A stretch of 64,000 nucleotides of DNA from Balanoglossus misakiensis (lineage: Eukaryota; Animalia; Hemichordata): positions 1,643,344 through 1,707,343 of the forward strand of contig CM082584.2 of assembly GCA_040954595.2 (NCBI GenBank), written 5' to 3'. The notes below the pieces were generated by a model, which made no database searches, had not been told where the DNA came from, and saw only the letters and a list, made by a program, of their open reading frames with translations. A program made the position numbers and the translations under genes. Below, piece after piece: positions 1-64,000 of this stretch. Each line of letters begins with the position of its first letter. The stretch's first letter is position 1.

Positions 1-3000
1 TCACCTATGATTTTTTTCTAAAAAAGACAAAATTTTGAGATTTTGCAAAGTCGAAAATTTGTCATTTTTTGATGATTTTCACCAATGTTGTTTTTAAAAA
101 ATCGACGAACCCATGATTTTTTTCAAAAAAAGACAAAATTTTGAGATTTTGCAAAGTCGAAAATTTGTCATTTTTTGATGATTTTCACCAATGTTGTTTT
201 TAAAAAATCGACGAACCCATGATTTTTTTCAAAATCGACGAAATTTTGAGATTTTGCAAAGTCGAAAATTTTGTCAATTTTGATGATTTTCACCCATGAT
301 TTTTTCAAAAATTGACGAAATTTTGAGATTTTGCAAAGTCGAAAATTTGTCATTTTTTGATGATTTTCACCCATGATTTTTTTTAAAAAATCGACGAAAT
401 TTTGAGATTTTGCAAAGTCGAAAATCTGTCATTTTTTGATGATTTTCACCTATGTTTTTTTTAAAAAAATCGACGAACCTATAATTTTTTTCAAAATCGA
501 CGAAATTGTGTGATTTTGCAAACTCGAAAATGTTGTCATTTTTTGATGATTTTCAACCATGATTTTTTTTCAAAAATCGACGAAATTTTGAGATTTTGCA
601 AAGTTGAAAATTTTGTCATTTTTTGATGATTTTCACCCATGATTTTTTCAAAAATTGATGAAATTTTGAGATTTTGCAAAGTCGAAAATTTGTCATTTTT
701 TGATGATTTTCACCCATGATTTTTTTTCAAAAATGGACGAAATTTTGAGCTTTTGCAAAGTCGAAAATTTGTCATTTTTTGATGATTTTCACCTATGATT
801 TTTTTCAAAAATCGACGAAATGTTGAGATTTTGCAAAGTCGAAAATTTGTCATTTTTTGATGATTTTCACCCATGATTTTTTTCAAAAATCGACGAAATT
901 TTGAGATTTTGCAAAGTCGAAAATCTGTCATTTTTTGATGATTTTCAACCATTATTTTTTTTCAAAAATCGACGAAATTTTGAGATTTTGCAAAGTCGAA
1001 AATTTGTCATTTTTTGATAATTTTCACCTATGATTTTTTTCAAAAAAAAGACAAAATTTTGAGATTTTGCGAAGTCGAAAATTTTTCATTTTTTGATGAT
1101 TTTCACCCATGATTTTTTTTCAAAAATCGACGAAATTTTGAGATTTTGCAAAGTCGAAAATTTGTCATTTTTTGATGATTTTCACCCATGATTTTTTTCA
1201 AAAATCGACGAAATTTTGAGATTTTGCAAGGTCGAAAATTTGTCATTTTTTGATCATTTTCACCCAGGATTTTTTTTCACAAATCGACGAAATTTTGAGA
1301 TTTATTTGTCATTTTTTGATGATTTTCAACCATTATTTTTTTCAAAAATCGACGAAATTTTGAGATTTTGCAAAGTCGAAAATTTGTCATTTTTTGATGA
1401 GTTTTACCCAAGATTTTTTTTTTCAAAAATCGACAAAATTTTGAGATTTTGCAAAGACGAAAATTTGTCATTTTTTGAGGATTTTCACCCATGATTTTTT
1501 TTCAAAAATCGACGAAATTTTGAGATTTTGCAATGTCGAAAATTTGTCATTTTTTGATGATTTTCACCCATGATTTTTTTCAAAAATCGACGAAATTTTG
1601 AGATTTTGCAATGTCGAAAATTTGTCATTTTTTGATGATTTTCACCCATGATTTTTTTTCACAAATCGACGAAATTTTGATATGCAGTCGTAAATTTGTC
1701 ATTTTTTAATGATTTTCCTCCATGATTTTTTTTCAAAAATCGACGAAATTTTGAGATTTTGCAAAGTCGAAAATTTGTCATTTTTTGATGATTTTCACCC
1801 ATGATTTTTTTTCAAAAATGTACTAAATTTTGAAATTTTGCAAAGACGAAAATTTGTCATTTTTTGATGATTTTCACCCATGATTTTTTTTGAAAAATGT
1901 ACGAAATTTTGAGATTTTGCAAAGACGAAAATTTGTCATTTTTTGATGATTTTCACCCATGATTTTTTTTCAAAAATGTACGAAATTTTGCGATTTTGCA
2001 AAGTCGAAAATTTGTAATTTTTTGATGATTTTCACCCATATTTTTTTTCAAAAATAAACGAACCCATGATTTTTTTCAAAAATCGACGAAATTTTGAGAT
2101 TTTGCAAAGTCGAAAATTTGTCATTTTTTGATGATTTTTGCCCATGATTTTTCTCAAAAATCGACGAAATTTTGAAATTTTGCAAAGACGAAAATTTGTC
2201 ATTTTTTGATGGTTTTCACCCATGATTTTTTTTCAAAAATTTACGAAATTTTGAGATTTTGCAAAGTCGAAAATTTATCATTTTTTGATGATTTTCACCC
2301 AGGATTTTTTTTCACAAATCGACGAAATTTTGAGATTTTGCAGTTGTAAATTTGTCATTTTTTAATGATTTTCCTCCATGATTTTTTTTCAAAAATCGAC
2401 GAAATTTTGAGATTTTGCAAAGTCGAAAATTAGTCATTTTTTGATGATTTTCAACCATGATTTTTTTCAAAAATCGACGAAATTTTGAGATTTTGCAAGG
2501 TCGAAAATTTGTCATTTTTTGATGATTTTCACCCAGGATTTTTTTTCACAAATCGACGAAATTTTGAGATATATTTGTCATTTTTTGATGATTTTCAACC
2601 ATTATTTTTTTTCAAAAATCGACGAAATTTTGAGATTTTGCAAAGTCGAAAATTTGTCATTTTTTGATGATTTTTGCCCATGATTTTTCTCAAAAATCGA
2701 CGAAATTTTGAAATTTTGCAAAGACGAAAATTTGTCATTTTTTGATGGTTTTCACCCATGATTTTTTTTCAAAAATTTACGAAATTTTGAGATTTTGCAA
2801 AGTCGAAAATTTATCATTTTTTGATGATTTTCACCCAGGATTTTTTTTCACAAATCGACGAAATTTTGAGATTTTGCAGTTGTAAATTTGTCATTTTTTA
2901 ATGATTTTCCTCCATGAATTTTTTTCAAAAATCGACGAAATTTTGAGATTTTGCAAAGTCGAAAATTTGTCATTTTTTGATGATTTTCACCCATGATTTT

Positions 3001-6000
3001 TTTTCAAAAATCGACGAAATTTTGAGATTTTGCAAGGTCGAAAATTTGTCATTTTTTGATGATTTTCACCCAGGATTTTTTTTCACAAATCGACGAAATT
3101 TTGAGATTTATTTGTCATTTTTTGATGATTTTCAACCATTATTTTTTTTCAAAAATCGACGAAATTTTGAGATTTTGCAAAGTCGAAAATTTGTCACTTT
3201 TTGATGATTTTCACCTATGATTTTTTTCAAAAATCGACGAAATGTTGAGATTTTGCGAAGTCGAAAATTTGTCATTTTTTGATGATTTTCACCCATGATT
3301 TTTTTCAAAAATCGACGAAATTTTGAGATTTTGCAAAGTCGAAAATTTGTCATTTTTTGATGATTTTCACCCAGGATTTTTTTTCACAAATGGACGAAAT
3401 TTTGAGATTTTGCAGTCGTAAATTTGTCATTTTTTAATGATTTTCCTCCATGATTTTTTTTCAAAAATGGACGAAATTTTGAGATTTTGCAAAGTCGAAA
3501 ATTTGTCATTTTTTGATGATTTTCCCCCATGATTTTTTTCAAAAATCGACGAAATTTTGAGATTTTGCAAAGTCGAAAATTTGTCATTTTTTGATGATTT
3601 TCACCCATGTTTTTTTTTAAAAAATCGACGAACCTATGATTTTTTTCAAAATCGGCGAAATTGTGTGATTTTGCAAACTCGAAAATTTTGTCATTTTTTG
3701 ATGATTTTCAACAATAATTTTTTTTCAAAAATCGACGAAATTTTGAGATTTTGCAAAGTCGAAAATTTTGTCATTTTTTGATGATTTTCACCCATGATTT
3801 TTTCAAAAATTGATGAAATTTTGAGATTTTGCAAAGTCGAAAATTTGTCATTTTTTGATGATTTTCACCCATGATTTTTTTCGAAAATCGACGAAATGTT
3901 GAGTTTTTGCAAAGTCGAAAATTTGTCATTTTTTGATGATTTTCATCCATGATTTTTTTTTAAAAATCGACGAAATTTTGAGATTTTGCAAAGTCGAAAA
4001 TTTGTCATTTTTTGATGATTTTCACCAATGTTGTTTTTAAAAAATCGACGAACCCATGATTTTTTTCAAAATCGACGAAATTTTGAGATTTTGCAAAGTC
4101 GAAAATTTGTCATTTTTTGATGATTCTCAACCATTATTTTTTTTCAAAAATCGACGAAATTTTGAGATTTTGCAAAGTCGAAAATTTGTCATTTTTTGAT
4201 GATTTTCACCCATGATTTTTTTCAAAAATCGACGAAATTTTGAGATTTCGCAAAGTCGAAAATTTGTCATTTTTTGATGATTTTCACCCATGATTTTTTT
4301 CGAAAATCGACGAAATGTTGAGTTTTTGCAAAGTCGAAAATTTGTCATTTTTTGATGATTTTCATCCATGATTTTTTTTTAAAAATCGACGAAATTTTGA
4401 GATTTTGCAAAGTCGAAAATTTGTCATTTTTTGATGATTTTCACCAATGTTGTTTTTAAAAAATCGACGAACCCATGATTTTTTTCAAAATCGACGAAAT
4501 TTTGAGGTTTTGCAAAGTCGAAAATTTATCATTTTTTGATGATTTTCACCCAGGATTTTTTTTCACAAATCGACGAAATTTTGAGATTTTGCAGTTGTAA
4601 ATTTGTCATTTTTCAATGATTTTCCTCCATGATTTTTTTTCAAAAATCGACGAAATTTTGAGATTTTGCAAAGTCGAAAATTTGTCATTTTTTGATGATT
4701 TTCACCCATGATTTTTTTCAAAAATCGACGAAATTTTGAGATTTTGCAAGGTCGAAAATTTGTCATTTTTTGATGATTTTCACCCAGGATTTTTTTTCAC
4801 AAATCGACGAAATTTTGAGATTTATTTGTCATTTTTTGATGATTTTCAACCATTATTTTTTTTCAAAAATCGACGAAATTTTGAGATTTTGCAAAGTCGA
4901 AAATTTGTCACTTTTTGATGATTTTCACCTATGATTTTTTTCAAAAATCGACGAAATGTTGAGATTTTGCGAAGTCGAAAATTTGTCATTTTTTGATGAT
5001 TTTCACCCATGATTTTTTTAAAAAATCGACGAAATTTTGAGATTTTGCAAAGTCGAAAATTTGTCATTTTTTGATGATTTTCACCCAGGATTTTTTTCAA
5101 AAATCGACGAAATTTTGAGATTTTGCAAAGTCGAAAATTTGTCATTTTTTGATGATTTTCACCCATGTTTTTTTTAAAAAAATCGACGAACCTATGATTT
5201 TTTTCAAAATCGGCGAAATTGTGTGATTTTGCAAACTCGAAAATTTTGTCATTTTTTGATGATTTTCAACAATAATTTTTTTTCAAAAATCGACGAAATT
5301 TTGAGATTTTGCAAAGTCGAAAATTTTGTCATTTTTTGATGATTTTCACCCATGATTTTTTCAAAAATTGATGAAATTTTGAGATTTTGCAAAGTCGAAA
5401 ATTTGTCATTTTTTGATGATTTTCACCCATGATTTTTTTCGAAAATCGACGAAATGTTGAGTTTTTGCAAAGTCGAAAATTTGTCATTTTTTGATGATTT
5501 TCAACCATGATTTTTTTTTAAAAATCGACGAAATTTTGAGATTTTGCAAAGTCGAAAATTTGTCATTTTTTGATGATTTTCACCAATGTTGTTTTTAAAA
5601 AATCGACGAACCCATGATTTTTTTCAAAATCGACGAAATTTTGAGATTTTGCAAAGTCGAAAATTTGTCATTTTTTGATGATTTTCAACCATTATTTTTT
5701 TTCAAAAATCGACGAAATTTTGAGATTTTGCAAAGTCGAAAATTTGTCATTTTTTGATGATTTTCACCCATGATTTTTTTCAAAAATCGACGAAATTTTG
5801 AGATTTCGCAAAGTCGAAAATTTGTCATTTTTTGATGATTTTCACCCATGATTTTTTTCGAAAATCGACGAAATGTTGAGTTTTTGCAAAGTCGAAAATT
5901 TGTCATTTTTTGATGATTTTCATCCATGATTTTTTTTTAAAAATCGACGAAATTTTGAAATTTTGCAAAGACGAAAATTTGTCATTTTTTGATGGTTTTC

Positions 6001-9000
6001 ACCCATGATTTTTTTTCAAAAATTTACGAAATTTTGAGATTTTGCAAAGTCGAAAATTTATCATTTTTTGATGATTTTCACCCAGGATTTTTTTTCACAA
6101 ATCGACGAAATTTTGAGATTTTGCAGTTGTAAATTTGTCATTTTTTAATGATTTTCCTCCATGAATTTTTTTCAAAAATCGACGAAATTTTGAGATTTTG
6201 CAAAGTCGAAAATTTGTCATTTTTTGATGATTTTCACCCATGATTTTTTTTCAAAAATCGACGAAATTTTGAGATTTTGCAAGGTCGAAAATTTGTCATT
6301 TTTTGATGATTTTCACCCAGGATTTTTTTTCACAAATCGACGAAATTTTGAGATTTATTTGTCATTTTTTGATGATTTTCAACCATTATTTTTTTTCAAA
6401 AATCGACGAAATTTTGAGATTTTGCAAAGTCGAAAATTTGTCACTTTTTGATGATTTTCACCTATGATTTTTTTCAAAAATCGACGAAATGTTGAGATTT
6501 TGCGAAGTCGAAAATTTGTCATTTTTTGATGATTTTCACCCATGATTTTTTTCAAAAATCGACGAAATTTTGAGATTTTGCAAAGTCGAAAATTTGTCAT
6601 TTTTTGATGATTTTCACCCAGGATTTTTTTTCACAAATGGACGAAATTTTGAGATTTTGCAGTCGTAAATTTGTCATTTTTTAATGATTTTCCTCCATGA
6701 TTTTTTTTCAAAAATGGACGAAATTTTGAGATTTTGCAAAGTCGAAAATTTGTCATTTTTTGATGATTTTCCCCCATGATTTTTTTCAAAAATCGACGAA
6801 ATTTTGAGATTTTGCAAAGTCGAAAATTTGTCATTTTTTGATGATTTTCACCCATGTTTTTTTTAAAAAAATCGACGAACCTATGATTTTTTTCAAAATC
6901 GGCGAAATTGTGTGATTTTGCAAACTCGAAAATTTTGTCATTTTTTGATGATTTTCAACAATAATTTTTTTTCAAAAATCGACGAAATTTTGAGATTTTG
7001 CAAAGTCGAAAATTTTGTCATTTTTTGATGATTTTCACCCATGATTTTTTCAAAAATTGATGAAATTTTGAGATTTTGCAAAGTCGAAAATTTGTCATTT
7101 TTTGATGATTTTCACCCATGATTTTTTTCGAAAATCGACGAAATGTTGAGTTTTTGCAAAGTCGAAAATTTGTCATTTTTTGATGATTTTCATCCATGAT
7201 TTTTTTTTAAAAATCGACGAAATTTTGAGATTTTGCAAAGTCGAAAATTTGTCATTTTTTGATGATTTTCACCAATGTTGTTTTTAAAAAATCGACGAAC
7301 CCATGATTTTTTTCAAAATCGACGAAATTTTGAGATTTTGCAAAGTCGAAAATTTGTCATTTTTTGATGATTCTCAACCATTATTTTTTTTCAAAAATCG
7401 ACGAAATTTTGAGATTTTGCAAAGTCGAAAATTTGTCATTTTTTGATGATTTTCACCCATGATTTTTTTCAAAAATCGACGAAATTTTGAGATTTCGCAA
7501 AGTCGAAAATTTGTCATTTTTTGATGATTTTCACCCATGATTTTTTTCGAAAATCGACGAAATGTTGAGTTTTTGCAAAGTCGAAAATTTGTCATTTTTT
7601 GATGATTTTCATCCATGATTTTTTTTTAAAAATCGACGAAATTTTGAGATTTTGCAAAGTCGAAAATTTGTCATTTTTTGATGATTTTCACCAATGTTGT
7701 TTTTAAAAAATCGACGAACCCATGATTTTTTTCAAAATCGACGAAATTTTGAGGTTTTGCAAAGTCGAAAATTTATCATTTTTTGATGATTTTCACCCAG
7801 GATTTTTTTTCACAAATCGACGAAATTTTGAGATTTTGCAGTTGTAAATTTGTCATTTTTCAATGATTTTCCTCCATGATTTTTTTTCAAAAATCGACGA
7901 AATTTTGAGATTTTGCAAAGTCGAAAATTTGTCATTTTTTGATGATTTTCACCCATGATTTTTTTCAAAAATCGACGAAATTTTGAGATTTTGCAAGGTC
8001 GAAAATTTGTCATTTTTTGATGATTTTCACCCAGGATTTTTTTTCACAAATCGACGAAATTTTGAGATTTATTTGTCATTTTTTGATGATTTTCAACCAT
8101 TATTTTTTTTCAAAAATCGACGAAATTTTGAGATTTTGCAAAGTCGAAAATTTGTCACTTTTTGATGATTTTCACCTATGATTTTTTTCAAAAATCGACG
8201 AAATGTTGAGATTTTGCGAAGTCGAAAATTTGTCATTTTTTGATGATTTTCACCCATGATTTTTTTAAAAAATCGACGAAATTTTGAGATTTTGCAAAGT
8301 CGAAAATTTGTCATTTTTTGATGATTTTCACCCAGGATTTTTTTCAAAAATCGACGAAATTTTGAGATTTTGCAAAGTCGAAAATTTGTCATTTTTTGAT
8401 GATTTTCACCCATGTTTTTTTTAAAAAAATCGACGAACCTATGATTTTTTTCAAAATCGGCGAAATTGTGTGATTTTGCAAACTCGAAAATTTTGTCATT
8501 TTTTGATGATTTTCAACAATAATTTTTTTTCAAAAATCGACGAAATTTTGAGATTTTGCAAAGTCGAAAATTTTGTCATTTTTTGATGATTTTCACCCAT
8601 GATTTTTTCAAAAATTGATGAAATTTTGAGATTTTGCAAAGTCGAAAATTTGTCATTTTTTGATGATTTTCACCCATGATTTTTTTCGAAAATCGACGAA
8701 ATGTTGAGTTTTTGCAAAGTCGAAAATTTGTCATTTTTTGATGATTTTCAACCATGATTTTTTTTTTAAAATCGACGAAATTTTGAGATTTTGCAAAGTC
8801 GAAAATTTGTCATTTTTTGATGATTTTCACCAATGTTGTTTTTAAAAAATCGACGAACCCATGATTTTTTTCAAAATCGACGAAATTTTGAGATTTTGCA
8901 AAGTCGAAAATTTGTCATTTTTTGATGATTTTCAACCATTATTTTTTTTCAAAAATCGACGAAATTTTGAGATTTTGCAAAGTCGAAAATTTGTCATTTT

Positions 9001-12000
9001 TTGATGATTTTCACCCATGATTTTTTTCAAAAATCGACGAAATTTTGAGATTTCGCAAAGTCGAAAATTTGTCATTTTTTGATGATTTTCACCCATGATT
9101 TTTTTCGAAAATCGACGAAATGTTGAGTTTTTGCAAAGTCGAAAATTTGTCATTTTTTGATGATTTTCATCCATGATTTTTTTTTAAAAATCGACGAAAT
9201 TTTGAGATTTTGCAAAGTCGAAAATTTGTCATTTTTTGATGATTTTCACGCAGGATTTTTTTTCACAAATCGACGAAATTTTGAGATTTATTTGTCATTT
9301 TTTGATGATTTTCAACCATTATTTTTTTTCAAAAATCGACGAAATTTTGAGATTTTGCAAAGTCGAAAATTTTGTCATTTTTTGATGATTTTCACCCATG
9401 ATTTTTTCAAAAATTGATGAAATTTTGAGATTTTGCAAAGTCGAAAATTTGTCATTTTTTGATGATTTTCACCCATGATTTTTTTCGAAAATCGACGAAA
9501 TGTTGAGTTTTTGCAAAGTCGAAAATTTGTCATTTTTTGATGATTTTCATCCATGATTTTTTTTTAAAAATCGACGAAATTTTGAGATTTTGCAAAGTCG
9601 AAAATTTGTCATTTTTTGATGATTTTCACCAATGTTGTTTTTAAAAAATCGACGAACCCATGATTTTTTTCAAAATCGACGAAATTTTGAGATTTTGCAA
9701 AGTCGAAAATTTGTCATTTTTTGATGATTCTCAACCATTATTTTTTTTCAAAAATCGACGAAATTTTGAGATTTTGCAAAGTCGAAAATTTGTCATTTTT
9801 TGATGATTTTCACCCATGATTTTTTTCAAAAATCGACGAAATTTTGAGATTTCGCAAAGTCGAAAATTTGTCATTTTTTGATGATTTTCACCCATGATTT
9901 TTTTCGAAAATCGACGAAATGTTGAGTTTTTGCAAAGTCGAAAATTTGTCATTTTTTGATGATTTTCATCCATGATTTTTTTTTAAAAATCGACGAAATT
10001 TTGAGATTTTGCAAAGTCGAAAATTTGTCATTTTTTGATGATTTTCACCAATGTTGTTTTTAAAAAATCGACGAACCCATGATTTTTTTCAAAATCGACG
10101 AAATTTTGAGGTTTTGCAAAGTCGAAAATTTATCATTTTTTGATGATTTTCACCCAGGATTTTTTTTCACAAATCGACGAAATTTTGAGATTTTGCAGTT
10201 GTAAATTTGTCATTTTTCAATGATTTTCCTCCATGATTTTTTTTCAAAAATCGACGAAATTTTGAGATTTTGCAAAGTCGAAAATTTGTCATTTTTTGAT
10301 GATTTTCACCCATGATTTTTTTCAAAAATCGACGAAATTTTGAGATTTTGCAAGGTCGAAAATTTGTCATTTTTTGATGATTTTCACCCAGGATTTTTTT
10401 TCACAAATCGACGAAATTTTGAGATTTATTTGTCATTTTTTGATGATTTTCAACCATTATTTTTTTTCAAAAATCGACGAAATTTTGAGATTTTGCAAAG
10501 TCGAAAATTTGTCACTTTTTGATGATTTTCACCTATGATTTTTTTCAAAAATCGACGAAATGTTGAGATTTTGCGAAGTCGAAAATTTGTCATTTTTTGA
10601 TGATTTTCACCCATGATTTTTTTAAAAAATCGACGAAATTTTGAGATTTTGCAAAGTCGAAAATTTGTCATTTTTTGATGATTTTCACCCAGGATTTTTT
10701 TCAAAAATCGACGAAATTTTGAGATTTTGCAAAGTCGAAAATTTGTCATTTTTTGATGATTTTCACCCATGTTTTTTTTAAAAAAATCGACGAACCTATG
10801 ATTTTTTTCAAAATCGGCGAAATTGTGTGATTTTGCAAACTCGAAAATTTTGTCATTTTTTGATGATTTTCAACAATAATTTTTTTTCAAAAATCGACGA
10901 AATTTTGAGATTTTGCAAAGTCGAAAATTTTGTCATTTTTTGATGATTTTCACCCATGATTTTTTCAAAAATTGATGAAATTTTGAGATTTTGCAAAGTC
11001 GAAAATTTGTCATTTTTTGATGATTTTCACCCATGATTTTTTTCGAAAATCGACGAAATGTTGAGTTTTTGCAAAGTCGAAAATTTGTCATTTTTTGATG
11101 ATTTTCAACCATGATTTTTTTTTAAAAATCGACGAAATTTTGAGATTTTGCAAAGTCGAAAATTTGTCATTTTTTGATGATTTTCACCAATGTTGTTTTT
11201 AAAAAATCGACGAACCCATGATTTTTTTCAAAATCGACGAAATTTTGAGATTTTGCAAAGTCGAAAATTTGTCATTTTTTGATGATTTTCAACCATTATT
11301 TTTTTTCAAAAATCGACGAAATTTTGAGATTTTGCAAAGTCGAAAATTTGTCATTTTTTGATGATTTTCACCCATGATTTTTTTCAAAAATCGACGAAAT
11401 TTTGAGATTTCGCAAAGTCGAAAATTTGTCATTTTTTGATGATTTTCACCCATGATTTTTTTCGAAAATCGACGAAATGTTGAGTTTTTGCAAAGTCGAA
11501 AATTTGTCATTTTTTGATGATTTTCATCCATGATTTTTTTTTAAAAATCGACGAAATTTTGAAATTTTGCAAAGACGAAAATTTGTCATTTTTTGATGGT
11601 TTTCACCCATGATTTTTTTTCAAAAATTTACGAAATTTTGAGATTTTGCAAAGTCGAAAATTTATCATTTTTTGATGATTTTCACCCAGGATTTTTTTTC
11701 ACAAATGGACGAAATTTTGAGATTTTGCAGTCGTAAATTTGTCATTTTTTAATGATTTTCCTCCATGATTTTTTTTCAAAAATGGACGAAATTTTGAGAT
11801 TTTGCAAAGTCGAAAATTTGTCATTTTTTGATGATTTTCCCCCATGATTTTTTTCAAAAATCGACGAAATTTTGAGATTTTGCAAAGTCGAAAATTTGTC
11901 ATTTTTTGATGATTTTCACCCATGTTTTTTTTAAAAAAATCGACGAACCTATGATTTTTTTCAAAATCGGCGAAATTGTGTGATTTTGCAAACTCGAAAA

Positions 12001-14806
12001 TTTTGTCATTTTTTGATGATTTTCAACAATAATTTTTTTTCAAAAATCGACGAAATTTTGAGATTTTGCAAAGTCGAAAATTTTGTCATTTTTTGATGAT
12101 TTTCACCCATGATTTTTTCAAAAATTGATGAAATTTTGAGATTTTGCAAAGTCGAAAATTTGTCATTTTTTGATGATTTTCACCCATGATTTTTTTCGAA
12201 AATCGACGAAATGTTGAGTTTTTGCAAAGTCGAAAATTTGTCATTTTTTGATGATTTTCATCCATGATTTTTTTTTAAAAATCGACGAAATTTTGAGATT
12301 TTGCAAAGTCGAAAATTTGTCATTTTTTGATGATTTTCACCAATGTTGTTTTTAAAAAATCGACGAACCCATGATTTTTTTCAAAATCGACGAAATTTTG
12401 AGATTTTGCAAAGTCGAAAATTTGTCATTTTTTGATGATTCTCAACCATTATTTTTTTTCAAAAATCGACGAAATTTTGAGATTTTGCAAAGTCGAAAAT
12501 TTGTCATTTTTTGATGATTTTCACCCATGATTTTTTTCAAAAATCGACGAAATTTTGAGATTTCGCAAAGTCGAAAATTTGTCATTTTTTGATGATTTTC
12601 ACCCATGATTTTTTTCGAAAATCGACGAAATGTTGAGTTTTTGCAAAGTCGAAAATTTGTCATTTTTTGATGATTTTCATCCATGATTTTTTTTTAAAAA
12701 TCGACGAAATTTTGAGATTTTGCAAAGTCGAAAATTTGTCATTTTTTGATGATTTTCACCAATGTTGTTTTTAAAAAATCGACGAACCCATGATTTTTTT
12801 CAAAATCGACGAAATTTTGAGGTTTTGCAAAGTCGAAAATTTATCATTTTTTGATGATTTTCACCCAGGATTTTTTTTCACAAATCGACGAAATTTTGAG
12901 ATTTTGCAGTTGTAAATTTGTCATTTTTCAATGATTTTCCTCCATGATTTTTTTTCAAAAATCGACGAAATTTTGAGATTTTGCAAAGTCGAAAATTTGT
13001 CATTTTTTGATGATTTTCACCCATGATTTTTTTCAAAAATCGACGAAATTTTGAGATTTTGCAAGGTCGAAAATTTGTCATTTTTTGATGATTTTCACCC
13101 AGGATTTTTTTTCACAAATCGACGAAATTTTGAGATTTATTTGTCATTTTTTGATGATTTTCAACCATTATTTTTTTTCAAAAATCGACGAAATTTTGAG
13201 ATTTTGCAAAGTCGAAAATTTGTCACTTTTTGATGATTTTCACCTATGATTTTTTTCAAAAATCGACGAAATGTTGAGATTTTGCGAAGTCGAAAATTTG
13301 TCATTTTTTGATGATTTTCACCCATGATTTTTTTAAAAAATCGACGAAATTTTGAGATTTTGCAAAGTCGAAAATTTGTCATTTTTTGATGATTTTCACC
13401 CAGGATTTTTTTCAAAAATCGACGAAATTTTGAGATTTTGCAAAGTCGAAAATTTGTCATTTTTTGATGATTTTCACCCATGTTTTTTTTAAAAAAATCG
13501 ACGAACCTATGATTTTTTTCAAAATCGGCGAAATTGTGTGATTTTGCAAACTCGAAAATTTTGTCATTTTTTGATGATTTTCAACAATAATTTTTTTTCA
13601 AAAATCGACGAAATTTTGAGATTTTGCAAAGTCGAAAATTTTGTCATTTTTTGATGATTTTCACCCATGATTTTTTCAAAAATTGATGAAATTTTGAGAT
13701 TTTGCAAAGTCGAAAATTTGTCATTTTTTGATGATTTTCACCCATGATTTTTTTCGAAAATCGACGAAATGTTGAGTTTTTGCAAAGTCGAAAATTTGTC
13801 ATTTTTTGATGATTTTCAACCATGATTTTTTTTTTAAAATCGACGAAATTTTGAGATTTTGCAAAGTCGAAAATTTGTCATTTTTTGATGATTTTCACCA
13901 ATGTTGTTTTTAAAAAATCGACGAACCCATGATTTTTTTCAAAATCGACGAAATTTTGAGATTTTGCAAAGTCGAAAATTTGTCATTTTTTGATGATTTT
14001 CAACCATTATTTTTTTTCAAAAATCGACGAAATTTTGAGATTTTGCAAAGTCGAAAATTTGTCATTTTTTGATGATTTTCACCCATGATTTTTTTCAAAA
14101 ATCGACGAAATTTTGAGATTTCGCAAAGTCGAAAATTTGTCATTTTTTGATGATTTTCACCCATGATTTTTTTCGAAAATCGACGAAATGTTGAGTTTTT
14201 GCAAAGTCGAAAATTTGTCATTTTTTGATGATTTTCATCCATGATTTTTTTTTAAAAATCGACGAAATTTTGAGATTTTGCAAAGTCGAAAATTTGTCAT
14301 TTTTTGATGATTTTCACGCAGGATTTTTTTTCACAAATCGACGAAATTTTGAGATTTATTTGTCATTTTTTGATGATTTTCAACCATTATTTTTTTTCAA
14401 AAATCGACGAAATTTTGAGATTTTGCAAAGTCGAAAATTTTGTCATTTTTTGATGATTTTCACCCATGATTTTTTCAAAAATTGATGAAATTTTGAGATT
14501 TTGCAAAGTCGAAAATTTGTCATTTTTTGATGATTTTCACCCATGATTTTTTTCGAAAATCGACGAAATGTTGAGTTTTTGCAAAGTCGAAAATTTGTCA
14601 TTTTTTGATGATTTTCATCCATGATTTTTTTTTAAAAATCGACGAAATTTTGAGATTTTGCAAAGTCGAAAATTTGTCATTTTTTGATGATTTTCACGCA
14701 GGATTTTTTTTCACAAATCGACGAAATTTTGAGATTTATTTGTCATTTTTTGATGATTTTCAACCATTATTTTTTTTTCAAAAATCCACGAAATTTTGAG
14801 ATTTTG
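1..14806 (+). repeat. AT-rich satellite 1, ~81-bp monomer, forward arm, with kb-scale higher-order repeats
   Basis: Tandem unit cccatgatttttttcaaaaatcgacgaaattttgagattttgcaaagtcgaaaatttgtcattttttgatgattttca. The spurious ORFs show 27-aa periodicity. Identical ORFs recur at offsets of 1558, 3247 and 5068 bp. Confidence 0.97.
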
Positions 14807-17800
14807 CAAAATCTCAAAATTTCGTCGATTTTGAAAAAAATCATGGGTTCGTTGAATTTTGAAAAAAAAACATGGACGAAAATCATCAAAAAATGACAAA
14901 TTTTCGACTTTGCAAAATCTCAAAATTTCGTCGATTTTGGAAAAAATCATGGGTTCGTCGATTTTTGCAAAAAATCATGGGTGAAAATCATCAAAAAATG
15001 ACAAATTTTCGACTTTGCAAAATCTCAAAATTTCGTCGAATTTGAAAAAAATCATGGGTTCTTGCAAAATCTCAAAATTTCGTCAATTTTGAAAACAATC
15101 ATGGGTTCGTTGAATTGTGAAAAAAATCATGGGTGAAAATCGTCAAAAAATGACAAATTTTCGACTTTGCAAAATCTCAAAATTTCGTCGATTTTGAAAA
15201 AAAATCATGGGTTCGTAGATTTTTGAAAAAAAAATGGGTGAAAATCATCAAAATGACCAATGTTCGACTTTGCAAATCTCAAAATTTCGTCGATTTTTGA
15301 AAAAAAAAATCATGGGCTATAGCTCATGAAAATCATCAACAAATGTCAAATTTTCAACTTTGCGAAATCTCAAAATATCGTCGATTTTTGAAAAAAAAAA
15401 CATGGGTTCGTCGATTTTTGAAAAAAAAATCATGGGCTATAGCTCATGAAAATCATCAACAAATGTCAAATTTTCAACTTTGCGAAATCTCAAAATTTCG
15501 TCGATTTTGAAAAAAATTATGGGTTCGTCGATTTTTGAAAAAAAATCATGGGTGAAAATCATCAAAAAATGACAAATTTTCGGCTGCAAAATCTCAAAAT
15601 TTCGTCGATTTCGAAATAAATCATGGGTTCGTCTATTTCTGAAAAAAAAACATGGGTGAAAATCATCAAAAAATTAAAAATTTTCGACTGCAAAATCTCA
15701 AAATTTGGTCGATTTTTGAAAAAAATCATGGTGAAAATAATCAAAAAATGACAAATTTTTGATTTTGCAAAATCTCAAAATTTCGTTGATTTTGAAAAAA
15801 ATCATGGGTTTGTTGATTTTTTAAAAAAACATGGGTGAAAATCATCAAAAAATGACAAATTTTCGACTTTGCAAAATCTCAAAATTTTGTCGAATTTGAA
15901 AAAAATCATGGGTTCTTGCAAAATCTCAAAATTTCGTCGATTTTGAAAACAATCATGGGTTCGTTGAATTTTGAAAAAAAACATGGATGAAAATCATCAA
16001 AAAATGACAAATTTTCGACTTTGCAAAATCTCAAAATTTCGTCGATTTTGAAAAAAAATCATGGGTTCGTCGATTTTTGAAAAAAAAATGGGTGAAAATC
16101 ATCAAAATGACCAATGTTCGACTTTGCAAATCTCAAAATTTCGTCGATTTTTGAAAAAAAAAATCATGGGCTATAGCTCATGAAAATCATCAACAAATGT
16201 CAAATTTTCAACTTTGCGAAATCTCAAAATATCGTCGATTTTTGAAAAAAAATCATGGGTTCGTCGATTTTTGAAAAAAAAACATGGGTGAAAATCATCA
16301 AAAAATTAAAAATTTTCGACTGCAAAATCTCAAAATTTGGTCGATTTTTGAAAAAAATCATGGTGAAAATCATCAAAAAATGACAAATTTTTGATTTTGC
16401 AAAATTTCAAAATTTCGTCGATTTTGAAAAAAAATCATGGGTTCGTTGATTTTTAAAAAAAACATGGGTGAAAATCATCAAAAAATGAAAAATTTTCGAC
16501 TTTGCAAAACCTCAAAATTTCGTCGATTTTGAAAAAAATTATGGGTTCGTCGATTTTTGAAAAAAAATCATGAGTGAAAATCATCAAAAAATGACAAATT
16601 TTCGATTTTGCAAAATCTCAAAAGTTCGTCGATTTTGAAAAAAAATCATGGGTTCGTCGATTGTTTAAAAAAAACATGGGTGAAAATCAACAAAATGACA
16701 AATTTTCGACTGCAAAATCTCAAAATTTCGTCGATTTTTGAAAAAAAAAATCATTGGCTATAGCTCATGAAAATCATCAACAAATGTCAAATTTTCAACT
16801 TTGCGAAATCTCAAAATATCGTCGATTTTTGAAAAAAAAACATGGGTTCGTCGATTTTTGAAAAAAAACATGGGTGAAAATCATCAAAAAATGACAAATT
16901 TTCGACTTTGCAAAATCTCAAAATTTCGTCGATTTTGAAAAAAATTATGGGTTCGTCGATTTTTGAAAAAAATCATGGGTGAAAATCATCAAAAAATGAC
17001 AAATTTTCGACTGCAAAATCTCAAAATTTCGTCGATTTTTGAAAAAAAATCATGGGTGAAAATCATCAAAAAAATGACAAATTTTTGATTTTGCAAAATC
17101 TCAAAATTTCGTCGATTTTTGAAAAAAAACATGCGTTCGTCGATTTTTGAAAAAAAAAAAACATTGGTGAAAATCATCAAAAAATGAAACATTTTTGACT
17201 GCAAAATCTCAAAATTTCGTCGATTTTTGAAAAAAAATCATAGGTGAAAATCATCAAAAAAATGACAAATTTTTGATTTTGCAAAATCTCAAAATTTCGT
17301 CGATTTTGAAAAAAAATCGCGGGTTCGTCGATTTTTTAAAAAAACATGAGTGAAAACCATCAAAAAATGACAAATTTAAGACTGCAAAATCTTAAAATTT
17401 CGTCGACTTTTGAAAAAAAACATGGGTTCGTCAATTTTTGAAAAAAAAACATGGGTGAAAATCATCAAAAAATGAAACATTTTCGACTTTGCAAAATCTC
17501 AAAATTTCGTCGATTTTGAAAAAAATTATGGGTTCGTCGATTTTTGAAAAAAAATCATGGGTGAAAATCATCAAAAAATGACAAATTTTCGATTTTGCAA
17601 AATCTCAAAATTTCGTCGATTTTTGAAAAAATCATGGGTGAAAATCATCAAAAAATTAAAAATTTTCGACTGCAAAATCTCAAAATTTGGTCGATTTTTG
17701 AAAAAAATCATGGTGAAAATCATCAAAAAATGACAAATTTTTGATTTTGCAAAATTTCAAAATTTCGTCGATTTTGAAAAAAAATCATGGGTTCGTTGAT

Positions 17801-20437
17801 TTTTAAAAAAAAACATGGGTGAAAATCATCAAAAAATGAAAAATTTTCGACTTTGCAAAACCTCAAAATTTCGTCGATTTTGAAAAAAATTATGGGTTCG
17901 TCGATTTTTGAAAAAAAATCATGAGTGAAAATCATCAAAAAATGACAAATTTTCGATTTTGAAAAAAAATCATGGGTTCGTCGATTGTTTAAAAAAAACA
18001 TGGGTGAAAATCAACAAAATGACAAATTTTCGACTGCAAAATCTCAAAATTTCGTCGATTTTTGAAAAAAAAAATCATTGGCTATAGCTCATGAAAATCA
18101 TCAACAAATGTCAAATTTTCAACTTTGCGAAATCTCAAAATATCGTCGATTTTTGAAAAAAAAACATGGGTTCGTCGATTTTTGAAAAAAAACGGGTGAA
18201 AATCATCAAAAAATGACAAATTTTCGACTTTGCAAAATCTCAAAATTTCGTCGATTTTGAAAAAAATTATGGGTTCGTCGATTTTTGAAAAAAATCATGG
18301 GTGAAAATCATCAAAAAATGACAAATTTTCGACTGCAAAATCTCAAAATTTCGTCGATTTTTGAAAAAAAATCATGGGTGAAAATCATCAAAAAAATGAC
18401 AAATTTTTGATTTTGCAAAATCTCAAAATTTCGTCGATTTTGAAAAAAATCACGGGTTCGTCGATTTTTTAAAAAAACATGGTGAAAACCATCAAAAAAT
18501 GACAAATTTTCGACTGCAAAATCTCAAAATTTCGTCGATTTTTGAAAAAAAACATGCGTTCGTCGATTTTTGAAAAAAAAAAACATGGGTGAAAATCATC
18601 AAAAAATGACAAATTTTTGATATTGCAAAATCTCAAAATTTCGTCGATTTTGGAAAAAAATCATGGGTTCGTCAATTTTTGCAAAAAATCATGGGTGAAA
18701 ATCATCAAAAAATGACAAATTTTCGACTTTGCAAAATCTCAAAATTTCGTCGAATTTGAAAAAAATCATGGGTTCTTGCAAAATCTCAAAATTTCGTCGA
18801 TTTTGAAAAAAATTATGGGTTCGTCGATTTTTGAAAAAAAATCATGGGTGAAAATCATCAAAAAATGACAAATTTTCGATTTTGCAAAATCTCAAAATTT
18901 CGTCGATTTTTGAAAAAATCATGGGTGAAAATCATCAAAAAATTAAAAATTTTCGACTGCAAAATCTCAAAATTTGGTCGATTTTTGAAAAAAATCATGG
19001 TGAAAATCATCAAAAAATGACAAATTTTTGATTTTGCAAAATTTCAAAATTTCGTCGATTTTGAAAAAAAATCATGGGTTCGTTGATTTTTAAAAAAAAA
19101 CATGGGTGAAAATCATCAAAAAATGAAAAATTTTCGACTTTGCAAAACCTCAAAATTTCGTCGATTTTGAAAAAAATTATGGGTTCGTCGATTTTTGAAA
19201 AAAAATCATGAGTGAAAATCATCAAAAAATGACAAATTTTCGATTTTGAAAAAAAATCATGGGTTCGTCGATTGTTTAAAAAAAACATGGGTGAAAATCA
19301 ACAAAATGACAAATTTTCGACTGCAAAATCTCAAAATTTCGTCGATTTTTGAAAAAAAAAATCATTGGCTATAGCTCATGAAAATCATCAACAAATGTCA
19401 AATTTTCAACTTTGCGAAATCTCAAAATATCGTCGATTTTTGAAAAAAAAACATGGGTTCGTCGATTTTTGAAAAAAAACGGGTGAAAATCATCAAAAAA
19501 TGACAAATTTTCGACTTTGCAAAATCTCAAAATTTCGTCGATTTTGAAAAAAATTATGGGTTCGTCGATTTTTGAAAAAAATCATGGGTGAAAATCATCA
19601 AAAAATGACAAATTTTCGACTGCAAAATCTCAAAATTTCGTCGATTTTTGAAAAAAAATCATGGGTGAAAATCATCAAAAAAATGACAAATTTTTGATTT
19701 TGCAAAATCTCAAAATTTCGTCGATTTTGAAAAAAATCACGGGTTCGTCGATTTTTTAAAAAAACATGGTGAAAACCATCAAAAAATGACAAATTTTCGA
19801 CTGCAAAATCTCAAAATTTCGTCGATTTTTGAAAAAAAACATGCGTTCGTCGATTTTTGAAAAAAAAAAACATGGGTGAAAATCATCAAAAAATGACAAA
19901 TTTTTGATTTTGCAAAATCTCAAAATTTCGTCGATTTTGGAAAAAAATCATGGGTTCGTCAATTTTTGCAAAAAATCATGGGTGAAAATCATCAAAAAAT
20001 GACAAATTTTCGACTTTGCAAAATCTCAAAATTTCGTCGAATTTGAAAAAAATCATGGGTTCTTGCAAAATCTCAAAATTTCGTCGATTTTGAAAAAAAA
20101 TCATGGGTTCGTCGATTTTTGAAAAAAAAATGGGTGAAAATCATCAAAATGTCCAATGTTCGACTTTGCAAATCTCAAAATTTCGTCGATTTTTGAAAAA
20201 AAAACATGGGTGAAAATCATCAAAAAATGAAACATTTTAGACTGCAAAATCTCAAAATTTCGTCGATTTTGAAAAAAATCATGGGTTCGTCGATTTTTGA
20301 AAAAAATCATGGGTGAAAATCATCAAAAAATGAAAAATTTTCGACTTTGCAAAATCTCAAAATTTCGTCGATTTTGAAAAAAATCATGGGTTCGTCGATT
20401 TTTGAAAAAAAAAACATCGGTGAAAATCATCAAAAAA
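14807..20437 (-). repeat. Satellite 1, inverted arm, with more divergent variants (many ~110-bp units carrying a ~29-bp sub-duplication)
   Basis: Reverse complement of the same monomer (tgaaaatcatcaaaaaatgacaaattttcgactttgcaaaatctcaaaatttcgtcgat). A 1287-bp higher-order duplication is shown by ORFs at 17723/19010 and 18311/19598. Confidence 0.97.
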
Positions 20438-21921
20438 CATAGGTACTTGACTCAGAGTAAACAAGATTGTGTAATTGATACATGTCAGAACGAGATAGAG
20501 ATATCACGCGCTAAGTTCATGTTTAAGAAATATTAAGATGACGTGTTCTTTTTATGACATAATACTTGACTAACGTATTAATAAGAGGTGGTGAAATTTG
20601 ATATCACATTATTATCACCGGAGATCCGTGACGGGAGTCAACGAGCATGGATAGAGTCGTGTAATTCTTACGTGTGACCAGTAATAAACCAGAACTATTT
20701 GTGTTACTCGGAAAACTTGTTGAAAGTCTCGTTATGCCTCTCGTTAAGTTTACGATATGCCGGGTACCTCTCTCTGACTCTATGAATATGTTGGGTGGAG
20801 AAGGAGAGGGAGAGAATTTACACTCTCACCCTTCGGACGTGGCTGATTCCCCAAAGAAGCCCCGATGAGGTAAACGTCCGAAGGATGGCGGGCGTAACAA
20901 AACTACAGTGTTCGCAACATGACCTCAGGTCCGCCGCAGGTTTTGCATGTTACAGCAGAAAAAATCTCCGTCAGACCACTAAAAGTAATACCTTTAGGAC
21001 ATAAATTATTTATCTTGAAAGATATTGCTGTATGCAAAGATTGTCGGCCAGTCAACATCACCAACGATATTAACAATATAAAATAAATAAAATTTCAACG
21101 ATTCAACTTCTTTTCTAGCTTCCTATCTGGATAGTTTGTTTTATTTTACTCTAAAGATCGCCTTTCTTCCAGGCCACGTGGCAAGAGACGTTTTCAACTT
21201 CTACTATGATCGATGCGAGAGTACTATAGTATTCTCATATACACAGACAAAGGCCACCAAAATAAGAGAATCATTTGGTCAAATGGTAGAGGGCGCAAAA
21301 ACAGATATTTCAAATGACAAAATTTTCCGATAAACGTGTTTAATCAAATCAAACTGTGCTCAATGGTATGCTTGCAAAATTGAATACAAATGAAACAAAA
21401 CACAGCAACTGCCATGAACAAGAAGTTTATTCATGTCAAAATTCAATTTTTTTGAATCATTGATTTCAATTATTAGCTGAAAACTAAAATTAGATTGTCA
21501 TCTTGAACAGTATAAAATCAGCGAGCCATTAGACATTAAGTACCCAGCATACTAAAATAAAACCATGTAAACATGCACAATTAGATAATCAAATAATTTT
21601 TATTTATTCACCATGATGTTTTTAATGTATGTCAAGTCAAAGTACTTGAAGTTATGGACGATCAATTAAAATAGAAAACTGTAATTTTAATGGTTGGGTA
21701 ATGTATCCAATTTCTGCCCAATATATGAAATTTCCGAGTTAGCAACTGAAGAATTCGTGGGGAAAATAGTTACGTGATGTGTAACAGAATTCACTTGGAA
21801 GTAAGGAGTTTTTGTAAAATCAACATGCATATTACAATTTATTTGTAAAAACTTGATTGGCAATGGAAAATTGGCGTTTAAATATATAGTACTTCAAGAT
21901 GAACAGATAAAGTATAAGTTA

Positions 21922-21958
21922 CACTACGGGCCAGACCCACTGTAGTTTGAGCAGTATT
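21922..21958 (+). repeat. Left TIR (bipartite)
   Basis: cactacgggccagac-N11-tgagcagtatt matches the reverse complement of the right end, cactgcggcccaaac-N11-tgggcagtatt, at 12/15 and 10/11 positions. Confidence 0.88.
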
Positions 21959-22005
21959 CCGCGAAGCGCGATTGCCGCCATCACCGTAGCAACGCTTTTT
22001 CCAAG

Positions 22006-22659
22006 ATGGCGGCGGCCGTGTTGGTTGATACGGAGAAAATCATACAGCGCAAATTACGAGCTGCTAAGTCATTAATTCTGCGTCGAAAATGTATGTTGGA
22101 TGTTATACATGTACATTCCCTGTTTGATGAATTGTCCGATTCAGCCAAAAGGGTTCTACTGAGGAACGACAAGATTACAAAAGACAAAATTCGTTATCGA
22201 GATGTTGCGGTATTCCCTATTTTCCAACGTGAAATGGGTCACTGGCTGCGTTGTTTCCACGCACGCCTGTCAGCCTCACCTTCGTTGAGATCGCCTTGGA
22301 AAAGCGGCTTTTCTAGACAAATGCCCAAGGAAGTGTTTGCTGTATTTCATCATGACGCCACTCGGAATAGTTTTGGGATCCATGAGAAGACGTCCAAGGC
22401 CATCGTAACCTTGACCTTTACCAACCTATTGAAGCTGACTTACGTCCTGCGGAGAGGTTGCTGTGATGACAGAAATCTCGGACCGGAAGATAAGGAGAAT
22501 GTGCTGGCGAGAGTGGTCAAAGGAAAGCGAGTGGCTGTCATATGCACAGAAACAAAGCCGTGTATTGTCAAATACTACATGAACAGGGAATCTGTTGTGG
22601 TCAACTTTTGCTTTGGAGCCTGGAACAAACACAGCATTCCAATGCACTCAGAGAACTAG
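22006..22659 (+). CDS. Transposon accessory protein of unknown function, 217 aa, intronless
   Basis: Uninterrupted ORF with higher GC than its surroundings and a strong start context (caagATGGcgg). AATAAA follows at ~22769. It lies inside the TIRs and converges on the transposase gene. Confidence 0.75.
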   Translation: MAAAVLVDTEKIIQRKLRAAKSLILRRKCMLDVIHVHSLFDELSDSAKRVLLRNDKITKDKIRYRDVAVFPIFQREMGHWLRCFHARLSASPSLRSPWKSGFSRQMPKEVFAVFHHDATRNSFGIHEKTSKAIVTLTFTNLLKLTYVLRRGCCDDRNLGPEDKENVLARVVKGKRVAVICTETKPCIVKYYMNRESVVVNFCFGAWNKHSIPMHSEN

Positions 22660-23421
22660 AACATCAGTAACATTGCAAGTCTAATGCAAAATTGGCCTTC
22701 TGTCCAATACTCTTGACACTTCAGTCAATATATACAGTTTGTCGGTGTTGTGTTCTCATTAATTAAGAAATAAAAACAGTAGATTGAAAATGAAGTAGTA
22801 TTGTCTTTATTCAATTCCAACAATCAACATTACATGCAATACAGCAGAAGTACAAGGAATTGTCATGAATTTCATTATAAATTGCATTTAACTTTCTTAG
22901 CATTCAATAAATATAAAATCATTCAATTTGATATATACAATTCATGGGATTTGAAAGTTAACTTATTGTGATTTTAACTAAATTAAATTAATGTATTCTG
23001 ATTATCGTTAATTACTTAGCAAGGAAATCTTATAATTATATTCAATATTATTGTAATATGATAGACTTAAGACACAAACGTTTCAAATCTATTCATTTAG
23101 ACTGTAATAGAATATCACATTAACCCTGCATTTAAGGTTTGTGTTAGTACAGATAACATGCAGTTGTATCAGAATCATGACATGTTTATGTACACTGTGA
23201 GAATACTGAAGTTCATGATGTTGCATATATACCGTTTAGTTACAATGGCCTGACATGCATCTGTTGTAACAGTTGTGAACACAGAAGTGTGGCAGAGTTT
23301 ATTTCCAGTTTAATACATGTTAATAATATCATTCATTTCAATTTGACATTCACAACATTTCAACACGGTAAGTTAAAAACACTGAAACAGGAAACATTTT
23401 GCACAGAAGGGCAAAAACACT

Positions 23422-26350
23422 TCACAGAACAATTTTCTTCAGTTTATTACTCAGCTTGCCAGACACTGCTGCTTGTTTTATTTCAGCAATAACTGGGTCA
23501 TTACAAATTTTACATGTAGACACTGCTTCATCTTTCATGTTACCACACATACAGTAACCTGCACTGTCATAGTACAGACTGGGTATATATTTTTCTCTTT
23601 CTTTAAGTTCATACTGAACTAGATTGGCCCGCCTATATTTGTCTGCTTTTGGATTTCTTTCTCTTAGCCAAAAGAGCATTGTGTATTCATGGCGGAATAT
23701 GAGGGTCCACCTGTTCTGAGGAGTGGAATTCTTACTCAATTCAAGAAGACGAAGATGTTTTGCTTCTCGACCTTCCATAGTATTCAACCCCAAACCAAGT
23801 TTGAATTGCTGATACACACTTGCTGCATGTTTAGGTACTGCGTATCCAATATGCCAAACAGTATTATTTACATCAAAAAATAGTGAATGGAGGTTAAAGT
23901 ACCATGTACATTTCTGTTTCAGGACAAGTAAATCCCCTTCACTCAGATTAAACCTTGAAAAGAGCAAGGTAATATCCCTCAGCAACAACCCAAGATATGT
24001 GAAAAGAGCCAATCGAGCTCGCCGCTTTACACTATCTTTATCACCCATGGGTGTCTTAATCAGTGACATGAATTTCCATGCTAGTTTACGGGACTCTTCC
24101 CCAGTAAAGCGATAAACAGCACTTATTTGAGAAAGTGATTTTGCATTGTTTTCACTAAAGAACTTTCAAATTTTGTTGTACAGTTTTCCAGCTCTCACTT
24201 GGTATTTTAATGCAGACAGGAATTTGTATAGACAAGACTCCTTTGGGAGATTTTCAATCTTAACTCCCTTATCAAAATCTGTTTGTGAAGTGTGAGCAAC
24301 TGCATCTATCAACAGCATCTGGAAATAGTACTGCCATGCATTGTTTTTCATGTGCAATGGTTCAACTTTAGCACAGTCGATAAATCGACCAAGAGGGGGT
24401 ACAAATTCCTGTCTGGATTTTCTACTGGCTATAAATTTAGTGACTTTTGGCCGCACAGTTTTTGGCTTGCCATCTCTATTCTTTGGTTGCGATTTGAATT
24501 TCTCCACAGCTTCAACATCTTTAATGCGTTTGTCATATGACCATTCTTGCCATTTTTTACCTGGACCAATATCTGCTCCAATACAATCTCTATCTGACTT
24601 TGAAACATTAGCAAAAGAGCTTAAGTACTGTGCAGCATTGGAAAGCTCTCCAGGCATTGAAGCTAAACCTTTCTGATCAAAAGGCAAGAGCGAAACTTGG
24701 AAAGTCACACAAAGATTGCCAACATTGTATTTACGTTTCTGGATACAATTCAGTTCTTTTGATAATGAATGTGCATAGTCAATCATAATCGGATCATCTT
24801 CTTTGAGATTTGCCCCCAACAGTAGAAAATTATCATCTGGGCTTGCAACACGATGTCCAACATTCAAACAACTGACCAACCAGGCAGTAGCTTGGCCATG
24901 TTTTCCAAATGGTGCACCATCAGCACCTATACTAATCTGGAAGTTACCTTCTTGTCTATCAAACCAGTTAAGAATGTCTGGCTGGGTTGATTTCATTTGT
25001 AAATACAGATTGGCAATCTTAACAAGTAACTCTTCAATGTTACGTTTCAAACCTACCTGTTTCCCTTCTGCTGTCAGAATGGGTTCAAGAGTACAAATAT
25101 CAAGATTACTAACATAGCGTACAACTTTGTTGTATGTCAGTAATCTTGGTATTCTGCAGCCAAAGTGAAACTGCATTGCCCTACTTGGATTTTGTATTTT
25201 AGATGATGTTTGCAGTTCACTCAGCCTCAGACAAGTGTATTTGCGTTTTGATAGCACTCCACCCTCATACAGAACTCTGACACTCCTTATTAAATTGCTT
25301 TCACTTTTTTCAAATTGATCAATAGATTTGTCTACTATCGATGGCATTAATTTCTCTCTGATTTGAGGTGATGTTTTCAAATAGGTTTCAATCTGTTCAG
25401 GTTTGGCAGAGTTGATGAGGGTAAACCACAAACCATCAAGTGCAGCTTTTGAAGGTTTCAATCTGGTAAAATTACCTACACCATTGGCTAAACTGGTATC
25501 GGTTGTTGATACATGAATAGATGTGGCGGCTGACAAGGTTTTACATCTACGTTCATACTGTTCACGCCGTGATATTGTCAAAACCTCACTGTTATCTTTA
25601 CACACTTCTGAGTTCTTGTGAATCCACCTGGGTTGCAAAGCATCTAGTTTTCTCTGCAAGATTACACAAAAAAATGTACATGAAGAGGTTAGTGGATTTA
25701 TCAGCCTAAATTTTGAGCATTTCATTGTGATTATAGGAGCAAGCTAGTAATCCCAAGGACTTCAAAATATGCATGATAAAAACAGACGATGTTCCCCTAA
25801 CATTAGCTAACTGTGCATATGATTGAATTCTATTTGAGTAAAACTGACAAATTAAATTTATTCAATCGTTTAAACTCACTGTACCTTTATACTGTAGGTC
25901 CTAGCACCTAACTCCTGTCTCACATTATTATTCCTCTGCTCAAGTCTAGAAAGACGGGTTTTAGCCCGTTTTACTAGTCTTTTAGCAGCACTGATCTTAT
26001 TAAGGTTATCCTCGATTATGCTACTCTCCTGATCCCTCTTTCTCTTCCGCTGTCTAGACCACTCCCCCAAGTTAAACCGATATTTTGGCTGGCATTCTTC
26101 TGTCCTCTATAGCAAGGCATTAGTCTGCACTCTTTCTAGCAATGACCTAGTCTTTGAATTTTCTCTTAATAGCTCCTGTGAATGCTTTTCCTTTGCAATT
26201 TCTCTGGCTAGCTTCTGTTCCTTTGCCCACTGACCTATGTTGAAGTATGTTGTTTTCTTTCCTACTTGGCATGTTGATGGATAAACTTTGCAGGGGTGCC
26301 CTACATCTAAGTAACAGTTTACTCCACCACATACCTGAGCTGTTTCTGAT
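23422..26350 (-). pseudogene. RAG1/Transib-like DDE transposase, ~900 aa when reconstructed. Probable exons 26350-~25885 and 25653-23422, possible first exon 27209-27164.
   Basis: Motifs are collinear with the RAG1 core: LSKRKY, IGADG (D1, 24919-21), VASPDDNFLL, PFDQK (D2, 24676-78), EPLH, YRFTGEESRKL, TMEGREAKH (E, 23764-66). In-frame stops at 26107-09 and 24166-68 join ORFs in the same frame. Polypyrimidine-CAG acceptors lie at 26351 and 25654. Confidence 0.85.
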
Positions 26351-27255
26351 CTGAAGAGGAAAATTACAATGAATAAGAATGTATAATAATTAATAATTAT
26401 GCATGTATATTTATAGTACATTAGTGACTTTAGTATTTTTCAACCGATACCCAACAGCAATGCAAAGAAAATCACTGAAAGACATTTGATAAAACCTGCT
26501 CTGAGCTAGGCATATCGACCACAGCTCTCCATACATACCAACGTGTATACGCAGAGATGGGCATATTTCAATGGGAGAATTGGAGTGAATATAACTGTAC
26601 TGCGCAGACACAGGTTCAAAATTTTCTGTTTTGATTTTTAACTTTGCATTTATAGTGTAATGCATTAAGTACGTAATTTAGCTAAAACTATTGGTTCTCG
26701 ATTTTAAAATTTAATCCATTCCAACTCAGACTTTTGCTAACAAAACCACACGCAGTGACAGCTGAGACGTGTCGCCATTGCAGTACATGTAAACACAGCC
26801 GGAGGCGTACGACATGCTGAGGTATCGAGAATCGCTTGGTGTAATTTCGTTAAACCTGTGGTAGCAGTTGTTCAAATATAACATCCGTGAAATAACCATA
26901 GTTAGGTAAACTCGTATGGTTTTGAAATGTCAGATAACAGGTTAGCAAGGCTAAATCGTTGAATTTTCCACCCTGTGTAAGTGGTTGCTGAGGGCAGTGC
27001 TGTCGTTAGCAACAGCACACCCGCGCGGTAAATCAGTTATTTTTAAAGTTATTTCAGTGATTCAATATGAAATGTACAGATGAAATAATATTTTTGTTTC
27101 GTTTACTGTGAACACTATTATGTATGGTGCAGTAGATCGTAAAAAATGACAAGAAACACTTACCGAATTTCACTGTATTCAGGTTTCAGCTCCGCTGAGC
27201 GACCGCCATGATCGCGCTAATTAATTATTCATGAGCTATTGAAACGCGCCACAGA

Positions 27256-27292
27256 AATACTGCCCAGAGAGGGCGGCGTTTGGGCCGCAGTG
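27256..27292 (-). repeat. Right TIR (bipartite)
   Basis: The minus strand reads cactgcggcccaaac-gccgccctctc-tgggcagtatt. The second TTA follows at 27293-27295. Confidence 0.88.
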
Positions 27293-28420
27293 TTATTACA
27301 GATGTCATTTTACGACAACAAGGAATGGTAAATCGTTCTTTAATATCTTTAAAGATGCCAGGTCAAAGGTCACCTTTGCAAATTCAACCACTGGTACCAT
27401 AGCCATTTCAAATGTAGCCAAAAGTGCGCCACCACTTTCTTCAAACATACTGAAACCATCTACAGGTTACCGTAGTCCTATATCTCTTGGCATCCATGGC
27501 AGTTTAGCTAGTCATGAGCTGGCAAGGGGTGACCTGTAAGCTTTAAACTCTGGCTTCGGTAATGTCGACTCTGGCTCTGGCATATACTTGCAGGTCCTTA
27601 TGACCTTGGGGTGAACATGGTCATGAAGAAATAAATAGAATCTGTTTGGTGCATTGTCAACTTCATTTTATAGTTTCAAAAAAATACAATATGATGAGTA
27701 ATATTGTTGTTGTTTTCAAAGAGACTCACCACACACTTTAGTAAATCAATGACTTGAAAAAGTTTTGAGGACTATCATTTGTCTGAATCTCGGACCGCGA
27801 GGCACATACTACCTTAAATAGTTTCACTCGCAGCTTCTTGTGGGCAGTTTCTCCTTGGGTACCTGTACAGACACACCAGGAGGCCGTTCCCGATGAACAA
27901 CTCAACCCACATGAAAACATTCAAGCGTCTGGTCACACCCATTTCCGTCAAACAAGAACATGAATGAAACTGCGGAGGAAGAGAACGGGAGAGTGCCCAT
28001 TAACCCTGTAATGACCAATCATTTACTGGAACAAGGTTCAGGATGTACGATCACTGGAGTTGAAAATAAGGTCATGGATTTGAAAATTATTCTGAGTTAT
28101 GAAATTGAAAATACTTATTTTTCATTGTGGATTCTCCGACATAAATATTATCAAAAACAATAAGGGTTGTCTTTTTAATTTATGACATATAACGCCATGA
28201 ATCTAGCCCATTAATACAAAGGCAATACTAAAACACATTTCGGGTTAGCGTTATGACAACTTGAAGAAAGTATGAATACAAACTTTCTAAAGTAATATTT
28301 TAAAGGTTGGCGTATTGATTACAGCTTGTTTGTTCTGCTATTAATGGAAATTCGGTTAGAGCCGTTTGAGGCAACTCTTATTCTGTCAAAGTTATGGCGT
28401 TAACTTATTCTGTCAAAGTT

Positions 28421-28549
28421 ATGTTAACGCTAATCTGATTAAAATCAGATGTAGGGAACGGCGACGTGTTTTTATGCTGTCGCAGCATCAAAAAACTACG
28501 TCGCCATTCCCTAGGCCTACATCTGATTTTAATCAGATTGTGTTAACAT
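28421..28549. mobile_element. Short fold-back (MITE-like) element
   Basis: Inverted arms atgttaac..aatctgattaaaatcagatgtagg and cctacatctgattttaatcagatt..gttaacat. A related, diverged copy lies at ~28801-28905. Confidence 0.7.
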
Positions 28550-28575
28550 CAGGAACACTTTACATACATAAACTA

Positions 28576-28783
28576 CTGTAAAACACTTTATTTTAGCGAG
28601 TTGAAATTTTCACGATATCGAGAGAGGCTACTGTTTCGCGAGTATTAATTTTCGCGTTCTCTTATTTCATTCACTGCATCGTTATCTTCAAAAATAATTA
28701 TGCGACCTCTTATTTTTTATACCATTTTGGCTCTCACGTATCTCGCGAAAATGTATTGCTCGCGAAAATAACTTGTTTCACAG
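28576..28783. mobile_element. TA-flanked MITE (CTGT...ACAG ends)
   Basis: TA-ctgtaaaaca...tgtttcacag-TA, with sub-terminal ttttcgcga / tcgcgaaaa motif repeats in inverted orientation. Confidence 0.7.
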
Positions 28784-29467
28784 TATATGCAAATATGCAG
28801 TAATCTGAATAAAATCAGATGTATGGTACGACGACGTCTTTTACTTATGTGGTACAGTATTATTAGTATGCTGTCGTCATACCAACTGCGATTTTAGTCA
28901 GATTGTATGTACGTCAACACTGATTGTTGTGGCTGCCTTAAATAGGTTTTCACTTTGCGCTACCTCTATACGTAACGCGTTCACTCAGTAGACCAAAGTA
29001 CCCGGATGTCCAGCAGACAAGAGTTCCTGTTTATACCATGAGGCTAGAAGACTGTATTGTGTTATTATACAGTGGTGCAGTCTAGATTTTAGTGAGGGAT
29101 TGAAGCGAATCCAATTGCTTGCTTGAAACTCGCCCATCGTGATTGTGCATTGATAAAATACAATAATCATACCACAGAAACATAAATTCCAGCTGCGCCT
29201 ATCAGCGAGATTGTCATAGCCTGGAGACCAGGGCGTCGGGGAAAAGAAACGCCCGGGGACAGTCTCTATTTACGAACAGAATTCTGTTCGTAGAACGACA
29301 CGTGTGGTAAATCTTGCGTGTAAGCTAATTGGTCACTCAATGTTAACCACATGACATCGTCGCCTTCTAAATAAGGAAATAGAGGTGGAGTCATGTGTGA
29401 AATTCCCGCGATGGGATGTGGGAGTGGTTTTGAAGGTGTATGAATATTCATAACCAAGCTTTGTTAA

Positions 29468-29971
29468 AGGCACGTAAGGTGTAACTTTTGGGATAATTTT
29501 CATAATTTTTGTTTCAAACTGCACTACCATTAGTCCATGCAGATGAAGGTAGTGAACAATACACAAGCATTATAAACCCTAAGTATGAGTGCATATGCAA
29601 GTTTTAACCAGATAAATAATAAAGCTTTGCCGCAAGCAATTATGGCCGCCACCGTGGGAAAATGCAAGAAACAATGAAAATGTTGCATTTCCGGTTGTGA
29701 AACTTCATAAACAAAACATGATCTCATCCACTTGAGCTCATGGAAGTAAATGTACACCACTGAGACATCAGATTTTCATTTTTCATTGCAATATTGCGCT
29801 TTTTTTAAAATTGCAGGAATTTTCGTTTTTCTTTAATTTTTGGCCATTTTGTCATAAATAAGTGTTGAGCTTGATATATTATCATGAAATAGCATTTAAT
29901 AGACATAATTAAAAGCATATATGAGATTATTTAAAACTTTAATTTTTTATCCAGTTACAGCTTACGTGCCT
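29468..29971. mobile_element. Non-autonomous TTAA-specific DNA transposon (Kolobok-like), 504 bp
   Basis: TTAA-aggcacgtaaggtgtaact...agttacagcttacgtgcct-TTAA: TIR matching at 18/19 positions, with a TTAA TSD. Confidence 0.85.
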
Positions 29972-30638
29972 TTAATTATATCATCCAACCACTGGCGCCC
30001 GTCAACATTTGATAGATCACTCGTTATCCATTTGTTACTAAGCGACCTCGATCGTTGCCAAGACTACTATCTTTCAGCTCAGCAGGACTTGCTCGACTGT
30101 CCCCGAGCGTTGTATTTTAGATCGACGCCCTGGTCTCCCGGCTAAGATTGTCAATATATACGCCGCATGTTGCCAGCCAGGGCCCCGACTGACATTCCCT
30201 CTGAATATACACACCCCTCTATTGAAAACGGAACATTCCTGCAAGCAAAGCATGTTGTACTTGCTTACATCAGCTGTAGTGACTTGTGTAGACCCCCAGC
30301 GCGCGGCCTCTACTGTCTGTATATGGTCTGTCACAGTCCCCGGGAGTAACTGTCATGACAGAAATCGGTTTGTCAACGGCAAAACGGAGATAAGGTGTTT
30401 TTTCCGAATATAGAATATTCAATTCTGTTTGATTCGGTCATGCCCAAAGTGTGCGTAGCTGTCGTCCTCTGACAACGCTCGCTCATATTTCATGCGGAGA
30501 ACTTAAGTAGGTTCAAGCCAAGTTTTAATAGTTGGGCTAAGGTCTTCCCTGATAAGTGTTGAAATGTTTGGGGTGTTACTGTCCGGGCTGTAACGACTTG
30601 GGTCGTGGAAAATGGGGGCTGAAACGACTGGGGCCGAA

Positions 30639-30694
30639 AGGGTCAGAGTGCCGGAACGACCTGTTTAAACATGTCGTTCCAGCACTATGACCCT
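30639..30694. repeat. 56-bp near-perfect palindrome centred on TTTAAA
   Basis: agggtcagagtgccggaacgacctgttt|aaacatgtcgttccagcactatgaccct, with 3 mismatched pairs. Confidence 0.85.
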
Positions 30695-31682
30695 AAAGTG
30701 TTACCTAAGATAGTGTCCATCGTCTAGCCGTTATTGAAATTATAGACCCTGCAGCGAGACTGAGCATGATTTGTTGTTGTCATGAAACTCATCTCGTACT
30801 CCAGTCACTTTCATACAAAACGGCTATGAGTGTCCAATGGTCTTTGTTGAGACTGTTTGACATTGAATGACATTGACCTCGCGGGAGGATATCCTTCATG
30901 AATACAATGCAGGATATAATTTACATTGGCTAAGGGCTTTGAGGTGCACCAAATTAGTAATTTAGACACACCTTAATTTTTACATGCCACCCCAAACTTT
31001 TTTAAATCAAGAAACAAAATTGCAGTGCTTTTCCAATGACGCTTTTTAAAATGTAGAATCAGATTGTTTTCTTGTCGCTCAGGTGTCCAAAATAAATATA
31101 GCTGTGATCAATTCCTACTTAAAGCAAACAAAAGTAAATTGAGTTGAATGGGCACGTCCGGCCCATATTTGACCCATTTCACATTTTTTCTTTCTTAGGC
31201 TGCATTCACAAACACCTCTGGAGGGGGGGGGGAATTCATCTTTTACCGCTAATTTTCACATGCCCCCCCCCCTTTCACAACCCGAAATATTTTGAAATCC
31301 CCCTTCCGAACTGCCAAAATTTTGAAATCCCCCCATTTTCTTTCACAGAGCAAAACTCATAACTCTGCTCAAGCGCTCCCATGAAAAGAATTTGAAACTG
31401 ATGTTTCCCCTCATCAGTGGGTATTAAAACTGAACATTGTTTTTATTTTTTAAGTATTTTGTATGATTATAATTAAAAAATATACAACTTAGCTAAAATG
31501 CTTAGATGAGTTAATCAGATTTTCAAAGTCCACCTAAAAGATCATTTAATCTTTCCAGGGTGCGGTTTATGTTGGAGATAGTATCAGTTAGGCTATTTCT
31601 CAGAAAATCAATGAACGATCTGCGGACACCCCGAATAATATGTTACCACAACGCTAGCCAGGAAGCACATGGGACATTTCAC

Positions 31683-31925
31683 AATGAGGCAGTGAACACT
31701 GGGGGGAACCAGACTGACACGTTAACCAATCAGGGAGCTGTATGGTGAATAAATACATATTAATAAGACCTAACCTACAAGGTCCTGCATAATGAGGCAG
31801 TGAACACTGGAGGACCAGACCTACACATTAACCAATCAGGGAGCTGTAAAGTGAATAATGCATTGTAATAAGACCTAACCTACAAGGTCTGGTGAATAAT
31901 ACATAGTAATAAGACCTAACACATA
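31683..31925 (+). repeat. Short degenerate tandem repeats (~108 bp and subunits)
   Basis: aatgaggcagtgaacactgg occurs twice, ttaaccaatcagggagctgta twice and taataagacctaac three times. Confidence 0.7.
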
Positions 31926-32034
31926 AGGTCCCTCCAATCAGCGAGCCGCAAGTGGACCTTAGAGAAGTGGATAAACCAATCAGAACATGTAATACGTTTG
32001 CATAGGACCTGTAATGTAGGTCATTTTGAAACAG

Positions 32035-35000
32035 GACTAGTTCACCATGACCAACCACATGACCCAGGAAATCGATCTGCTCATAACCCACATAACACTT
32101 AGTTGGTCTCGCTGTTAACTTTGCCTTTCGTAGTCTGCTCATCAAATCTGTAATTGTCTTGATATGTTCTTCCCATGATGCAGTGTGGATCAGTATATGA
32201 TCGATATAGTTGTCTCAATCTTCATATCTCTTAACAATCTTCTCATAATTCTGCTAAAAGTCGCAGCACTATTTACAAGTCCGAAATGCATTTTGATAAA
32301 TTGGTATAGCCCATCATGCGTGATAAATGCCGTCAATTGTTTAGAATTATCAGTCAACGGGACTTGCCAATATTCTTTGCTGAGATCTACTTTAGTGAAA
32401 TAGTGATCCTTGGATAACTTAGCAAAAAGCAAAAAGCTCACTCAGGTCTGGTGTAGGCTCTGCATCAAACACTGTTATGCGATTGAGCTTTCTCATGTCA
32501 ACACAACAATGATTGGACCCATCAGATTTCTTCACCATTACCAGTGGAACAGCATATGGACTCTCTGAAGGTTCAGCTACTCCCATCTTAATCATCGTTT
32601 TGACTTCATCTTTCACTGCTTCACGGAGTGCATGAGGGATGGGGTATGGCCTACTGCATACTGGTGTTGGATCCATCAACTTGATGTCATGGAAACCCAG
32701 GTTGGTGTTACCACGAATATCAGTTAACATATCTTTGTAATTGATCAGCAACCTCCTCACCACTTGCTTCTGTATGTCTGACAAGTTGTCACATACATTC
32801 ACATCTGCAGCAAATTCTTTCTGCTTGAATGCAGGAACCCGCAGTAAGTCATCGTTTACTTTAACCCCTGTGTTCTCTTGTACTTCTGAAGATTCATAAC
32901 TCTGCTCATCTATCACAGATACACACACAATCTCAAGAAGTCCAGCTGATACTTATTCTAGCTGATCAGTTCTTCGATAGTACCTCTTCAACAGGTTGGC
33001 ATGGAATGTTTTCACCCTATGACCAAAGTCAATCTTGTAATCCATATTGCTCGCTTTCTCCACCACTGGAAAAGGACCCTTCCAGTGCATAAGTAGTTTA
33101 TTATGGTCAGTAGGTAGTAGCAATAACACCTCGTCACCTTTGTTGAACTTCCTCCATTTGGCCTTTCTATTGTAGTAGGACTTGTATTTGCCTTGTGATA
33201 TCTTCAGTTCTTGTCTTGCTAAATCGCATGCCTTCTTTAATTTCTTTTGAAGATCAAGGATGTATTGATAAGTCGTTTTGGTTTCTGGTTCACTGATCTC
33301 TCCAGTCCATAGTTCTTTCAAGATAGCCATTGGACCACGCACACTCCTCCCATAAAGTAACTCAAACGGAGAGAATCCTGTGCTCGATTGAGGCGTTTCT
33401 CTGTAGGCAAATAGTAAAGCATTCAGATAACGATCCCAATATGTTGGACGTTCCTCACACATCTTCCTGAGCATGAGTTTCAATGTACCATTGAACCGTT
33501 CCACTAGACCATTGAATGCTGGGTGGTATGGGGTGGTAGTCATCTGCTTTATAGACAAAAGCCGGCTGACCTCACGCATCACATCTGATGTAAATTGAGT
33601 TCCTTGATCTGTCAGAATTCACGTGGACACCCCACTCTTGAGTAGATGTCCAGGAGCGCCTCTGCAACAGTCTTGGTATCAATGTTAGTCAATGCAACAG
33701 CCTCCGGATAGCGTGTTGCATAATCAACAACAGTAAGTATGTACCTATTCTTGCGTTCAGTGCATGGATGAATAGGGCCAACCAGGTCTACTGCAATACG
33801 TAGGAAAGGGATATCTATTAGTGGCATACTTCCAAGTGGTACCTTGGTCACCCGTCCCTTTGGTTGTGTCCGTTGACATGAATCACAGGACTGACAGTAA
33901 CGGGAAACATCTGATGTTAGCCCAGGCCAAACGAAGTTGCTGAGGATCTTGTCTGTGGTCTTGTGAGTTCCGTGGTGACCACGCAGCACTGATTCATGGG
34001 CTAGTCTCATCACCTGGTTACGATACACTCTGGGAACCACCACCTGTAACAGCTTTTCACGAAATTGGACCATTGGCGAATTGAACTCTCTGTACAGGAT
34101 CCCATCTTTCATGATGAACTTCAACCTACCTCCATTCCTAGTCACTTTCTCGTCACCCAAAATTGCCTTCTCACGTAGTTTGTCAAGAGTGGAGTCTTCT
34201 TCTTGAGCTTGTTGAAGCTTCCCTGGCATCACCACTTCACCAACAGCTTTAGGTACTTTAAGCTCTCTGATTGGTTTTTGGTTGGCTATCTTCTGGGCTC
34301 TGGTCTCCACAGCATATGCTAAACCTGGTACCTGTCCAACAGTTGTACACAGTCTACATGTCGGCAATGGTTCCTGCCATGTAGTATCAGGATTCGAAGG
34401 GTCAGATACACCATCAATGTTGCCCAGTATTAAATCATACACAGGGTTCATCATGCACAGTGCAGTAACATCACCAACAAAGTAAGGGGTATCAACTTTT
34501 ATTGAGGCTACAGGTACTCTTCTAATAGTCCGATCTATCAGAACACACGTCCTGTACTCACCAGTCAGCTGACTACTTGACACCAGACTTCTTCGAACTA
34601 CCACGCTACTACACCCACTATCACGCAAAACGCTAACCAGCTTACCATCGACCAATCCCTTCATTACCGGCATCTTCTTCACTCCATGGGCACTACAAGC
34701 AGCACTCATCACTGGGAGCTTATGACCACATGGTAACACGAACTCCTTATTCAGTGTTGCATCTGTTTTATCTATTTCCATTGCTACCACCATACATGCA
34801 TAACCAGTGTCTAGTCCCCTGGGCTGTTGACGGTTGCCCCAATGTGTACATTCTTGTTTAGGTGGATAGTTTCTATCTTCTTCAGTTAACAATACCGCCG
34901 TGTTATGCATCTTTGGCTTACTTCTACAATCTTTGGCCATATGACCACCTTTACCACATACGAAGCACGTACCTTTAAAAACATGGGAACCATTGGTTTT

Positions 35001-35856
35001 GTTATTAAACTTCTTTACTTGATTTGGATATACAGCAGGCTTGGTATTTGCTGTCGGCTGGCTCCTTGGATTATTCTTGGCATTACTTGGCAGTTTCCAC
35101 CACCCTCGGGCATCTAAGTATTTTGAGGCAGTAGATACCATCTCTTGGACATTCTCTGGCCGTCGCTCTCTAATGAACATTGCCATGTCTCTGGAACATA
35201 CTCCAATAAACTGCTCTCGAAGTAACAGATCTGTAAGCCCATTGTACGTCTTTGGAGTACCAGCCAGTTCTACCCATCTGCCCAAATAGTCACCAATACG
35301 GTCCATAAACTTTTGAGCACTTTCATCATAATGTGGCATACACGAACGGAACTTGTCATGAAAACTCTCCTCACTTAACTGGTAAGCCCTCAATAACTCT
35401 GGTTTCAATTCATCATAATTATTTGCAGACGCTGCAGGCATTTGGTTGTATGTGGATACATCCTTACCTTGTAACAATATGCACTGAGATTCACCCCCAG
35501 TCATCTTTTTCCCACTTCTGAGCAGTGGCGTAGCGCTGAAAACGTTGAAGGTACGCATCCATATCATCAACATCCTCACGAAAACCCTGTAGTCTCGGAG
35601 CACGCGCTTTGGCCAAATTATTTTCAGTAACCTGCTGTTCTGTATTTTCCCCTTTCAATTTTAATTCTTGTAAGTGAAGTTGCATTTTCAGTATCTCTCT
35701 CTCATGTTCCTCGCGCCGCCTATTATCTTCTCTCTGCTCCTCTCTCTCAGTAGCCCTAAGATCCCTCTGTCTAATTTGTTCCTCTCTAACATAATCTTTT
35801 AAAGCAGTCCCTTCCAACCCAAATTTTTCTCCCTATCTTATATATTCTTTCTGCAT
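32035..35856 (-). pseudogene. Disrupted gag-pol: SCAN-like capsid region, CCHC knuckle, aspartic protease, integrase, reverse transcriptase
   Basis: Motifs LLREQF, CFVCGKGGHMAKDC, LRDSGCS, HHCC, IAVDLVGP, DQGTQF, NGLVERFNGTLK, WKGPF, KVDLSKEYWQV and FGLVNSAATF. YxDD is mutated to YIDH. Several frameshifts (~35490, ~33615, ~32440, ~32215) and stops are present. Confidence 0.93.
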
Positions 35857-36137
35857 ATATGCTTTGCTGTATCGCGATTTACAACCCCCAGTTTGACAAC
35901 CCCTAGCAGTACAGGGCATTCAGCACAAGTCAACACAGCCAAACGCACGACGCAAACCAACACGGCCCATATTATATAGCAGGAAACCACAAGCGCACAT
36001 ACAGTAACAGTACCAGCCTACAGACCCAGCACCGTCTCCACAATTTGCAGAATCTCTACCTATCAAAACCATGGTCTCCACTATATGGCAACAATTTATG
36101 ATAGTATACAAACAAATGCACAACAAAACGATAAAAC

Positions 36138-36154
36138 TCCCGGACGAGCCCCCA
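36138..36154 (-). promoter_or_regulatory. Primer-binding site complementary to the tRNA-Pro 3' end
   Basis: The minus strand reads TGGGGGCTCGTCCGGGA, 2 nt after the LTR's ...TGACA end. This is the classical tRNA-Pro PBS sequence. Confidence 0.9.
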
Positions 36155-36156
36155 AA

Positions 36157-37728
36157 TGTCAGAGGTGGAGGGCACCCCTCTGATTCCAGGATAAATATTG
36201 AGCTGCTCTCAGTGCCAAGGAGTAAACATCCGTGGATAAGGTATGGGGAGAAACTACACAAACCAGTGCGGATACAATAATACAGTTGATTTAATTTAAA
36301 TCAATTAAATAATATAAAGATAATACTAGGAATATAATTTTTGTGCACAATATGCACAATATCAAATGTCTCTGTCCTAACCAATTTAGCAGGTACAGGT
36401 ATGCTGATACAATTGGTCATACAATACAATGGGTTACTTAATATATTACATAAATGAATATATTCACAATATCACTATAGTTTATTGTCTATTGCATATT
36501 GTCTAAACAATGGTAAGTGTCACTTAGCTGTATATAACATTCATAGTAAACAATCATGATTCAACCACAATATGGGATGGAGTCCTGTATAGATGAACGA
36601 TGTAGCGACGATCCACATTACACATACAATCTGTGATACACCATGTTTTCTACCACTTGTAGTCCTCCAGTAGTCAAGTAAACACACTGAAGACTGACTT
36701 GTTAGATGCAAGTCTTGGGTTAAATGGCTGAATGAAAAATCAACAAACATTGACTGAAATGTCCACCTTAGCAACTGTTCACAAATGAATACTGACGTTT
36801 CTCAATAATAATTATCAGAAATTTGGACTAGTTAAAGCGTCATGATTACATGTGATATCATGGAAAATTATGCTTTAACTATGACCGTCCTATTACTTAC
36901 AAATTGTCGAATTTGACATAAATATCCATAAAAAATAAATTTAAGTTATAGTAAATAAATAAACAAATACATTACTTACACGAGAATTCTTCACCACACT
37001 TCATACTCAGCAATACCGGGTCTATAGGATGGTTCCACAGAACTCTGCTTGGAGCAATTTCCAGCCACACCACATACGACCATGCCAGCCACGCCAATCG
37101 CCCGACCACACCGGTTTGCACTGAATAAGCACAATTCTGCTTTCTAGAAGTACTGAATTTACTTCCACTCGAATTGCAGAAACAGTGGTCCTGAGAGCAC
37201 TAATGCGCGCTACAGCATTACATGGACACAGCAAGGTATGGTGCAATATTTCCCCTAGTATTTCTACTCACTGAGCAGGGAGACCCGACTTGTTGCTCCC
37301 TTCAAGACCTAAATTGAAGTGTGCTCTCTTACTACACGAAACTTAGCTAACGAAGCCCTATTCATTAACATGACAATACACGGTGTCACTACACCTGAAA
37401 TTATGCGGGCACCTGGGTTTCCACTGACTCCAGTACTACCTAATTATATGACAAGTTGGGACCGACAGTCGAGACCCATACAGCATTACAATCAACAAAT
37501 AGTAAACAAAATAAAAAAGTAAACAAAAAACAGGAAAACATTTTAAAAATACAAATAAAATTATGAAACTACTAAAAAAACAAAACAAAAACAAAAACAA
37601 CACAAAAACACAAAACAACAAGCGAGGTCAATAAAGATTAACGCTTACAAAGATAGAAAAAGTAAGACTGTTGTGATTATTGCTGGAATAGGCAATGTTT
37701 TAATCTACCTGCAAATACTGGTGTGACA
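36157..37728 (-). repeat. Putative 5' LTR (~1.57 kb)
   Basis: Bounded by TGTCA...TGACA. The inner edge abuts the PBS, and the outer edge coincides with the start of homology to repeat copy A. There is no second LTR to confirm it. Confidence 0.72.
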
Positions 37729-39634
37729 AAGATTTTCGGCCAGTCAACATCACCAACGATATTAACAATATAAAAATAAATAAAATTTCAACGATTCAAT
37801 TTCTTTTCTAGCTTCCTATCTGGATAGTTTGTTTTATTTTACTCTAAAGATCACCTTTCTTCTAGGCCACGTGGCAAGAGACGTTTTCAACTTCTACTAT
37901 CATCGATGCGAGAGTACTATAGTATTCTCATATACACGGACAAAGGCCACCAAAATAAGAGAATCATTTGGTCAAATGGTAGAGGGCGCAAAAACAGATA
38001 TTTCAAATGACAAAATTTTCCGATAAACGTGTTTAATCAAATCAAACTGTGCTCAATGGTATTCTTGCAAAAATTGAATACACATGAAACAAAATACAGC
38101 AACTGCCTTGAACAACAAGTTTATTCATGACAAAATTCAATTTTTTTAATCAGTGATTTCCATTATCAGCTGAAAACTAAAATTAGATTGTCATCTTGAA
38201 CAGTATAAAATCAGCGAGCAATTAGACATTAAGTACCCAGCATACTAAAATAAAACCATGTAAACATGCACAATTAGATAATCAAAGATTTTTTATTTAT
38301 TCACCATGATGTTTTTAATTTATGTCAAATCAAAGTACTTGAAGTTATGGAAGATCAATTAAAATAGAAAACTGTAATTTTAATGGCTCGGTAATGTATC
38401 CAATTTCTGCCCAATATATGAAATTTTCGAGTCAGCAACTGAAGAATTCGTGGGGAAAATATTTACGTGATGTGTAACAGAATTCACTTTGAAGTAAGGA
38501 GTTTTTGTAAAATCAACATGCATATTACAATTTATTTGTAAAAATTGATTGGCAATGGAAAATTGGCGTTTAAATATAGTACTTCAAGATGAACAGATAA
38601 AATATAAGTTATTACAGATGTCATTTTACGACAACAAGGAATGTTCAATCGTTCTTTAATATCTTTAATGATGCCAGGTCAAAGGTCACCTTTGCAAATT
38701 CAACCACTGGTACCATAGCCATTTCAAATGTAGCCAAAAGTGCGCCACCACTTTCTTCAAACATACTGAAACCATCTACAGGTTACTGTAGTCCTATATC
38801 TCTTGGCATCCATGGCAGTTTAGCTAGACATGAGCTGGCAAGGGGTGACCTGCAAGCTTTGAACTCTGGCTTCGGTAATGTCGACTCTGGCTCTGGCATA
38901 TACTTGCAGGTCCATATGACCTTGGGGTGAACATGGTCATGAAGAAATAAATAGAATCTGTTTGGTACATTGTCAACTTCATTTTAAACTTTCAAAAAAA
39001 TAACAATATGGTGAGTAATGTTTTTGTTGTTTTCAAAGAGACTCACCATACACTTTAGTAAATCAAAGACTTGAAAAAGTTTTGAGGACTATCATTTGTC
39101 TGAATCTCGGACCGCGAGGCACATACTACCTTAAATAGTTTCACTCGCAGCTTCTTGTGGGCAGTTTCTCCTTGCGTACCTGTACAGACACACCAGGAGA
39201 CCGATCCCGATGAACAACGACACCCACATGAAAACATTCAAGCGTCTGGTCACACCCATTTCCGTCAAACAAGAACATGAATGAAACTGCGGAGGAAGAG
39301 AACGGGAGAGTGCCCATTAACCCTGTAATGGCCAATCATTTACTGGCACAAGGTTCAGGATGTACGATCACTGGAGTTGAAAATAAGGTCATGGATTTGA
39401 AAATCATTTTGAGTTATGAAATTGAAATACATATTTTTCATTGTGGATTCTCCGACATAAATATTATCAAAATCAATAAGGGTTGGCTTTTTAATTTATG
39501 ACATATAACGCCATGAATCTAGCCCATTAATAAAAAAGGCAATACTTAAACACATTTCGGGGTAGCGTTATGACAACTTGAAGAAAGTATGAATACAAAC
39601 TTTCTAAAGTAATATTTTAAAGGTTGGCGTATTG
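37729..39634 (+). repeat. Copy B of the ~1.9-kb repeat, carrying the empty transposon target (TTA, 38609-38611)
   Basis: Collinear with 21037-21921 plus 27296-28317, without the insert. Confidence 0.95.
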
Positions 39635-39636
39635 CT

Positions 39637-40166
39637 TAGCATAATCATTTTTCCGTTTGCTGTGACATTTGTCTCCCTGTGAGAGTTTAAGTAAATGTAG
39701 AGTCACGCAAATTAGGCAACATCAATATCCCATACGTAATTCAGTGTGTTTTGTTCGCATTTTTGGTTTTCATTTTGAAAATGAACAAAGGACTTTCCTA
39801 TCATTGACCAACACTCGTATGAATACATCCAAATTACCCAACTTTAATTTTCCTTAAAGAATTGGTCAGCTCTGCGAATATATTTCACCTGACCACTTCC
39901 TTTGCTAAGGAAGAGTGTTGTTTATGTAATAATATTTTTATAATATTTATAACTTATGTAGCACATTAAATATCAACGTGCTTTAAGTTGTCCCATGGTC
40001 ATTTGAGCTAGGATGTTGGACCTAAATATTCCATTCAACTCCCTGGGGAGCAAACAACATCTCACCATCATTAGAAATGCCAAATTACAGTGCTTTTGGC
40101 CACGTATTAACCTGGGGATTTACAGTTAACTTTAAATACACACGCATATGCATTTAATCCCCATGT
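39637..40166 (+). repeat. ~530-bp repeat also found at ~43770-44290 (partly again at 40511-40760), ending in a satellite-2 monomer fragment
   Basis: Shared tcatttttccgtttgctgtgacatttgtctccctgtgagag... through ...ttacagtgcttttggccac. Confidence 0.88.
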
Positions 40167-40167
40167 G

Positions 40168-40510
40168 AGGGACAAAGTCTCTCTCTCGCTGCCCTTTTTC
40201 CCATATTATATTTGATAAGAGACACCGTTTGTTATTCTACATGTGGATATATAGCGAATGAACGTTCAACCACACACAACTTCCATCCCTCTTATAGACA
40301 GGAGAGTGAAAAACTCGCCAAAATGAATAATCGTTCTTTACCATTTATTCATTTTGGGCGAGTTTTTACTCTCATATCGTACAAACGAGACGGAAGTTGT
40401 GTGTGGTCGAATGTTGATTCACCATATATCCACATGTAGAATAACATCAATGGCGTCTTGTATCATACATAATTAATTGAAAAAAGGCAGCGATGAGAGA
40501 CTTTGCCCCT
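40168..40510. mobile_element. ~340-bp fold-back MITE with AGG...CCT ends and TTAA on the right flank only
   Basis: Long imperfect inverted arms, e.g. gttattctacatgtggatata / tatatccacatgtagaataac and aaaaactcgccaaaatgaataa / ttattcattttgggcgagttttt, around a ~14-nt loop. Confidence 0.85.
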
Positions 40511-40699
40511 TTAAACAATTGGTCAGCTCTGCGAATATAGTTCACCTGACCACTTCCTTTGCTAAGTAAGAGTGTTGTTTATGTAATAATATCAATATAA
40601 TATTTATTACTTATATAGCACATTATGCAATAAATCTCAATGTGCTGCTTTGAAGTGTTTCCCATGGTAATTTGACCTAGGTCGTTGGACCTAAAATAT

Positions 40700-40968
40700 T
40701 CCATTCCACTCCATGGGACCTAAAATATTCCATTCCACTCCATGGGGAGCAAACAACAGCTCACATGTGCAGCTTTTATATCAGCAAAGCAGACCTATAC
40801 ATACACATTACAATATCCGATCCACCAAATTACCCTTTTCTTATAGGCGGGGAGAGGCAAGGAGATGTAAATTGCCTTGCTAGAGGACACAACACCACAA
40901 CCATGCCAGGGATCAAACTCTTGATTCTTTGATTATGGGTCTGATGCTCTAACCACTGGACTATGACA
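40700..40968 (-). mobile_element. Degenerate tRNA-derived SINE fragment
   Basis: The minus strand has an A-box-like tagtccagtggttag and a B-box-like gagtttgatccc, followed by gttgtgtcctctagcaaggca, which resembles SINE central domains. The 3' extent is uncertain. Confidence 0.55.
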
Positions 40969-41737
40969 TTAATTTGAGGCCATCGCTTTCGTCAATTCCC
41001 CTGCGCTCCCCCTGGTAGTTTACGTCCAGTCCCTTACTTGTAATTGTCTTTGTTTGGCAACTGCAGGCCAAAAAGTTTTACTACCATGAATAAATCTACC
41101 CTAATTGATTATTCATAAAAGTACAACGTTTTTTTTTGGAACTACTGTCGACATTGTAAAAACCCCAGGTAGTAACTTGGGGGTGAAACAAGGCAACTCT
41201 CAGTAGCTCCTGGGAACAGTTCAATTTCATGGTCATATCATTAAATGTGCTGGTCCAGTGAAAAAAAATGGGTCTCATGAACGTTCCCCAATTCATGACT
41301 CATCGCCAAGGTCCTTGGAATGAAGCACATTTTAAAACAGGCAACTGGTCTGGTCTTTTGCTTTGTCAACTTTCGACAAGCTTTAGCCGTGCATGCCCTG
41401 TAAGTCACAATGCACATTAGACATCAACATTACTTTAGAACATGGTGAATTTCACACAGTGTGTAGGTTATATTATTGACTGCTACAATATTTTCAGTGT
41501 TTGGGTGTAAAATGAACCCAGGTAGCTGGCAGTTGAAACACTACTGAACAAACAGTTTCATGTCAATGTAATCCAGACATTATCACTGAAGAGGTGTGAA
41601 CGAGCGAAGACATTCAGGAGGCTCCTCTGTGCAAACACTGCCCTTGGCTACCAGCTGTGAAGTGATATGATAGAATTGTACCACATCAACTAGCAAGGCC
41701 CTGCACTGTAAGATGTTAAGTGTTATTTTTTGTGTGT

Positions 41738-42200
41738 TTTATTTGGTCCCATTTGTATAGGTATATACAGTGGGACCTTATGGATTTGGTTGCGTCTGTA
41801 TGTATGTATGGACATATGGACGGATAGATGGATGTATGTCCGTACACATCAAAAACTTGAAAACCGTTGCGCCAATAACCTCGATATTTGGTGTGTAGAT
41901 GCATGCTAGGCTGTAGATGGGAGTTTGTTCAAACGAAGTTGTCATTGCCAAAAATATATACAAATTAGCTGGGAAAACCTTAATTTGGTCAAAACTCAGA
42001 AACTCGACAAGTCCTGGTCATATTGATTTGAAAAAATGGTATGATAGTACCTTATATTAGCCTCACACATTTCTGTATGTTTTAAGCTAATAGTGTGAAT
42101 TTTCTACTTGTTATGCATTTTTTTGTCTTTTTCCACATTTTTGGTAAAAAATCTACTTTTCTGGAATTGATCAGCCGACTTCTGTGAAATTTACTATGGA
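41738..42200 (+). mobile_element. HINE/DINE-1-like (Helentron-associated) non-autonomous element fragment
   Basis: T-rich start, hairpin ggtccca...tgggacc, a (GTAT/GGAT)n microsatellite, then repeated atttggt/aaattt core motifs. The right boundary is not defined. Confidence 0.5.
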
Positions 42201-42754
42201 GCTTCATATAGGTGATCTGAGTTACATGATGGATACCAACGTAAAACCACATATTGCCACCAGTCAAATATGTTGAAAACAGTGTCATATTTGCTACCGA
42301 AACAGATCCTACTGTATCCTTTAACACCCCATTAGGGAACATGTATTCAAAGCATAGTAAGTTTCCACAGGGGGAAAAATACATGCAGTAAATGTCACAG
42401 TGCATTGTTAACAATGCATAAATTAGATAATTAAGTCAAAGGCTGACATTTCTCACTGTGTGTGACCAGGGTATCATTTTAAACACAGACTGGACTTTGA
42501 GTATTGTGTCCAATGGAAAAAATACATCAGCATCTACGTCTGCAAAAAAGGTGTCAGAACTGACATATCTTATCATGTATGCCATCGAACTCAAATGATA
42601 AAATCTTCCTTTCATGTAACCTGTCTGGTTAAAGTTTACTGCCAACATTTCACCATGCTTTACCCACCCAAGACACAGTGTGTCAAATCCAATATTTAGT
42701 TCAATGAATGAACCATGAAAGTTTCCGAATTGGTACTACCCGAAAAGTCACATC

Positions 42755-43400
42755 AAGCTAAATTTGGAATTTGGATGGGGTGGGGAGGTAAAGCTTATCT
42801 AACATATAGTCGTTTAGATTTAACACTATGCCTGTGAGTTACATGTTAATATTTTCTGCATGTCTGTCACGTACAATGCGTCGGTGCGCAAAAATGATCA
42901 CAGGTACTATTCAGAAGAATTCCGCTGATTCATGATGACTATGTGCATGGAAAAACCCTGATTATGATCTAACTGATAAACAATAGCATGATATTAATAA
43001 AATATACACATTAACCAATGAATGAACCATCATGAAGATTGTGCCCTAACACTTATTTAAGCTTTTATCACTATTATACCATTGTCATTACTAAAGATAT
43101 GAATAGCCCTGTACACCAAAGCTATCACCACATTTGTTAACCTTTATTACACCATTCATATGAAACCATTCACCATCATCAACCTCTATTATATTCATTG
43201 TTTTGCCCATTATAATCTGTGTACCCTCAATTTTACCACAAACCATCACCACATCAGTTAACTGTTACTTAAACACTTCCACATGTGTTGCCCATCATTA
43301 TACCATTGAAATTTGTAAATCGATCATTATACCTATCATACAAGCAATTGCTGATTGCTGTTAACCCTTGTGTACCACAAGCCATTATCATGAAATAGGC
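42755..43400 (+). repeat. Diverged direct repeat, paired with ~54764-55620
   Basis: Shared aagctaaatttggaatttggatggggtggggagg, ttttctgcatgtctgtc and cacattaaccaatgaatgaacca, followed by similar low-complexity C/A/T-rich tracts. Confidence 0.75.
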
Positions 43401-44189
43401 AACATGAATTTCACATAACACAGTTTGTCAGCTCTGAAAATGAAGTTATCATGATCATTATCTATGCTAATTAAAAGTGTACGTGGCAAATTGACCTTAG
43501 CAGGCGCTGCCTTATTAAGCTCAAAGTCAGAGTATAAATAAATGTACAGGCGTGTAAATCAGACAACATCAATATAACGCAGATAACACAGTTTGTCAAC
43601 TCTGAGAATATTGTTCTCAGGACCATTTCCCATGCTTAATTAAAGTGTTGTGTACGTGGTACAGTTTGGATTCCTTGTCAGATTTCCTATAACACAGGTC
43701 GTGAGCCCTGAAAAGTACCATAACACAATTCTCATGAACATTTTCCATGATCAATAAAAGTGTTGTGTGTAGCATAGTCATTTTTCCGTTTGCTGTGACA
43801 TTTGTCTCCCTGTGAGAGTTTAAGTAAATGTGGAAACACGCAAATTAGGCAACACCAATATCCCGTACATAATTCAGTGTGTTTTGTTCGCATTTTTGGT
43901 TGCCATTTTGAAAATGAACAAAGGACTTTCCATTGACCAACACCCGTATGAATACGTCCAAATTACCCAACTTTAATATTCCTTAAATAATTGGTCAGCT
44001 CTGCAAATATTTTTCACCTGACCACTTCCTTAGCTAGGTAAGAGTGTTGTTTATGTAATAATATTAATATAATATCTATAACTTATGTAGCACATTAAAT
44101 CTCAACATGCTTTAAAGTTGTCCCATGGTCATTTGACCTAGGTCGTTGGACCTAAACATTCCATTCAACTCCCTGGGGAGTACAGCTCA

Positions 44190-47100
44190 CCATCATTAGC
44201 AATGTCAAATTACAGTGCTTTTGGCCACATATCAACCTGGGGATTTACAGACAACTTAAAATCCCCCTCAGCAGGCATTTAATCCCCATGTCAAAGTGCA
44301 GAGCTTGCATCACCATCTACCCCTTACAGTACTTATGGCCATGTATTAACCTAGGGATTTACAGTCAACATTAAATACTCATGCATATATTAACCTGGGA
44401 ATTTACATTCAACATTAAATACCCATGCACATGCATTAAATATGTATGCCAAAGCGCAGAGCTTGGATCACCATCTACACTGATGCATCATTAGGCTTGC
44501 TACGCCATTTCCCCTAATGCAAAGAATCACATTCAATGTCACCATTGTATTAGCTATGTCAAATTTCAGTGCTTTTGGACTTGTATTAACCCAGGGATTT
44601 TCAGTCAACTTTTAATCCCCATATGCATTTAATACCCATGTCAAAGTGAAGTGTTTGCATCACTATCTACCGGGATGCATCATCAAGCTTGCATCGCCAT
44701 TTACCCTGATGCAAAGAATCAGATTCAGTGTCACCATTTCATTAGCAATGTAAAATAAAATTGCTTTTTGCCAAGTATTAACCTGGGGATTTACAGACAA
44801 CTTTAAATACCCATGTATATACATTTAGTACCTATATCAAAATGCTTAGCTTGCATCACCATCTACTCAGATGGATCATTAGGCTTGCTACGCCATTTCC
44901 CATAATGCAAAGAATCAGATTCAATGTCACCCTTACATTAGCAATTTTAAACTACAGTGCTTTTGGAGATGTATTAACCTGGGAATTTACATTCAACATT
45001 AAATACCCAAGCACATGCATTAAATACCTATGTCAAAATGCATAGCTTGCATCACCGTCTACTCCATTGCATCATTAAGCTTGCTTTGCCATTTGCCCTA
45101 ATGCGGAGAATTACATTCAATGTCAACATCGCATTAGCAATGTCAAATTACAGTGCTTTTGGACGCGTATTAATCCAGGGATTTGTAATCAACTTGAAAT
45201 CCCCATATGCATTTAATGCCCATGTCAAAGTGAAGTGTTTGCATCACTATCTACCATGATGCATCATCAAGCTTGCATCGCCATTTACCCTGATGCAAAG
45301 AATCGGATTCAATGTCATCGTTGCATTAGCAATGTCAAATAAAATTGCTTTTGGCCACGTATTAACCTAGGGATTTACAATCAATTTTAAATCCCCATAT
45401 GCATTATATTCCAAGTCAATGTGAAGGGCTTGAAAAACCATCTACGCTGATGCATCTTCAAGCTTGCTTCACCATTTACCCATATTCAATGTAACCTTTG
45501 CATTAGTAATTTTAAATTACAGCGCTTTTAGCCATGTATTAACCTCGGGATTTAGAGTCAACTGTAAATATCAATGCGTATGCATTAAATACCCATGTCA
45601 TAGTGCAGTGTTTCCATCACTGTTGACCCTAATACATCATCAAGCATGCTTCACAATATGCCCTGATGCAAAGAATCAGATTCAGTGTCACCATTTCATT
45701 AGCAATGTCAAATTATAGAGCTTATGGCCATGTATTAACCTGGGGATTTACAGACAACTTTAAATACCCATGTATATACATTTAGTACCTATGTCAAAAT
45801 GCTTAGCTTGCATCACCATCTACTCAGATGGATCATTAGGCTTGCTAGGCCATTTCCCATAATGCAAAGAATCAGATTCAATGTCACCCTTACATTAGCA
45901 ATTTTAAATTACAGTGCTTTTGGAGATGTATTAACCTGGGAATTTACATTCAACATTAAATACCCATGCACATGCATTAAATACCTATGTCAAAATGCAT
46001 AGCTTGCATCACCGTCTACTCCATTGCATCATTAAGCTTGCTTTGCCATTTGCCCTAATGCGGAGAATTACATTCAATGTTAACATCGCATTAGCAATGT
46101 CAAATTACAGTGCTTTTGGACGCGTATTAACCCAGGGATTTGTAATCAACTTGAAATCCCCATATGCATTTAATGCCCATGTCAAAGTGAAGTGTTTGCA
46201 TCACCATCTACCGTGATGCATCATCAAGCTTGCATCGCCATTTACCCTGATACAAAGAATCGGATTCAATGTCATCGTTGCATTAGCAATGTCAAATAAA
46301 ATTGCTTTTGGCCACGTATTAACCTAGGGATTTACAATCAATTTTAAATCCCCATATGCATTATATTCCAATGTCAATGTGAAGGGCTTGAAACACCATC
46401 TACCCTGATGCATCTTCAAGCTTGCTTCACCATTTACCCATATTCAATGTAACCTTTGCATTAGTAATTTTAAATTACAGTGCTTTTAGCCATGTATTAA
46501 CCTCGGGATTAAGAGTCAACTGTAAATATCAATGCGTATGCATTAAATACCCATGTCATAGTGCAGTGTTTCCATCACTATTGACCCTAATGCATCATCA
46601 AGCATGTTTCACAATATGCCCTGATGCAAAGAATCACATTCAATGTCACCATTGCATTAGAAATTTTAAATTACAGTGCTTTTGGCCATGTATTAACCTA
46701 GGGATTTACAATCAATTTTAAATCCCCATATGCATTATATTCCAATGTCAATGTGAAGGGCTTGAAACACCAGCTACCCTGATGCATCTTCAATCTTGCT
46801 TCACCATTTACCCATATTCAATGTAACCTTTGCATTAGTAATTTTAAATTACAGCGCTTTTAGCCATGTATAAACCTCGGGATTTAGAGTCAACTGTAAA
46901 TATCAATGCGTATGCATTAAATACCCATGTCATAGTGCAGTGTTTCCATCACTATTGACCCTAATGCATCATCAAGCATGCTTCACAATATGCCCTGATG
47001 CAAAGAATCAGATTCAGTGTCACCATTTCATTAGCAATGTCAAATTATAGTGTTTATGGCCATGTATTCACCTGAGGATTTATAGTCAACATTAAATACA

Positions 47101-50100
47101 CATGCATATGCATTAAATACCTATGTCAAAGTGCAGAGCTTGCATCACCATCTACTCTGATGCACTATTAGGATTGCTACGCCAGTTCCCCTAATGCAAA
47201 TAATCACATTCAATGTCACCATTGCATTAGCAATTTTAAATTACAGTGCTTTTGGCAATGTATTAACCTGGGTATTTACAATTAACTTTAAATCCCCATA
47301 TGCGTTATATTCCAATGTCAATGTGAGGGGCTTAAAACACCATCTATCCTGATGCATCATCAAGCTTGCTTCACAATTTACCCTAATGCAAAGAATCAGA
47401 TTTAGTGTCACGGTAGCATTAGCAATGTCAAATTACAGTGCTTTTGGCCACGTATTAACCTGGGGATTTACAGTCAACATTAAATACCCATGCATATGCA
47501 TTAAATACTTATGTCAAAGTGCATAGCTTGCATCACCATATACTCTGATGCATCATTAAGCTTGCTTCGCAATTTGCCCTGATGCAAAGAATCACATTCA
47601 ATGTCACCATTGTATTAGCTATGTCAAATTTCAGTGCTTTTGGACCTGTATTAATCCAGGGATTTTCAGTTAACTTTTAATCCCCATATGCATTTAATAC
47701 CCATGTCACAGTGAAGTGTTTACATCACTATCTACCGGGATGCATCATCAAGCTTGCATCGCCATTTACCCTGATGCAAAGAATCAGATTCAGTGTCACC
47801 ATTTCATTAGCAATGTCAAATAAAATTGCTTTTTGCCAAGTATTAACCTGGGGATTTACAGACAACTTTAAATACCCATGTATATACATTTAGTACCTAT
47901 ATCAAAATGCTTAGCTTGCATCACCATCTACTCAGATGGATCATTAGGCTTGCTACGCCATTTCCCATAATGCAAAGAATCAGATTTAATGTCACCCTTA
48001 CATTAGCAATTTTAAATTACAGTGCTTTTGGTGATGTATTAACCTGGGAATTTACATTCAACATTAAATACCCATGCACATGCATTAAATACCTATGTCA
48101 AAATGCATAGCTTGCATCACCGTCTACTCCATTGCATCATTAAGCTTGCTTTGCCATTTGCCCTAATGTGGAGAATTACATTCAATGTCAACATCGCATT
48201 AGCAATGTCAAATTATAGTGCTTTTGGACGCGTATTAACCCAGGGATTTGTAATCAACTTGAAATCCCCATATGCATTTAATGCCCATGTCAAAGTGAAG
48301 TGTTTGCATCACTATCTACCGTGATGCATCATCAAGCTTGCATCGTCATTTACCCTGATACAAAGAATCGGATTCAATGTCATCGTTGCATTATCAATGT
48401 CAAATAAAATTGCTTTTGGCCACGTATTAACCTAGGGATTTACAATCAATTTTAAATCCCCATATGCATTATATTCCAATGTCAATGTGAAGGTCTTGAA
48501 ACACCATCTACCCTGATGCATCTTCAAGCTTGCTTCACCATTTACCCATATTCAATGTAACCTTTGCATTAGTAATTTTAAATTACAGTGCTTTTAGCCA
48601 TGTATTAACCTCGGGATTAAGAGTCAACTGTAAATATCAATGCGTATGCATTAAATACCCATGTCATAGTGCAGTGTTTCCATCACTATTGACCCTAATG
48701 CATCATCAAGCATGCTTCACAATATGCCCTGATGCAAAGAATCACATTCAATGTCACCATTGCATTAGCAATTTTAAATTACAGTGCTTTTGGCCATGTA
48801 TTAACCTAGGGATTTACAATCAATTTTAAATCCCCATATGCATTATATTCCAATGTCAATGTGAAGGGCTTGAAACACCAGCTACCCTGATGCATCTTCA
48901 AGCTTGCTTCACCATTTACCCATATTCAATATAACCTTTGCATTAGTAATTTTAAATTACAGCGCTTTTAGCCATGTATTAACCTCGGGATTTAGAGTCA
49001 ACTGTAAATATCAATGTGTATGCATTAAATACCCATGTCATAGTGCAGTGTTTCCATCACTATTGACCCTAATACATCATCAAGCATGCTTCACAATATG
49101 CCCTGATGCAAAGAATCAGATTCAGTGTCACCATTTCATTAGCAATGTCAAATTATAGTGCTTATGGCCATGTATTAACCTGGGGATTTACAGACAACTT
49201 TAAATACCCATGTATATACATTTAGTACCTGTGTCAAAATGCTTAGCTTGCATCACCATCTACTCAGATGGATCATTAGGCTTGCTACGCCATTTCCCCT
49301 AATGCAAAGAATCAGATTCAATGTCACCCTTACATTAGCAATTTTAAATTACAGTGCTTTTGGAGATGTATTAACCTGAGAATTTACATTCAACATTAAA
49401 TACCCATGCACATGCATTAAATACCTATGTCAAAATGCATAGCTTGCATGACCGTCTACTCCATTGCATCATTAAGCTTGCTTTGCCATTTGCCCTAATG
49501 CGGAGAATTACATTCAATGTCAACATCGCATTAGCAATGTCAAATTATAGTGCTTTTGGACGCGTATTAACCCAGGGATTAGTAATCAACTTGAAATCCC
49601 CATATGCATTTAATGCCCATGTCAAAGTGAAGTGTTTGCATCACTATCTACCGTGATGCATCATCAAGCTTGCATCGCCATTTACCCTGATACAAAGAAT
49701 CGGATTCAATGTCATCGTTGCATTAGCAATGTCAAATAAAATTGCTTTTGGCCACGTATTAACCTAGGGATTTACAATCAATTTTAAATCCCCATATGCA
49801 TTATATTCCAATGTCAATGTGAAGGGCTTGAAACACCATCTACCCTGATGCATCTTCAAGCTTGCTTCACCATTTACCCATATTCAATGTAACCTTTGCA
49901 TTAGTAATTTTAAATTACAGTGCTTTTAGCCATGTATTAACCTCGGGATTAAGAGTCAACTGTAAATATCAATGCGTATGCATTAAATACCCATGTCATA
50001 GTGCAGTGTTTCCATCACTATTGACCCTAATGCATCATCAAGCATGCTTCACAATATGCCCTGATGCAAAGAATCACATTCAATGTCACTATTGCATTAG

Positions 50101-53100
50101 CAATTTTAAATTACAGTGCTTTTGGCCATGTATTAACCTAGGGATTTACAATCAATTTTAAATCCCCATATGCATTATATTCCAATGTCAATGTGAAGGG
50201 CTTGAAACACCAGCTACCCTGATGCATCTTCAAGCTTGCTTCACCATTTACCCATATTCAATGTAACCTTTGCATTAGTAATTTTAAATTACAGCGCTTT
50301 TAGCCATGTATTAACCTCGGGATTTAGAGTCAACTGTAAATATCAATGCGTATGCATTAAATACCCATGTCATAGTGCAGTGTTTCCATCACTATTGACC
50401 CTAATACATCATCAAGCATGCTTCACAAAATGCCCTGATGCAAAGAATCAGATTCAGTGTCACCATTTCATTAGCAATGTCAAATTATAGTGCTTATGGC
50501 CATGTATTAACCTGGGGATTTACAGACAACTTTAAATACCCATGTATATACATTTAGTACCTATGTCAAAATGCTTAGCTTGCATCACCATCTACTCAGA
50601 TGGATCATTAGGCTTGCTACGCCATTTCCCCTAATGCAAAGAATCAGATTCAATGTCACCCTTACATTAGCAATTTTAAATTACAGTGCTTTTGGAGATG
50701 TATTAACCTGAGAATTTACATTCAACATTAAATACCCATGCACATGCATTAAATACCTATGTCAAAATGCATAGCTTGCATCACCGTCTACTCCATTGTA
50801 TCATGAAGCTTGCTTTGCCATTTGCCCTAATGCGGAGAATTACATTCAATGTCAACATCGCATTAGCAATGTCAAATTACAGTGCTTTTGGACGCGTATT
50901 AACCCAGGGATTTGTAATCAACTTGAAATCCCCATTTGCATTTAATACTCATGTCAAAGTAAAGTGTTTGCATCACTACCTACCGTGATGCATCATCAAG
51001 CTTGCATCGCCATTTACCCTGATGCAAAGAATCGGATTCAATGTCATCGTTCAATTAGCAATGTCAAATAAAATTGCTTTTGGCCATGTATTAACCTAGG
51101 GATTTACAATCAACTTTAAATCCTCATATGCATTATATTCAAAAGTCAATGTGAAGGGCTTAAAACACCATCTATCCTGATGCATCATCATGTTTGCTTC
51201 ACCATTTACCCATATTCAATGTCACCCTTGCATTAGTAATTTTAAATAACAGCGCTTTTAGCCATGTATTAACCTTGGGATTTAGAGTCAACTGTAAATA
51301 TCAATGCGTATGCATTAAATGCCCATGTCATAGTGCAGTGTTTCCATCACTATTGATCCTAATGCATCATCAAGCATGCTTCACAATATGCCCTGATGCA
51401 AAGAATCAGATTCAGTGTCACCATTTCATTAGCAATATCAAATTATAGTGCTTATGGCCATGTATTAACCTGGGGATTTACAGACAACTTTAAATATCCA
51501 TGTATATACATTTAATACCTATGTCAAAATGCAGAGCTTGCATCAACATCTACTCCGATGCATCATTAAGCTTGCTTCGCCATTTGCCCTGATGCAAAGA
51601 ATCAGATTCAGTGTCACCATTTCATTAGCAATGTCAAATTATAGTGCTTATGGCCATGTATTCACCTGAGGATTTATAGTCAACATTAAATACACATGCA
51701 TATGCATTAAATATGTATGTCAAAATGCATAGCTTGCATCACCATCTAGTCCAATGCATCATTAAGCTTGCTTAGCCATTTCCCCTAATGCAAAGAATTA
51801 CATTCAATGTCACCATTTCATTAGCAATGTCAAATTACATTGCTTTTGGACACGTATTAACCCAGGGATTTGTAATCAACTTGAAATCCCCATATCCATT
51901 TAAACCCATGTCAAAGTGAACTGTTTGCATCACTATCTACCGTGATGCATCATCAAGCCTGCATCGCCATTTACCCTGATGCATAGGATCAGATTCAATG
52001 TCACCATTGCATTAGCAATGTCAAATAAAATTGCTTTTGGCCACGTATTAACCTGAGGATTTACAGTCAACTTCAAATCCCCATATGCGTTATATTCCAA
52101 TGTGAATGTGAAGGGCTTGAAACACCATCTGTCCTGATGCATCATTAAGCTTGCTTCGCCATTTACCCTGATGCATAGAATCAGATTCAATGTCACTGTT
52201 GCATTAGCAATGTCAAATAAAAGTTCTTTTGGCCATGTCTTAACCTAGGGATTTATAATCATCTTTAAATCCCTATATGCATTATATTCAAAAATCAATG
52301 TGAAGGGCTTGAAACACCATCTATCCTGATGCATCATCACGTTTGCTTCACCATTTACTCATATTCAATGTCACCCTTGCATTAGTAATTTAAAATTACA
52401 GTGCTTTTGGCCATGTATTAACCTCGGGATTTAGAGTCAACTTTAGATATCAATGTGCATGCATTAAATACCCATGTCAAAGTGAAGTGTTTGCCTCACT
52501 ATCTACCGGGATGCATCATCAAGCCTGCAATGCCATTAACCCTGATGCAAAGAATCAGATTCAATATCATTGTTGCATTAGCAATGTCAAATTACAGTGC
52601 TTATGGCCACGTATTAACGTGATGATTTACAGTCAACATTAAATACACATGCATATGCATTAAATACCTATGTCAAAGTGCAGAGCTTGCATCACCATCT
52701 ACTCTGATGCACCATTAGGCTTCCTACACCATTTCCCATAATGCAAAGAATCAAATTCAATGTCACCATTGCATTAGCAATTTTAAATTACAGTGCTTTT
52801 GGCCAAGTATTAACCTGGGGATTCACAATCAACTTTCAATCCCCATATGCGTTATATTCCAATGTCAATGTGAAGGGCTTGAAACACCATCTATCATGAT
52901 GCATCATCAAGCTTGCGTCACAATTTACCCTGATGCAAAGAATCAGATTAAGTGTCACGGTAGCATTAGCAATGTCAAATTACAGTGCTTTTGGCCACGT
53001 ATTAACCTGATGATTTACAGTCAACATTAAATACCCATGCATATGCATTAAATACCTATGTCAAAGTGCAGAGCTTGCATCACCATCTACTCTGATGCAC

Positions 53101-54040
53101 CATTAGGCTTCCTACACCATTTCCCCTAATGCAAAGAATCAAATTCAATGTCACCATTGCATTAGCAATTTTAAATTACAGTGCTTTTGGCCAAGTATTA
53201 ACCTGGGGATTCACAATCAACTTTCAATCCCCATATGCGTTATATTCCAATGTCAATGTGAAGGGCTTGAAACACCATCTATCATGATGCATCATCAAGC
53301 TTGCTTCACAATTTACCCTGATGCAAAGAATCAGACTTAGTGTCACGGTAGCATTAGCAATGTCAAATTACAGTGCTTTTGGCCACGTATTAACCTGGGG
53401 ATTTACAGTCAACATTAAATACCCATGCATATGCATTAAATACCTATGTCAAAGTGCAGAGCTTGCATCACCATCTACTCTGATGCACCATTAGGCTTCC
53501 TACACCATTTCCCCTAATGCAAAGAATCACATTGAATGTCACCATTGCATTAGCAATTTTAAATTACAGTGCTTTTGGCCAAGTATTAACCTGGGGATTC
53601 ACAATCAACTTTCAATCCCCATATGCGTTATATTCCAATGTCAATGTGAAGGGCTTGAAACACCATCTATCACGATGCATCATCAAGCTTGCTTCACAAT
53701 TTACCCTGATGCAAAGAATCAGATTTAGTGTCACGGTAGCATTAGCAATGTCAAATTACAGTGCTTTTGGCCAAGAATTAACCTGGGGATTTACAGTCAA
53801 CATTAAATACCCATGCACATGCATTAAATACCCATGTCAAAGTGAAGTGTTTGCATCACTATCTACCGGGCTGCATCATCAAGCTTGCATCACAATTTAC
53901 CCTGATGCAAAGAATCAGATTCAATGTCATCGCTGCATTAGCAATGTCAAATAAAATTGCTTTTGGACACGTATTAACCCAGGGATTTTCAGTCAACTTT
54001 TAGTATCCCTGTATGCATTTTAAACCCCGGTGTCAAAGTT
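44190..54040 (+). repeat. Satellite 2, ~196-bp monomer (variants ~178-201 bp), with higher-order repeats
   Basis: Recurring gcattagcaatgtcaaattacagtgcttttggccacgtattaacctggggatttaca. ORF offsets are 196, 374, 957 and 1332 bp. Confidence 0.96.
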
Positions 54041-55719
54041 TAGTGATTACTTCTTTGCTATTTAAACATTACATTTTGAGTAAAGTGGGTGAAATGGGAT
54101 TAAAGTTTATAGTGACATATCGAAAAGAATCTTATTCAATTCGTTCATTTCTGAAATATGATAATACGAATATGCGTGTTTTATTCGCCATACATGAACA
54201 CCAATGAAAAGTTATGTTTCCAGCTTAGGTATCGGTGGATTTGAACCACCTGACATCAGAAGACGCCTCCAGAATACCTTTAATTTGGTTGCATAATTTT
54301 CATGTGAATGTTCATAATATAGCGAGTGATTAATCCCTAATTGTTTTTTTTTTGGGGGGGGGTGGGGTGGGGGGGGGGAGTTCAAGTAGCATATCTTGCA
54401 GGCCAATTTGAAGCAATGTGTCATGTGGTTAAACTGAAAGAAATTAACCAATATAGTTTCACCTCTTTTTGAAACAAGGTGTCATTTGGTTGAACAATGG
54501 GCTAGTCAAAATAGCATCTGCTAATTATGCACACAATAGTGTGATGGGTTAGTGGGTTAAATTTACTTTTACCTTAGCATTATATAACACACTATCGTGT
54601 ACATAATCTCGCAGAGCTCATTCACAATTGTTTTAAAATAAAGCAAGATAACTACATGTATGATAACATATTTAATTTACGCGCCTAAAGGGCAGTTAAA
54701 AAACCTCATACCAATTACAAAAGAGGGAAAAAAACTGTCCTCTCCTCCTCTCACCCCATGATCTAAGCTAAATTTGGAATTTGGATGGGGTGGGGAGGTT
54801 AAGCTAACCTAACATTGTGCTAACATTTTCTGCATGTCTGTCGCGTACAATGTGTCGATGCGCGAATACAATCACGGGTACCGTTGCGAGAAATTCCACC
54901 GAATAACGATGCTGACGAGTATTATCTATCTGAGAAATAATAGCATGTTATTCATAAAATATTCACATTAACCAATGAATGAACCAACATGATTATTAGA
55001 CCCTGGACACTTATTTAACGATTTATCATTATTATACCTTTATCATCACCATCAATATTAAACACCCTTTTATACTTAATATCACCATAAGCCATCACCA
55101 CAATTATTAATCGTTATTATACCCTTGCACAATTGCTACCCTTATTAAACCTGACACAGTTATTACCATTATTATACCCCTCTCATTCATATACCCATTA
55201 TAACCTGTGTACACAAGCCATCATCATATTATGAACCCGTTATTATACCTTTTTATACCAGTCACATTTGTTACCCTATTACCATTATTATACCCTTCAC
55301 ATTCATATACCCATTATAACCTGTGTACACAAGCCATCATCATATTATGAACCCGTTATTATACATTTTTTATACCAGTCACATTTGTTACCCTATTATC
55401 ATTACCTTCATACAAGCAACCACTGTTACCCCTTTATAACCTGTGTACACTCCAATTTTACCATAAAACCATCATCACATTTTTAACCCTTTTATTAAAC
55501 CAAATTCAAATTTGTTCACCGTTATTATACCATACACATTTCAGAACCTATTATCATACCCTGCACAAAGCCATTGCTGTTAACCTAATTTTAAAACAAG
55601 TAATCACTACCAATTATTAACCCGATTTATTGGACTATTAAGTTTTATATTACGATCACCTCGTTTTGTATGTCTATATTACTCTAACTAATAATTTCGG
55701 TCAATAGGATATTATGTTG

Positions 55720-56200
55720 AAACTCCACTTCTCCATTCTTCCACTTCTCCATCCTTTAGGTTGATGCTCCATCCATCCATCCATCAAAGTTTATATTAGT
55801 AGGTTGACTATGGTTGACACGCCGCTTCATCCATCCATCAAATTTTACGTTAGTAGGTTGATTATGGTGTTACCAGTGAGCCCTACAGGAAAAAAAGAGG
55901 AAAAAACAGAGAAAAAAACTCCACTTCTCCATCCTTCCACTTCTCCATCATTTAAGTTGACGCTCCGCAGCACCATCCATCCATCAAAGTTTATATTTTA
56001 GTAGGTTGACTATGGTTGACGCTCCGCTCCATCCATCCATCAAAGTTTATATTAGTAGGTTGACTATGGTTGACGCTCCATCCATCCTCCATCAAAGTTT
56101 ATATTAGTAGGTTGACTATGGTTGACACTCCGCTCTCTCCATCCATCAAATTTTACGTTAGTAGGTTGATTATGGTGTTACCATTGGGGCCTACAGGAAA
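55720..56200 (+). repeat. ~50-55-bp minisatellite
   Basis: ccatccatcaaagtttatattagtaggttgactatggttgac occurs about 6 times in two blocks. Confidence 0.85.
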
Positions 56201-56889
56201 AAAAAAGAAAAAAAAAGAGAAAAGAAAGAAGAGGAAAAAGTAAAAAAGAAAGAGAGAGAGAGAAGAAGAAGAGTACCGGTGGGACCTACAGAAAAAAAAA
56301 AGAATGAAAGAATTAAAAACATGAAATCAATAAAATCAATGATAATGATAGGATTAATGTGGCAAGCTCGCCCAAACCAACATACTGCGGTGCAATTAAG
56401 GTGCAACCAACATTGGCTAGGTCAAAGCAGTTCCTATGGATACCAGAGAGTGCCAATGCTGTATCTGCTATGTAAATAGGAAAGCTGATCAAAGGTCACC
56501 AAGAGCTCACCCAAAATTGTCAACAATTTTTTCTTCCAAAATAATCAGCATTAAATGAAAAACAAGACTTCTGGCTCTATTGGTTAACCTGGTAATTAGG
56601 TGTTCCAGCCCTCAAAATTTGAAGGTTATCATTGGTCAAGAAATTCAGATTAAGTCCAATAGTAGAGCATGTTAATAAAAAATTCAACCTGTAACAATAT
56701 AGGTAAGCTCAGCATTAGTTATTCACATATTTAATAAGCTCAACATTGGTCCAGTGGATTCCAAATGTAACAAAAAAGCTAAGTCCCATACTTGTCCATA
56801 TACATCAAAAACCAAACCTCTAGTGCTATTAGTCTAGGCGCCATAAGATATTCAGAAAAGAATACAGGTGCCAAACTTAGGACAAAGTT

Positions 56890-58860
56890 CAATGCCAATG
56901 TTATCAAAAAAATTGGGTTATGTCCTGGCAGCAGTACTATTCGTGTGAAAAAAATCATCACCATTGTGCTTTTCAACAAGAGGCATATCCACGAATAATT
57001 AATGAGTAGGCCAGAAATAGGAAATCTTAGTTTTAAATCGTTGTTCAGAAAATCCAATTTGACTCCAATAAGGTTTAACCAATCACAATTCACTTGAAAA
57101 CTAGATTAGTAAAAGATTTTTGAAGTTTTTAATGAGATTTTTAAAAAATCCATAAGGCACCAAAAGTCACATGACCACTAATGATATTTTTGTCAAACTT
57201 TCAATCGCACAGTAAATTAGAACTTGATTGGCCCTGTATATTATGAAAATTTCAACTTTTAAAGCTTATTAGAAAAGCCAATATGGCCGCCATGAAGAAG
57301 ACAATTAAAACTAAAAGTAGCATTGGAGTGGCCAAAGCGGTTAGCATGGTTCCAACAGAAAGCAAAGGCTGTATCTGTTGTGGATGCCTAGAAATGGTAA
57401 AGTAAGCTAGAGGTGATGCAAAATGTGCCAACAAAATTTGATACCAAACTGATCAGTGTCCAACAAAAAGCAGACTTCTACGCTTTATTGGTTAACTTTA
57501 AATAGCTTATATACATAATTATTGTGTTAAGGTTAATACATGTACTTCATTAGGTGTTCCGGTCCTCTAAATTTAACAGCTGTATATGCTGTGCATACCA
57601 AGTTTTGGAAATTTGGATCAAGGGTCATTGCCAAAATTATCAAAATATTTGGGTTATGTCCTGGCAGCAATAAAACTCATGTGAACAAAATCATGACTGT
57701 TGTGCTTTTTAAAAAGAGACACACCCAAGTAGATCAAGGGTCATTGCCAAAATTATCAAAATATTTGGGTTAAGTCCTGGCAGCAATAAAACTCATGTGA
57801 CCACAATCATGACTGTTATGCTTTTTAACAAGAGCCATATCCACATAAAATTAAGTTCTGGAATTACTGGGTCAAATGACATGCGAGAGTTGCCAACAAA
57901 TTGTTGGCAAAAACTAATTTGTTTGTTTTCAATGAGTAGGCTAGAAATAGGAAATCTTAGTTTTTAATCAGTGTTCAGAGAAATCCAATTTGGCTCCAAT
58001 AAGGTGACACCAATCACATTTCACTTGAAAACTTGATTAGAAAACGTCTGTTTGAATTTTTTATGAGTTTTTTCAAAATTCCAATAAGGCATTCAAAGTC
58101 ACATGGCTGCTAACGATATTATTGTCAAACTTTTAACTGCACAGTATGGATCAAAGAACATGTGAAAGTTGCCAAAATATGTAACGTATTCTAATCATAT
58201 GGTGACTCGTATCCATATAAGGAAATTGTGTGCTTTCAATGAGTAGGCTAGAAATAGGGAATTTTAGTTTTTAATCGGGGTTCAGAAAATCCAATTTAGC
58301 TCTGATAAGGTTACACCAATCACAATTCACTTGAAAACTTGATTAGAAAAAGATTTTTTGTAATTTTTTAATGAGATTTTTAAAAAATCTAATAAGGCAC
58401 CAAAAGTCACATGACCACTAATGATATTTTTGTCAAACTTTCAACCCTACAGTAAACTACAATTTGATTGGCCCTGTAGTTTATGAAAATGTCAACTTTT
58501 AAAAGTTATTAGAAAATCCAATATGGCCGCCATGAAGAAGACAATTAGAGCTACAAGCAGCATTGGAGTGGCCAAAGTGGTTAGCATGGTTCCAACAGAA
58601 AGCAAAGGCTGTATCTGTTGTGGATGCCTAGAAATGGTAAAGTACGCCAGAGGTGATGCAAAATGTGCCAACAAAATTTGATACCAAACTGATCAGTGTC
58701 CAACAACAAGCAGACTTCTACGCTTTATTGGTTAACTTTAAATAGCTTATATACATAATTATTGTGTTAAGATTAATACATGTATTTCATTAGGTGTTCC
58801 GGTCCTCTAAATTTAAAAGCTGTATCTGCTGTGCATACCAAGTTTTGGAAATGTAGATCA
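56890..58860 (+). repeat. ~1.24-kb tandem duplication containing seed monomers of satellite 3
   Basis: ORF pair 57252/58492 (offset 1240). aatgagtagg.tagaaatagg occurs at 57001, 57931 and 58238. Confidence 0.88.
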
Positions 58861-61800
58861 AGGGTCATTGCCAAAATTATCAAAATATTTGGGTTATGCC
58901 CTGGCAGCAGTAGTACTTGTGTGAACAAATCATGACTGTTGTGCTTTTAACAAGAGACATATCCAAGTAGATCAAGGGTCATTGCCAAAATTATCAAAAT
59001 ATTTGGTATATGTCCTGGCAGCAATAAAATTCATGTTAACAAAATCATGACTGATGTGCTTTTTAACAAGAGACATATCCAAGTAGATCAAGGGTCATTG
59101 CCAAACTTATCAAAATATTTGGGTTATGTCCTGGCAGCAATAAAACTCGTGTGAACACAATCATGACTGTTGTGCTTTTTAACAAGAGACATATCCAAGA
59201 AGATCAAAAGTCATTACCAAAATTATCAAAATATTTGGGTTATGTCCTGGCAGCAATAAAACTCATGTGAACACAATCATGACTGTTGTGCTTTTTAACA
59301 AGAGACATATCCAAGTAGATCAAGGGTCATTGCCAAAATTATCAAAATATTTGGGTTATGTCCTGGCAGCAATAAAACTCGTGTGAACACAATCATGACT
59401 GTTGTGCTTTTTAACAAGAGACATATCGAAGTAGGTCAAGGGTCATTGCCAAAATTATCAAAATATTTGGGTTATGTCCTGGCAGCAATAGTAGTCACGT
59501 AAACAAAATCATGACTGTTGGGCTTTTTATCAAGAGACATAACCAAGTAGTTCAAGGGTCATTGCCATAATTATCAAAATATTTAGGTTATGTCCTGGCA
59601 GCAATAAAACTCATGTGAACAAAATAATGACTGTTGTGCTTTTTAACAAGAGACATATCCAAGTAGATCAAGAGTCATTGCCAAAATTATCAAAATATTT
59701 GGTGTTTGTCCTGGCAGCAATAAAACTCATGTTAACAAAATCATGACTGATGTGCTTTTTAACAAGAGACATATCCAAGTAGATCAAGGGTCATTGCCAA
59801 AATTATCAAAATATTTGGGTTAAGTCCTGGCAGCAATAGTAGTCACGTAAACAAAATCATGACTGTTGTGCTTTTTAACAAGAGACATATCCAAGTAGAT
59901 CAAGGGTCATGGCCAAAATTATAAAAAAATATTTGGGTTATGTCCTGGCAGCAATAAAACTTGTGTGAACACAATCATGACTGTTGTGCTTTTTAACAAG
60001 AGACATATCCAAGTAGATCAAGGGTCATTGCCAAAATTATCAAAATATTTGGGTTATGTCCTGGCAGCAATAGTAGTCACGTAAACAAAATCATGACTGT
60101 TGGGCTTTTTATCAAGAGACATAACCAAGTAGTTCAAGGGTCATTGCCATAATTATCAAAATATTTAGGTTATGTCCTGGCAGCAATAAAACTCATGTGA
60201 ACAAAATAATGACTGTTGTGCTTTTTAACAAGAGACATATCCAAGTAGATCAAGAGTCATTGCCAAAATTATCAAAATATTTGGTGTTTGTCCTGGCAGC
60301 AATAAAACTCATGTTAACAAAATCATGACTGATGTGCTTTTTAACAAGAGACATATCCAAGTAGATCAAGGGTCATTGCCAAAATTATCAAAATATTTGG
60401 GTTAAGTCCTGGCAGCAATAGTAGTCACGTAAACAAAATCATGACTGTTGTGCTTTTTAACAAGAGACATATCCAAGTAGATCAAGGGTCATGGCCAAAA
60501 TTATAAAAAAATATTTGGGTTATGTCCTGGCAGCAATAAAACTTGTGTGAACACAATCATGACTGTTGTGCTTTTTAACAAGGGACATATCCAAGTAGAT
60601 CAAGGGTCATTGCCAAAATTATCAAAATATTTGGGTTATGTCATGTCAGCAATAAAACTCATGTAGATCCAGAGTCATTGCCAAAATTATCAAAATATTT
60701 GGTATATGTCCTGGCAGCAATAAAATTCATGTTAACAAAATCATGACTGATGTGCTTTTTAACAAGAGACATATCCAAGCAGATCAAGGGTCATTGCCAA
60801 AATTATCAAAATATTTGAGTTATGTCCTGGCAGGAATAAAACTCATGTTAACAAAATCATGACTGATGTGCTTTTTAACAAGAGACATATCCAAGTAGAT
60901 CAAGGGTCATTGCCAAAATTATCAAAATATTTGGGTTATGTCCTGACAGCAATAAAACTCGTGTGAACACAATCATGACTGTTGTGCTCTTTAACAAGAG
61001 ACATATCAAAGAAGATCAAGGGTCATTGCCATAATTATCAAAATATTTGGGTAATGTCCTGGCAGCAATAAAACTCATGTGAACAAAATAATGACTGTTG
61101 TGCTTTTTAACAAGAGACATATCCAAGTAGATCAAGAGTCATTGGCAAAATTATCAAAATATTTGGGTTATGTCCTGGCAGCAATAGTAGTCACGTAAAC
61201 AAAATCATGACTGTTGTGCTTTTTAACAAGAGACATATCCAAGTAGATCAAGGGTCATGGCCAAAATTATAAAAAATATTTGGGTTATGTCCTGGCAGCA
61301 ATAAAACTTGTGTGAACACAATCATGACTGTTGTGCTTTTTAACAAGAGACATATCCAAGTAGATCAAGGGTCATTGCCAAAATTATCAAAATATTTGGG
61401 TTATGTCATGTCACCAATAAAACTCATGTAGATCCAGAGTCATTGCCAAAATTATCAAAATATTTGGGTTATGTCCTGACAGCAATAAAACTCGTGTGAA
61501 CACAATCATGACTGTTGTGCTCTTTAACAAGAGACATATCAAAGAAGATCAAGGGTCATTGCCATAATTATCAAAATATTTGGGTTATGTCCTGGCAGCA
61601 ATAAAACTCATGTGAACAAAATAATGACTGTTGTGCTTTTTAACAAGAGACATATCCAAGTAGATCAAGAGTCATTGGCAAAATTATCAAAATATTTGGT
61701 ATATGTCCTGGCAGCAATAAAACGCATGTGAGCACAATCATGACTGTTGTGCTTTTTATCAAGAGACATATCCAAGTAGATCAAGGGTCATTGCCCAAAT

Positions 61801-64000
61801 TATCAAAATATTTGGGTTAAGTCCTGGCAGCAATAGTAGTCACGTAAACAAAATCATGACTGTTGTGCTTTTTAACAAGAGACATATCCAAGTAGATCAA
61901 GGGTCATGGCCAAAATTATCAAAATATTTGGGGTATGTCCTGGCAGCAATAAAACTCGTGTGAACACAATCATGACTGTTGTGCTTTTTATCAAGAGACA
62001 TATCCAAGTAGATCAAGGGTCATTGCCAAGATTATCAAAATATTTGGGTTAAGTCATGGCAGCAATAGTAGTCACGTAAACAAAATCATGACTGTTGTGC
62101 TTTTTAACAAGAGACATATCCAAGTAGATCAAGGGTCATGGCCAAAATTATAAAAAATATTTGGGTTATGTCCTGGCAGCAATAAAACTTGTGTGAACAC
62201 AATCATGACTGTTGTGCTTTTTAACAAGAGACATATCCAAGTAGATCAAGGGTCATTGCCAAAATTATCAAAATATTTGGGTTATGTCATGTCAGCAATA
62301 AAACTCATGTGAACAAAATAATGACTGTTGTGCTTTTTAACAAGAGACATATCCAAGTATATCAAGAGTCATTGGCAAAATTATCAAAATATTTGGGTTA
62401 TGTCCTGGCAGCAATAGTAGTCACGTAAACAAAATCATGACTGTTGTGCTTTTTAACAAGAGACATATCCAAGTAGATCAAGGGTCACGGCCAAAATTAT
62501 AAAAAATATTTGGGTTATGTCCTGGCAGCAATAAAACTTGTGTGAACACAATCATGACTGTTGTGCTTTTTAACAAGAGACATATCCAAGTAGATCAAGG
62601 GTCATTGCCAAAATTATCAAAATATTTGGGTTATGTCATGTCAGCAATAAAACTCATGTAGATCTAGAGTCATTGCCAAAATTATCAAAATATTTGGTAT
62701 ATGTCCTGGCAGCAATAAAATTCATGTTAACAAAATCATGACTGATGTGCTTTTTAACAAGAGACATATCCAGGTAGATCAAGGGTCATTGCCAAAATTA
62801 TCAAAATATTTGGGTTATGTCCTGGCAGCAATAAAACTCATGTTAACAAAATCATGACTGATGTGCTTTTTAACAAGAGACATATCCAAGTAGATCAAGG
62901 GTCATTGCCAAAATTATCAAAATATTTGGGTTATGTCCTGACAGCAATAAAACTCGTGTGAACACAATCATGACTGTTGTGCTCTTTAACAAGAGACATA
63001 TCAAAGAAGATCAAGGGTCATTGCCATAATTATCAAAATATTTGGGTTATGTCCTGGGAGCAATAAAACTCATGTGAACAAAATAATGACTGTTGTGCTT
63101 TTTAACAAGAGACATATCCAAGTAGATCAAGAGTCATTGGCAAAATTATCAAAATATTTGGTATATGTCCTGGCAGCAATAAAACGCATGTGAGCACAAT
63201 CATGACTGTTGTGCTTTTTATCAAGAGACATATCCAAGTAGATCAAGGGTCATTGCCCAAATTATCAAAATATTTGGGTTAAGTCCTGGCAGCAATAGTA
63301 GTCACGTAAACAAAATCATGACTGTTGTGCTTTTTAACAAGAGACATATCCAAGTAGATCAAGGGTCATGGCCAAAATTATCAAAATATTTGGGGTATGT
63401 CCTGGCAGCAATAAAACTCGTGTGAACACAATCATGACTGTTGTGCTTTTTATCAAGAGACATATCCAAGTAGATCAAGGGTCATTGCCAAGATTATCAA
63501 AATATTTGGGTTAAGTCATGGCAGCAATAGTAGTCACGTAAACAAAATCATGACTGTTGTGCTTTTTAACAAGAGACATATCCAAGTAGATCAAGGGTCA
63601 TGGCCAAAATTATAAAAAATATTTGGGTTATGTCCTGGCAGCAATAAAACTTGTGTGAACACAATCATGACTGTTGTGCTTTTTAACAAGAGACATATCC
63701 AAGTAGATCAAGGGTCATTGCCAAAATTATCAAAATATTTGGGTTATGTCATGTCAGCAATAAAACTCATGTGAACAAAATAATGACTGTTGTGCTTTTT
63801 AACAAGAGACATATCCAAGTATATCAAGAGTCATTGGCAAAATTATCAAAATATTTGGGTTATGTCCTGGCAGCAATAGTAGTCACGTAAACAAAATCAT
63901 GACTGTTGTGCTTTTTAACAAGAGACATATCCAAGTAGATCAAGGGTCACGGCCAAAATTATAAAAAATATTTGGGTTATGTCCTGGCAGCAATAAAACT
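58853..64000 (+). repeat. Satellite 3, 116-bp monomer, continuing past the window end
   Basis: gatca occurs at 59086, 59202 and 59318. Unit tagatcaagggtcattgccaaaattatcaaaatatttgggttatgtcctggcagcaataaaactc...; higher-order offsets of ~582 and 1462 bp. Confidence 0.97.

Follow-up and report, generated by a model that had tools for sequence, protein, structure and literature searches.

The window, a stretch of 64,000 nucleotides of Balanoglossus misakiensis DNA, contains an element of 5,371 bp at positions 21922-27292 that begins with CAC and finishes with GTG. Comparison of its ends reveals bipartite TIRs, the left one (beside the gene that we call ORF2) at 21922-21958 on the plus strand and the right one (beside the transposase gene) at 27256-27292 on the minus strand. 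The 15-bp outer blocks, CACTACGGGCCAGAC at the left and CACTGCGGCCCAAAC at the right as its reverse complement, are identical at 12 of 15 bases, and a second block, at positions 27-37 in from each end, is identical at 10 of 11. Comparison of the flanks places a TTA on either side of the element (21919-21921 and 27293-27295). These flanks make up one of the two copies of a duplicated segment of 1.9 kb: positions 21035-21921 and 27292-28321 align to 37727-38611 and 38608-39638 with 96% identity. In the paralogous segment (37727-39638) the insert is absent and the empty target site consists of a single TTA (38609-38611), one fewer than at the occupied site, and thus the target-site duplication (TSD) is fixed at exactly 3 bp. 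The original prediction had described a 5,371-bp insert with CAC...GTG ends and a TTA duplication read from an empty site; the end comparison confirms the former and the alignment to the uninterrupted paralogous site the latter. The span that it gave, 21919-27295, takes in both TSD copies.

Two genes face each other tail to tail within the element, as had been proposed. On the plus strand, ORF2 (22006-22659) is an intact frame for a basic protein of 217 amino acids (pI 9.9), identified from the frame itself, its homologs and a structural model; it starts 84 bp from the element end, inside AAGATGGCG. On the minus strand, the main exon of the transposase (23422-25653) encodes, judging from its reading frame, homologs and predicted structure, a DDE core of the RAG1/Transib type and a C-terminal CxC-x-CxxC tail, and is interrupted by a premature TGA at 24166-24168. 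An upstream exon is predicted on the same strand at about 25885-26350 from the reading frame and the N-termini of homologs; with its predicted splice sites it would supply a basic N-terminal region, it carries a premature TAG at 26107-26109, and its F-x-I/L-G motif recurs in the N-termini of several homologs. Given the two premature stops, the copy at 21922-27292 is probably non-autonomous. Opposed AATAAA hexamers at 22769-22811, starting at 22769 on the plus strand and at 22806 on the minus strand, likely mark the abutting 3' ends of both convergent transcripts.

The element is a cut-and-paste DNA transposon and represents a real and widespread two-gene lineage. A protein search with the main exon, in which the premature stop was read through as X, returned 223 proteins at E ≤ 1e-3. 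Among the matches listed (120 of the 223), the closest is a protein of Ptychodera flava with 80% identity, and the others lie at 32-44%, which by itself would point to a hemichordate source. The named members of the 10 clusters examined come from Ptychodera and from the anthozoans Nematostella, Actinia, Actinostola, Porites, Acropora, Dendronephthya and Paramuricea, and all homologs in these clusters are annotated as uncharacterized or hypothetical. Four near-identical transposase proteins of 797 amino acids occur in Nematostella on contigs of unequal lengths, which suggests that the family has recently been mobile there. No viral relatives of the transposase were found. One match came from a MAG of a bacterium (L081) but was not accepted as evidence of a bacterial element: it is an AT-rich insert within a 294-bp tandem array and hence likely mis-binned animal DNA.

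The ends of the relatives tell a similar story, with TIRs of the form CACGC[CT]-G. Thirteen loci of 4.2-8.5 kb with both true ends were taken as complete relatives; one further locus, L008, was left out and its apparent TTA TSD discarded, its left "TIR" being an internal repeat. An exact 3-bp TSD is present in 5 of the 13 (TAG, ATT, AGC, AAT and ATA), where 0.24 would be expected by chance, the loci being partly non-independent. There is one 2-bp match, and none of the 13 has a duplication of 4-8 bp. For the 8 of 13 in which the TSD is missing, three locus pairs with one flank in common and the other different point to collapsed assemblies as the cause. The proposed 3-bp TSD is therefore real, both at the empty site and in these relatives, but as the sign of an unrecognised family for which it had been taken it is less diagnostic than supposed: a TSD of this length is used for EnSpm and also occurs in some Transib elements (Hayabusa and Transib-6, according to bioRxiv 10.64898/2026.08.26.747230), so that alone it does not identify a family.

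Of 207 metagenome loci with transposase relatives, the 80 best were used to follow the association of ORF2 with the transposase. By tblastn (E ≤ 1e-3), ORF2 of 22006-22659 matches 33 of the 80, always downstream and on the opposite strand. In 35 loci the sequence downstream of the transposase extends for 1.5 kb or more, and of these a profile finds ORF2 in 31 and a wider HMM in 32; the profile behind the 31/35 count was seeded from the same loci, whereas the tblastn count is independent. The three long loci in which the wider HMM detects no ORF2 are L060, itself a truncated copy of the element, and L030 and L073, whose lack of ORF2 is not accounted for in that way, although the distance from the transposase to the downstream ORF2 can be as large as 2.9-4.0 kb, as in L068 and L081. 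A single weak upstream match on the plus strand, again with the wider HMM, comes from the rearranged locus L076. Together with the TSDs of 5/13 relatives, these counts agree with the expectation that homologs would carry both ORFs convergently between CAC TIRs with 3-bp TSDs. Homologs without the second ORF had been named as evidence against the lineage, and instead the relatives mostly keep a convergent ORF2.

Collapsing the loci at 90% transposase identity leaves 18 subfamilies, which with the copy at 21922-27292 give 19 elements in the trees. The transposase and ORF2 trees are correlated (Mantel rho 0.79, 0 of 2000 permutations), and of the supported splits 8/11 and 10/12 are common to both. 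The congruence is evidence that the two genes are inherited together on one element, not that their products interact. Sequence comparison likewise indicates that ORF2 is under purifying selection: dN/dS is 0.15-0.39 in 7 of the 8 estimable pairs (13 pairs in total, of which 5 are saturated), and one near-identical pair gives 1.56 on 6 differences. That ORF2 is a captured passenger without a role, or a chance neighbor, would fit its lack of a recognisable domain and its absence from 3 of the 35 long loci. However, its position and orientation are constant in the 18 subfamilies (<90% transposase identity) and in the copy at 21922-27292, and the congruent trees and dN/dS values below 0.4 largely refute this reading, which we regard as highly improbable.

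The transposase was modelled with AlphaFold through its intact homolog from Ptychodera, on a 64-sequence alignment, and the model (pLDDT 92) predicts a RAG1/Transib fold. Foldseek places RAG1 first (E 5.8e-12), followed by HzTransib (2.3e-7), BbRAGL (3.5e-6) and the P element (3.5e-3). VIA-align also puts RAG1 first (Z 21.9, rmsd 3.7, 464 aligned), then BbRAG1L (Z 20.0), HzTransib (14.4) and the P element (12.3), with identities of 10-12%, the next unrelated row standing at 7.1; as these structure lists hold no EnSpm/Chapaev (CMC-type) transposase among their PDB matches, their order cannot set the family closer to RAG than to CMC. D181, D262 and E566 (P0003 numbering) show no variation in 64/64 transposases. 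The RAG1-collinear core of the original prediction is thus upheld, and the structure search, where an unrelated fold would have counted against the prediction, returned a RAG1/Transib-like one. The description "RAG-like" suits fold and layout but not sequence, where identity to the RAG1, ProtoRAG and Transib structures is 10-13% and a Pfam RAG1 match is lacking. A Pfam search of six frames of the window and of 64 homologs gave no match that recognises the transposase, and a PDB sequence search gave none for the family. Families of the En/Spm, Plavaka, RAG1 or Transposase_21 type are absent from the 25 of 28 Pfam families listed for the 64 proteins at E ≤ 0.5.

In PMC12730594, CMCT elements are recognised by 5'-CA..TG-3' termini and a TSD of 2-5 bp, and C(2)C and H(3-4)H motifs are stated to be common to EnSpm, Chapaev, Mirage and Transib. 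The transposon has such termini and such a TSD, as well as the DDE core architecture of RAG1/Transib, but it lacks C(2)C. This motif, reported as common to CMC/Transib/RAG1, lies within 45 amino acids of D262 in 0/64 transposases and anywhere from the second D up to the final E in 2/64, at unshared positions. H(3-4)H precedes the last E in 26/64 and is absent from the protein at 23422-25653; by residue, the second His is present in 62/64 and the first in 24/64. A C-terminal CxC-x(7,16)-CxxC tail is found in 60/64. The original prediction had missed the absence of C(2)C, which sets the element apart more strongly.

These motifs bear on whether Repbase or Dfam already lists the family among the EnSpm or Chapaev3-type families of animals, only its two-gene anatomy having been overlooked, a reading compatible with our best explanation. 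Nematostella, in which the family is multi-copy, has had its genomic transposons catalogued, and the ORF2 homologs are already under Pfam accession PF26709. The EnSpm/CACTA and Chapaev/Chapaev3 (CMC) elements also have CAC..GTG ends and 3-bp TSDs, the ends here reading CACTA and CACTG, and it is Repbase practice to assign elements with these two features to EnSpm (PMC12730594). However, C(2)C at 0/64 and H(3-4)H at 26/64 argue against such a placement, as do the lack of an En/Spm, Plavaka or Transposase_21-type match among the 25/28 Pfam families listed and the lack of any description of the family in the literature found. Chapaev and Chapaev3 are defined by an N-terminal Chapa zinc finger in two sources (PMC4411706; 10.64898/2026.01.24.700457), and none was seen by eye in the first 150 amino acids of 29 long homologs, whose N-termini may be incomplete, or in the upstream frames. 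We consider this reading rather unlikely.

The transposon resembles ProtoRAG/RAGL elements (TransibSU) in its two convergent genes between bipartite TIRs that start with CAC, in the top structural match of its transposase, in a cysteine-rich C-terminal tail and in overlapping hosts, RAGL hosts including Ptychodera and cnidarians (PMC10629977). It differs in its partner, here a 217-aa alpha/beta protein and there a kelch-PHD RAG2L. Its TSD of 3 bp, mostly AT-rich and with 5 bp in 0/13 relatives, contrasts with the GC-rich 5 bp of ProtoRAG/RAGL, and its transposase, at 10-13% identity and without C(2)C, has the CxC-x-CxxC tail in 60/64 and the RAG1L tail CX2CX3GHX4C (CCGHC) in 0/64 (RAGL features from PMC10629977). 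The transposon thus shares the RAGL layout but falls outside RAGL on partner, TSD and tail. Transib is similar in predicted fold (HzTransib Z 14.4), in CAC ends and, in some elements, in a 3-bp TSD, but there are two genes here, without C(2)C and at 12-13% identity, whereas Transib has one gene, that of a transposase which in canonical elements consists of the core only. A transposase with a separate small accessory gene is also found in PIF/Harbinger (Nuwa) and in Kolobok. Kolobok differs in its ends and in its TTAA TSDs, and the accessory protein TnpA of plant CACTA elements is encoded on the same strand as the transposase, not in a separate convergent gene. Harbinger elements do make 3-bp TSDs (PMC12730594), but the transposase here is by predicted fold RAG1-type (Z 14-22) and not IS5/Harbinger, and Pfam gives no Myb/SANT match in 16 ORF2 proteins.

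A word-index search with ORF2 alone gave no homologs, a profile search gave 45, of which 43 carry the precomputed accession PF26709, and a full HMMER scan gave 69; PF26709 is not named in the literature found. Members of the ORF2 family are basic (median pI 9.4), and an Arg-Arg helix is conserved among them, as is a G-x-W-N-x-x-G-x-P-Q-H motif at the C-terminus. Conservation across all rows is as high as 90% at P97 and F111 alone, and the alignment has no near-invariant acidic residue. The model (pLDDT 92, 92 sequences) predicts four N-terminal helices and then a mixed alpha/beta domain; as there is no propeller, and kelch and PHD matches are lacking in Pfam, the partner is not RAG2-like, in agreement with the original prediction. 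Scans against Pfam, PHROGs and PDB sequences gave nothing convincing, and a structure search of PDB and BFVD gave no match at E ≤ 1e-3. VIA-align matches to residues 1-60 (Z ≤ 7.9) were dismissed as generic helical hairpins, and the C-terminal domain cut from the full-length model reached only Z ≤ 4.8, for example with Vif, RnlA and archaeal virus proteins.

We favor, with moderate confidence, the hypothesis that this is a CAC..GTG transposon with 3-bp TSDs in which a transposase of RAG1/Transib fold works with a co-inherited convergent helper subunit. Going by the fold match, the transposase would bind the bipartite ends, excise by the nick-hairpin route and integrate through strand transfer with a 3-base stagger. 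Nick-hairpin chemistry is how RAG, ProtoRAG and HzTransib cut (PMC10629977); lacking C(2)C, the transposase may have a cleavage chemistry that differs from that of RAG. The ORF2 protein, basic and non-catalytic-looking, may act in trans with the transposase by binding DNA, either the ends or the target, and may dock on it through the G-x-W-N-x-x-G-x-P-Q-H motif. A trans-acting cofactor of the transposase is its most likely role, which we infer with less support than the anatomy of the element, and it would be a partner gained independently of RAG2.

ORF2 could instead be a regulator or anti-silencing factor that acts on transposase expression or on host chromatin at the ends, outside the cutting complex. 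It is small and basic, and the linkage and selection data suit this role equally well. Furthermore, in 10/12 relatives and in the copy at 21922-27292 its start lies within a AANATGGCG motif, about 70-105 bp from the TIR, and this motif we take to be a YY1-type site. We also count in its favor that YY1 regulates ProtoRAG through its TIRs, as stated in PMC7481187. However, neither Pfam nor structure reveals a known chromatin or transcription-factor domain in ORF2, and the close co-phylogeny suits a sequence-specific partnership of ORF2 and transposase, without requiring one; we therefore hold a regulatory role to be unlikely and retain the helper subunit as the preferred reading.

Our verdict is that the transposon represents a two-gene lineage that stands apart within the CMCT radiation, in which the role of the partner is inferred. 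The lineage is a candidate for an undescribed one, no description of it having been found in the literature covered, which lies outside Repbase Reports and the subscription journals. Nor does the literature found contain a convergent partner of a RAG1-fold transposase other than RAG2L. A bolder proposal, which we advance tentatively and lean slightly against, is that this undescribed RAG1-fold lineage is ancient (cnidarian-to-deuterostome) and recently mobile, has lost the zinc-binding C(2)C and has independently gained, as an obligatory convergent subunit, a protein whose fold is new, so that two-subunit systems of the RAG1+RAG2 kind would have originated a second time. The route from a one-subunit Transib-type enzyme to the RAG recombinase with its two subunits is a question of current interest. 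If the proposal is true, an unrelated partner with the same fold and layout of the transposase system would mean either two origins of the design or an exchange of partners, and would offer a natural comparison for partner function. The definition of the CMCT clade would widen to transposases without C(2)C, an unnamed protein family would gain a function, and many "uncharacterized" genes of corals and anemones would be annotated as transposon genes.

The segment that carries the transposon is present twice in the window, as 1.9-kb copies at 21035-28321 and 37727-39638 that share 96-97% identity, the second containing the empty site. The segment holds short, broken reading frames, and neither clear ends nor a family could be identified for it. 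Broken Gypsy-like gag-pol frames lie on the minus strand at 32419-35654, in which zinc knuckle, protease, RT, and integrase motifs were read by eye. A long AT-rich satellite occupies positions 1-20437, its 78-79-bp units arranged in higher-order repeats, and the satellite flips its orientation near 14800; a second tandem array (44200-54000, unit of ~195 bp) is related to the sequence at 40059-40166.

Among the related transposons from metagenome loci, one subfamily carries a second TIR-like sequence 845 bp inward from the transposase-side end (L005:1513, L007:3240, L008:4552, L009:901, and L013:1759), which may represent an older end or a nested element. At the opposite, ORF2-side end, a CAGCGG motif recurs ~50-70 bp from the terminus, upstream of the AANATGGCG start (L001, L004, L005, L024, L032, L033, and L081), and is a possible promoter or subterminal binding site.

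The L081 locus holds a complete 8.5-kb element (L081:6241-14782; TSD, ATA), with a partial, inverted ORF2 copy at its transposase end (L081:6826-7167). This element sits within a 294-bp tandem array on a contig labeled as a bacterial MAG. The contig is likely mis-binned animal DNA, and this case urges caution toward reports of "bacterial Transib."

What the first reader, a model, noticed from the sequence alone, without database searches (positions are those of the whole stretch)
22006..22659. Intact orphan 217-aa ORF in the position RAG2L occupies in ProtoRAG
The ORF is basic, is too short for a six-blade kelch propeller, and shows no kelch GG repeats, PHD finger or obvious Myb/SANT motif. 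It is open, whereas the transposase has two stops; its short length could explain this by chance. It could be a transposase cofactor, a targeting factor or an anti-silencing protein (inference).
Basis: partly seen in the sequence, partly recalled or inferred. Interest (0 to 1): 0.72.

Follow-up and report, generated by a model that had tools for sequence, protein, structure and literature searches.

The report
Conserved partner gene of RAG1-fold transposon
The 217-codon reading frame is the intact second gene of a 5.4-kb cut-and-paste transposon whose transposase is predicted to fold like RAG1; the same small basic protein sits beside the same transposase in many distant relatives, so it likely serves as the element's helper protein, much as RAG2 helps RAG1, although it is unrelated to RAG2.

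Summary
The ORF is real: 22006..22659 (+), 217 aa, pI 9.9. None of 2000 shuffles gave an ORF this long. It is not an orphan. An exhaustive search found 69 cluster representatives (E<=1e-3), none with a functional annotation where looked up, no Pfam or PDB sequence match.

A second copy of the flanking repeat in the window (37727-39638) is an empty site. It shows one 5371-nt insertion, 21922-27292, with CAC...GTG inverted ends and a 3-nt duplication (TTA). This insertion carries both the ORF and the convergent transposase.

The transposase matches no Pfam family. Its AlphaFold model (pLDDT 86) superposes on the RAG1 core (Z 22.6), HzTransib (20.2) and BbRAGL (20.0).

In 25 of 32 related metagenome loci with enough downstream DNA, an ORF217 homolog lies downstream on the opposite strand. 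Its start is 77-98 nt from the terminus wherever ends were found. dN/dS is about 0.3.

The element is not ProtoRAG: the duplication is 3 nt, not 5; it lacks the C(2)C/H(3-4)H zinc motif; and the partner is not kelch-like.

Inferred function: an element-encoded accessory factor. The fold of the ORF and its binding to the transposase could not be tested.

The parts
21919..21921 (.). left copy of the 3-nt target-site duplication (TTA)
   Evidence: The paralogous empty site in the window reads ...ATAAGTTATTACAG... with TTA once. The filled site has TTA on both sides of the insert.
21922..21971 (+). left terminal inverted repeat, begins CACTACGGGCCAGAC
   Evidence: 13 of the first 17 nt match the reverse complement of the right end. 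The ends align over about 50 nt, with GCAGTATT at nt 30-37 of both. Contigs of runs X1 and X2 break exactly at 21922.
22006..22659 (+). ORF217, the second gene of the element (217 aa, stop TAG). The ATG lies 84 nt inside the left terminus.
   Evidence: It has family homologs. It keeps all 8 nearly invariant family residues: M1, R87, P97, F111, G204, W206, N207, H214.
22769..22774 (+). AATAAA, candidate polyadenylation signal of ORF217 (inferred)
   Evidence: Read from the sequence. No RNA data.
23422..25653 (-). last and largest coding exon of the RAG1-fold transposase, with an in-frame TGA at 24166-24168. Holds the candidate catalytic D245, D326 and E630 and a C-terminal CxC...CxxC.
   Evidence: The exon start at 25653 is inferred from a cag|AGA acceptor. 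AlphaFold model pLDDT 86.4. RAG1 Z 22.6.
25885..26350 (-). upstream coding exon of the transposase (inferred splice sites ttcag|A and AAG|gtac), with an in-frame TAG at 26107-26109
   Evidence: Sequence and frames. It is in frame with the next exon. The runs read AAG instead of TAG.
27164..27208 (-). candidate 5' exon of the transposase gene: ATGGCGG 84-90 nt from the right terminus, a short frame, then the donor G|gtaagt (inferred). The true start codon is not settled.
27243..27292 (-). right terminal inverted repeat, reverse complement begins CACTGCGGCCCAAAC
27293..27295 (.). right copy of the target-site duplication (TTA)
37727..39638 (+). second copy of the host repeat into which the element inserted. 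It is uninterrupted, with the empty site at 38609-38611.
   Evidence: blastn of both flanks against the window gives 96% identity, and the two matches overlap by 3 nt. Alignment A5.

Best explanation
ORF217 is the intact second gene of a two-gene cut-and-paste DNA transposon (window 21922-27292), and it likely encodes an accessory factor that the element's transposase, predicted to have the RAG1 fold, needs or uses for transposition.

Shown:
- One 5371-nt insertion with CAC...GTG inverted ends and a TTA duplication carries both genes, tail to tail.
- The same about 210-aa protein family lies beside the same transposase family in distant relatives, inside their inverted repeats. Its start codon is 77-98 nt from the terminus.
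- It evolves under purifying selection and diverges in step with the transposase.

Predicted:
- The transposase has the RAG1/Transib core fold with D245, D326 and E630 as the catalytic triad.

Inferred:
- The conserved, always basic C-terminal 150 residues of the ORF217 family bind the transposon-end DNA, the transposase, or both.
- This would help assemble or activate the cleavage complex, the role that RAG2, the Harbinger Myb-like protein or En/Spm TnpA play in their systems.
- The gene would be transcribed inward from a promoter in the left end.
For: (1) One insertion. The flanks 21035-21921 and 27293-28321 are contiguous at 96% identity in a second repeat copy at 37727-39638, overlapping by 3 nt. 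The alignment shows TTA once in the empty site and twice in the filled site. Contigs of runs X1 and X2 also join 21917 to 27292 at repeat-level depth.

(2) Homologs. phmmer against 1.84 billion representatives found 69 with E<=1e-3 and 7 with E<=1e-10. They are 73-289 aa long, about two thirds of them 190-250, and align up to the C-terminal end. The family alignment of 40 sequences shows the C-terminal motif YGxWNxxGxPQH.

(3) Linkage. Among 80 metagenome loci fetched with the transposase profile, 32 have at least 1500 nt downstream of the transposase match. Of these, 25 carry an ORF217 homolog (E<1e-5) on the opposite strand. With at least 2500 nt the count is 15 of 18. L049 and L053 carry it upstream on the same strand.

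(4) Inside the ends. L006-L009 share a 7.38-kb element ending CACGCCGAGCT...AGCTCGGCGTG, and the ORF2 start is 98 nt from the end. TIR pairs were found in 5 of 10 loci searched, with ORF2 starting 77-96 nt from the terminus. A 3-nt duplication was seen in 3 of those 5.

(5) Selection. dN/dS is 0.33 (bootstrap 0.18-0.62) for L057/L070 and 0.29 (0.16-0.49) for L005/L028.

(6) Co-divergence. Transposase/ORF2 identities run 60/55, 50/48, 45/34, 41/26 and 36/23 %.

(7) Transposase fold. The model has pLDDT 86.4. Foldseek gives RAG1 at E 3e-12. VIA gives Z 22.6 for RAG1 (rmsd 3.5 A over 463 residues), 20.2 for HzTransib, 20.0 for BbRAGL, 11.1 for the P element and 5.5 for Hermes.

(8) Charge. The C-terminal 150 aa have pI 8.85-10.5 in 40 of 40 members.

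(9) A diverged paralog in the same organism. A 2205-nt contig has about 15 times the word depth of the window's own copy. It matches the 5' end and the last 48 nt of the ORF and has 546 nt where the window has 549. It has a stop (TGA) at the same codon, and the in-frame loose end reads NRETVAVRF where the window has NRESVVVNF.
Against: No function was tested. No RNA run is available, so transcription is not shown.

The only structure model of ORF217 (single sequence) is unusable, pLDDT 35.

Some transposase relatives show no partner: 7 of 32 loci with at least 1500 nt downstream lack a hit at E<1e-5. These are L027, L054, L061, L068, L071, L072 and L073. L071 and L072 have only a weak hit, E 2e-4.

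The loci are not independent. L005-L009, L013/L014, L057/L059/L064 and L032/L048 are near-identical.

The co-divergence is weak once near-identical pairs are dropped (Spearman 0.35 for 83 pairs), and one pair departs from it (L008/L059, 50/22).

HzTransib, a structural relative, is solved here as transposase-DNA complexes without a second protein chain in the titles. A RAG1-fold enzyme therefore need not have a partner.

In this copy the ORF's intactness alone proves nothing, because the copy is young.
Confidence: 0.55

Rival explanations
1. ORF217 is an element-encoded regulator that does not take part in catalysis. It would be a repressor that limits transposition, or a factor aimed at the host such as an anti-silencing or nuclear-import protein.
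For: The same conservation, linkage and purifying selection fit any function useful to the element. The gene has its own inward-facing transcription unit near the terminus. The N-terminal third is variable and often acidic, pI below 6 in 21 of 40, as in adaptor or regulatory proteins.
Against: Nothing distinguishes this from the cofactor reading. The uniformly basic conserved domain and the precedents for second genes in two-gene DNA transposons (RAG2L per the PMC7204232 abstract; the Harbinger Myb-like protein and En/Spm TnpA, recalled) favour a direct role at the ends. This is analogy only.
Confidence: 0.25
2. ORF217 is a passenger: a host gene captured once by this transposon lineage and carried along without any role in transposition.
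For: The family has no recognisable transposon-type domain. A 15x-depth paralog exists whose transposase part was not seen at 80% likeness.
Against: The pair is kept across transposases that are only 33-37% identical to the window's. It is kept in two different gene orders. The ORF2 start keeps a fixed distance of 77-98 nt from the terminus. Every family member traced to DNA here lies next to the transposase.
Confidence: 0.08
3. ORF217 is an extremely diverged or truncated RAG2-like protein, and the element is a degenerate member of the RAGL/ProtoRAG group.
For: Convergent position beside a RAG1-fold gene inside CAC...GTG ends.
Against: The family is mostly about 200-245 aa long, too short for a six-blade propeller (about 350 aa in RAG2, recalled). 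No RAG2, Kelch or PHD Pfam match in any of 40 members at E<=1. The profile finds no RAG2 chain in the PDB although many RAG1/2 entries are there. The duplication is 3 nt, not 5.
Confidence: 0.03
4. ORF217 is a chance open frame or a dead remnant.
For: The copy is young, so a 651-nt frame could stay open without selection. There are 2 stops in about 2.7 kb of the neighbouring gene.
Against: 0 of 2000 shuffles reach 217 aa. There are 69 homologous representatives. dN/dS is about 0.3. All nearly invariant residues are kept.
Confidence: 0.01

Closest known systems
RAG-like (RAGL/ProtoRAG) transposons: RAG1L plus RAG2L
   Same: Both have two convergent genes inside inverted repeats that begin CAC (layout per the abstract of PMC7204232, seen in the listing). 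Here the transposase is predicted to share the RAG1 core fold over RAG1 residues 461-1006, and the BbRAGL structure scores Z 20.0.
   Different: The partner is a basic protein of about 210 aa with no kelch, RAG2 or PHD signature. The target duplication is 3 nt, whereas 5 nt is recalled for Transib and RAGL. There is no RAG1 Pfam or PDB sequence match, even with a 36-sequence profile. The C(2)C/H(3-4)H motif is absent.
Chapaev / CMC(T) transposons (EnSpm-Mirage-Chapaev-Transib clade)
   Same: CAC...GTG termini and a 3-nt duplication are the Chapaev hallmarks given in passages of PMC4079192. Passages of PMC12730594 give 5'-CA..TG-3' termini and 2-5 bp duplications for the CMCT clade. Passages of PMC4411706 place Chapaev with Transib. 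The family occurs in Nematostella, one of the two hosts that those passages name for the Chapaev group, and in other cnidarians.
   Different: The C(2)C and H(3-4)H motifs that PMC12730594 says all of these share are missing: C(2)C is present in 1 of 36 sequences. No cysteine-rich N-terminal domain is conserved in the alignment. A second conserved gene is not mentioned in any passage I read. Repbase sequences could not be compared.
PIF/Harbinger: transposase plus Myb-like DNA-binding protein
   Same: A two-gene DNA transposon with a 3-nt duplication, in which a small second protein binds the ends and recruits the transposase (recalled knowledge). This is a working model for ORF217.
   Different: The transposase fold and size are unrelated: there is no DDE_Tnp_4 match and the fold is RAG1-like. 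ORF217 has no Myb/SANT match.
En/Spm (CACTA) TnpA plus TnpD
   Same: Same wider clade, CACTA-like terminus (the window's left end reads CACTA), a 3-nt duplication, and a need for a second element-encoded DNA-binding protein (recalled knowledge).
   Different: In En/Spm both proteins come from one transcript by alternative splicing (recalled). Here there are two separate convergent genes. No Pfam match to plant CACTA transposase families.

Membership tests
RAG2 / RAG2-like | six-bladed kelch beta-propeller of about 350 residues | tested here: not met
   217 aa; most of the family is about 200-245 aa. No Kelch or RAG2 Pfam match at E<=1 in 0 of 40 members. The profile finds no RAG2 chain in the PDB. 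The fold itself was not obtained: the single-sequence model has pLDDT 35.
RAG2 / RAG2-like | C-terminal PHD finger (vertebrate RAG2 and some RAG2L) | tested here: not met
   No PHD Pfam match in 0 of 40 members. The family ends in YGxWNxxGxPQH with no conserved Cys/His cluster.
RAG2 / RAG2-like | convergent gene beside a RAG1-type transposase inside the inverted repeats | tested here: met
   the same layout is seen in relatives.
RAGL / Transib transposons | 5-nt target-site duplication (recalled) | tested here: not met
   3 nt (TTA), shown by the paralogous empty site. 3-nt duplications in L017, L014 and L003; none recognisable in L013 and L001.
RAGL / Transib transposons | RAG1 core fold of the transposase | tested here: met
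   Predicted model only. VIA Z 22.6 (rmsd 3.5 A, 463 residues aligned) against RAG1, 20.2 against HzTransib and 20.0 against BbRAGL. The next unrelated class, the P element, scores 11.1.
RAGL / Transib transposons | sequence-level similarity to the RAG1 core / Pfam RAG1 | tested here: not met
   No Pfam family for the window protein or for any of 36 relatives. phmmer and a 36-sequence profile find no RAG1, Transib or RAGL chain in the PDB.
CMCT clade (EnSpm, Mirage, Chapaev, Transib, RAG1) | [quoted passage not shown] | tested here: not met
   C(2)C is present in 1 of 36 aligned sequences. No conserved H(3-4)H; only H434, C582 and H609 are conserved in that stretch.
Chapaev | 3-4 bp duplication and invariable CAC...GTG termini (PMC4079192, passages) | tested here: met
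   Window. Relatives.
Chapaev | N-terminal Chapa zinc-finger domain (PMC4411706 and bioRxiv 10.64898/2026.01.24.700457, passages) | tested here: inconclusive
   No conserved cysteine-rich block lies in the N-terminal part of alignment A1. The upstream exon has only C-x4-C-x5-H-x-C-x7-C. The 5' exons of most relatives are not known.
Chapaev | transposase groups with Repbase Chapaev sequences | not testable with these tools
   No Repbase sequences are held.
PIF/Harbinger | DDE_Tnp_4-type transposase and a Myb/SANT second protein | tested here: not met
   No such Pfam match. The transposase fold is RAG1-like.
ORF217 family (unnamed, defined here) | about 210 aa, a W..RRL..(x)PW...P.E.F block, and C-terminal YGxWNxxGxPQH at the very end | tested here: met
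   The window protein keeps M1, R87, P97, F111, G204, W206, N207 and H214. It scores E 5e-54 against the family HMM, which includes it. phmmer E is 2e-21 to L056 ORF2.

The most novel reading that the evidence does not exclude
A second two-subunit system exists among RAG1-fold transposases. This lineage, found in cnidarian-associated DNA and in a hemichordate-like genome, has lost the RAG1/CMCT zinc motif and makes 3-nt duplications. It depends on a small basic protein of an undescribed family as an obligate cofactor. Partner dependence would then have arisen more than once, or would predate the split of RAG-like and Chapaev-like elements.
Probability: 0.35. Interest if true: 0.85.

Novelty: new variant of a known kind. 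Interest (0 to 1): 0.72.

Why it matters
How RAG1 came to depend on RAG2 is an open question in the origin of V(D)J recombination. Transib transposase works alone, while RAGL elements carry RAG2L.

Here a distant lineage with a predicted RAG1 fold carries a different conserved partner gene in the same place. This gives an independent natural case for asking what a RAG1-type enzyme gains from a second subunit.

It can be tested directly. Intact cognate pairs exist: L056 (746 + 208 aa), L010, L017, L057 and L005-L009. Contigs of public runs of the window's organism read sense codons at both of the window copy's stops.

It also defines two protein families that Pfam lacks; the partner family carries no functional annotation where looked up. 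It shows that hundreds of 'hypothetical' 200-aa proteins in marine-invertebrate and holobiont data are transposon genes.

Tried and rejected
- Whole genome: none is held for this window.
- The search for homologous proteins with ORF217 at near lengths found nothing. The exhaustive search later found the family, so the first blank was a limit of the word index.
- ESM Atlas: no usable hit for ORF217. Homolog P0231 is held but has no model.
- AlphaFold of ORF217 from a single sequence gave pLDDT 35 and is unusable.
- Complex prediction never ran. The job with the intact cognate pair of L056 met a full queue or a waiting period. No evidence either way on binding.
- RNA: no RNA holder was listed for the stretch.
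- Inverted-repeat scan of 20000-34000 did not report the element's ends, because the arms are too imperfect. They were found from contig breaks and the empty site.
- ORF217 shows no similarity to the transposase: hhalign probability 0.2; phmmer against 121 relatives gave a best E of 0.36.
- No other copy of ORF217, the transposase or the end motif lies in the window.
- Earlier findings of the scan: none by place, sequence or words.
- Yuan & Wessler 2011 (PMC3093488) is not held. CMC signature residues were taken from passages of PMC12730594 instead.
- Literature searches for a second gene in Chapaev or Transib-like elements and passages of four papers gave no mention of one. Repbase Reports, where Chapaev was described, are not in the library.
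- TIRs were not found in 5 of 10 loci searched: L056, L010, L057, L055 and L080. Several of these have little upstream DNA.

Full report
OBSERVATION

Stop to stop it runs 21946..22659. The protein has pI 9.9 and no Pfam match at E<=1.

I shuffled the 1500 nt that hold it 2000 times. The longest ATG-ORF averaged 62 aa and never exceeded 173, so 0 of 2000 reached 217.

The window is animal-like DNA. Three long satellite arrays (1-20437, 44384-54000, 58853-64000) surround a 24-kb island of repeats.

THE ELEMENT AND ITS ENDS

On the - strand, tail to tail with the ORF, lie two adjacent frames, 24166..25743 and 23422..24165, separated by a single in-frame TGA. Further upstream a frame carries an in-frame TAG at 26107-26109.

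Consensus splice sites (ttcag|A at 26350, AAG|gtac at 25885, cag|AGA at 25653) join the pieces in frame. I infer these sites; they are not shown by RNA.

I laid the contigs of public DNA runs of the same coded organism on 20400-32400 at 80% likeness.
- 21922-27294 has low, unique-level word depth: about 116 in X1, against thousands in both flanks.
- Contigs break exactly at 21922 and 27294.
- One contig in each run joins 21917 to 27292.

The window itself settles the matter. A second copy of the flanking repeat lies at 37727-39638. The left flank matches up to 38611 and the right flank matches from 38609, both at 96% identity. The alignment reads as follows:
- empty site: ...ATAAGTTATTACAG...
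- filled site: ...ATAAGTTA[CACTACGGG ... CCGCAGTG]TTATTACAG...

So 21922-27292 is one 5371-nt insertion with a 3-nt duplication (TTA) and CAC...GTG termini.

The two ends match at 13 of the first 17 nt and align over about 50 nt. Both carry ATGGCGG about 85 nt from the tip. On the left this is the start codon of ORF217.

ORF217 therefore belongs to the same mobile unit as the transposase. It is not a separately inserted fragment.

THE TRANSPOSASE

Its best hit is an uncharacterized Ptychodera flava protein at 80% identity. After that come 123 further proteins, of which 119 are listed: 31-44% identical in the 36-row alignment, 30-44% by best local BLASTP over all listed. They come from cnidarians (Nematostella, Actinia, Porites, Dendronephthya, Oculina, Paramuricea) and from unnamed assemblies.

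None of the 36 aligned members has a Pfam domain. Neither the protein nor a 36-sequence profile finds any PDB sequence.

With that alignment AlphaFold gives a confident model, pLDDT 86.4 and pTM 0.81. Foldseek ranks RAG1 cores first (E 3e-12), then HzTransib (5e-8), BbRAGL (4e-6) and, far behind, the P element (9e-3). VIA-align gives these scores:
- RAG1: Z 22.6, rmsd 3.5 A over 463 residues, model 114-670 on RAG1 461-1006
- HzTransib: Z 20.2
- BbRAGL: Z 20.0
- P element: Z 11.1
- Hermes: Z 5.5

The conserved acidic residues D245, D326 and E630 are the likely triad. This is inferred from spacing, since I could not read the superposition.

Three features separate the element from Transib, RAGL and ProtoRAG.
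- The duplication is 3 nt. The 5-nt duplication of Transib and RAGL is recalled knowledge.
- There is no sequence-level RAG1 similarity.
- The C(2)C and H(3-4)H motifs are absent. Passages of PMC12730594 say these are shared by EnSpm, Mirage, Chapaev, Transib and RAG1. C(2)C occurs in only 1 of 36 sequences, and no H(3-4)H is conserved.

The CAC...GTG termini and the 3-nt duplication are the hallmarks given for Chapaev in passages of PMC4079192. Passages of PMC4411706 place Chapaev in the Transib superfamily as a distant branch. I therefore call the element Chapaev-like. I do not file it as a Chapaev, because one published signature fails and Repbase could not be consulted.

THE WINDOW'S COPY IS YOUNG, AND ITS STOPS ARE NOT IN THE RUNS' CONTIGS

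The run contigs differ from the window at 10 coding positions of the transposase: 1 synonymous, 7 missense, and the first bases of both stops. At the stops they read GGA and AAG.

In ORF217 they show no difference. Given the transposase's rate, about 2.4 differences would be expected in ORF217. This is suggestive only.

I cannot tell whether those contigs are the other allele or a sister copy.

ORF217 IS A MEMBER OF A CONSERVED FAMILY

The word-indexed search found nothing. The exhaustive phmmer search of 1.84 billion representatives found 69 proteins at E<=1e-3 and 7 at E<=1e-10. They are 73-289 aa long, about two thirds of them 190-250, and they align from about residue 60 of the query to their own last residues.

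Of the 20 clusters I looked up, none carries a meaningful name.

An alignment of 40 members shows three regions:
- a variable, often acidic N-terminal third;
- a block W..RRL...PW...P.E.F;
- a C-terminal YGxWNxxGxPQH that ends the protein.

The window protein keeps all eight nearly invariant residues. The conserved C-terminal 150 aa are basic in 40 of 40 members, pI 8.85-10.5.

There is no Pfam match in any member, no PDB sequence match with the profile, and no similarity to the transposase.

THE GENE PAIR IS CONSERVED

Using the transposase alignment I fetched 80 metagenome loci, oriented with the transposase on the + strand. I searched their six-frame ORFs with a family HMM.
- 25 of the 32 loci with at least 1500 nt downstream of the transposase match carry an ORF217 homolog (E<1e-5) downstream on the - strand.
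- With at least 2500 nt the count is 15 of 18.
- The misses are L027, L054, L061, L068, L071, L072 and L073. L071 and L072 have a weak hit at E 2e-4.

The loci are not independent. L005-L009, L013/L014, L057/L059/L064 and L032/L048 are near-identical.

In L049 and L053 the transposases are only 28-29% identical to the window's. There the homolog lies upstream on the same strand. The linkage survives a change of gene order.

Many pairs are intact: L056 746 + 208 aa, L010 746 + 200, L017 754 + 211, L057 743 + 213, and L005-L009 724 + 207.

L006-L009 share a 7.38-kb unit with different flanks. It ends CACGCCGAGCT...AGCTCGGCGTG, and the ORF2 start lies 98 nt from the end.

A search for CAC/GTG inverted ends in 10 loci found them in 5: L017, L013, L014, L003 and L001. 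ORF2 starts 77-96 nt inside the terminus in these. A 3-nt duplication is present in 3 of the 5: ATT, TAG and AGC. The window's 84 nt fits this spacing.

SELECTION

Among 276 pairs of 24 ORF2 coding sequences, 11 have 0.03<dS<1.5. The nine with dS<0.5 give dN/dS of 0.30-0.52. The two near saturation give 0.77-0.84.

Bootstrap intervals for two independent pairs are 0.33 (0.18-0.62) and 0.29 (0.16-0.49).

ORF2 identity falls with transposase identity, and faster: 60/55, 50/48, 45/34, 41/26 and 36/23 %. Pearson r is 0.81 over 91 pairs. Spearman is 0.35 for the 83 pairs below 90% identity. The pairs are not independent, and there is one outlier, L008/L059 at 50/22.

A DIVERGED PARALOG IN THE SAME ORGANISM

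One 2205-nt contig has about 15 times the word depth of the window's copy. Depth is a rough guide only. Its features are as follows:
- It matches 21947-22060 and 22610-22657 at about 82% identity.
- It holds 546 nt between these two matches where the window has 549.
- It carries CACTGCGGG in register with the window's terminus.
- It stops being similar exactly at the stop codon, where it reads TGA.
- A 30-nt loose end translates in frame to NRETVAVRF where the window has NRESVVVNF.

This is the pattern expected of a coding paralog.

HOW IT LIKELY WORKS

Shown: a two-gene, TIR-bounded element whose small second gene is conserved, selected and co-inherited with the transposase.

Inferred: the protein is an accessory factor of transposition. 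I favour a direct role, binding the end DNA, the transposase, or both, for two reasons.
- The conserved domain is uniformly basic.
- The second genes of the comparable systems named under Closest known systems (RAG2L, the Harbinger Myb-like protein, En/Spm TnpA; their roles are recalled knowledge) act at the ends or on the transposase.

A regulatory or host-directed role fits the data almost as well. No RNA run was listed.

NOVELTY

Two-component DNA transposons are a known kind. What appears new:
- the partner family, which has no name, Pfam entry or PDB relative;
- its association with a RAG1-fold transposase lineage that lacks the clade's zinc motif.

Four literature searches and passages of four papers do not mention a second gene in Chapaev-type elements. 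The original Repbase Reports are not in the library, so prior description there cannot be excluded.

Noticed in passing
window 24166-24168 and 26107-26109: Both in-frame stops of the transposase are absent from the contigs of public DNA runs of the same coded organism, which read GGA (X1 and X2) and AAG (X1 only; X2 has no contig there). Of 10 coding differences, 9 change the protein. At three sites checked by eye against P0002, the window carries the odd residue. The window copy looks like the decaying one.
   Followed up: partly
window 21947-22060 and 22610-22657 (contig of run X1, seen only through read laying): A diverged paralog of ORF217 has about 15 times the word depth of the window's copy. 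It is the same length minus one codon, has the same stop position, and has the same distance to a CACTGCGGG terminus. No transposase part of comparable depth was seen at 80% likeness, so it may belong to a more diverged or non-autonomous sister family.
   Followed up: partly
L049:2626-2961 and L053:897-1259: In the most distant transposase relatives, the ORF217-like C-terminal half lies upstream of the transposase on the same strand. It is apparently split by an intron and ends ...NSHGVPQW.
   Followed up: partly
L006:6934-7041 versus about L006:789-895 (and the same in L007-L009): A 108-nt piece from inside ORF2 recurs at about 92% identity in inverted orientation near the other end of the 7.4-kb element. 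It may be a long subterminal inverted repeat that overlaps the coding sequence.
   Followed up: no
window 20440-21921 plus 27293-28321, and 37727-39638: The element sits in a high-copy host repeat, with word depth in the thousands against about 116 for unique DNA. A second copy 96% identical lies 10 kb away.
   Followed up: partly
window 32419-35654 (-): Gag-Pol of an LTR retroelement in three adjacent frames of 680, 221 and 177 aa separated by stops. A CCHC knuckle and integrase-like and reverse-transcriptase-like stretches are visible by eye.
   Followed up: no
window 1-20437: A 20-kb AT-rich satellite (26% GC) with 78/105-nt units. It switches strand near 14800, and the AT skew flips sign there.
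   Followed up: no
window 44384-54000 and 58853-64000: Two further satellite arrays, with units of 196 nt and 116 nt.
   Followed up: no
window 28432-28539 and 28802-28823: Perfect 24-nt inverted repeats lie in a stretch with very high word depth (about 200,000 to 350,000). It is probably a very abundant MITE-like repeat.
   Followed up: no
P0001 (Dendronephthya gigantea LOC114531418, 1124 aa): The annotated protein joins 460 N-terminal residues, which have weak CUE and HECT-like matches below Pfam's cut-offs, to the transposase. This could be a gene-model fusion or a domesticated fusion.
   Followed up: no

Follow-up and report, generated by a model that had tools for sequence, protein, structure and literature searches.

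The 64,000-nucleotide stretch of Balanoglossus misakiensis DNA analysed here (the window) contains a 5.4-kb transposon encoding a D-D-E transposase with the predicted fold of RAG1 and Transib, in which, as in all relatives examined, the cysteine pair of the RAG1 zinc site is missing; we give a probability of about 70% to this reading, under which the insertion domain is likely zinc-free there. In RAG1, both halves of the insertion domain are bound to each other by a zinc held in a Cys2His2 site. Mutations of that site belong to the protein-destabilising class in human immunodeficiency (PMC4914335). A large family having the same predicted fold and no cysteine pair would demonstrate an alternative means of stabilising the scaffold, would offer a natural comparison for the role of zinc in RAG1, and would add a two-gene RAG1-fold transposon for testing RAG-type chemistry and partner dependence, with intact coral members and a near-intact sister copy in B. 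misakiensis as testable material.

The features of the element are collected in Table 1. The transposase gene comprises, by its predicted splicing, at least two exons, and its main exon forms one continuous frame with the boundaries given by a first-pass annotation of this DNA, which left the single in-frame TGA unmentioned. The upstream exon contains an N-terminal motif twice in tandem (YFNIGQWAKEQK and RFNLGEWSRQRK) and bears two lesions: a TAG at 26107-26109, and a surplus of one base near 26252 that shifts the frame. A sister copy at another locus, 99.6% identical and represented by contigs of runs X1 and X2, has AAG in place of the TAG and one base fewer at 26252; none of the runs listed as carrying the element is an RNA run. 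The window copy is disabled at three places (frameshift, TAG and TGA), and the sister copy is free of all three. Seven sites of the main exon differ between the two, none of them within codons 345 to 348.

Table 1. Features of the transposon copy in the window (positions count from the first nucleotide of the window)
Feature	Position	Strand	Basis or remark
Whole transposon copy, disabled (5,371 bp)	21922..27292	.	inverted-repeat search and sister-copy breakpoints
Candidate target-site duplication TTA, left	21919..21921	.	read directly
Terminal inverted repeat, end A: CACTACGGGCCAGAC	21922..21936	+	inverted-repeat search, then read
ORF2, 217 aa, convergent (tail-to-tail) with the transposase	22006..22659	+	conserved partner gene
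Transposase main exon, 743 codons plus stop; RAG1-type core (predicted), C-terminal Cys4 tail	23422..25653	-	
C-terminal CxC-x10-CxxC (C701, C703, C714, C717)	23503..23553	-	
Catalytic E630 codon (GREAKH)	23764..23766	-	invariant 91/91
Codons Y604-A-V-P-K-H609	23827..23844	-	spacing approximates RAG1 H937-x4-H942
In-frame TGA, codon 496 of main exon	24166..24168	-	GGA in sister copy
Codons S345-S-F-A348	24610..24621	-	spaced as RAG1 C727-x-x-C730
Catalytic D326 codon (PFDQK)	24676..24678	-	invariant 91/91
Catalytic D245 codon (IGADG)	24919..24921	-	position computed from exon start 25653
Predicted intron, GT...AG, phase 0	25654..25884	-	splice consensus and frame continuity
Upstream coding exon, ATG at 26272-26270	25885..26272	-	
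Terminal inverted repeat, end B: CACTGCGGCCCAAAC (as read on - strand)	27278..27292	-	
Candidate target-site duplication TTA, right	27293..27295	.	read directly

The inverted ends are 15 bp long and imperfect: end A and the reverse-complemented 27278-27292 share 12 of 15 positions. The element termini are 5'-CAC...GTG, flanked in the single genomic copy as TTA/CAC...GTG/TTA, and the ends begin CACTAC..., which we take to resemble the terminus that gave CACTA elements their name. As the TTA duplication is one case, it may be a chance match; duplications at the flanks of metagenome contigs were inconsistent, probably owing to chimeric assembly at repeat ends. Coral-metagenome elements have termini similar to end A (CACGCCGGGCCAGCG, for instance), and CAC termini were also found in three metagenome element groups. 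At both ends GCAGTATT lies about 30 bp inward and ATGGCGG about 80 bp inward; a search for subterminal 8- to 10-mers with at least three repeats across both ends found none. The sister copy ceases to resemble the window precisely at 21922, where both runs have loose ends, and at 27289-27294; no contig bridges the element, and an empty site was accordingly not observed. The stretch from 21922 to 27292, flanked on both sides by satellite arrays, is a cut-and-paste DNA transposon carrying a transposase and a second gene.

The transposase belongs to a family of 3,224 representative proteins (E <= 0.001); most come from cnidarians, others from hemichordates and nemerteans. Its 90%-identity clusters contain up to 302 member sequences each, it has intact members in corals, and the family has apparently been active recently. 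No paper describing this transposase family was found in a literature search, and the family may already bear a name in Repbase or RepeatMasker libraries. The three catalytic motifs had been named correctly at first pass (the D of IGADG, the D of PFDQK and the second E of MEGREA): D245, D326 and E630 are invariant in 91/91 aligned relatives, together with K328, R629, K632 and H633, and among further representatives the first Asp is retained in 90/91, the second in 107/107, the Glu in 62/64, and E285 in 91/94. The gene has a predicted intron, and the closest named protein among the matches listed, 81% identical, comes from Ptychodera flava and is annotated as 'uncharacterized protein', features that would suit a host-domesticated RAG1-like gene rather than a mobile element; against these stand the flanking inverted CAC ends with their TTA duplication, the near-identical copy at a second locus, the three disabling lesions, the size of the 90%-identity clusters and the location between satellite arrays, and we regard domestication as highly improbable.

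The claim that this protein has a RAG1-type core is supported, far beyond chance, by its predicted fold, and is not visible in its sequence. An AlphaFold2 model, a check proposed with the first-pass annotation, was obtained with pLDDT 89.7 and pTM 0.85, and is matched by VIA-align to mouse RAG1 with Z 23.1 and an rmsd of 3.7 A over 466 residues (model 114-670 to RAG1 460-1006) and to HzTransib with Z 19.9 over 424 residues; Z was 20.3 for BbRAGL, 12.3 for the P element and 6.3 for Hermes. Foldseek returned 49 matches at E <= 0.001 (best, 8.8e-13), and all rows listed above the P-element transposase (4.7e-3) are RAG1, HzTransib or BbRAGL chains. RAG1 domains are carried by the nearest named clusters of the ESM Atlas, with structural TM values of 0.63 for RAG1, 0.62 and 0.61 for Transposase_21 clusters, and 0.59 for Plavaka. 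The transposase is thus predicted, from these models, to share the RAG1/Transib core fold. At the level of sequence, a Pfam search of the window protein at E <= 1 gave no match, RAG1 included (searched as PF12940, a model older than the split PF26100 and others); none of 32 family members matched DUF1280, Transposase_21, Plavaka or RAG1 at E <= 10; phmmer and profile searches of PDB sequences found neither RAG1 nor Transib; and none of the 120 homologues listed has a precomputed Pfam domain. Since no Pfam model exists for the transposase family, genome annotation at present overlooks its members or labels them 'uncharacterized'.

The zinc-binding cysteines of RAG1 lie 19 and 22 residues past D708 (PMC4914335), and the same distances from D326 lead to S345 and A348. 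Equal spacing from the second Asp, together with motif context, is the basis on which we equate these residues, putatively, with C727 and C730, and on this basis the proposed replacement of CxxC by SSFA was borne out. Across 91 proteins column 345 is occupied by Ser in 80, Cys in 7, Asn in 3 and Thr in 1, and column 348 by Ala in 81, Gly in 7, Ser in 2 and Val in 1. Comparison with homologues had been suggested as a check on whether they keep CxxC, and none of the 91 does: no CxxC, CxC or Cx4C occurs between D326 and H434 in any of them, nor does Cys occupy both 345 and 348, a combination likewise absent from 113 further 50%-identity representatives, while neither position is Cys in any of 73 metagenome loci. 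Sporadic CxC or CxxC motifs (3/72 loci, 2/80 representatives) overlap the EPLH motif or belong to variable loops, off the RAG1 position. Because the pair is missing across a large family, its absence is a fixed trait and not decay of the window copy; the sister copy also has S345 and A348, and the earlier view that random decay was not the cause is upheld.

The absence of the Cys pair suggests that the insertion domain folds without RAG1-type zinc. Confidence in the model is high on both sides of the presumptive site (pLDDT >= 92 over residues 341-380 and >= 95 over 601-630) with no metal included; AlphaFold2 models zinc proteins confidently without zinc, so these values are no proof of zinc independence.

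The histidine side of the site was also thought to have been lost, and this holds in part. Position 604, five residues upstream of H609 and so at the RAG1 H-x4-H spacing, is Tyr in the window copy (Y-x4-H) and His in only 40/91 relatives, including the whole of a clade of 35 sequences; the residues found there are H, Y, V, F, K, L, N and Q, the tree implies 10 changes, and judged from this alignment it is not a constrained ligand. H609 (the 'PKH' His), on the other hand, is fixed, being His in 90/91 and in 61/70 further representatives, and sits 21 residues before E630, where RAG1 H942 sits 20 before E962. H601 (the 'WH' His) is replaced by Thr in 77/91. The proposal that all four ligands were lost together was accordingly overstated, given a nearly invariant H609 and a whole clade with His at 604.

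Since H609 is near-invariant, and H434 (90/91), H633 (91/91) and H655 (91/91) are conserved as well, a metal site made of other ligands is conceivable, in which H609, with H604 where present, would be joined by H434, H633, H655 or acidic residues, and the domain would stay metal-dependent. The Figure 4 legend of Kojima 2025 (PMC12730594) refers to three conserved His in the clade, which fits such a site. We nevertheless think it quite unlikely that the site was rebuilt: the Cys positions offer no second invariant ligand, position 604 accepts V, F, K, L, N and Q, and H633, three residues past E630, more likely makes an active-site or DNA contact. One alternative site considered, C283/H287/C525/H526, was rejected, as it shows no consistent four-ligand pattern and reads L, D, A and W in the window copy.

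A second gene, ORF2, accompanies the transposase. Where metagenome loci extend 1,500 bp or more past the transposase on its downstream side (34 loci), 31 have a homologous, convergent ORF there (156-278 aa), and a profile search with ORF2 retrieved 72 proteins, mostly of about 200 aa, 62 of them with a precomputed PF26709.1 domain; a literature search for PF26709 found no mention of it. The AlphaFold2 model of ORF2 (pLDDT 83.8) has a helical hairpin (residues 2-87) followed by a small alpha/beta domain (99-206). Foldseek gave no match to this model in the PDB at E <= 0.001, RAG2 included, and a wider VIA search gave only generic coiled coils aligned to the N-terminal hairpin (best Z 8.7), barely covering the alpha/beta domain. 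A RAG2-like identity for ORF2 was considered and rejected, as the model contains no kelch propeller and Foldseek found no RAG2 match.

Among the described groups closest to this element is the CMCT clade, comprising, according to Kojima 2025 (PMC12730594), EnSpm/CACTA, Mirage, Chapaev, Plavaka, ESTA, Lanisha and Transib, with C(2)C, H(3-4)H, 5'-CA..TG-3' ends and target-site duplications (TSDs) of 2-5 bp as common features; in the same text every lineage from En/Spm, Mirage and Chapaev to Transib and RAG1 is said to keep both C(2)C and H(3-4)H. Measured against what that text sets out, the window element agrees in its D-D-E triad, in the long stretch inserted from the second D to E (304 residues here), and in its 5'-CA...TG-3' termini (CAC...GTG), whereas it differs in having no C(2)C after the second D. 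Set against H(3-4)H, as worded there, the family has H-x4-H in 40/91 members and the window Y-x4-H, with H609 alone fixed; set against TSDs of 2-5 bp, the window offers a candidate 3-bp TTA in one copy, with inconsistent metagenome flanks. Transposase_21 and Plavaka are carried by its structural neighbours in the Atlas, as befits the clade; unlike its catalogued lineages, the element has its own conserved partner gene (PF26709), and no match to PF02992, PF18759 or PF06918.

The element could be an ordinary member of a catalogued CMC lineage (Chapaev, Mirage or EnSpm-like) in which absence of C(2)C is a known or trivial subfamily trait, a possibility that we take seriously and judge on the whole doubtful. 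Its CAC ends and candidate 3-bp TSD would agree with this, as would the Transposase_21 and Plavaka clusters among its structural neighbours and the nearest named ESM Atlas cluster, in which 16% of members carry DUF1280; the sequence searches point the other way, with Transposase_21 (PF02992), the mark of EnSpm/CACTA, matched in 0/32 members at E <= 10 despite clusters carrying it at TM 0.62 and 0.61, DUF1280 (PF06918) in 0/32 at the same threshold, Plavaka and RAG1 likewise in none, and no precomputed domain in any homologue listed. Chapaev transposases have an N-terminal Chapa zinc finger (for the Chapa domain, see bioRxiv 10.64898/2026.01.24.700457), whereas N-terminal of residue 166 this family has no conserved Cys/His cluster of that type, H47 being the sole conserved N-terminal His. 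That C(2)C is common to all CMCT lineages according to PMC12730594, and that our literature search yielded no publication on the transposase family, further weigh against a catalogued assignment.

Likeness to RAG1 (mouse; PDB 5ZDZ, 4WWX and 6CG0) and to BbRAG1L (6B40) begins, in the predicted fold, with the dimerisation/DNA-binding domain and continues through the C-terminal domain, and includes the D-D-E order, the long insertion before E and the spacing of the motif after the second Asp. As in RAG1L, a Cys-rich C-terminal tail occupies the position of the zinc knuckle (in the BbRAGL alignment model residue 711 reaches chain residue 1125), a tail described for invertebrate RAG1L in PMC10629977, and the tail-to-tail layout of the partner gene is that of RAG1L-RAG2L. 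The differences are that similarity to RAG1 is absent at the sequence level, that 304 residues separate D2 from E in the window transposase and 254 in RAG1, and that the transposase has no RING or N-terminal zinc domain. The RAG1 ZnB ligands C727, C730, H937 and H942 correspond, by spacing, to S345, A348, Y604 and H609, of which only H609 is conserved. The RAGL partner is a kelch propeller, whereas the partner here, of about 210 aa, is predicted to combine a helical hairpin with an alpha/beta domain; the RAGL TSD is 5 bp and the candidate TSD in the window 3 bp. HzTransib (PDB 6PQX) shares with the window element the predicted fold, CAC ends and a cut-and-paste mode; Transib differs in the C(2)C and H(3-4)H reported for it in PMC12730594, the Cys pair being missing here, in the canonical TSD of 5 bp (bioRxiv 10.64898/2026.08.26.747230), and in being a single-gene element where that of the window has two. 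The ends, the likely 3-bp target duplication and the non-kelch partner together assign the element to the broader CMC/Transib/RAG1 ('CMCT') clade and set it apart from RAG-like transposons proper. The label 'RAG1-like' from the first pass therefore stands for the fold and fails for the class. A bolder reading, that a very large unnamed RAG1-fold lineage (>3,000 representatives) dispensed with the structural Cys2His2 zinc, elsewhere reported as universal from En/Spm to RAG1, and, with its tail-to-tail non-kelch partner, arrived independently at a two-subunit solution, strikes us as unlikely.

On our main reading, a zinc-free insertion domain within a RAG1-type fold, the CAC ends would be cut by D245, D326 and E630, possibly with E285, which would hold a pair of metal ions at an RNase H-like site, and the element would be excised and then inserted by a 3-bp staggered cut, as CMC and Transib elements are. 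The D326-E630 domain would be stabilised by side-chain packing in place of the Cys2His2 zinc of RAG1, with H609 kept for another role, and ORF2 would likely serve as an accessory factor. Zinc independence would concern that domain, since the C-terminal CxC-x10-CxxC is conserved (Cys in 88, 88, 88 and 85 of 91 at C701, C703, C714 and C717) and the transposase as a whole is, from this conservation, probably not zinc-free; the Cys4 tail is likely to bind zinc and DNA in the manner of the zinc-knuckle tail of invertebrate RAG1-like proteins. In distant members of the family a SAP DNA-binding domain follows the Cys4 (P0278, E 6.8e-8; P0325, E 1.7e-5).

The object is a disabled copy (5,371 bp) of a cut-and-paste transposon that carries two genes and falls in the CMC/Transib/RAG1 clade; its transposase lacks the clade's signature Cys pair. 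The element's ends, located by an inverted 16-mer search, are identical at 12 of 15 positions, and both carry GCAGTATT about 30 bp and ATGGCGG about 80 bp inward. TTA adjoins the element at either end and is a candidate target-site duplication, seen in one genomic copy. Contigs of X1 and X2, two public sequencing runs of one sample, contained a sister copy whose longest piece differs from the window by 14 substitutions and three gaps over 3,879 bases; in both runs the likeness breaks off precisely at 21922, and on the other side it stops at 27289-27294, which confirms the element ends and establishes a second locus. Among coral-type metagenome contigs, three groups of near-identical elements have the termini CACGCCGAGCT, CACGCCGGGCCAGCG and CACGCTGGGCAC..., the second being close to the end of the window element. 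The coral-metagenome elements also have, close to their two ends, inverted copies of a stretch of ~85-155 bp (3130-3213 (+) and about 9300-9400 (-) in metagenome locus L008; 3705-3857 and 7945-8100 in L023). One copy encodes part of the second gene, ORF2, and the opposite one part of an upstream ORF on the transposase side. Inward-facing ATGGCGGC at both ends suggests that each gene has its start supplied by a different end.

Features of the element and its surroundings (window positions)
Feature	Position	Strand	Remarks
AT-rich satellite	1-20437		GC ~26%; basic unit ~79 bp, higher-order periods 105-419 bp
End A	21922	+	CACTACGGGCCAGAC; inverted 16-mer search
ORF2	22006-22659	+	inside element, tail-to-tail with transposase; start 84 bp from end A
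Transposase main exon	23422-25653	-	single reading frame, 743 codons
In-frame TGA	24166-24168	-	sole break in the frame; GGA in sister
Splice acceptor-like ...ttgcag	directly upstream of 25653	-	read from sequence
GT donor	25884-25883	-	after upstream exon of same phase
Duplicated N-terminal motif	25885-26272	-	tandem: YFNIGQWAKEQK and RFNLGEWSRQRK
TAG	26107-26109		AAG in sister
Extra base	~26252		relative to sister; six codons past ATG at 26272-26270
End B	ending at 27292	reverse	CACTGCGGCCCAAAC; inverted 16-mer search
LTR-retrotransposon-like element	32419-35603	-	three consecutive ORFs: 663, 209, 169 aa
Satellite array	44384-54000		196-bp unit, ~50 copies
Satellite array	58853-64000		116-bp unit, reaching window end

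The transposase ORF delimited by the first-pass annotation was recovered as one minus-strand frame at 23422-25653, apart from the single TGA. Its N-terminal motif, twice present in the window copy, is single in homologues of other phyla. The window protein had no match to Pfam at E <= 1 or, as single sequence and as profile, to PDB sequences, and none of 32 family members matched Pfam transposase families even at E <= 10. An AlphaFold2 model (X at the stop codon, 91-row alignment as input) reached mean pLDDT 89.7 and pTM 0.85. Foldseek returned 49 PDB matches at E <= 0.001 (best 8.8e-13), those listed being all chains of RAG1, the Transib transposase HzTransib or the amphioxus RAG1-like protein BbRAGL; the P-element transposase followed at 4.7e-3. 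VIA-align ranked mouse RAG1 (Z 23.1, rmsd 3.7 A, 466 residues, model 114-670 on RAG1 460-1006), BbRAGL (Z 20.3, model 114-711 on 545-1125) and HzTransib (Z 19.9, 424 residues) above the P element (12.3), ISCth4 (7.6) and Hermes (6.3). Since the PDB holds no CMC-type transposase, these scores cannot tell a RAG1/Transib-like from a CMC-like fold. Among ESM Atlas predicted structures, TM scores were 0.63 for RAG1, 0.62 and 0.61 for clusters carrying Transposase_21, 0.59 for Plavaka and 0.58 for a fungal cluster (DUF1280 in 16% of members), all at much the same distance. Ranked by language-model features, the closest clusters with a name were that fungal one (0.97) and RAG1-domain clusters (0.95 to 0.92).

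The transposase is one of a large family for which Pfam has no model. A word-indexed search yielded 247 proteins at E <= 0.001, 120 of them listed. None of those listed carries a precomputed Pfam domain. The best of them, at 81% identity, comes from the acorn worm Ptychodera flava, where it is annotated "uncharacterized protein"; the remainder share 36-46% identity, named sources being cnidarians (Nematostella, Actinia, Actinostola, Dendronephthya, Porites) and the nemertean Lineus, and 90%-identity clusters have up to 302 members. When 1.84 billion representatives were searched exhaustively with a profile, 3,224 passed E <= 0.001, 2,060 passed 1e-10 and 688 passed 1e-30. In the papers searched, we found no description of the family. 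Columns invariant in our 91-sequence alignment are D245, G250, N264, G280, D326, K328, W371, R414, E416 and P419 and, C-terminally, T517, G518, W600, R629, E630, K632, H633, W649 and H655. The invariance of D245, D326 and E630 bears out the earlier placement of the three catalytic residues within IGADG, PFDQK and MEGREA. RAG1L is described as having a "DEDE tetrad" (PMC10629977), and by analogy E285 (Glu in 90/91, and in 91/94 further representatives) may be a fourth acidic residue here.

In mouse RAG1, catalysis depends on D600, D708 and E962, and a single zinc is held by C727, C730, H937 and H942 (PMC4914335); this numbering places the Cys at +19 and +22 from the second Asp and the His at -25 and -20 from Glu. 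From spacing and flanking motifs we infer that the Cys positions correspond to S345 and A348, which stand 19 and 22 residues past D326. Column 345 contains S80 C7 N3 T1 and column 348 A81 G7 S2 V1, with Cys at both in no sequence. In none of the 91 is there a CxxC, CxC or Cx4C in the interval from D326 to EPLH, itself a conserved motif. At the 73 of 80 metagenome loci in which the motif is readable, the pair is S/A in 45, S/G in 24 and some other combination lacking Cys in 4. Of 141 further representatives, 113 span both columns; two Cys occur in none of these and a single Cys in eight. The sporadic Cys pairs that do occur (3/72 loci, 2/80 representatives) fall within variable loops or overlap EPLH. 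As judged from these alignments, the Cys half of a RAG1-type zinc site is missing family-wide; this departs from the description of C(2)C and H(3-4)H as common to all CMCT lineages (Kojima 2025, PMC12730594).

The window copy itself is decaying, as follows from its TGA, TAG, extra base and substitutions relative to the sister. The extra base cuts the ATG off from the conserved N-terminal motif, and the main exons otherwise differ by five non-synonymous changes and one synonymous, the sister having the family's commonest residue at three of the five (L344F, P334S, C187G). Codons 345 to 348 are the same in both copies; by this comparison the missing Cys pair is no part of the decay, and the initial view of it as a family trait stands.

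The first-pass observation is largely correct. That all four ligands were lost, as first proposed, holds for the Cys pair, no sequence having Cys at both columns, but not for the His side: H609 (E630-21) is kept in 90/91 sequences and in 61/70 further representatives. Position 604 (E630-26, giving H-x4-H spacing) is H40 Y32 V8 F5 K3 plus others in the alignment and Y22 N20 H13 in further representatives; on the tree its His marks one clade of 35 sequences and a group of five, with 10 state changes in the column. One of the two His is thus fixed and the other position free to vary. H601, the other His suggested initially, is Thr in 77/91. The insertion domain may well be zinc-independent, as first proposed; a rebuilt site, with metal bound at the RAG1-type position by other ligands, appears unlikely. 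A separate putative zinc motif, CxC-x10-CxxC, is conserved in the C-terminal tail at 701-717 (Cys in 88, 88, 88 and 85 of 91), in the place corresponding to the DNA-clamping zinc knuckle described for the tail of invertebrate RAG1L (PMC10629977). Distant full-length relatives end in a SAP DNA-binding domain (P0278, 916-940, E 6.8e-8; P0325, 714-745, 1.7e-5; also P0276 and P0295), preceded by a C2H2-like finger; there the window protein has two short helices and no Pfam match.

A homologue of ORF2 (156-278 aa) is likewise convergent in 31 of 34 metagenome loci with at least 1,500 bp downstream and in 22 of 23 with at least 2,000 bp, loci that are not independent. Sixteen aligned versions are mutually divergent (14-49% identity to that of L008), and searching with a profile brought up 72 proteins, most of them ~200 aa long, 62 bearing the precomputed accession PF26709.1. 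The model (pLDDT 83.8) comprises a long helical hairpin and an alpha/beta domain; we found no informative structural match for this model. The arrangement recalls that of RAG1L-RAG2L, but the model is no kelch propeller, and ORF2 is therefore not RAG2-like.

The window is eukaryotic and repeat-rich. The LTR-like ORFs encode a SCAN-like capsid, CCHC knuckle, Integrase_H2C2, rve_3 fragment and Tf2-type SH3 domain. Since ORFs of at least 150 aa show neither protease nor reverse transcriptase, this copy is probably rearranged or deleted. The transposon is located in a satellite-rich region, with arrays on either side of the transposase; the first flips orientation near 14800, which makes its two parts the arms of a giant inverted repeat.
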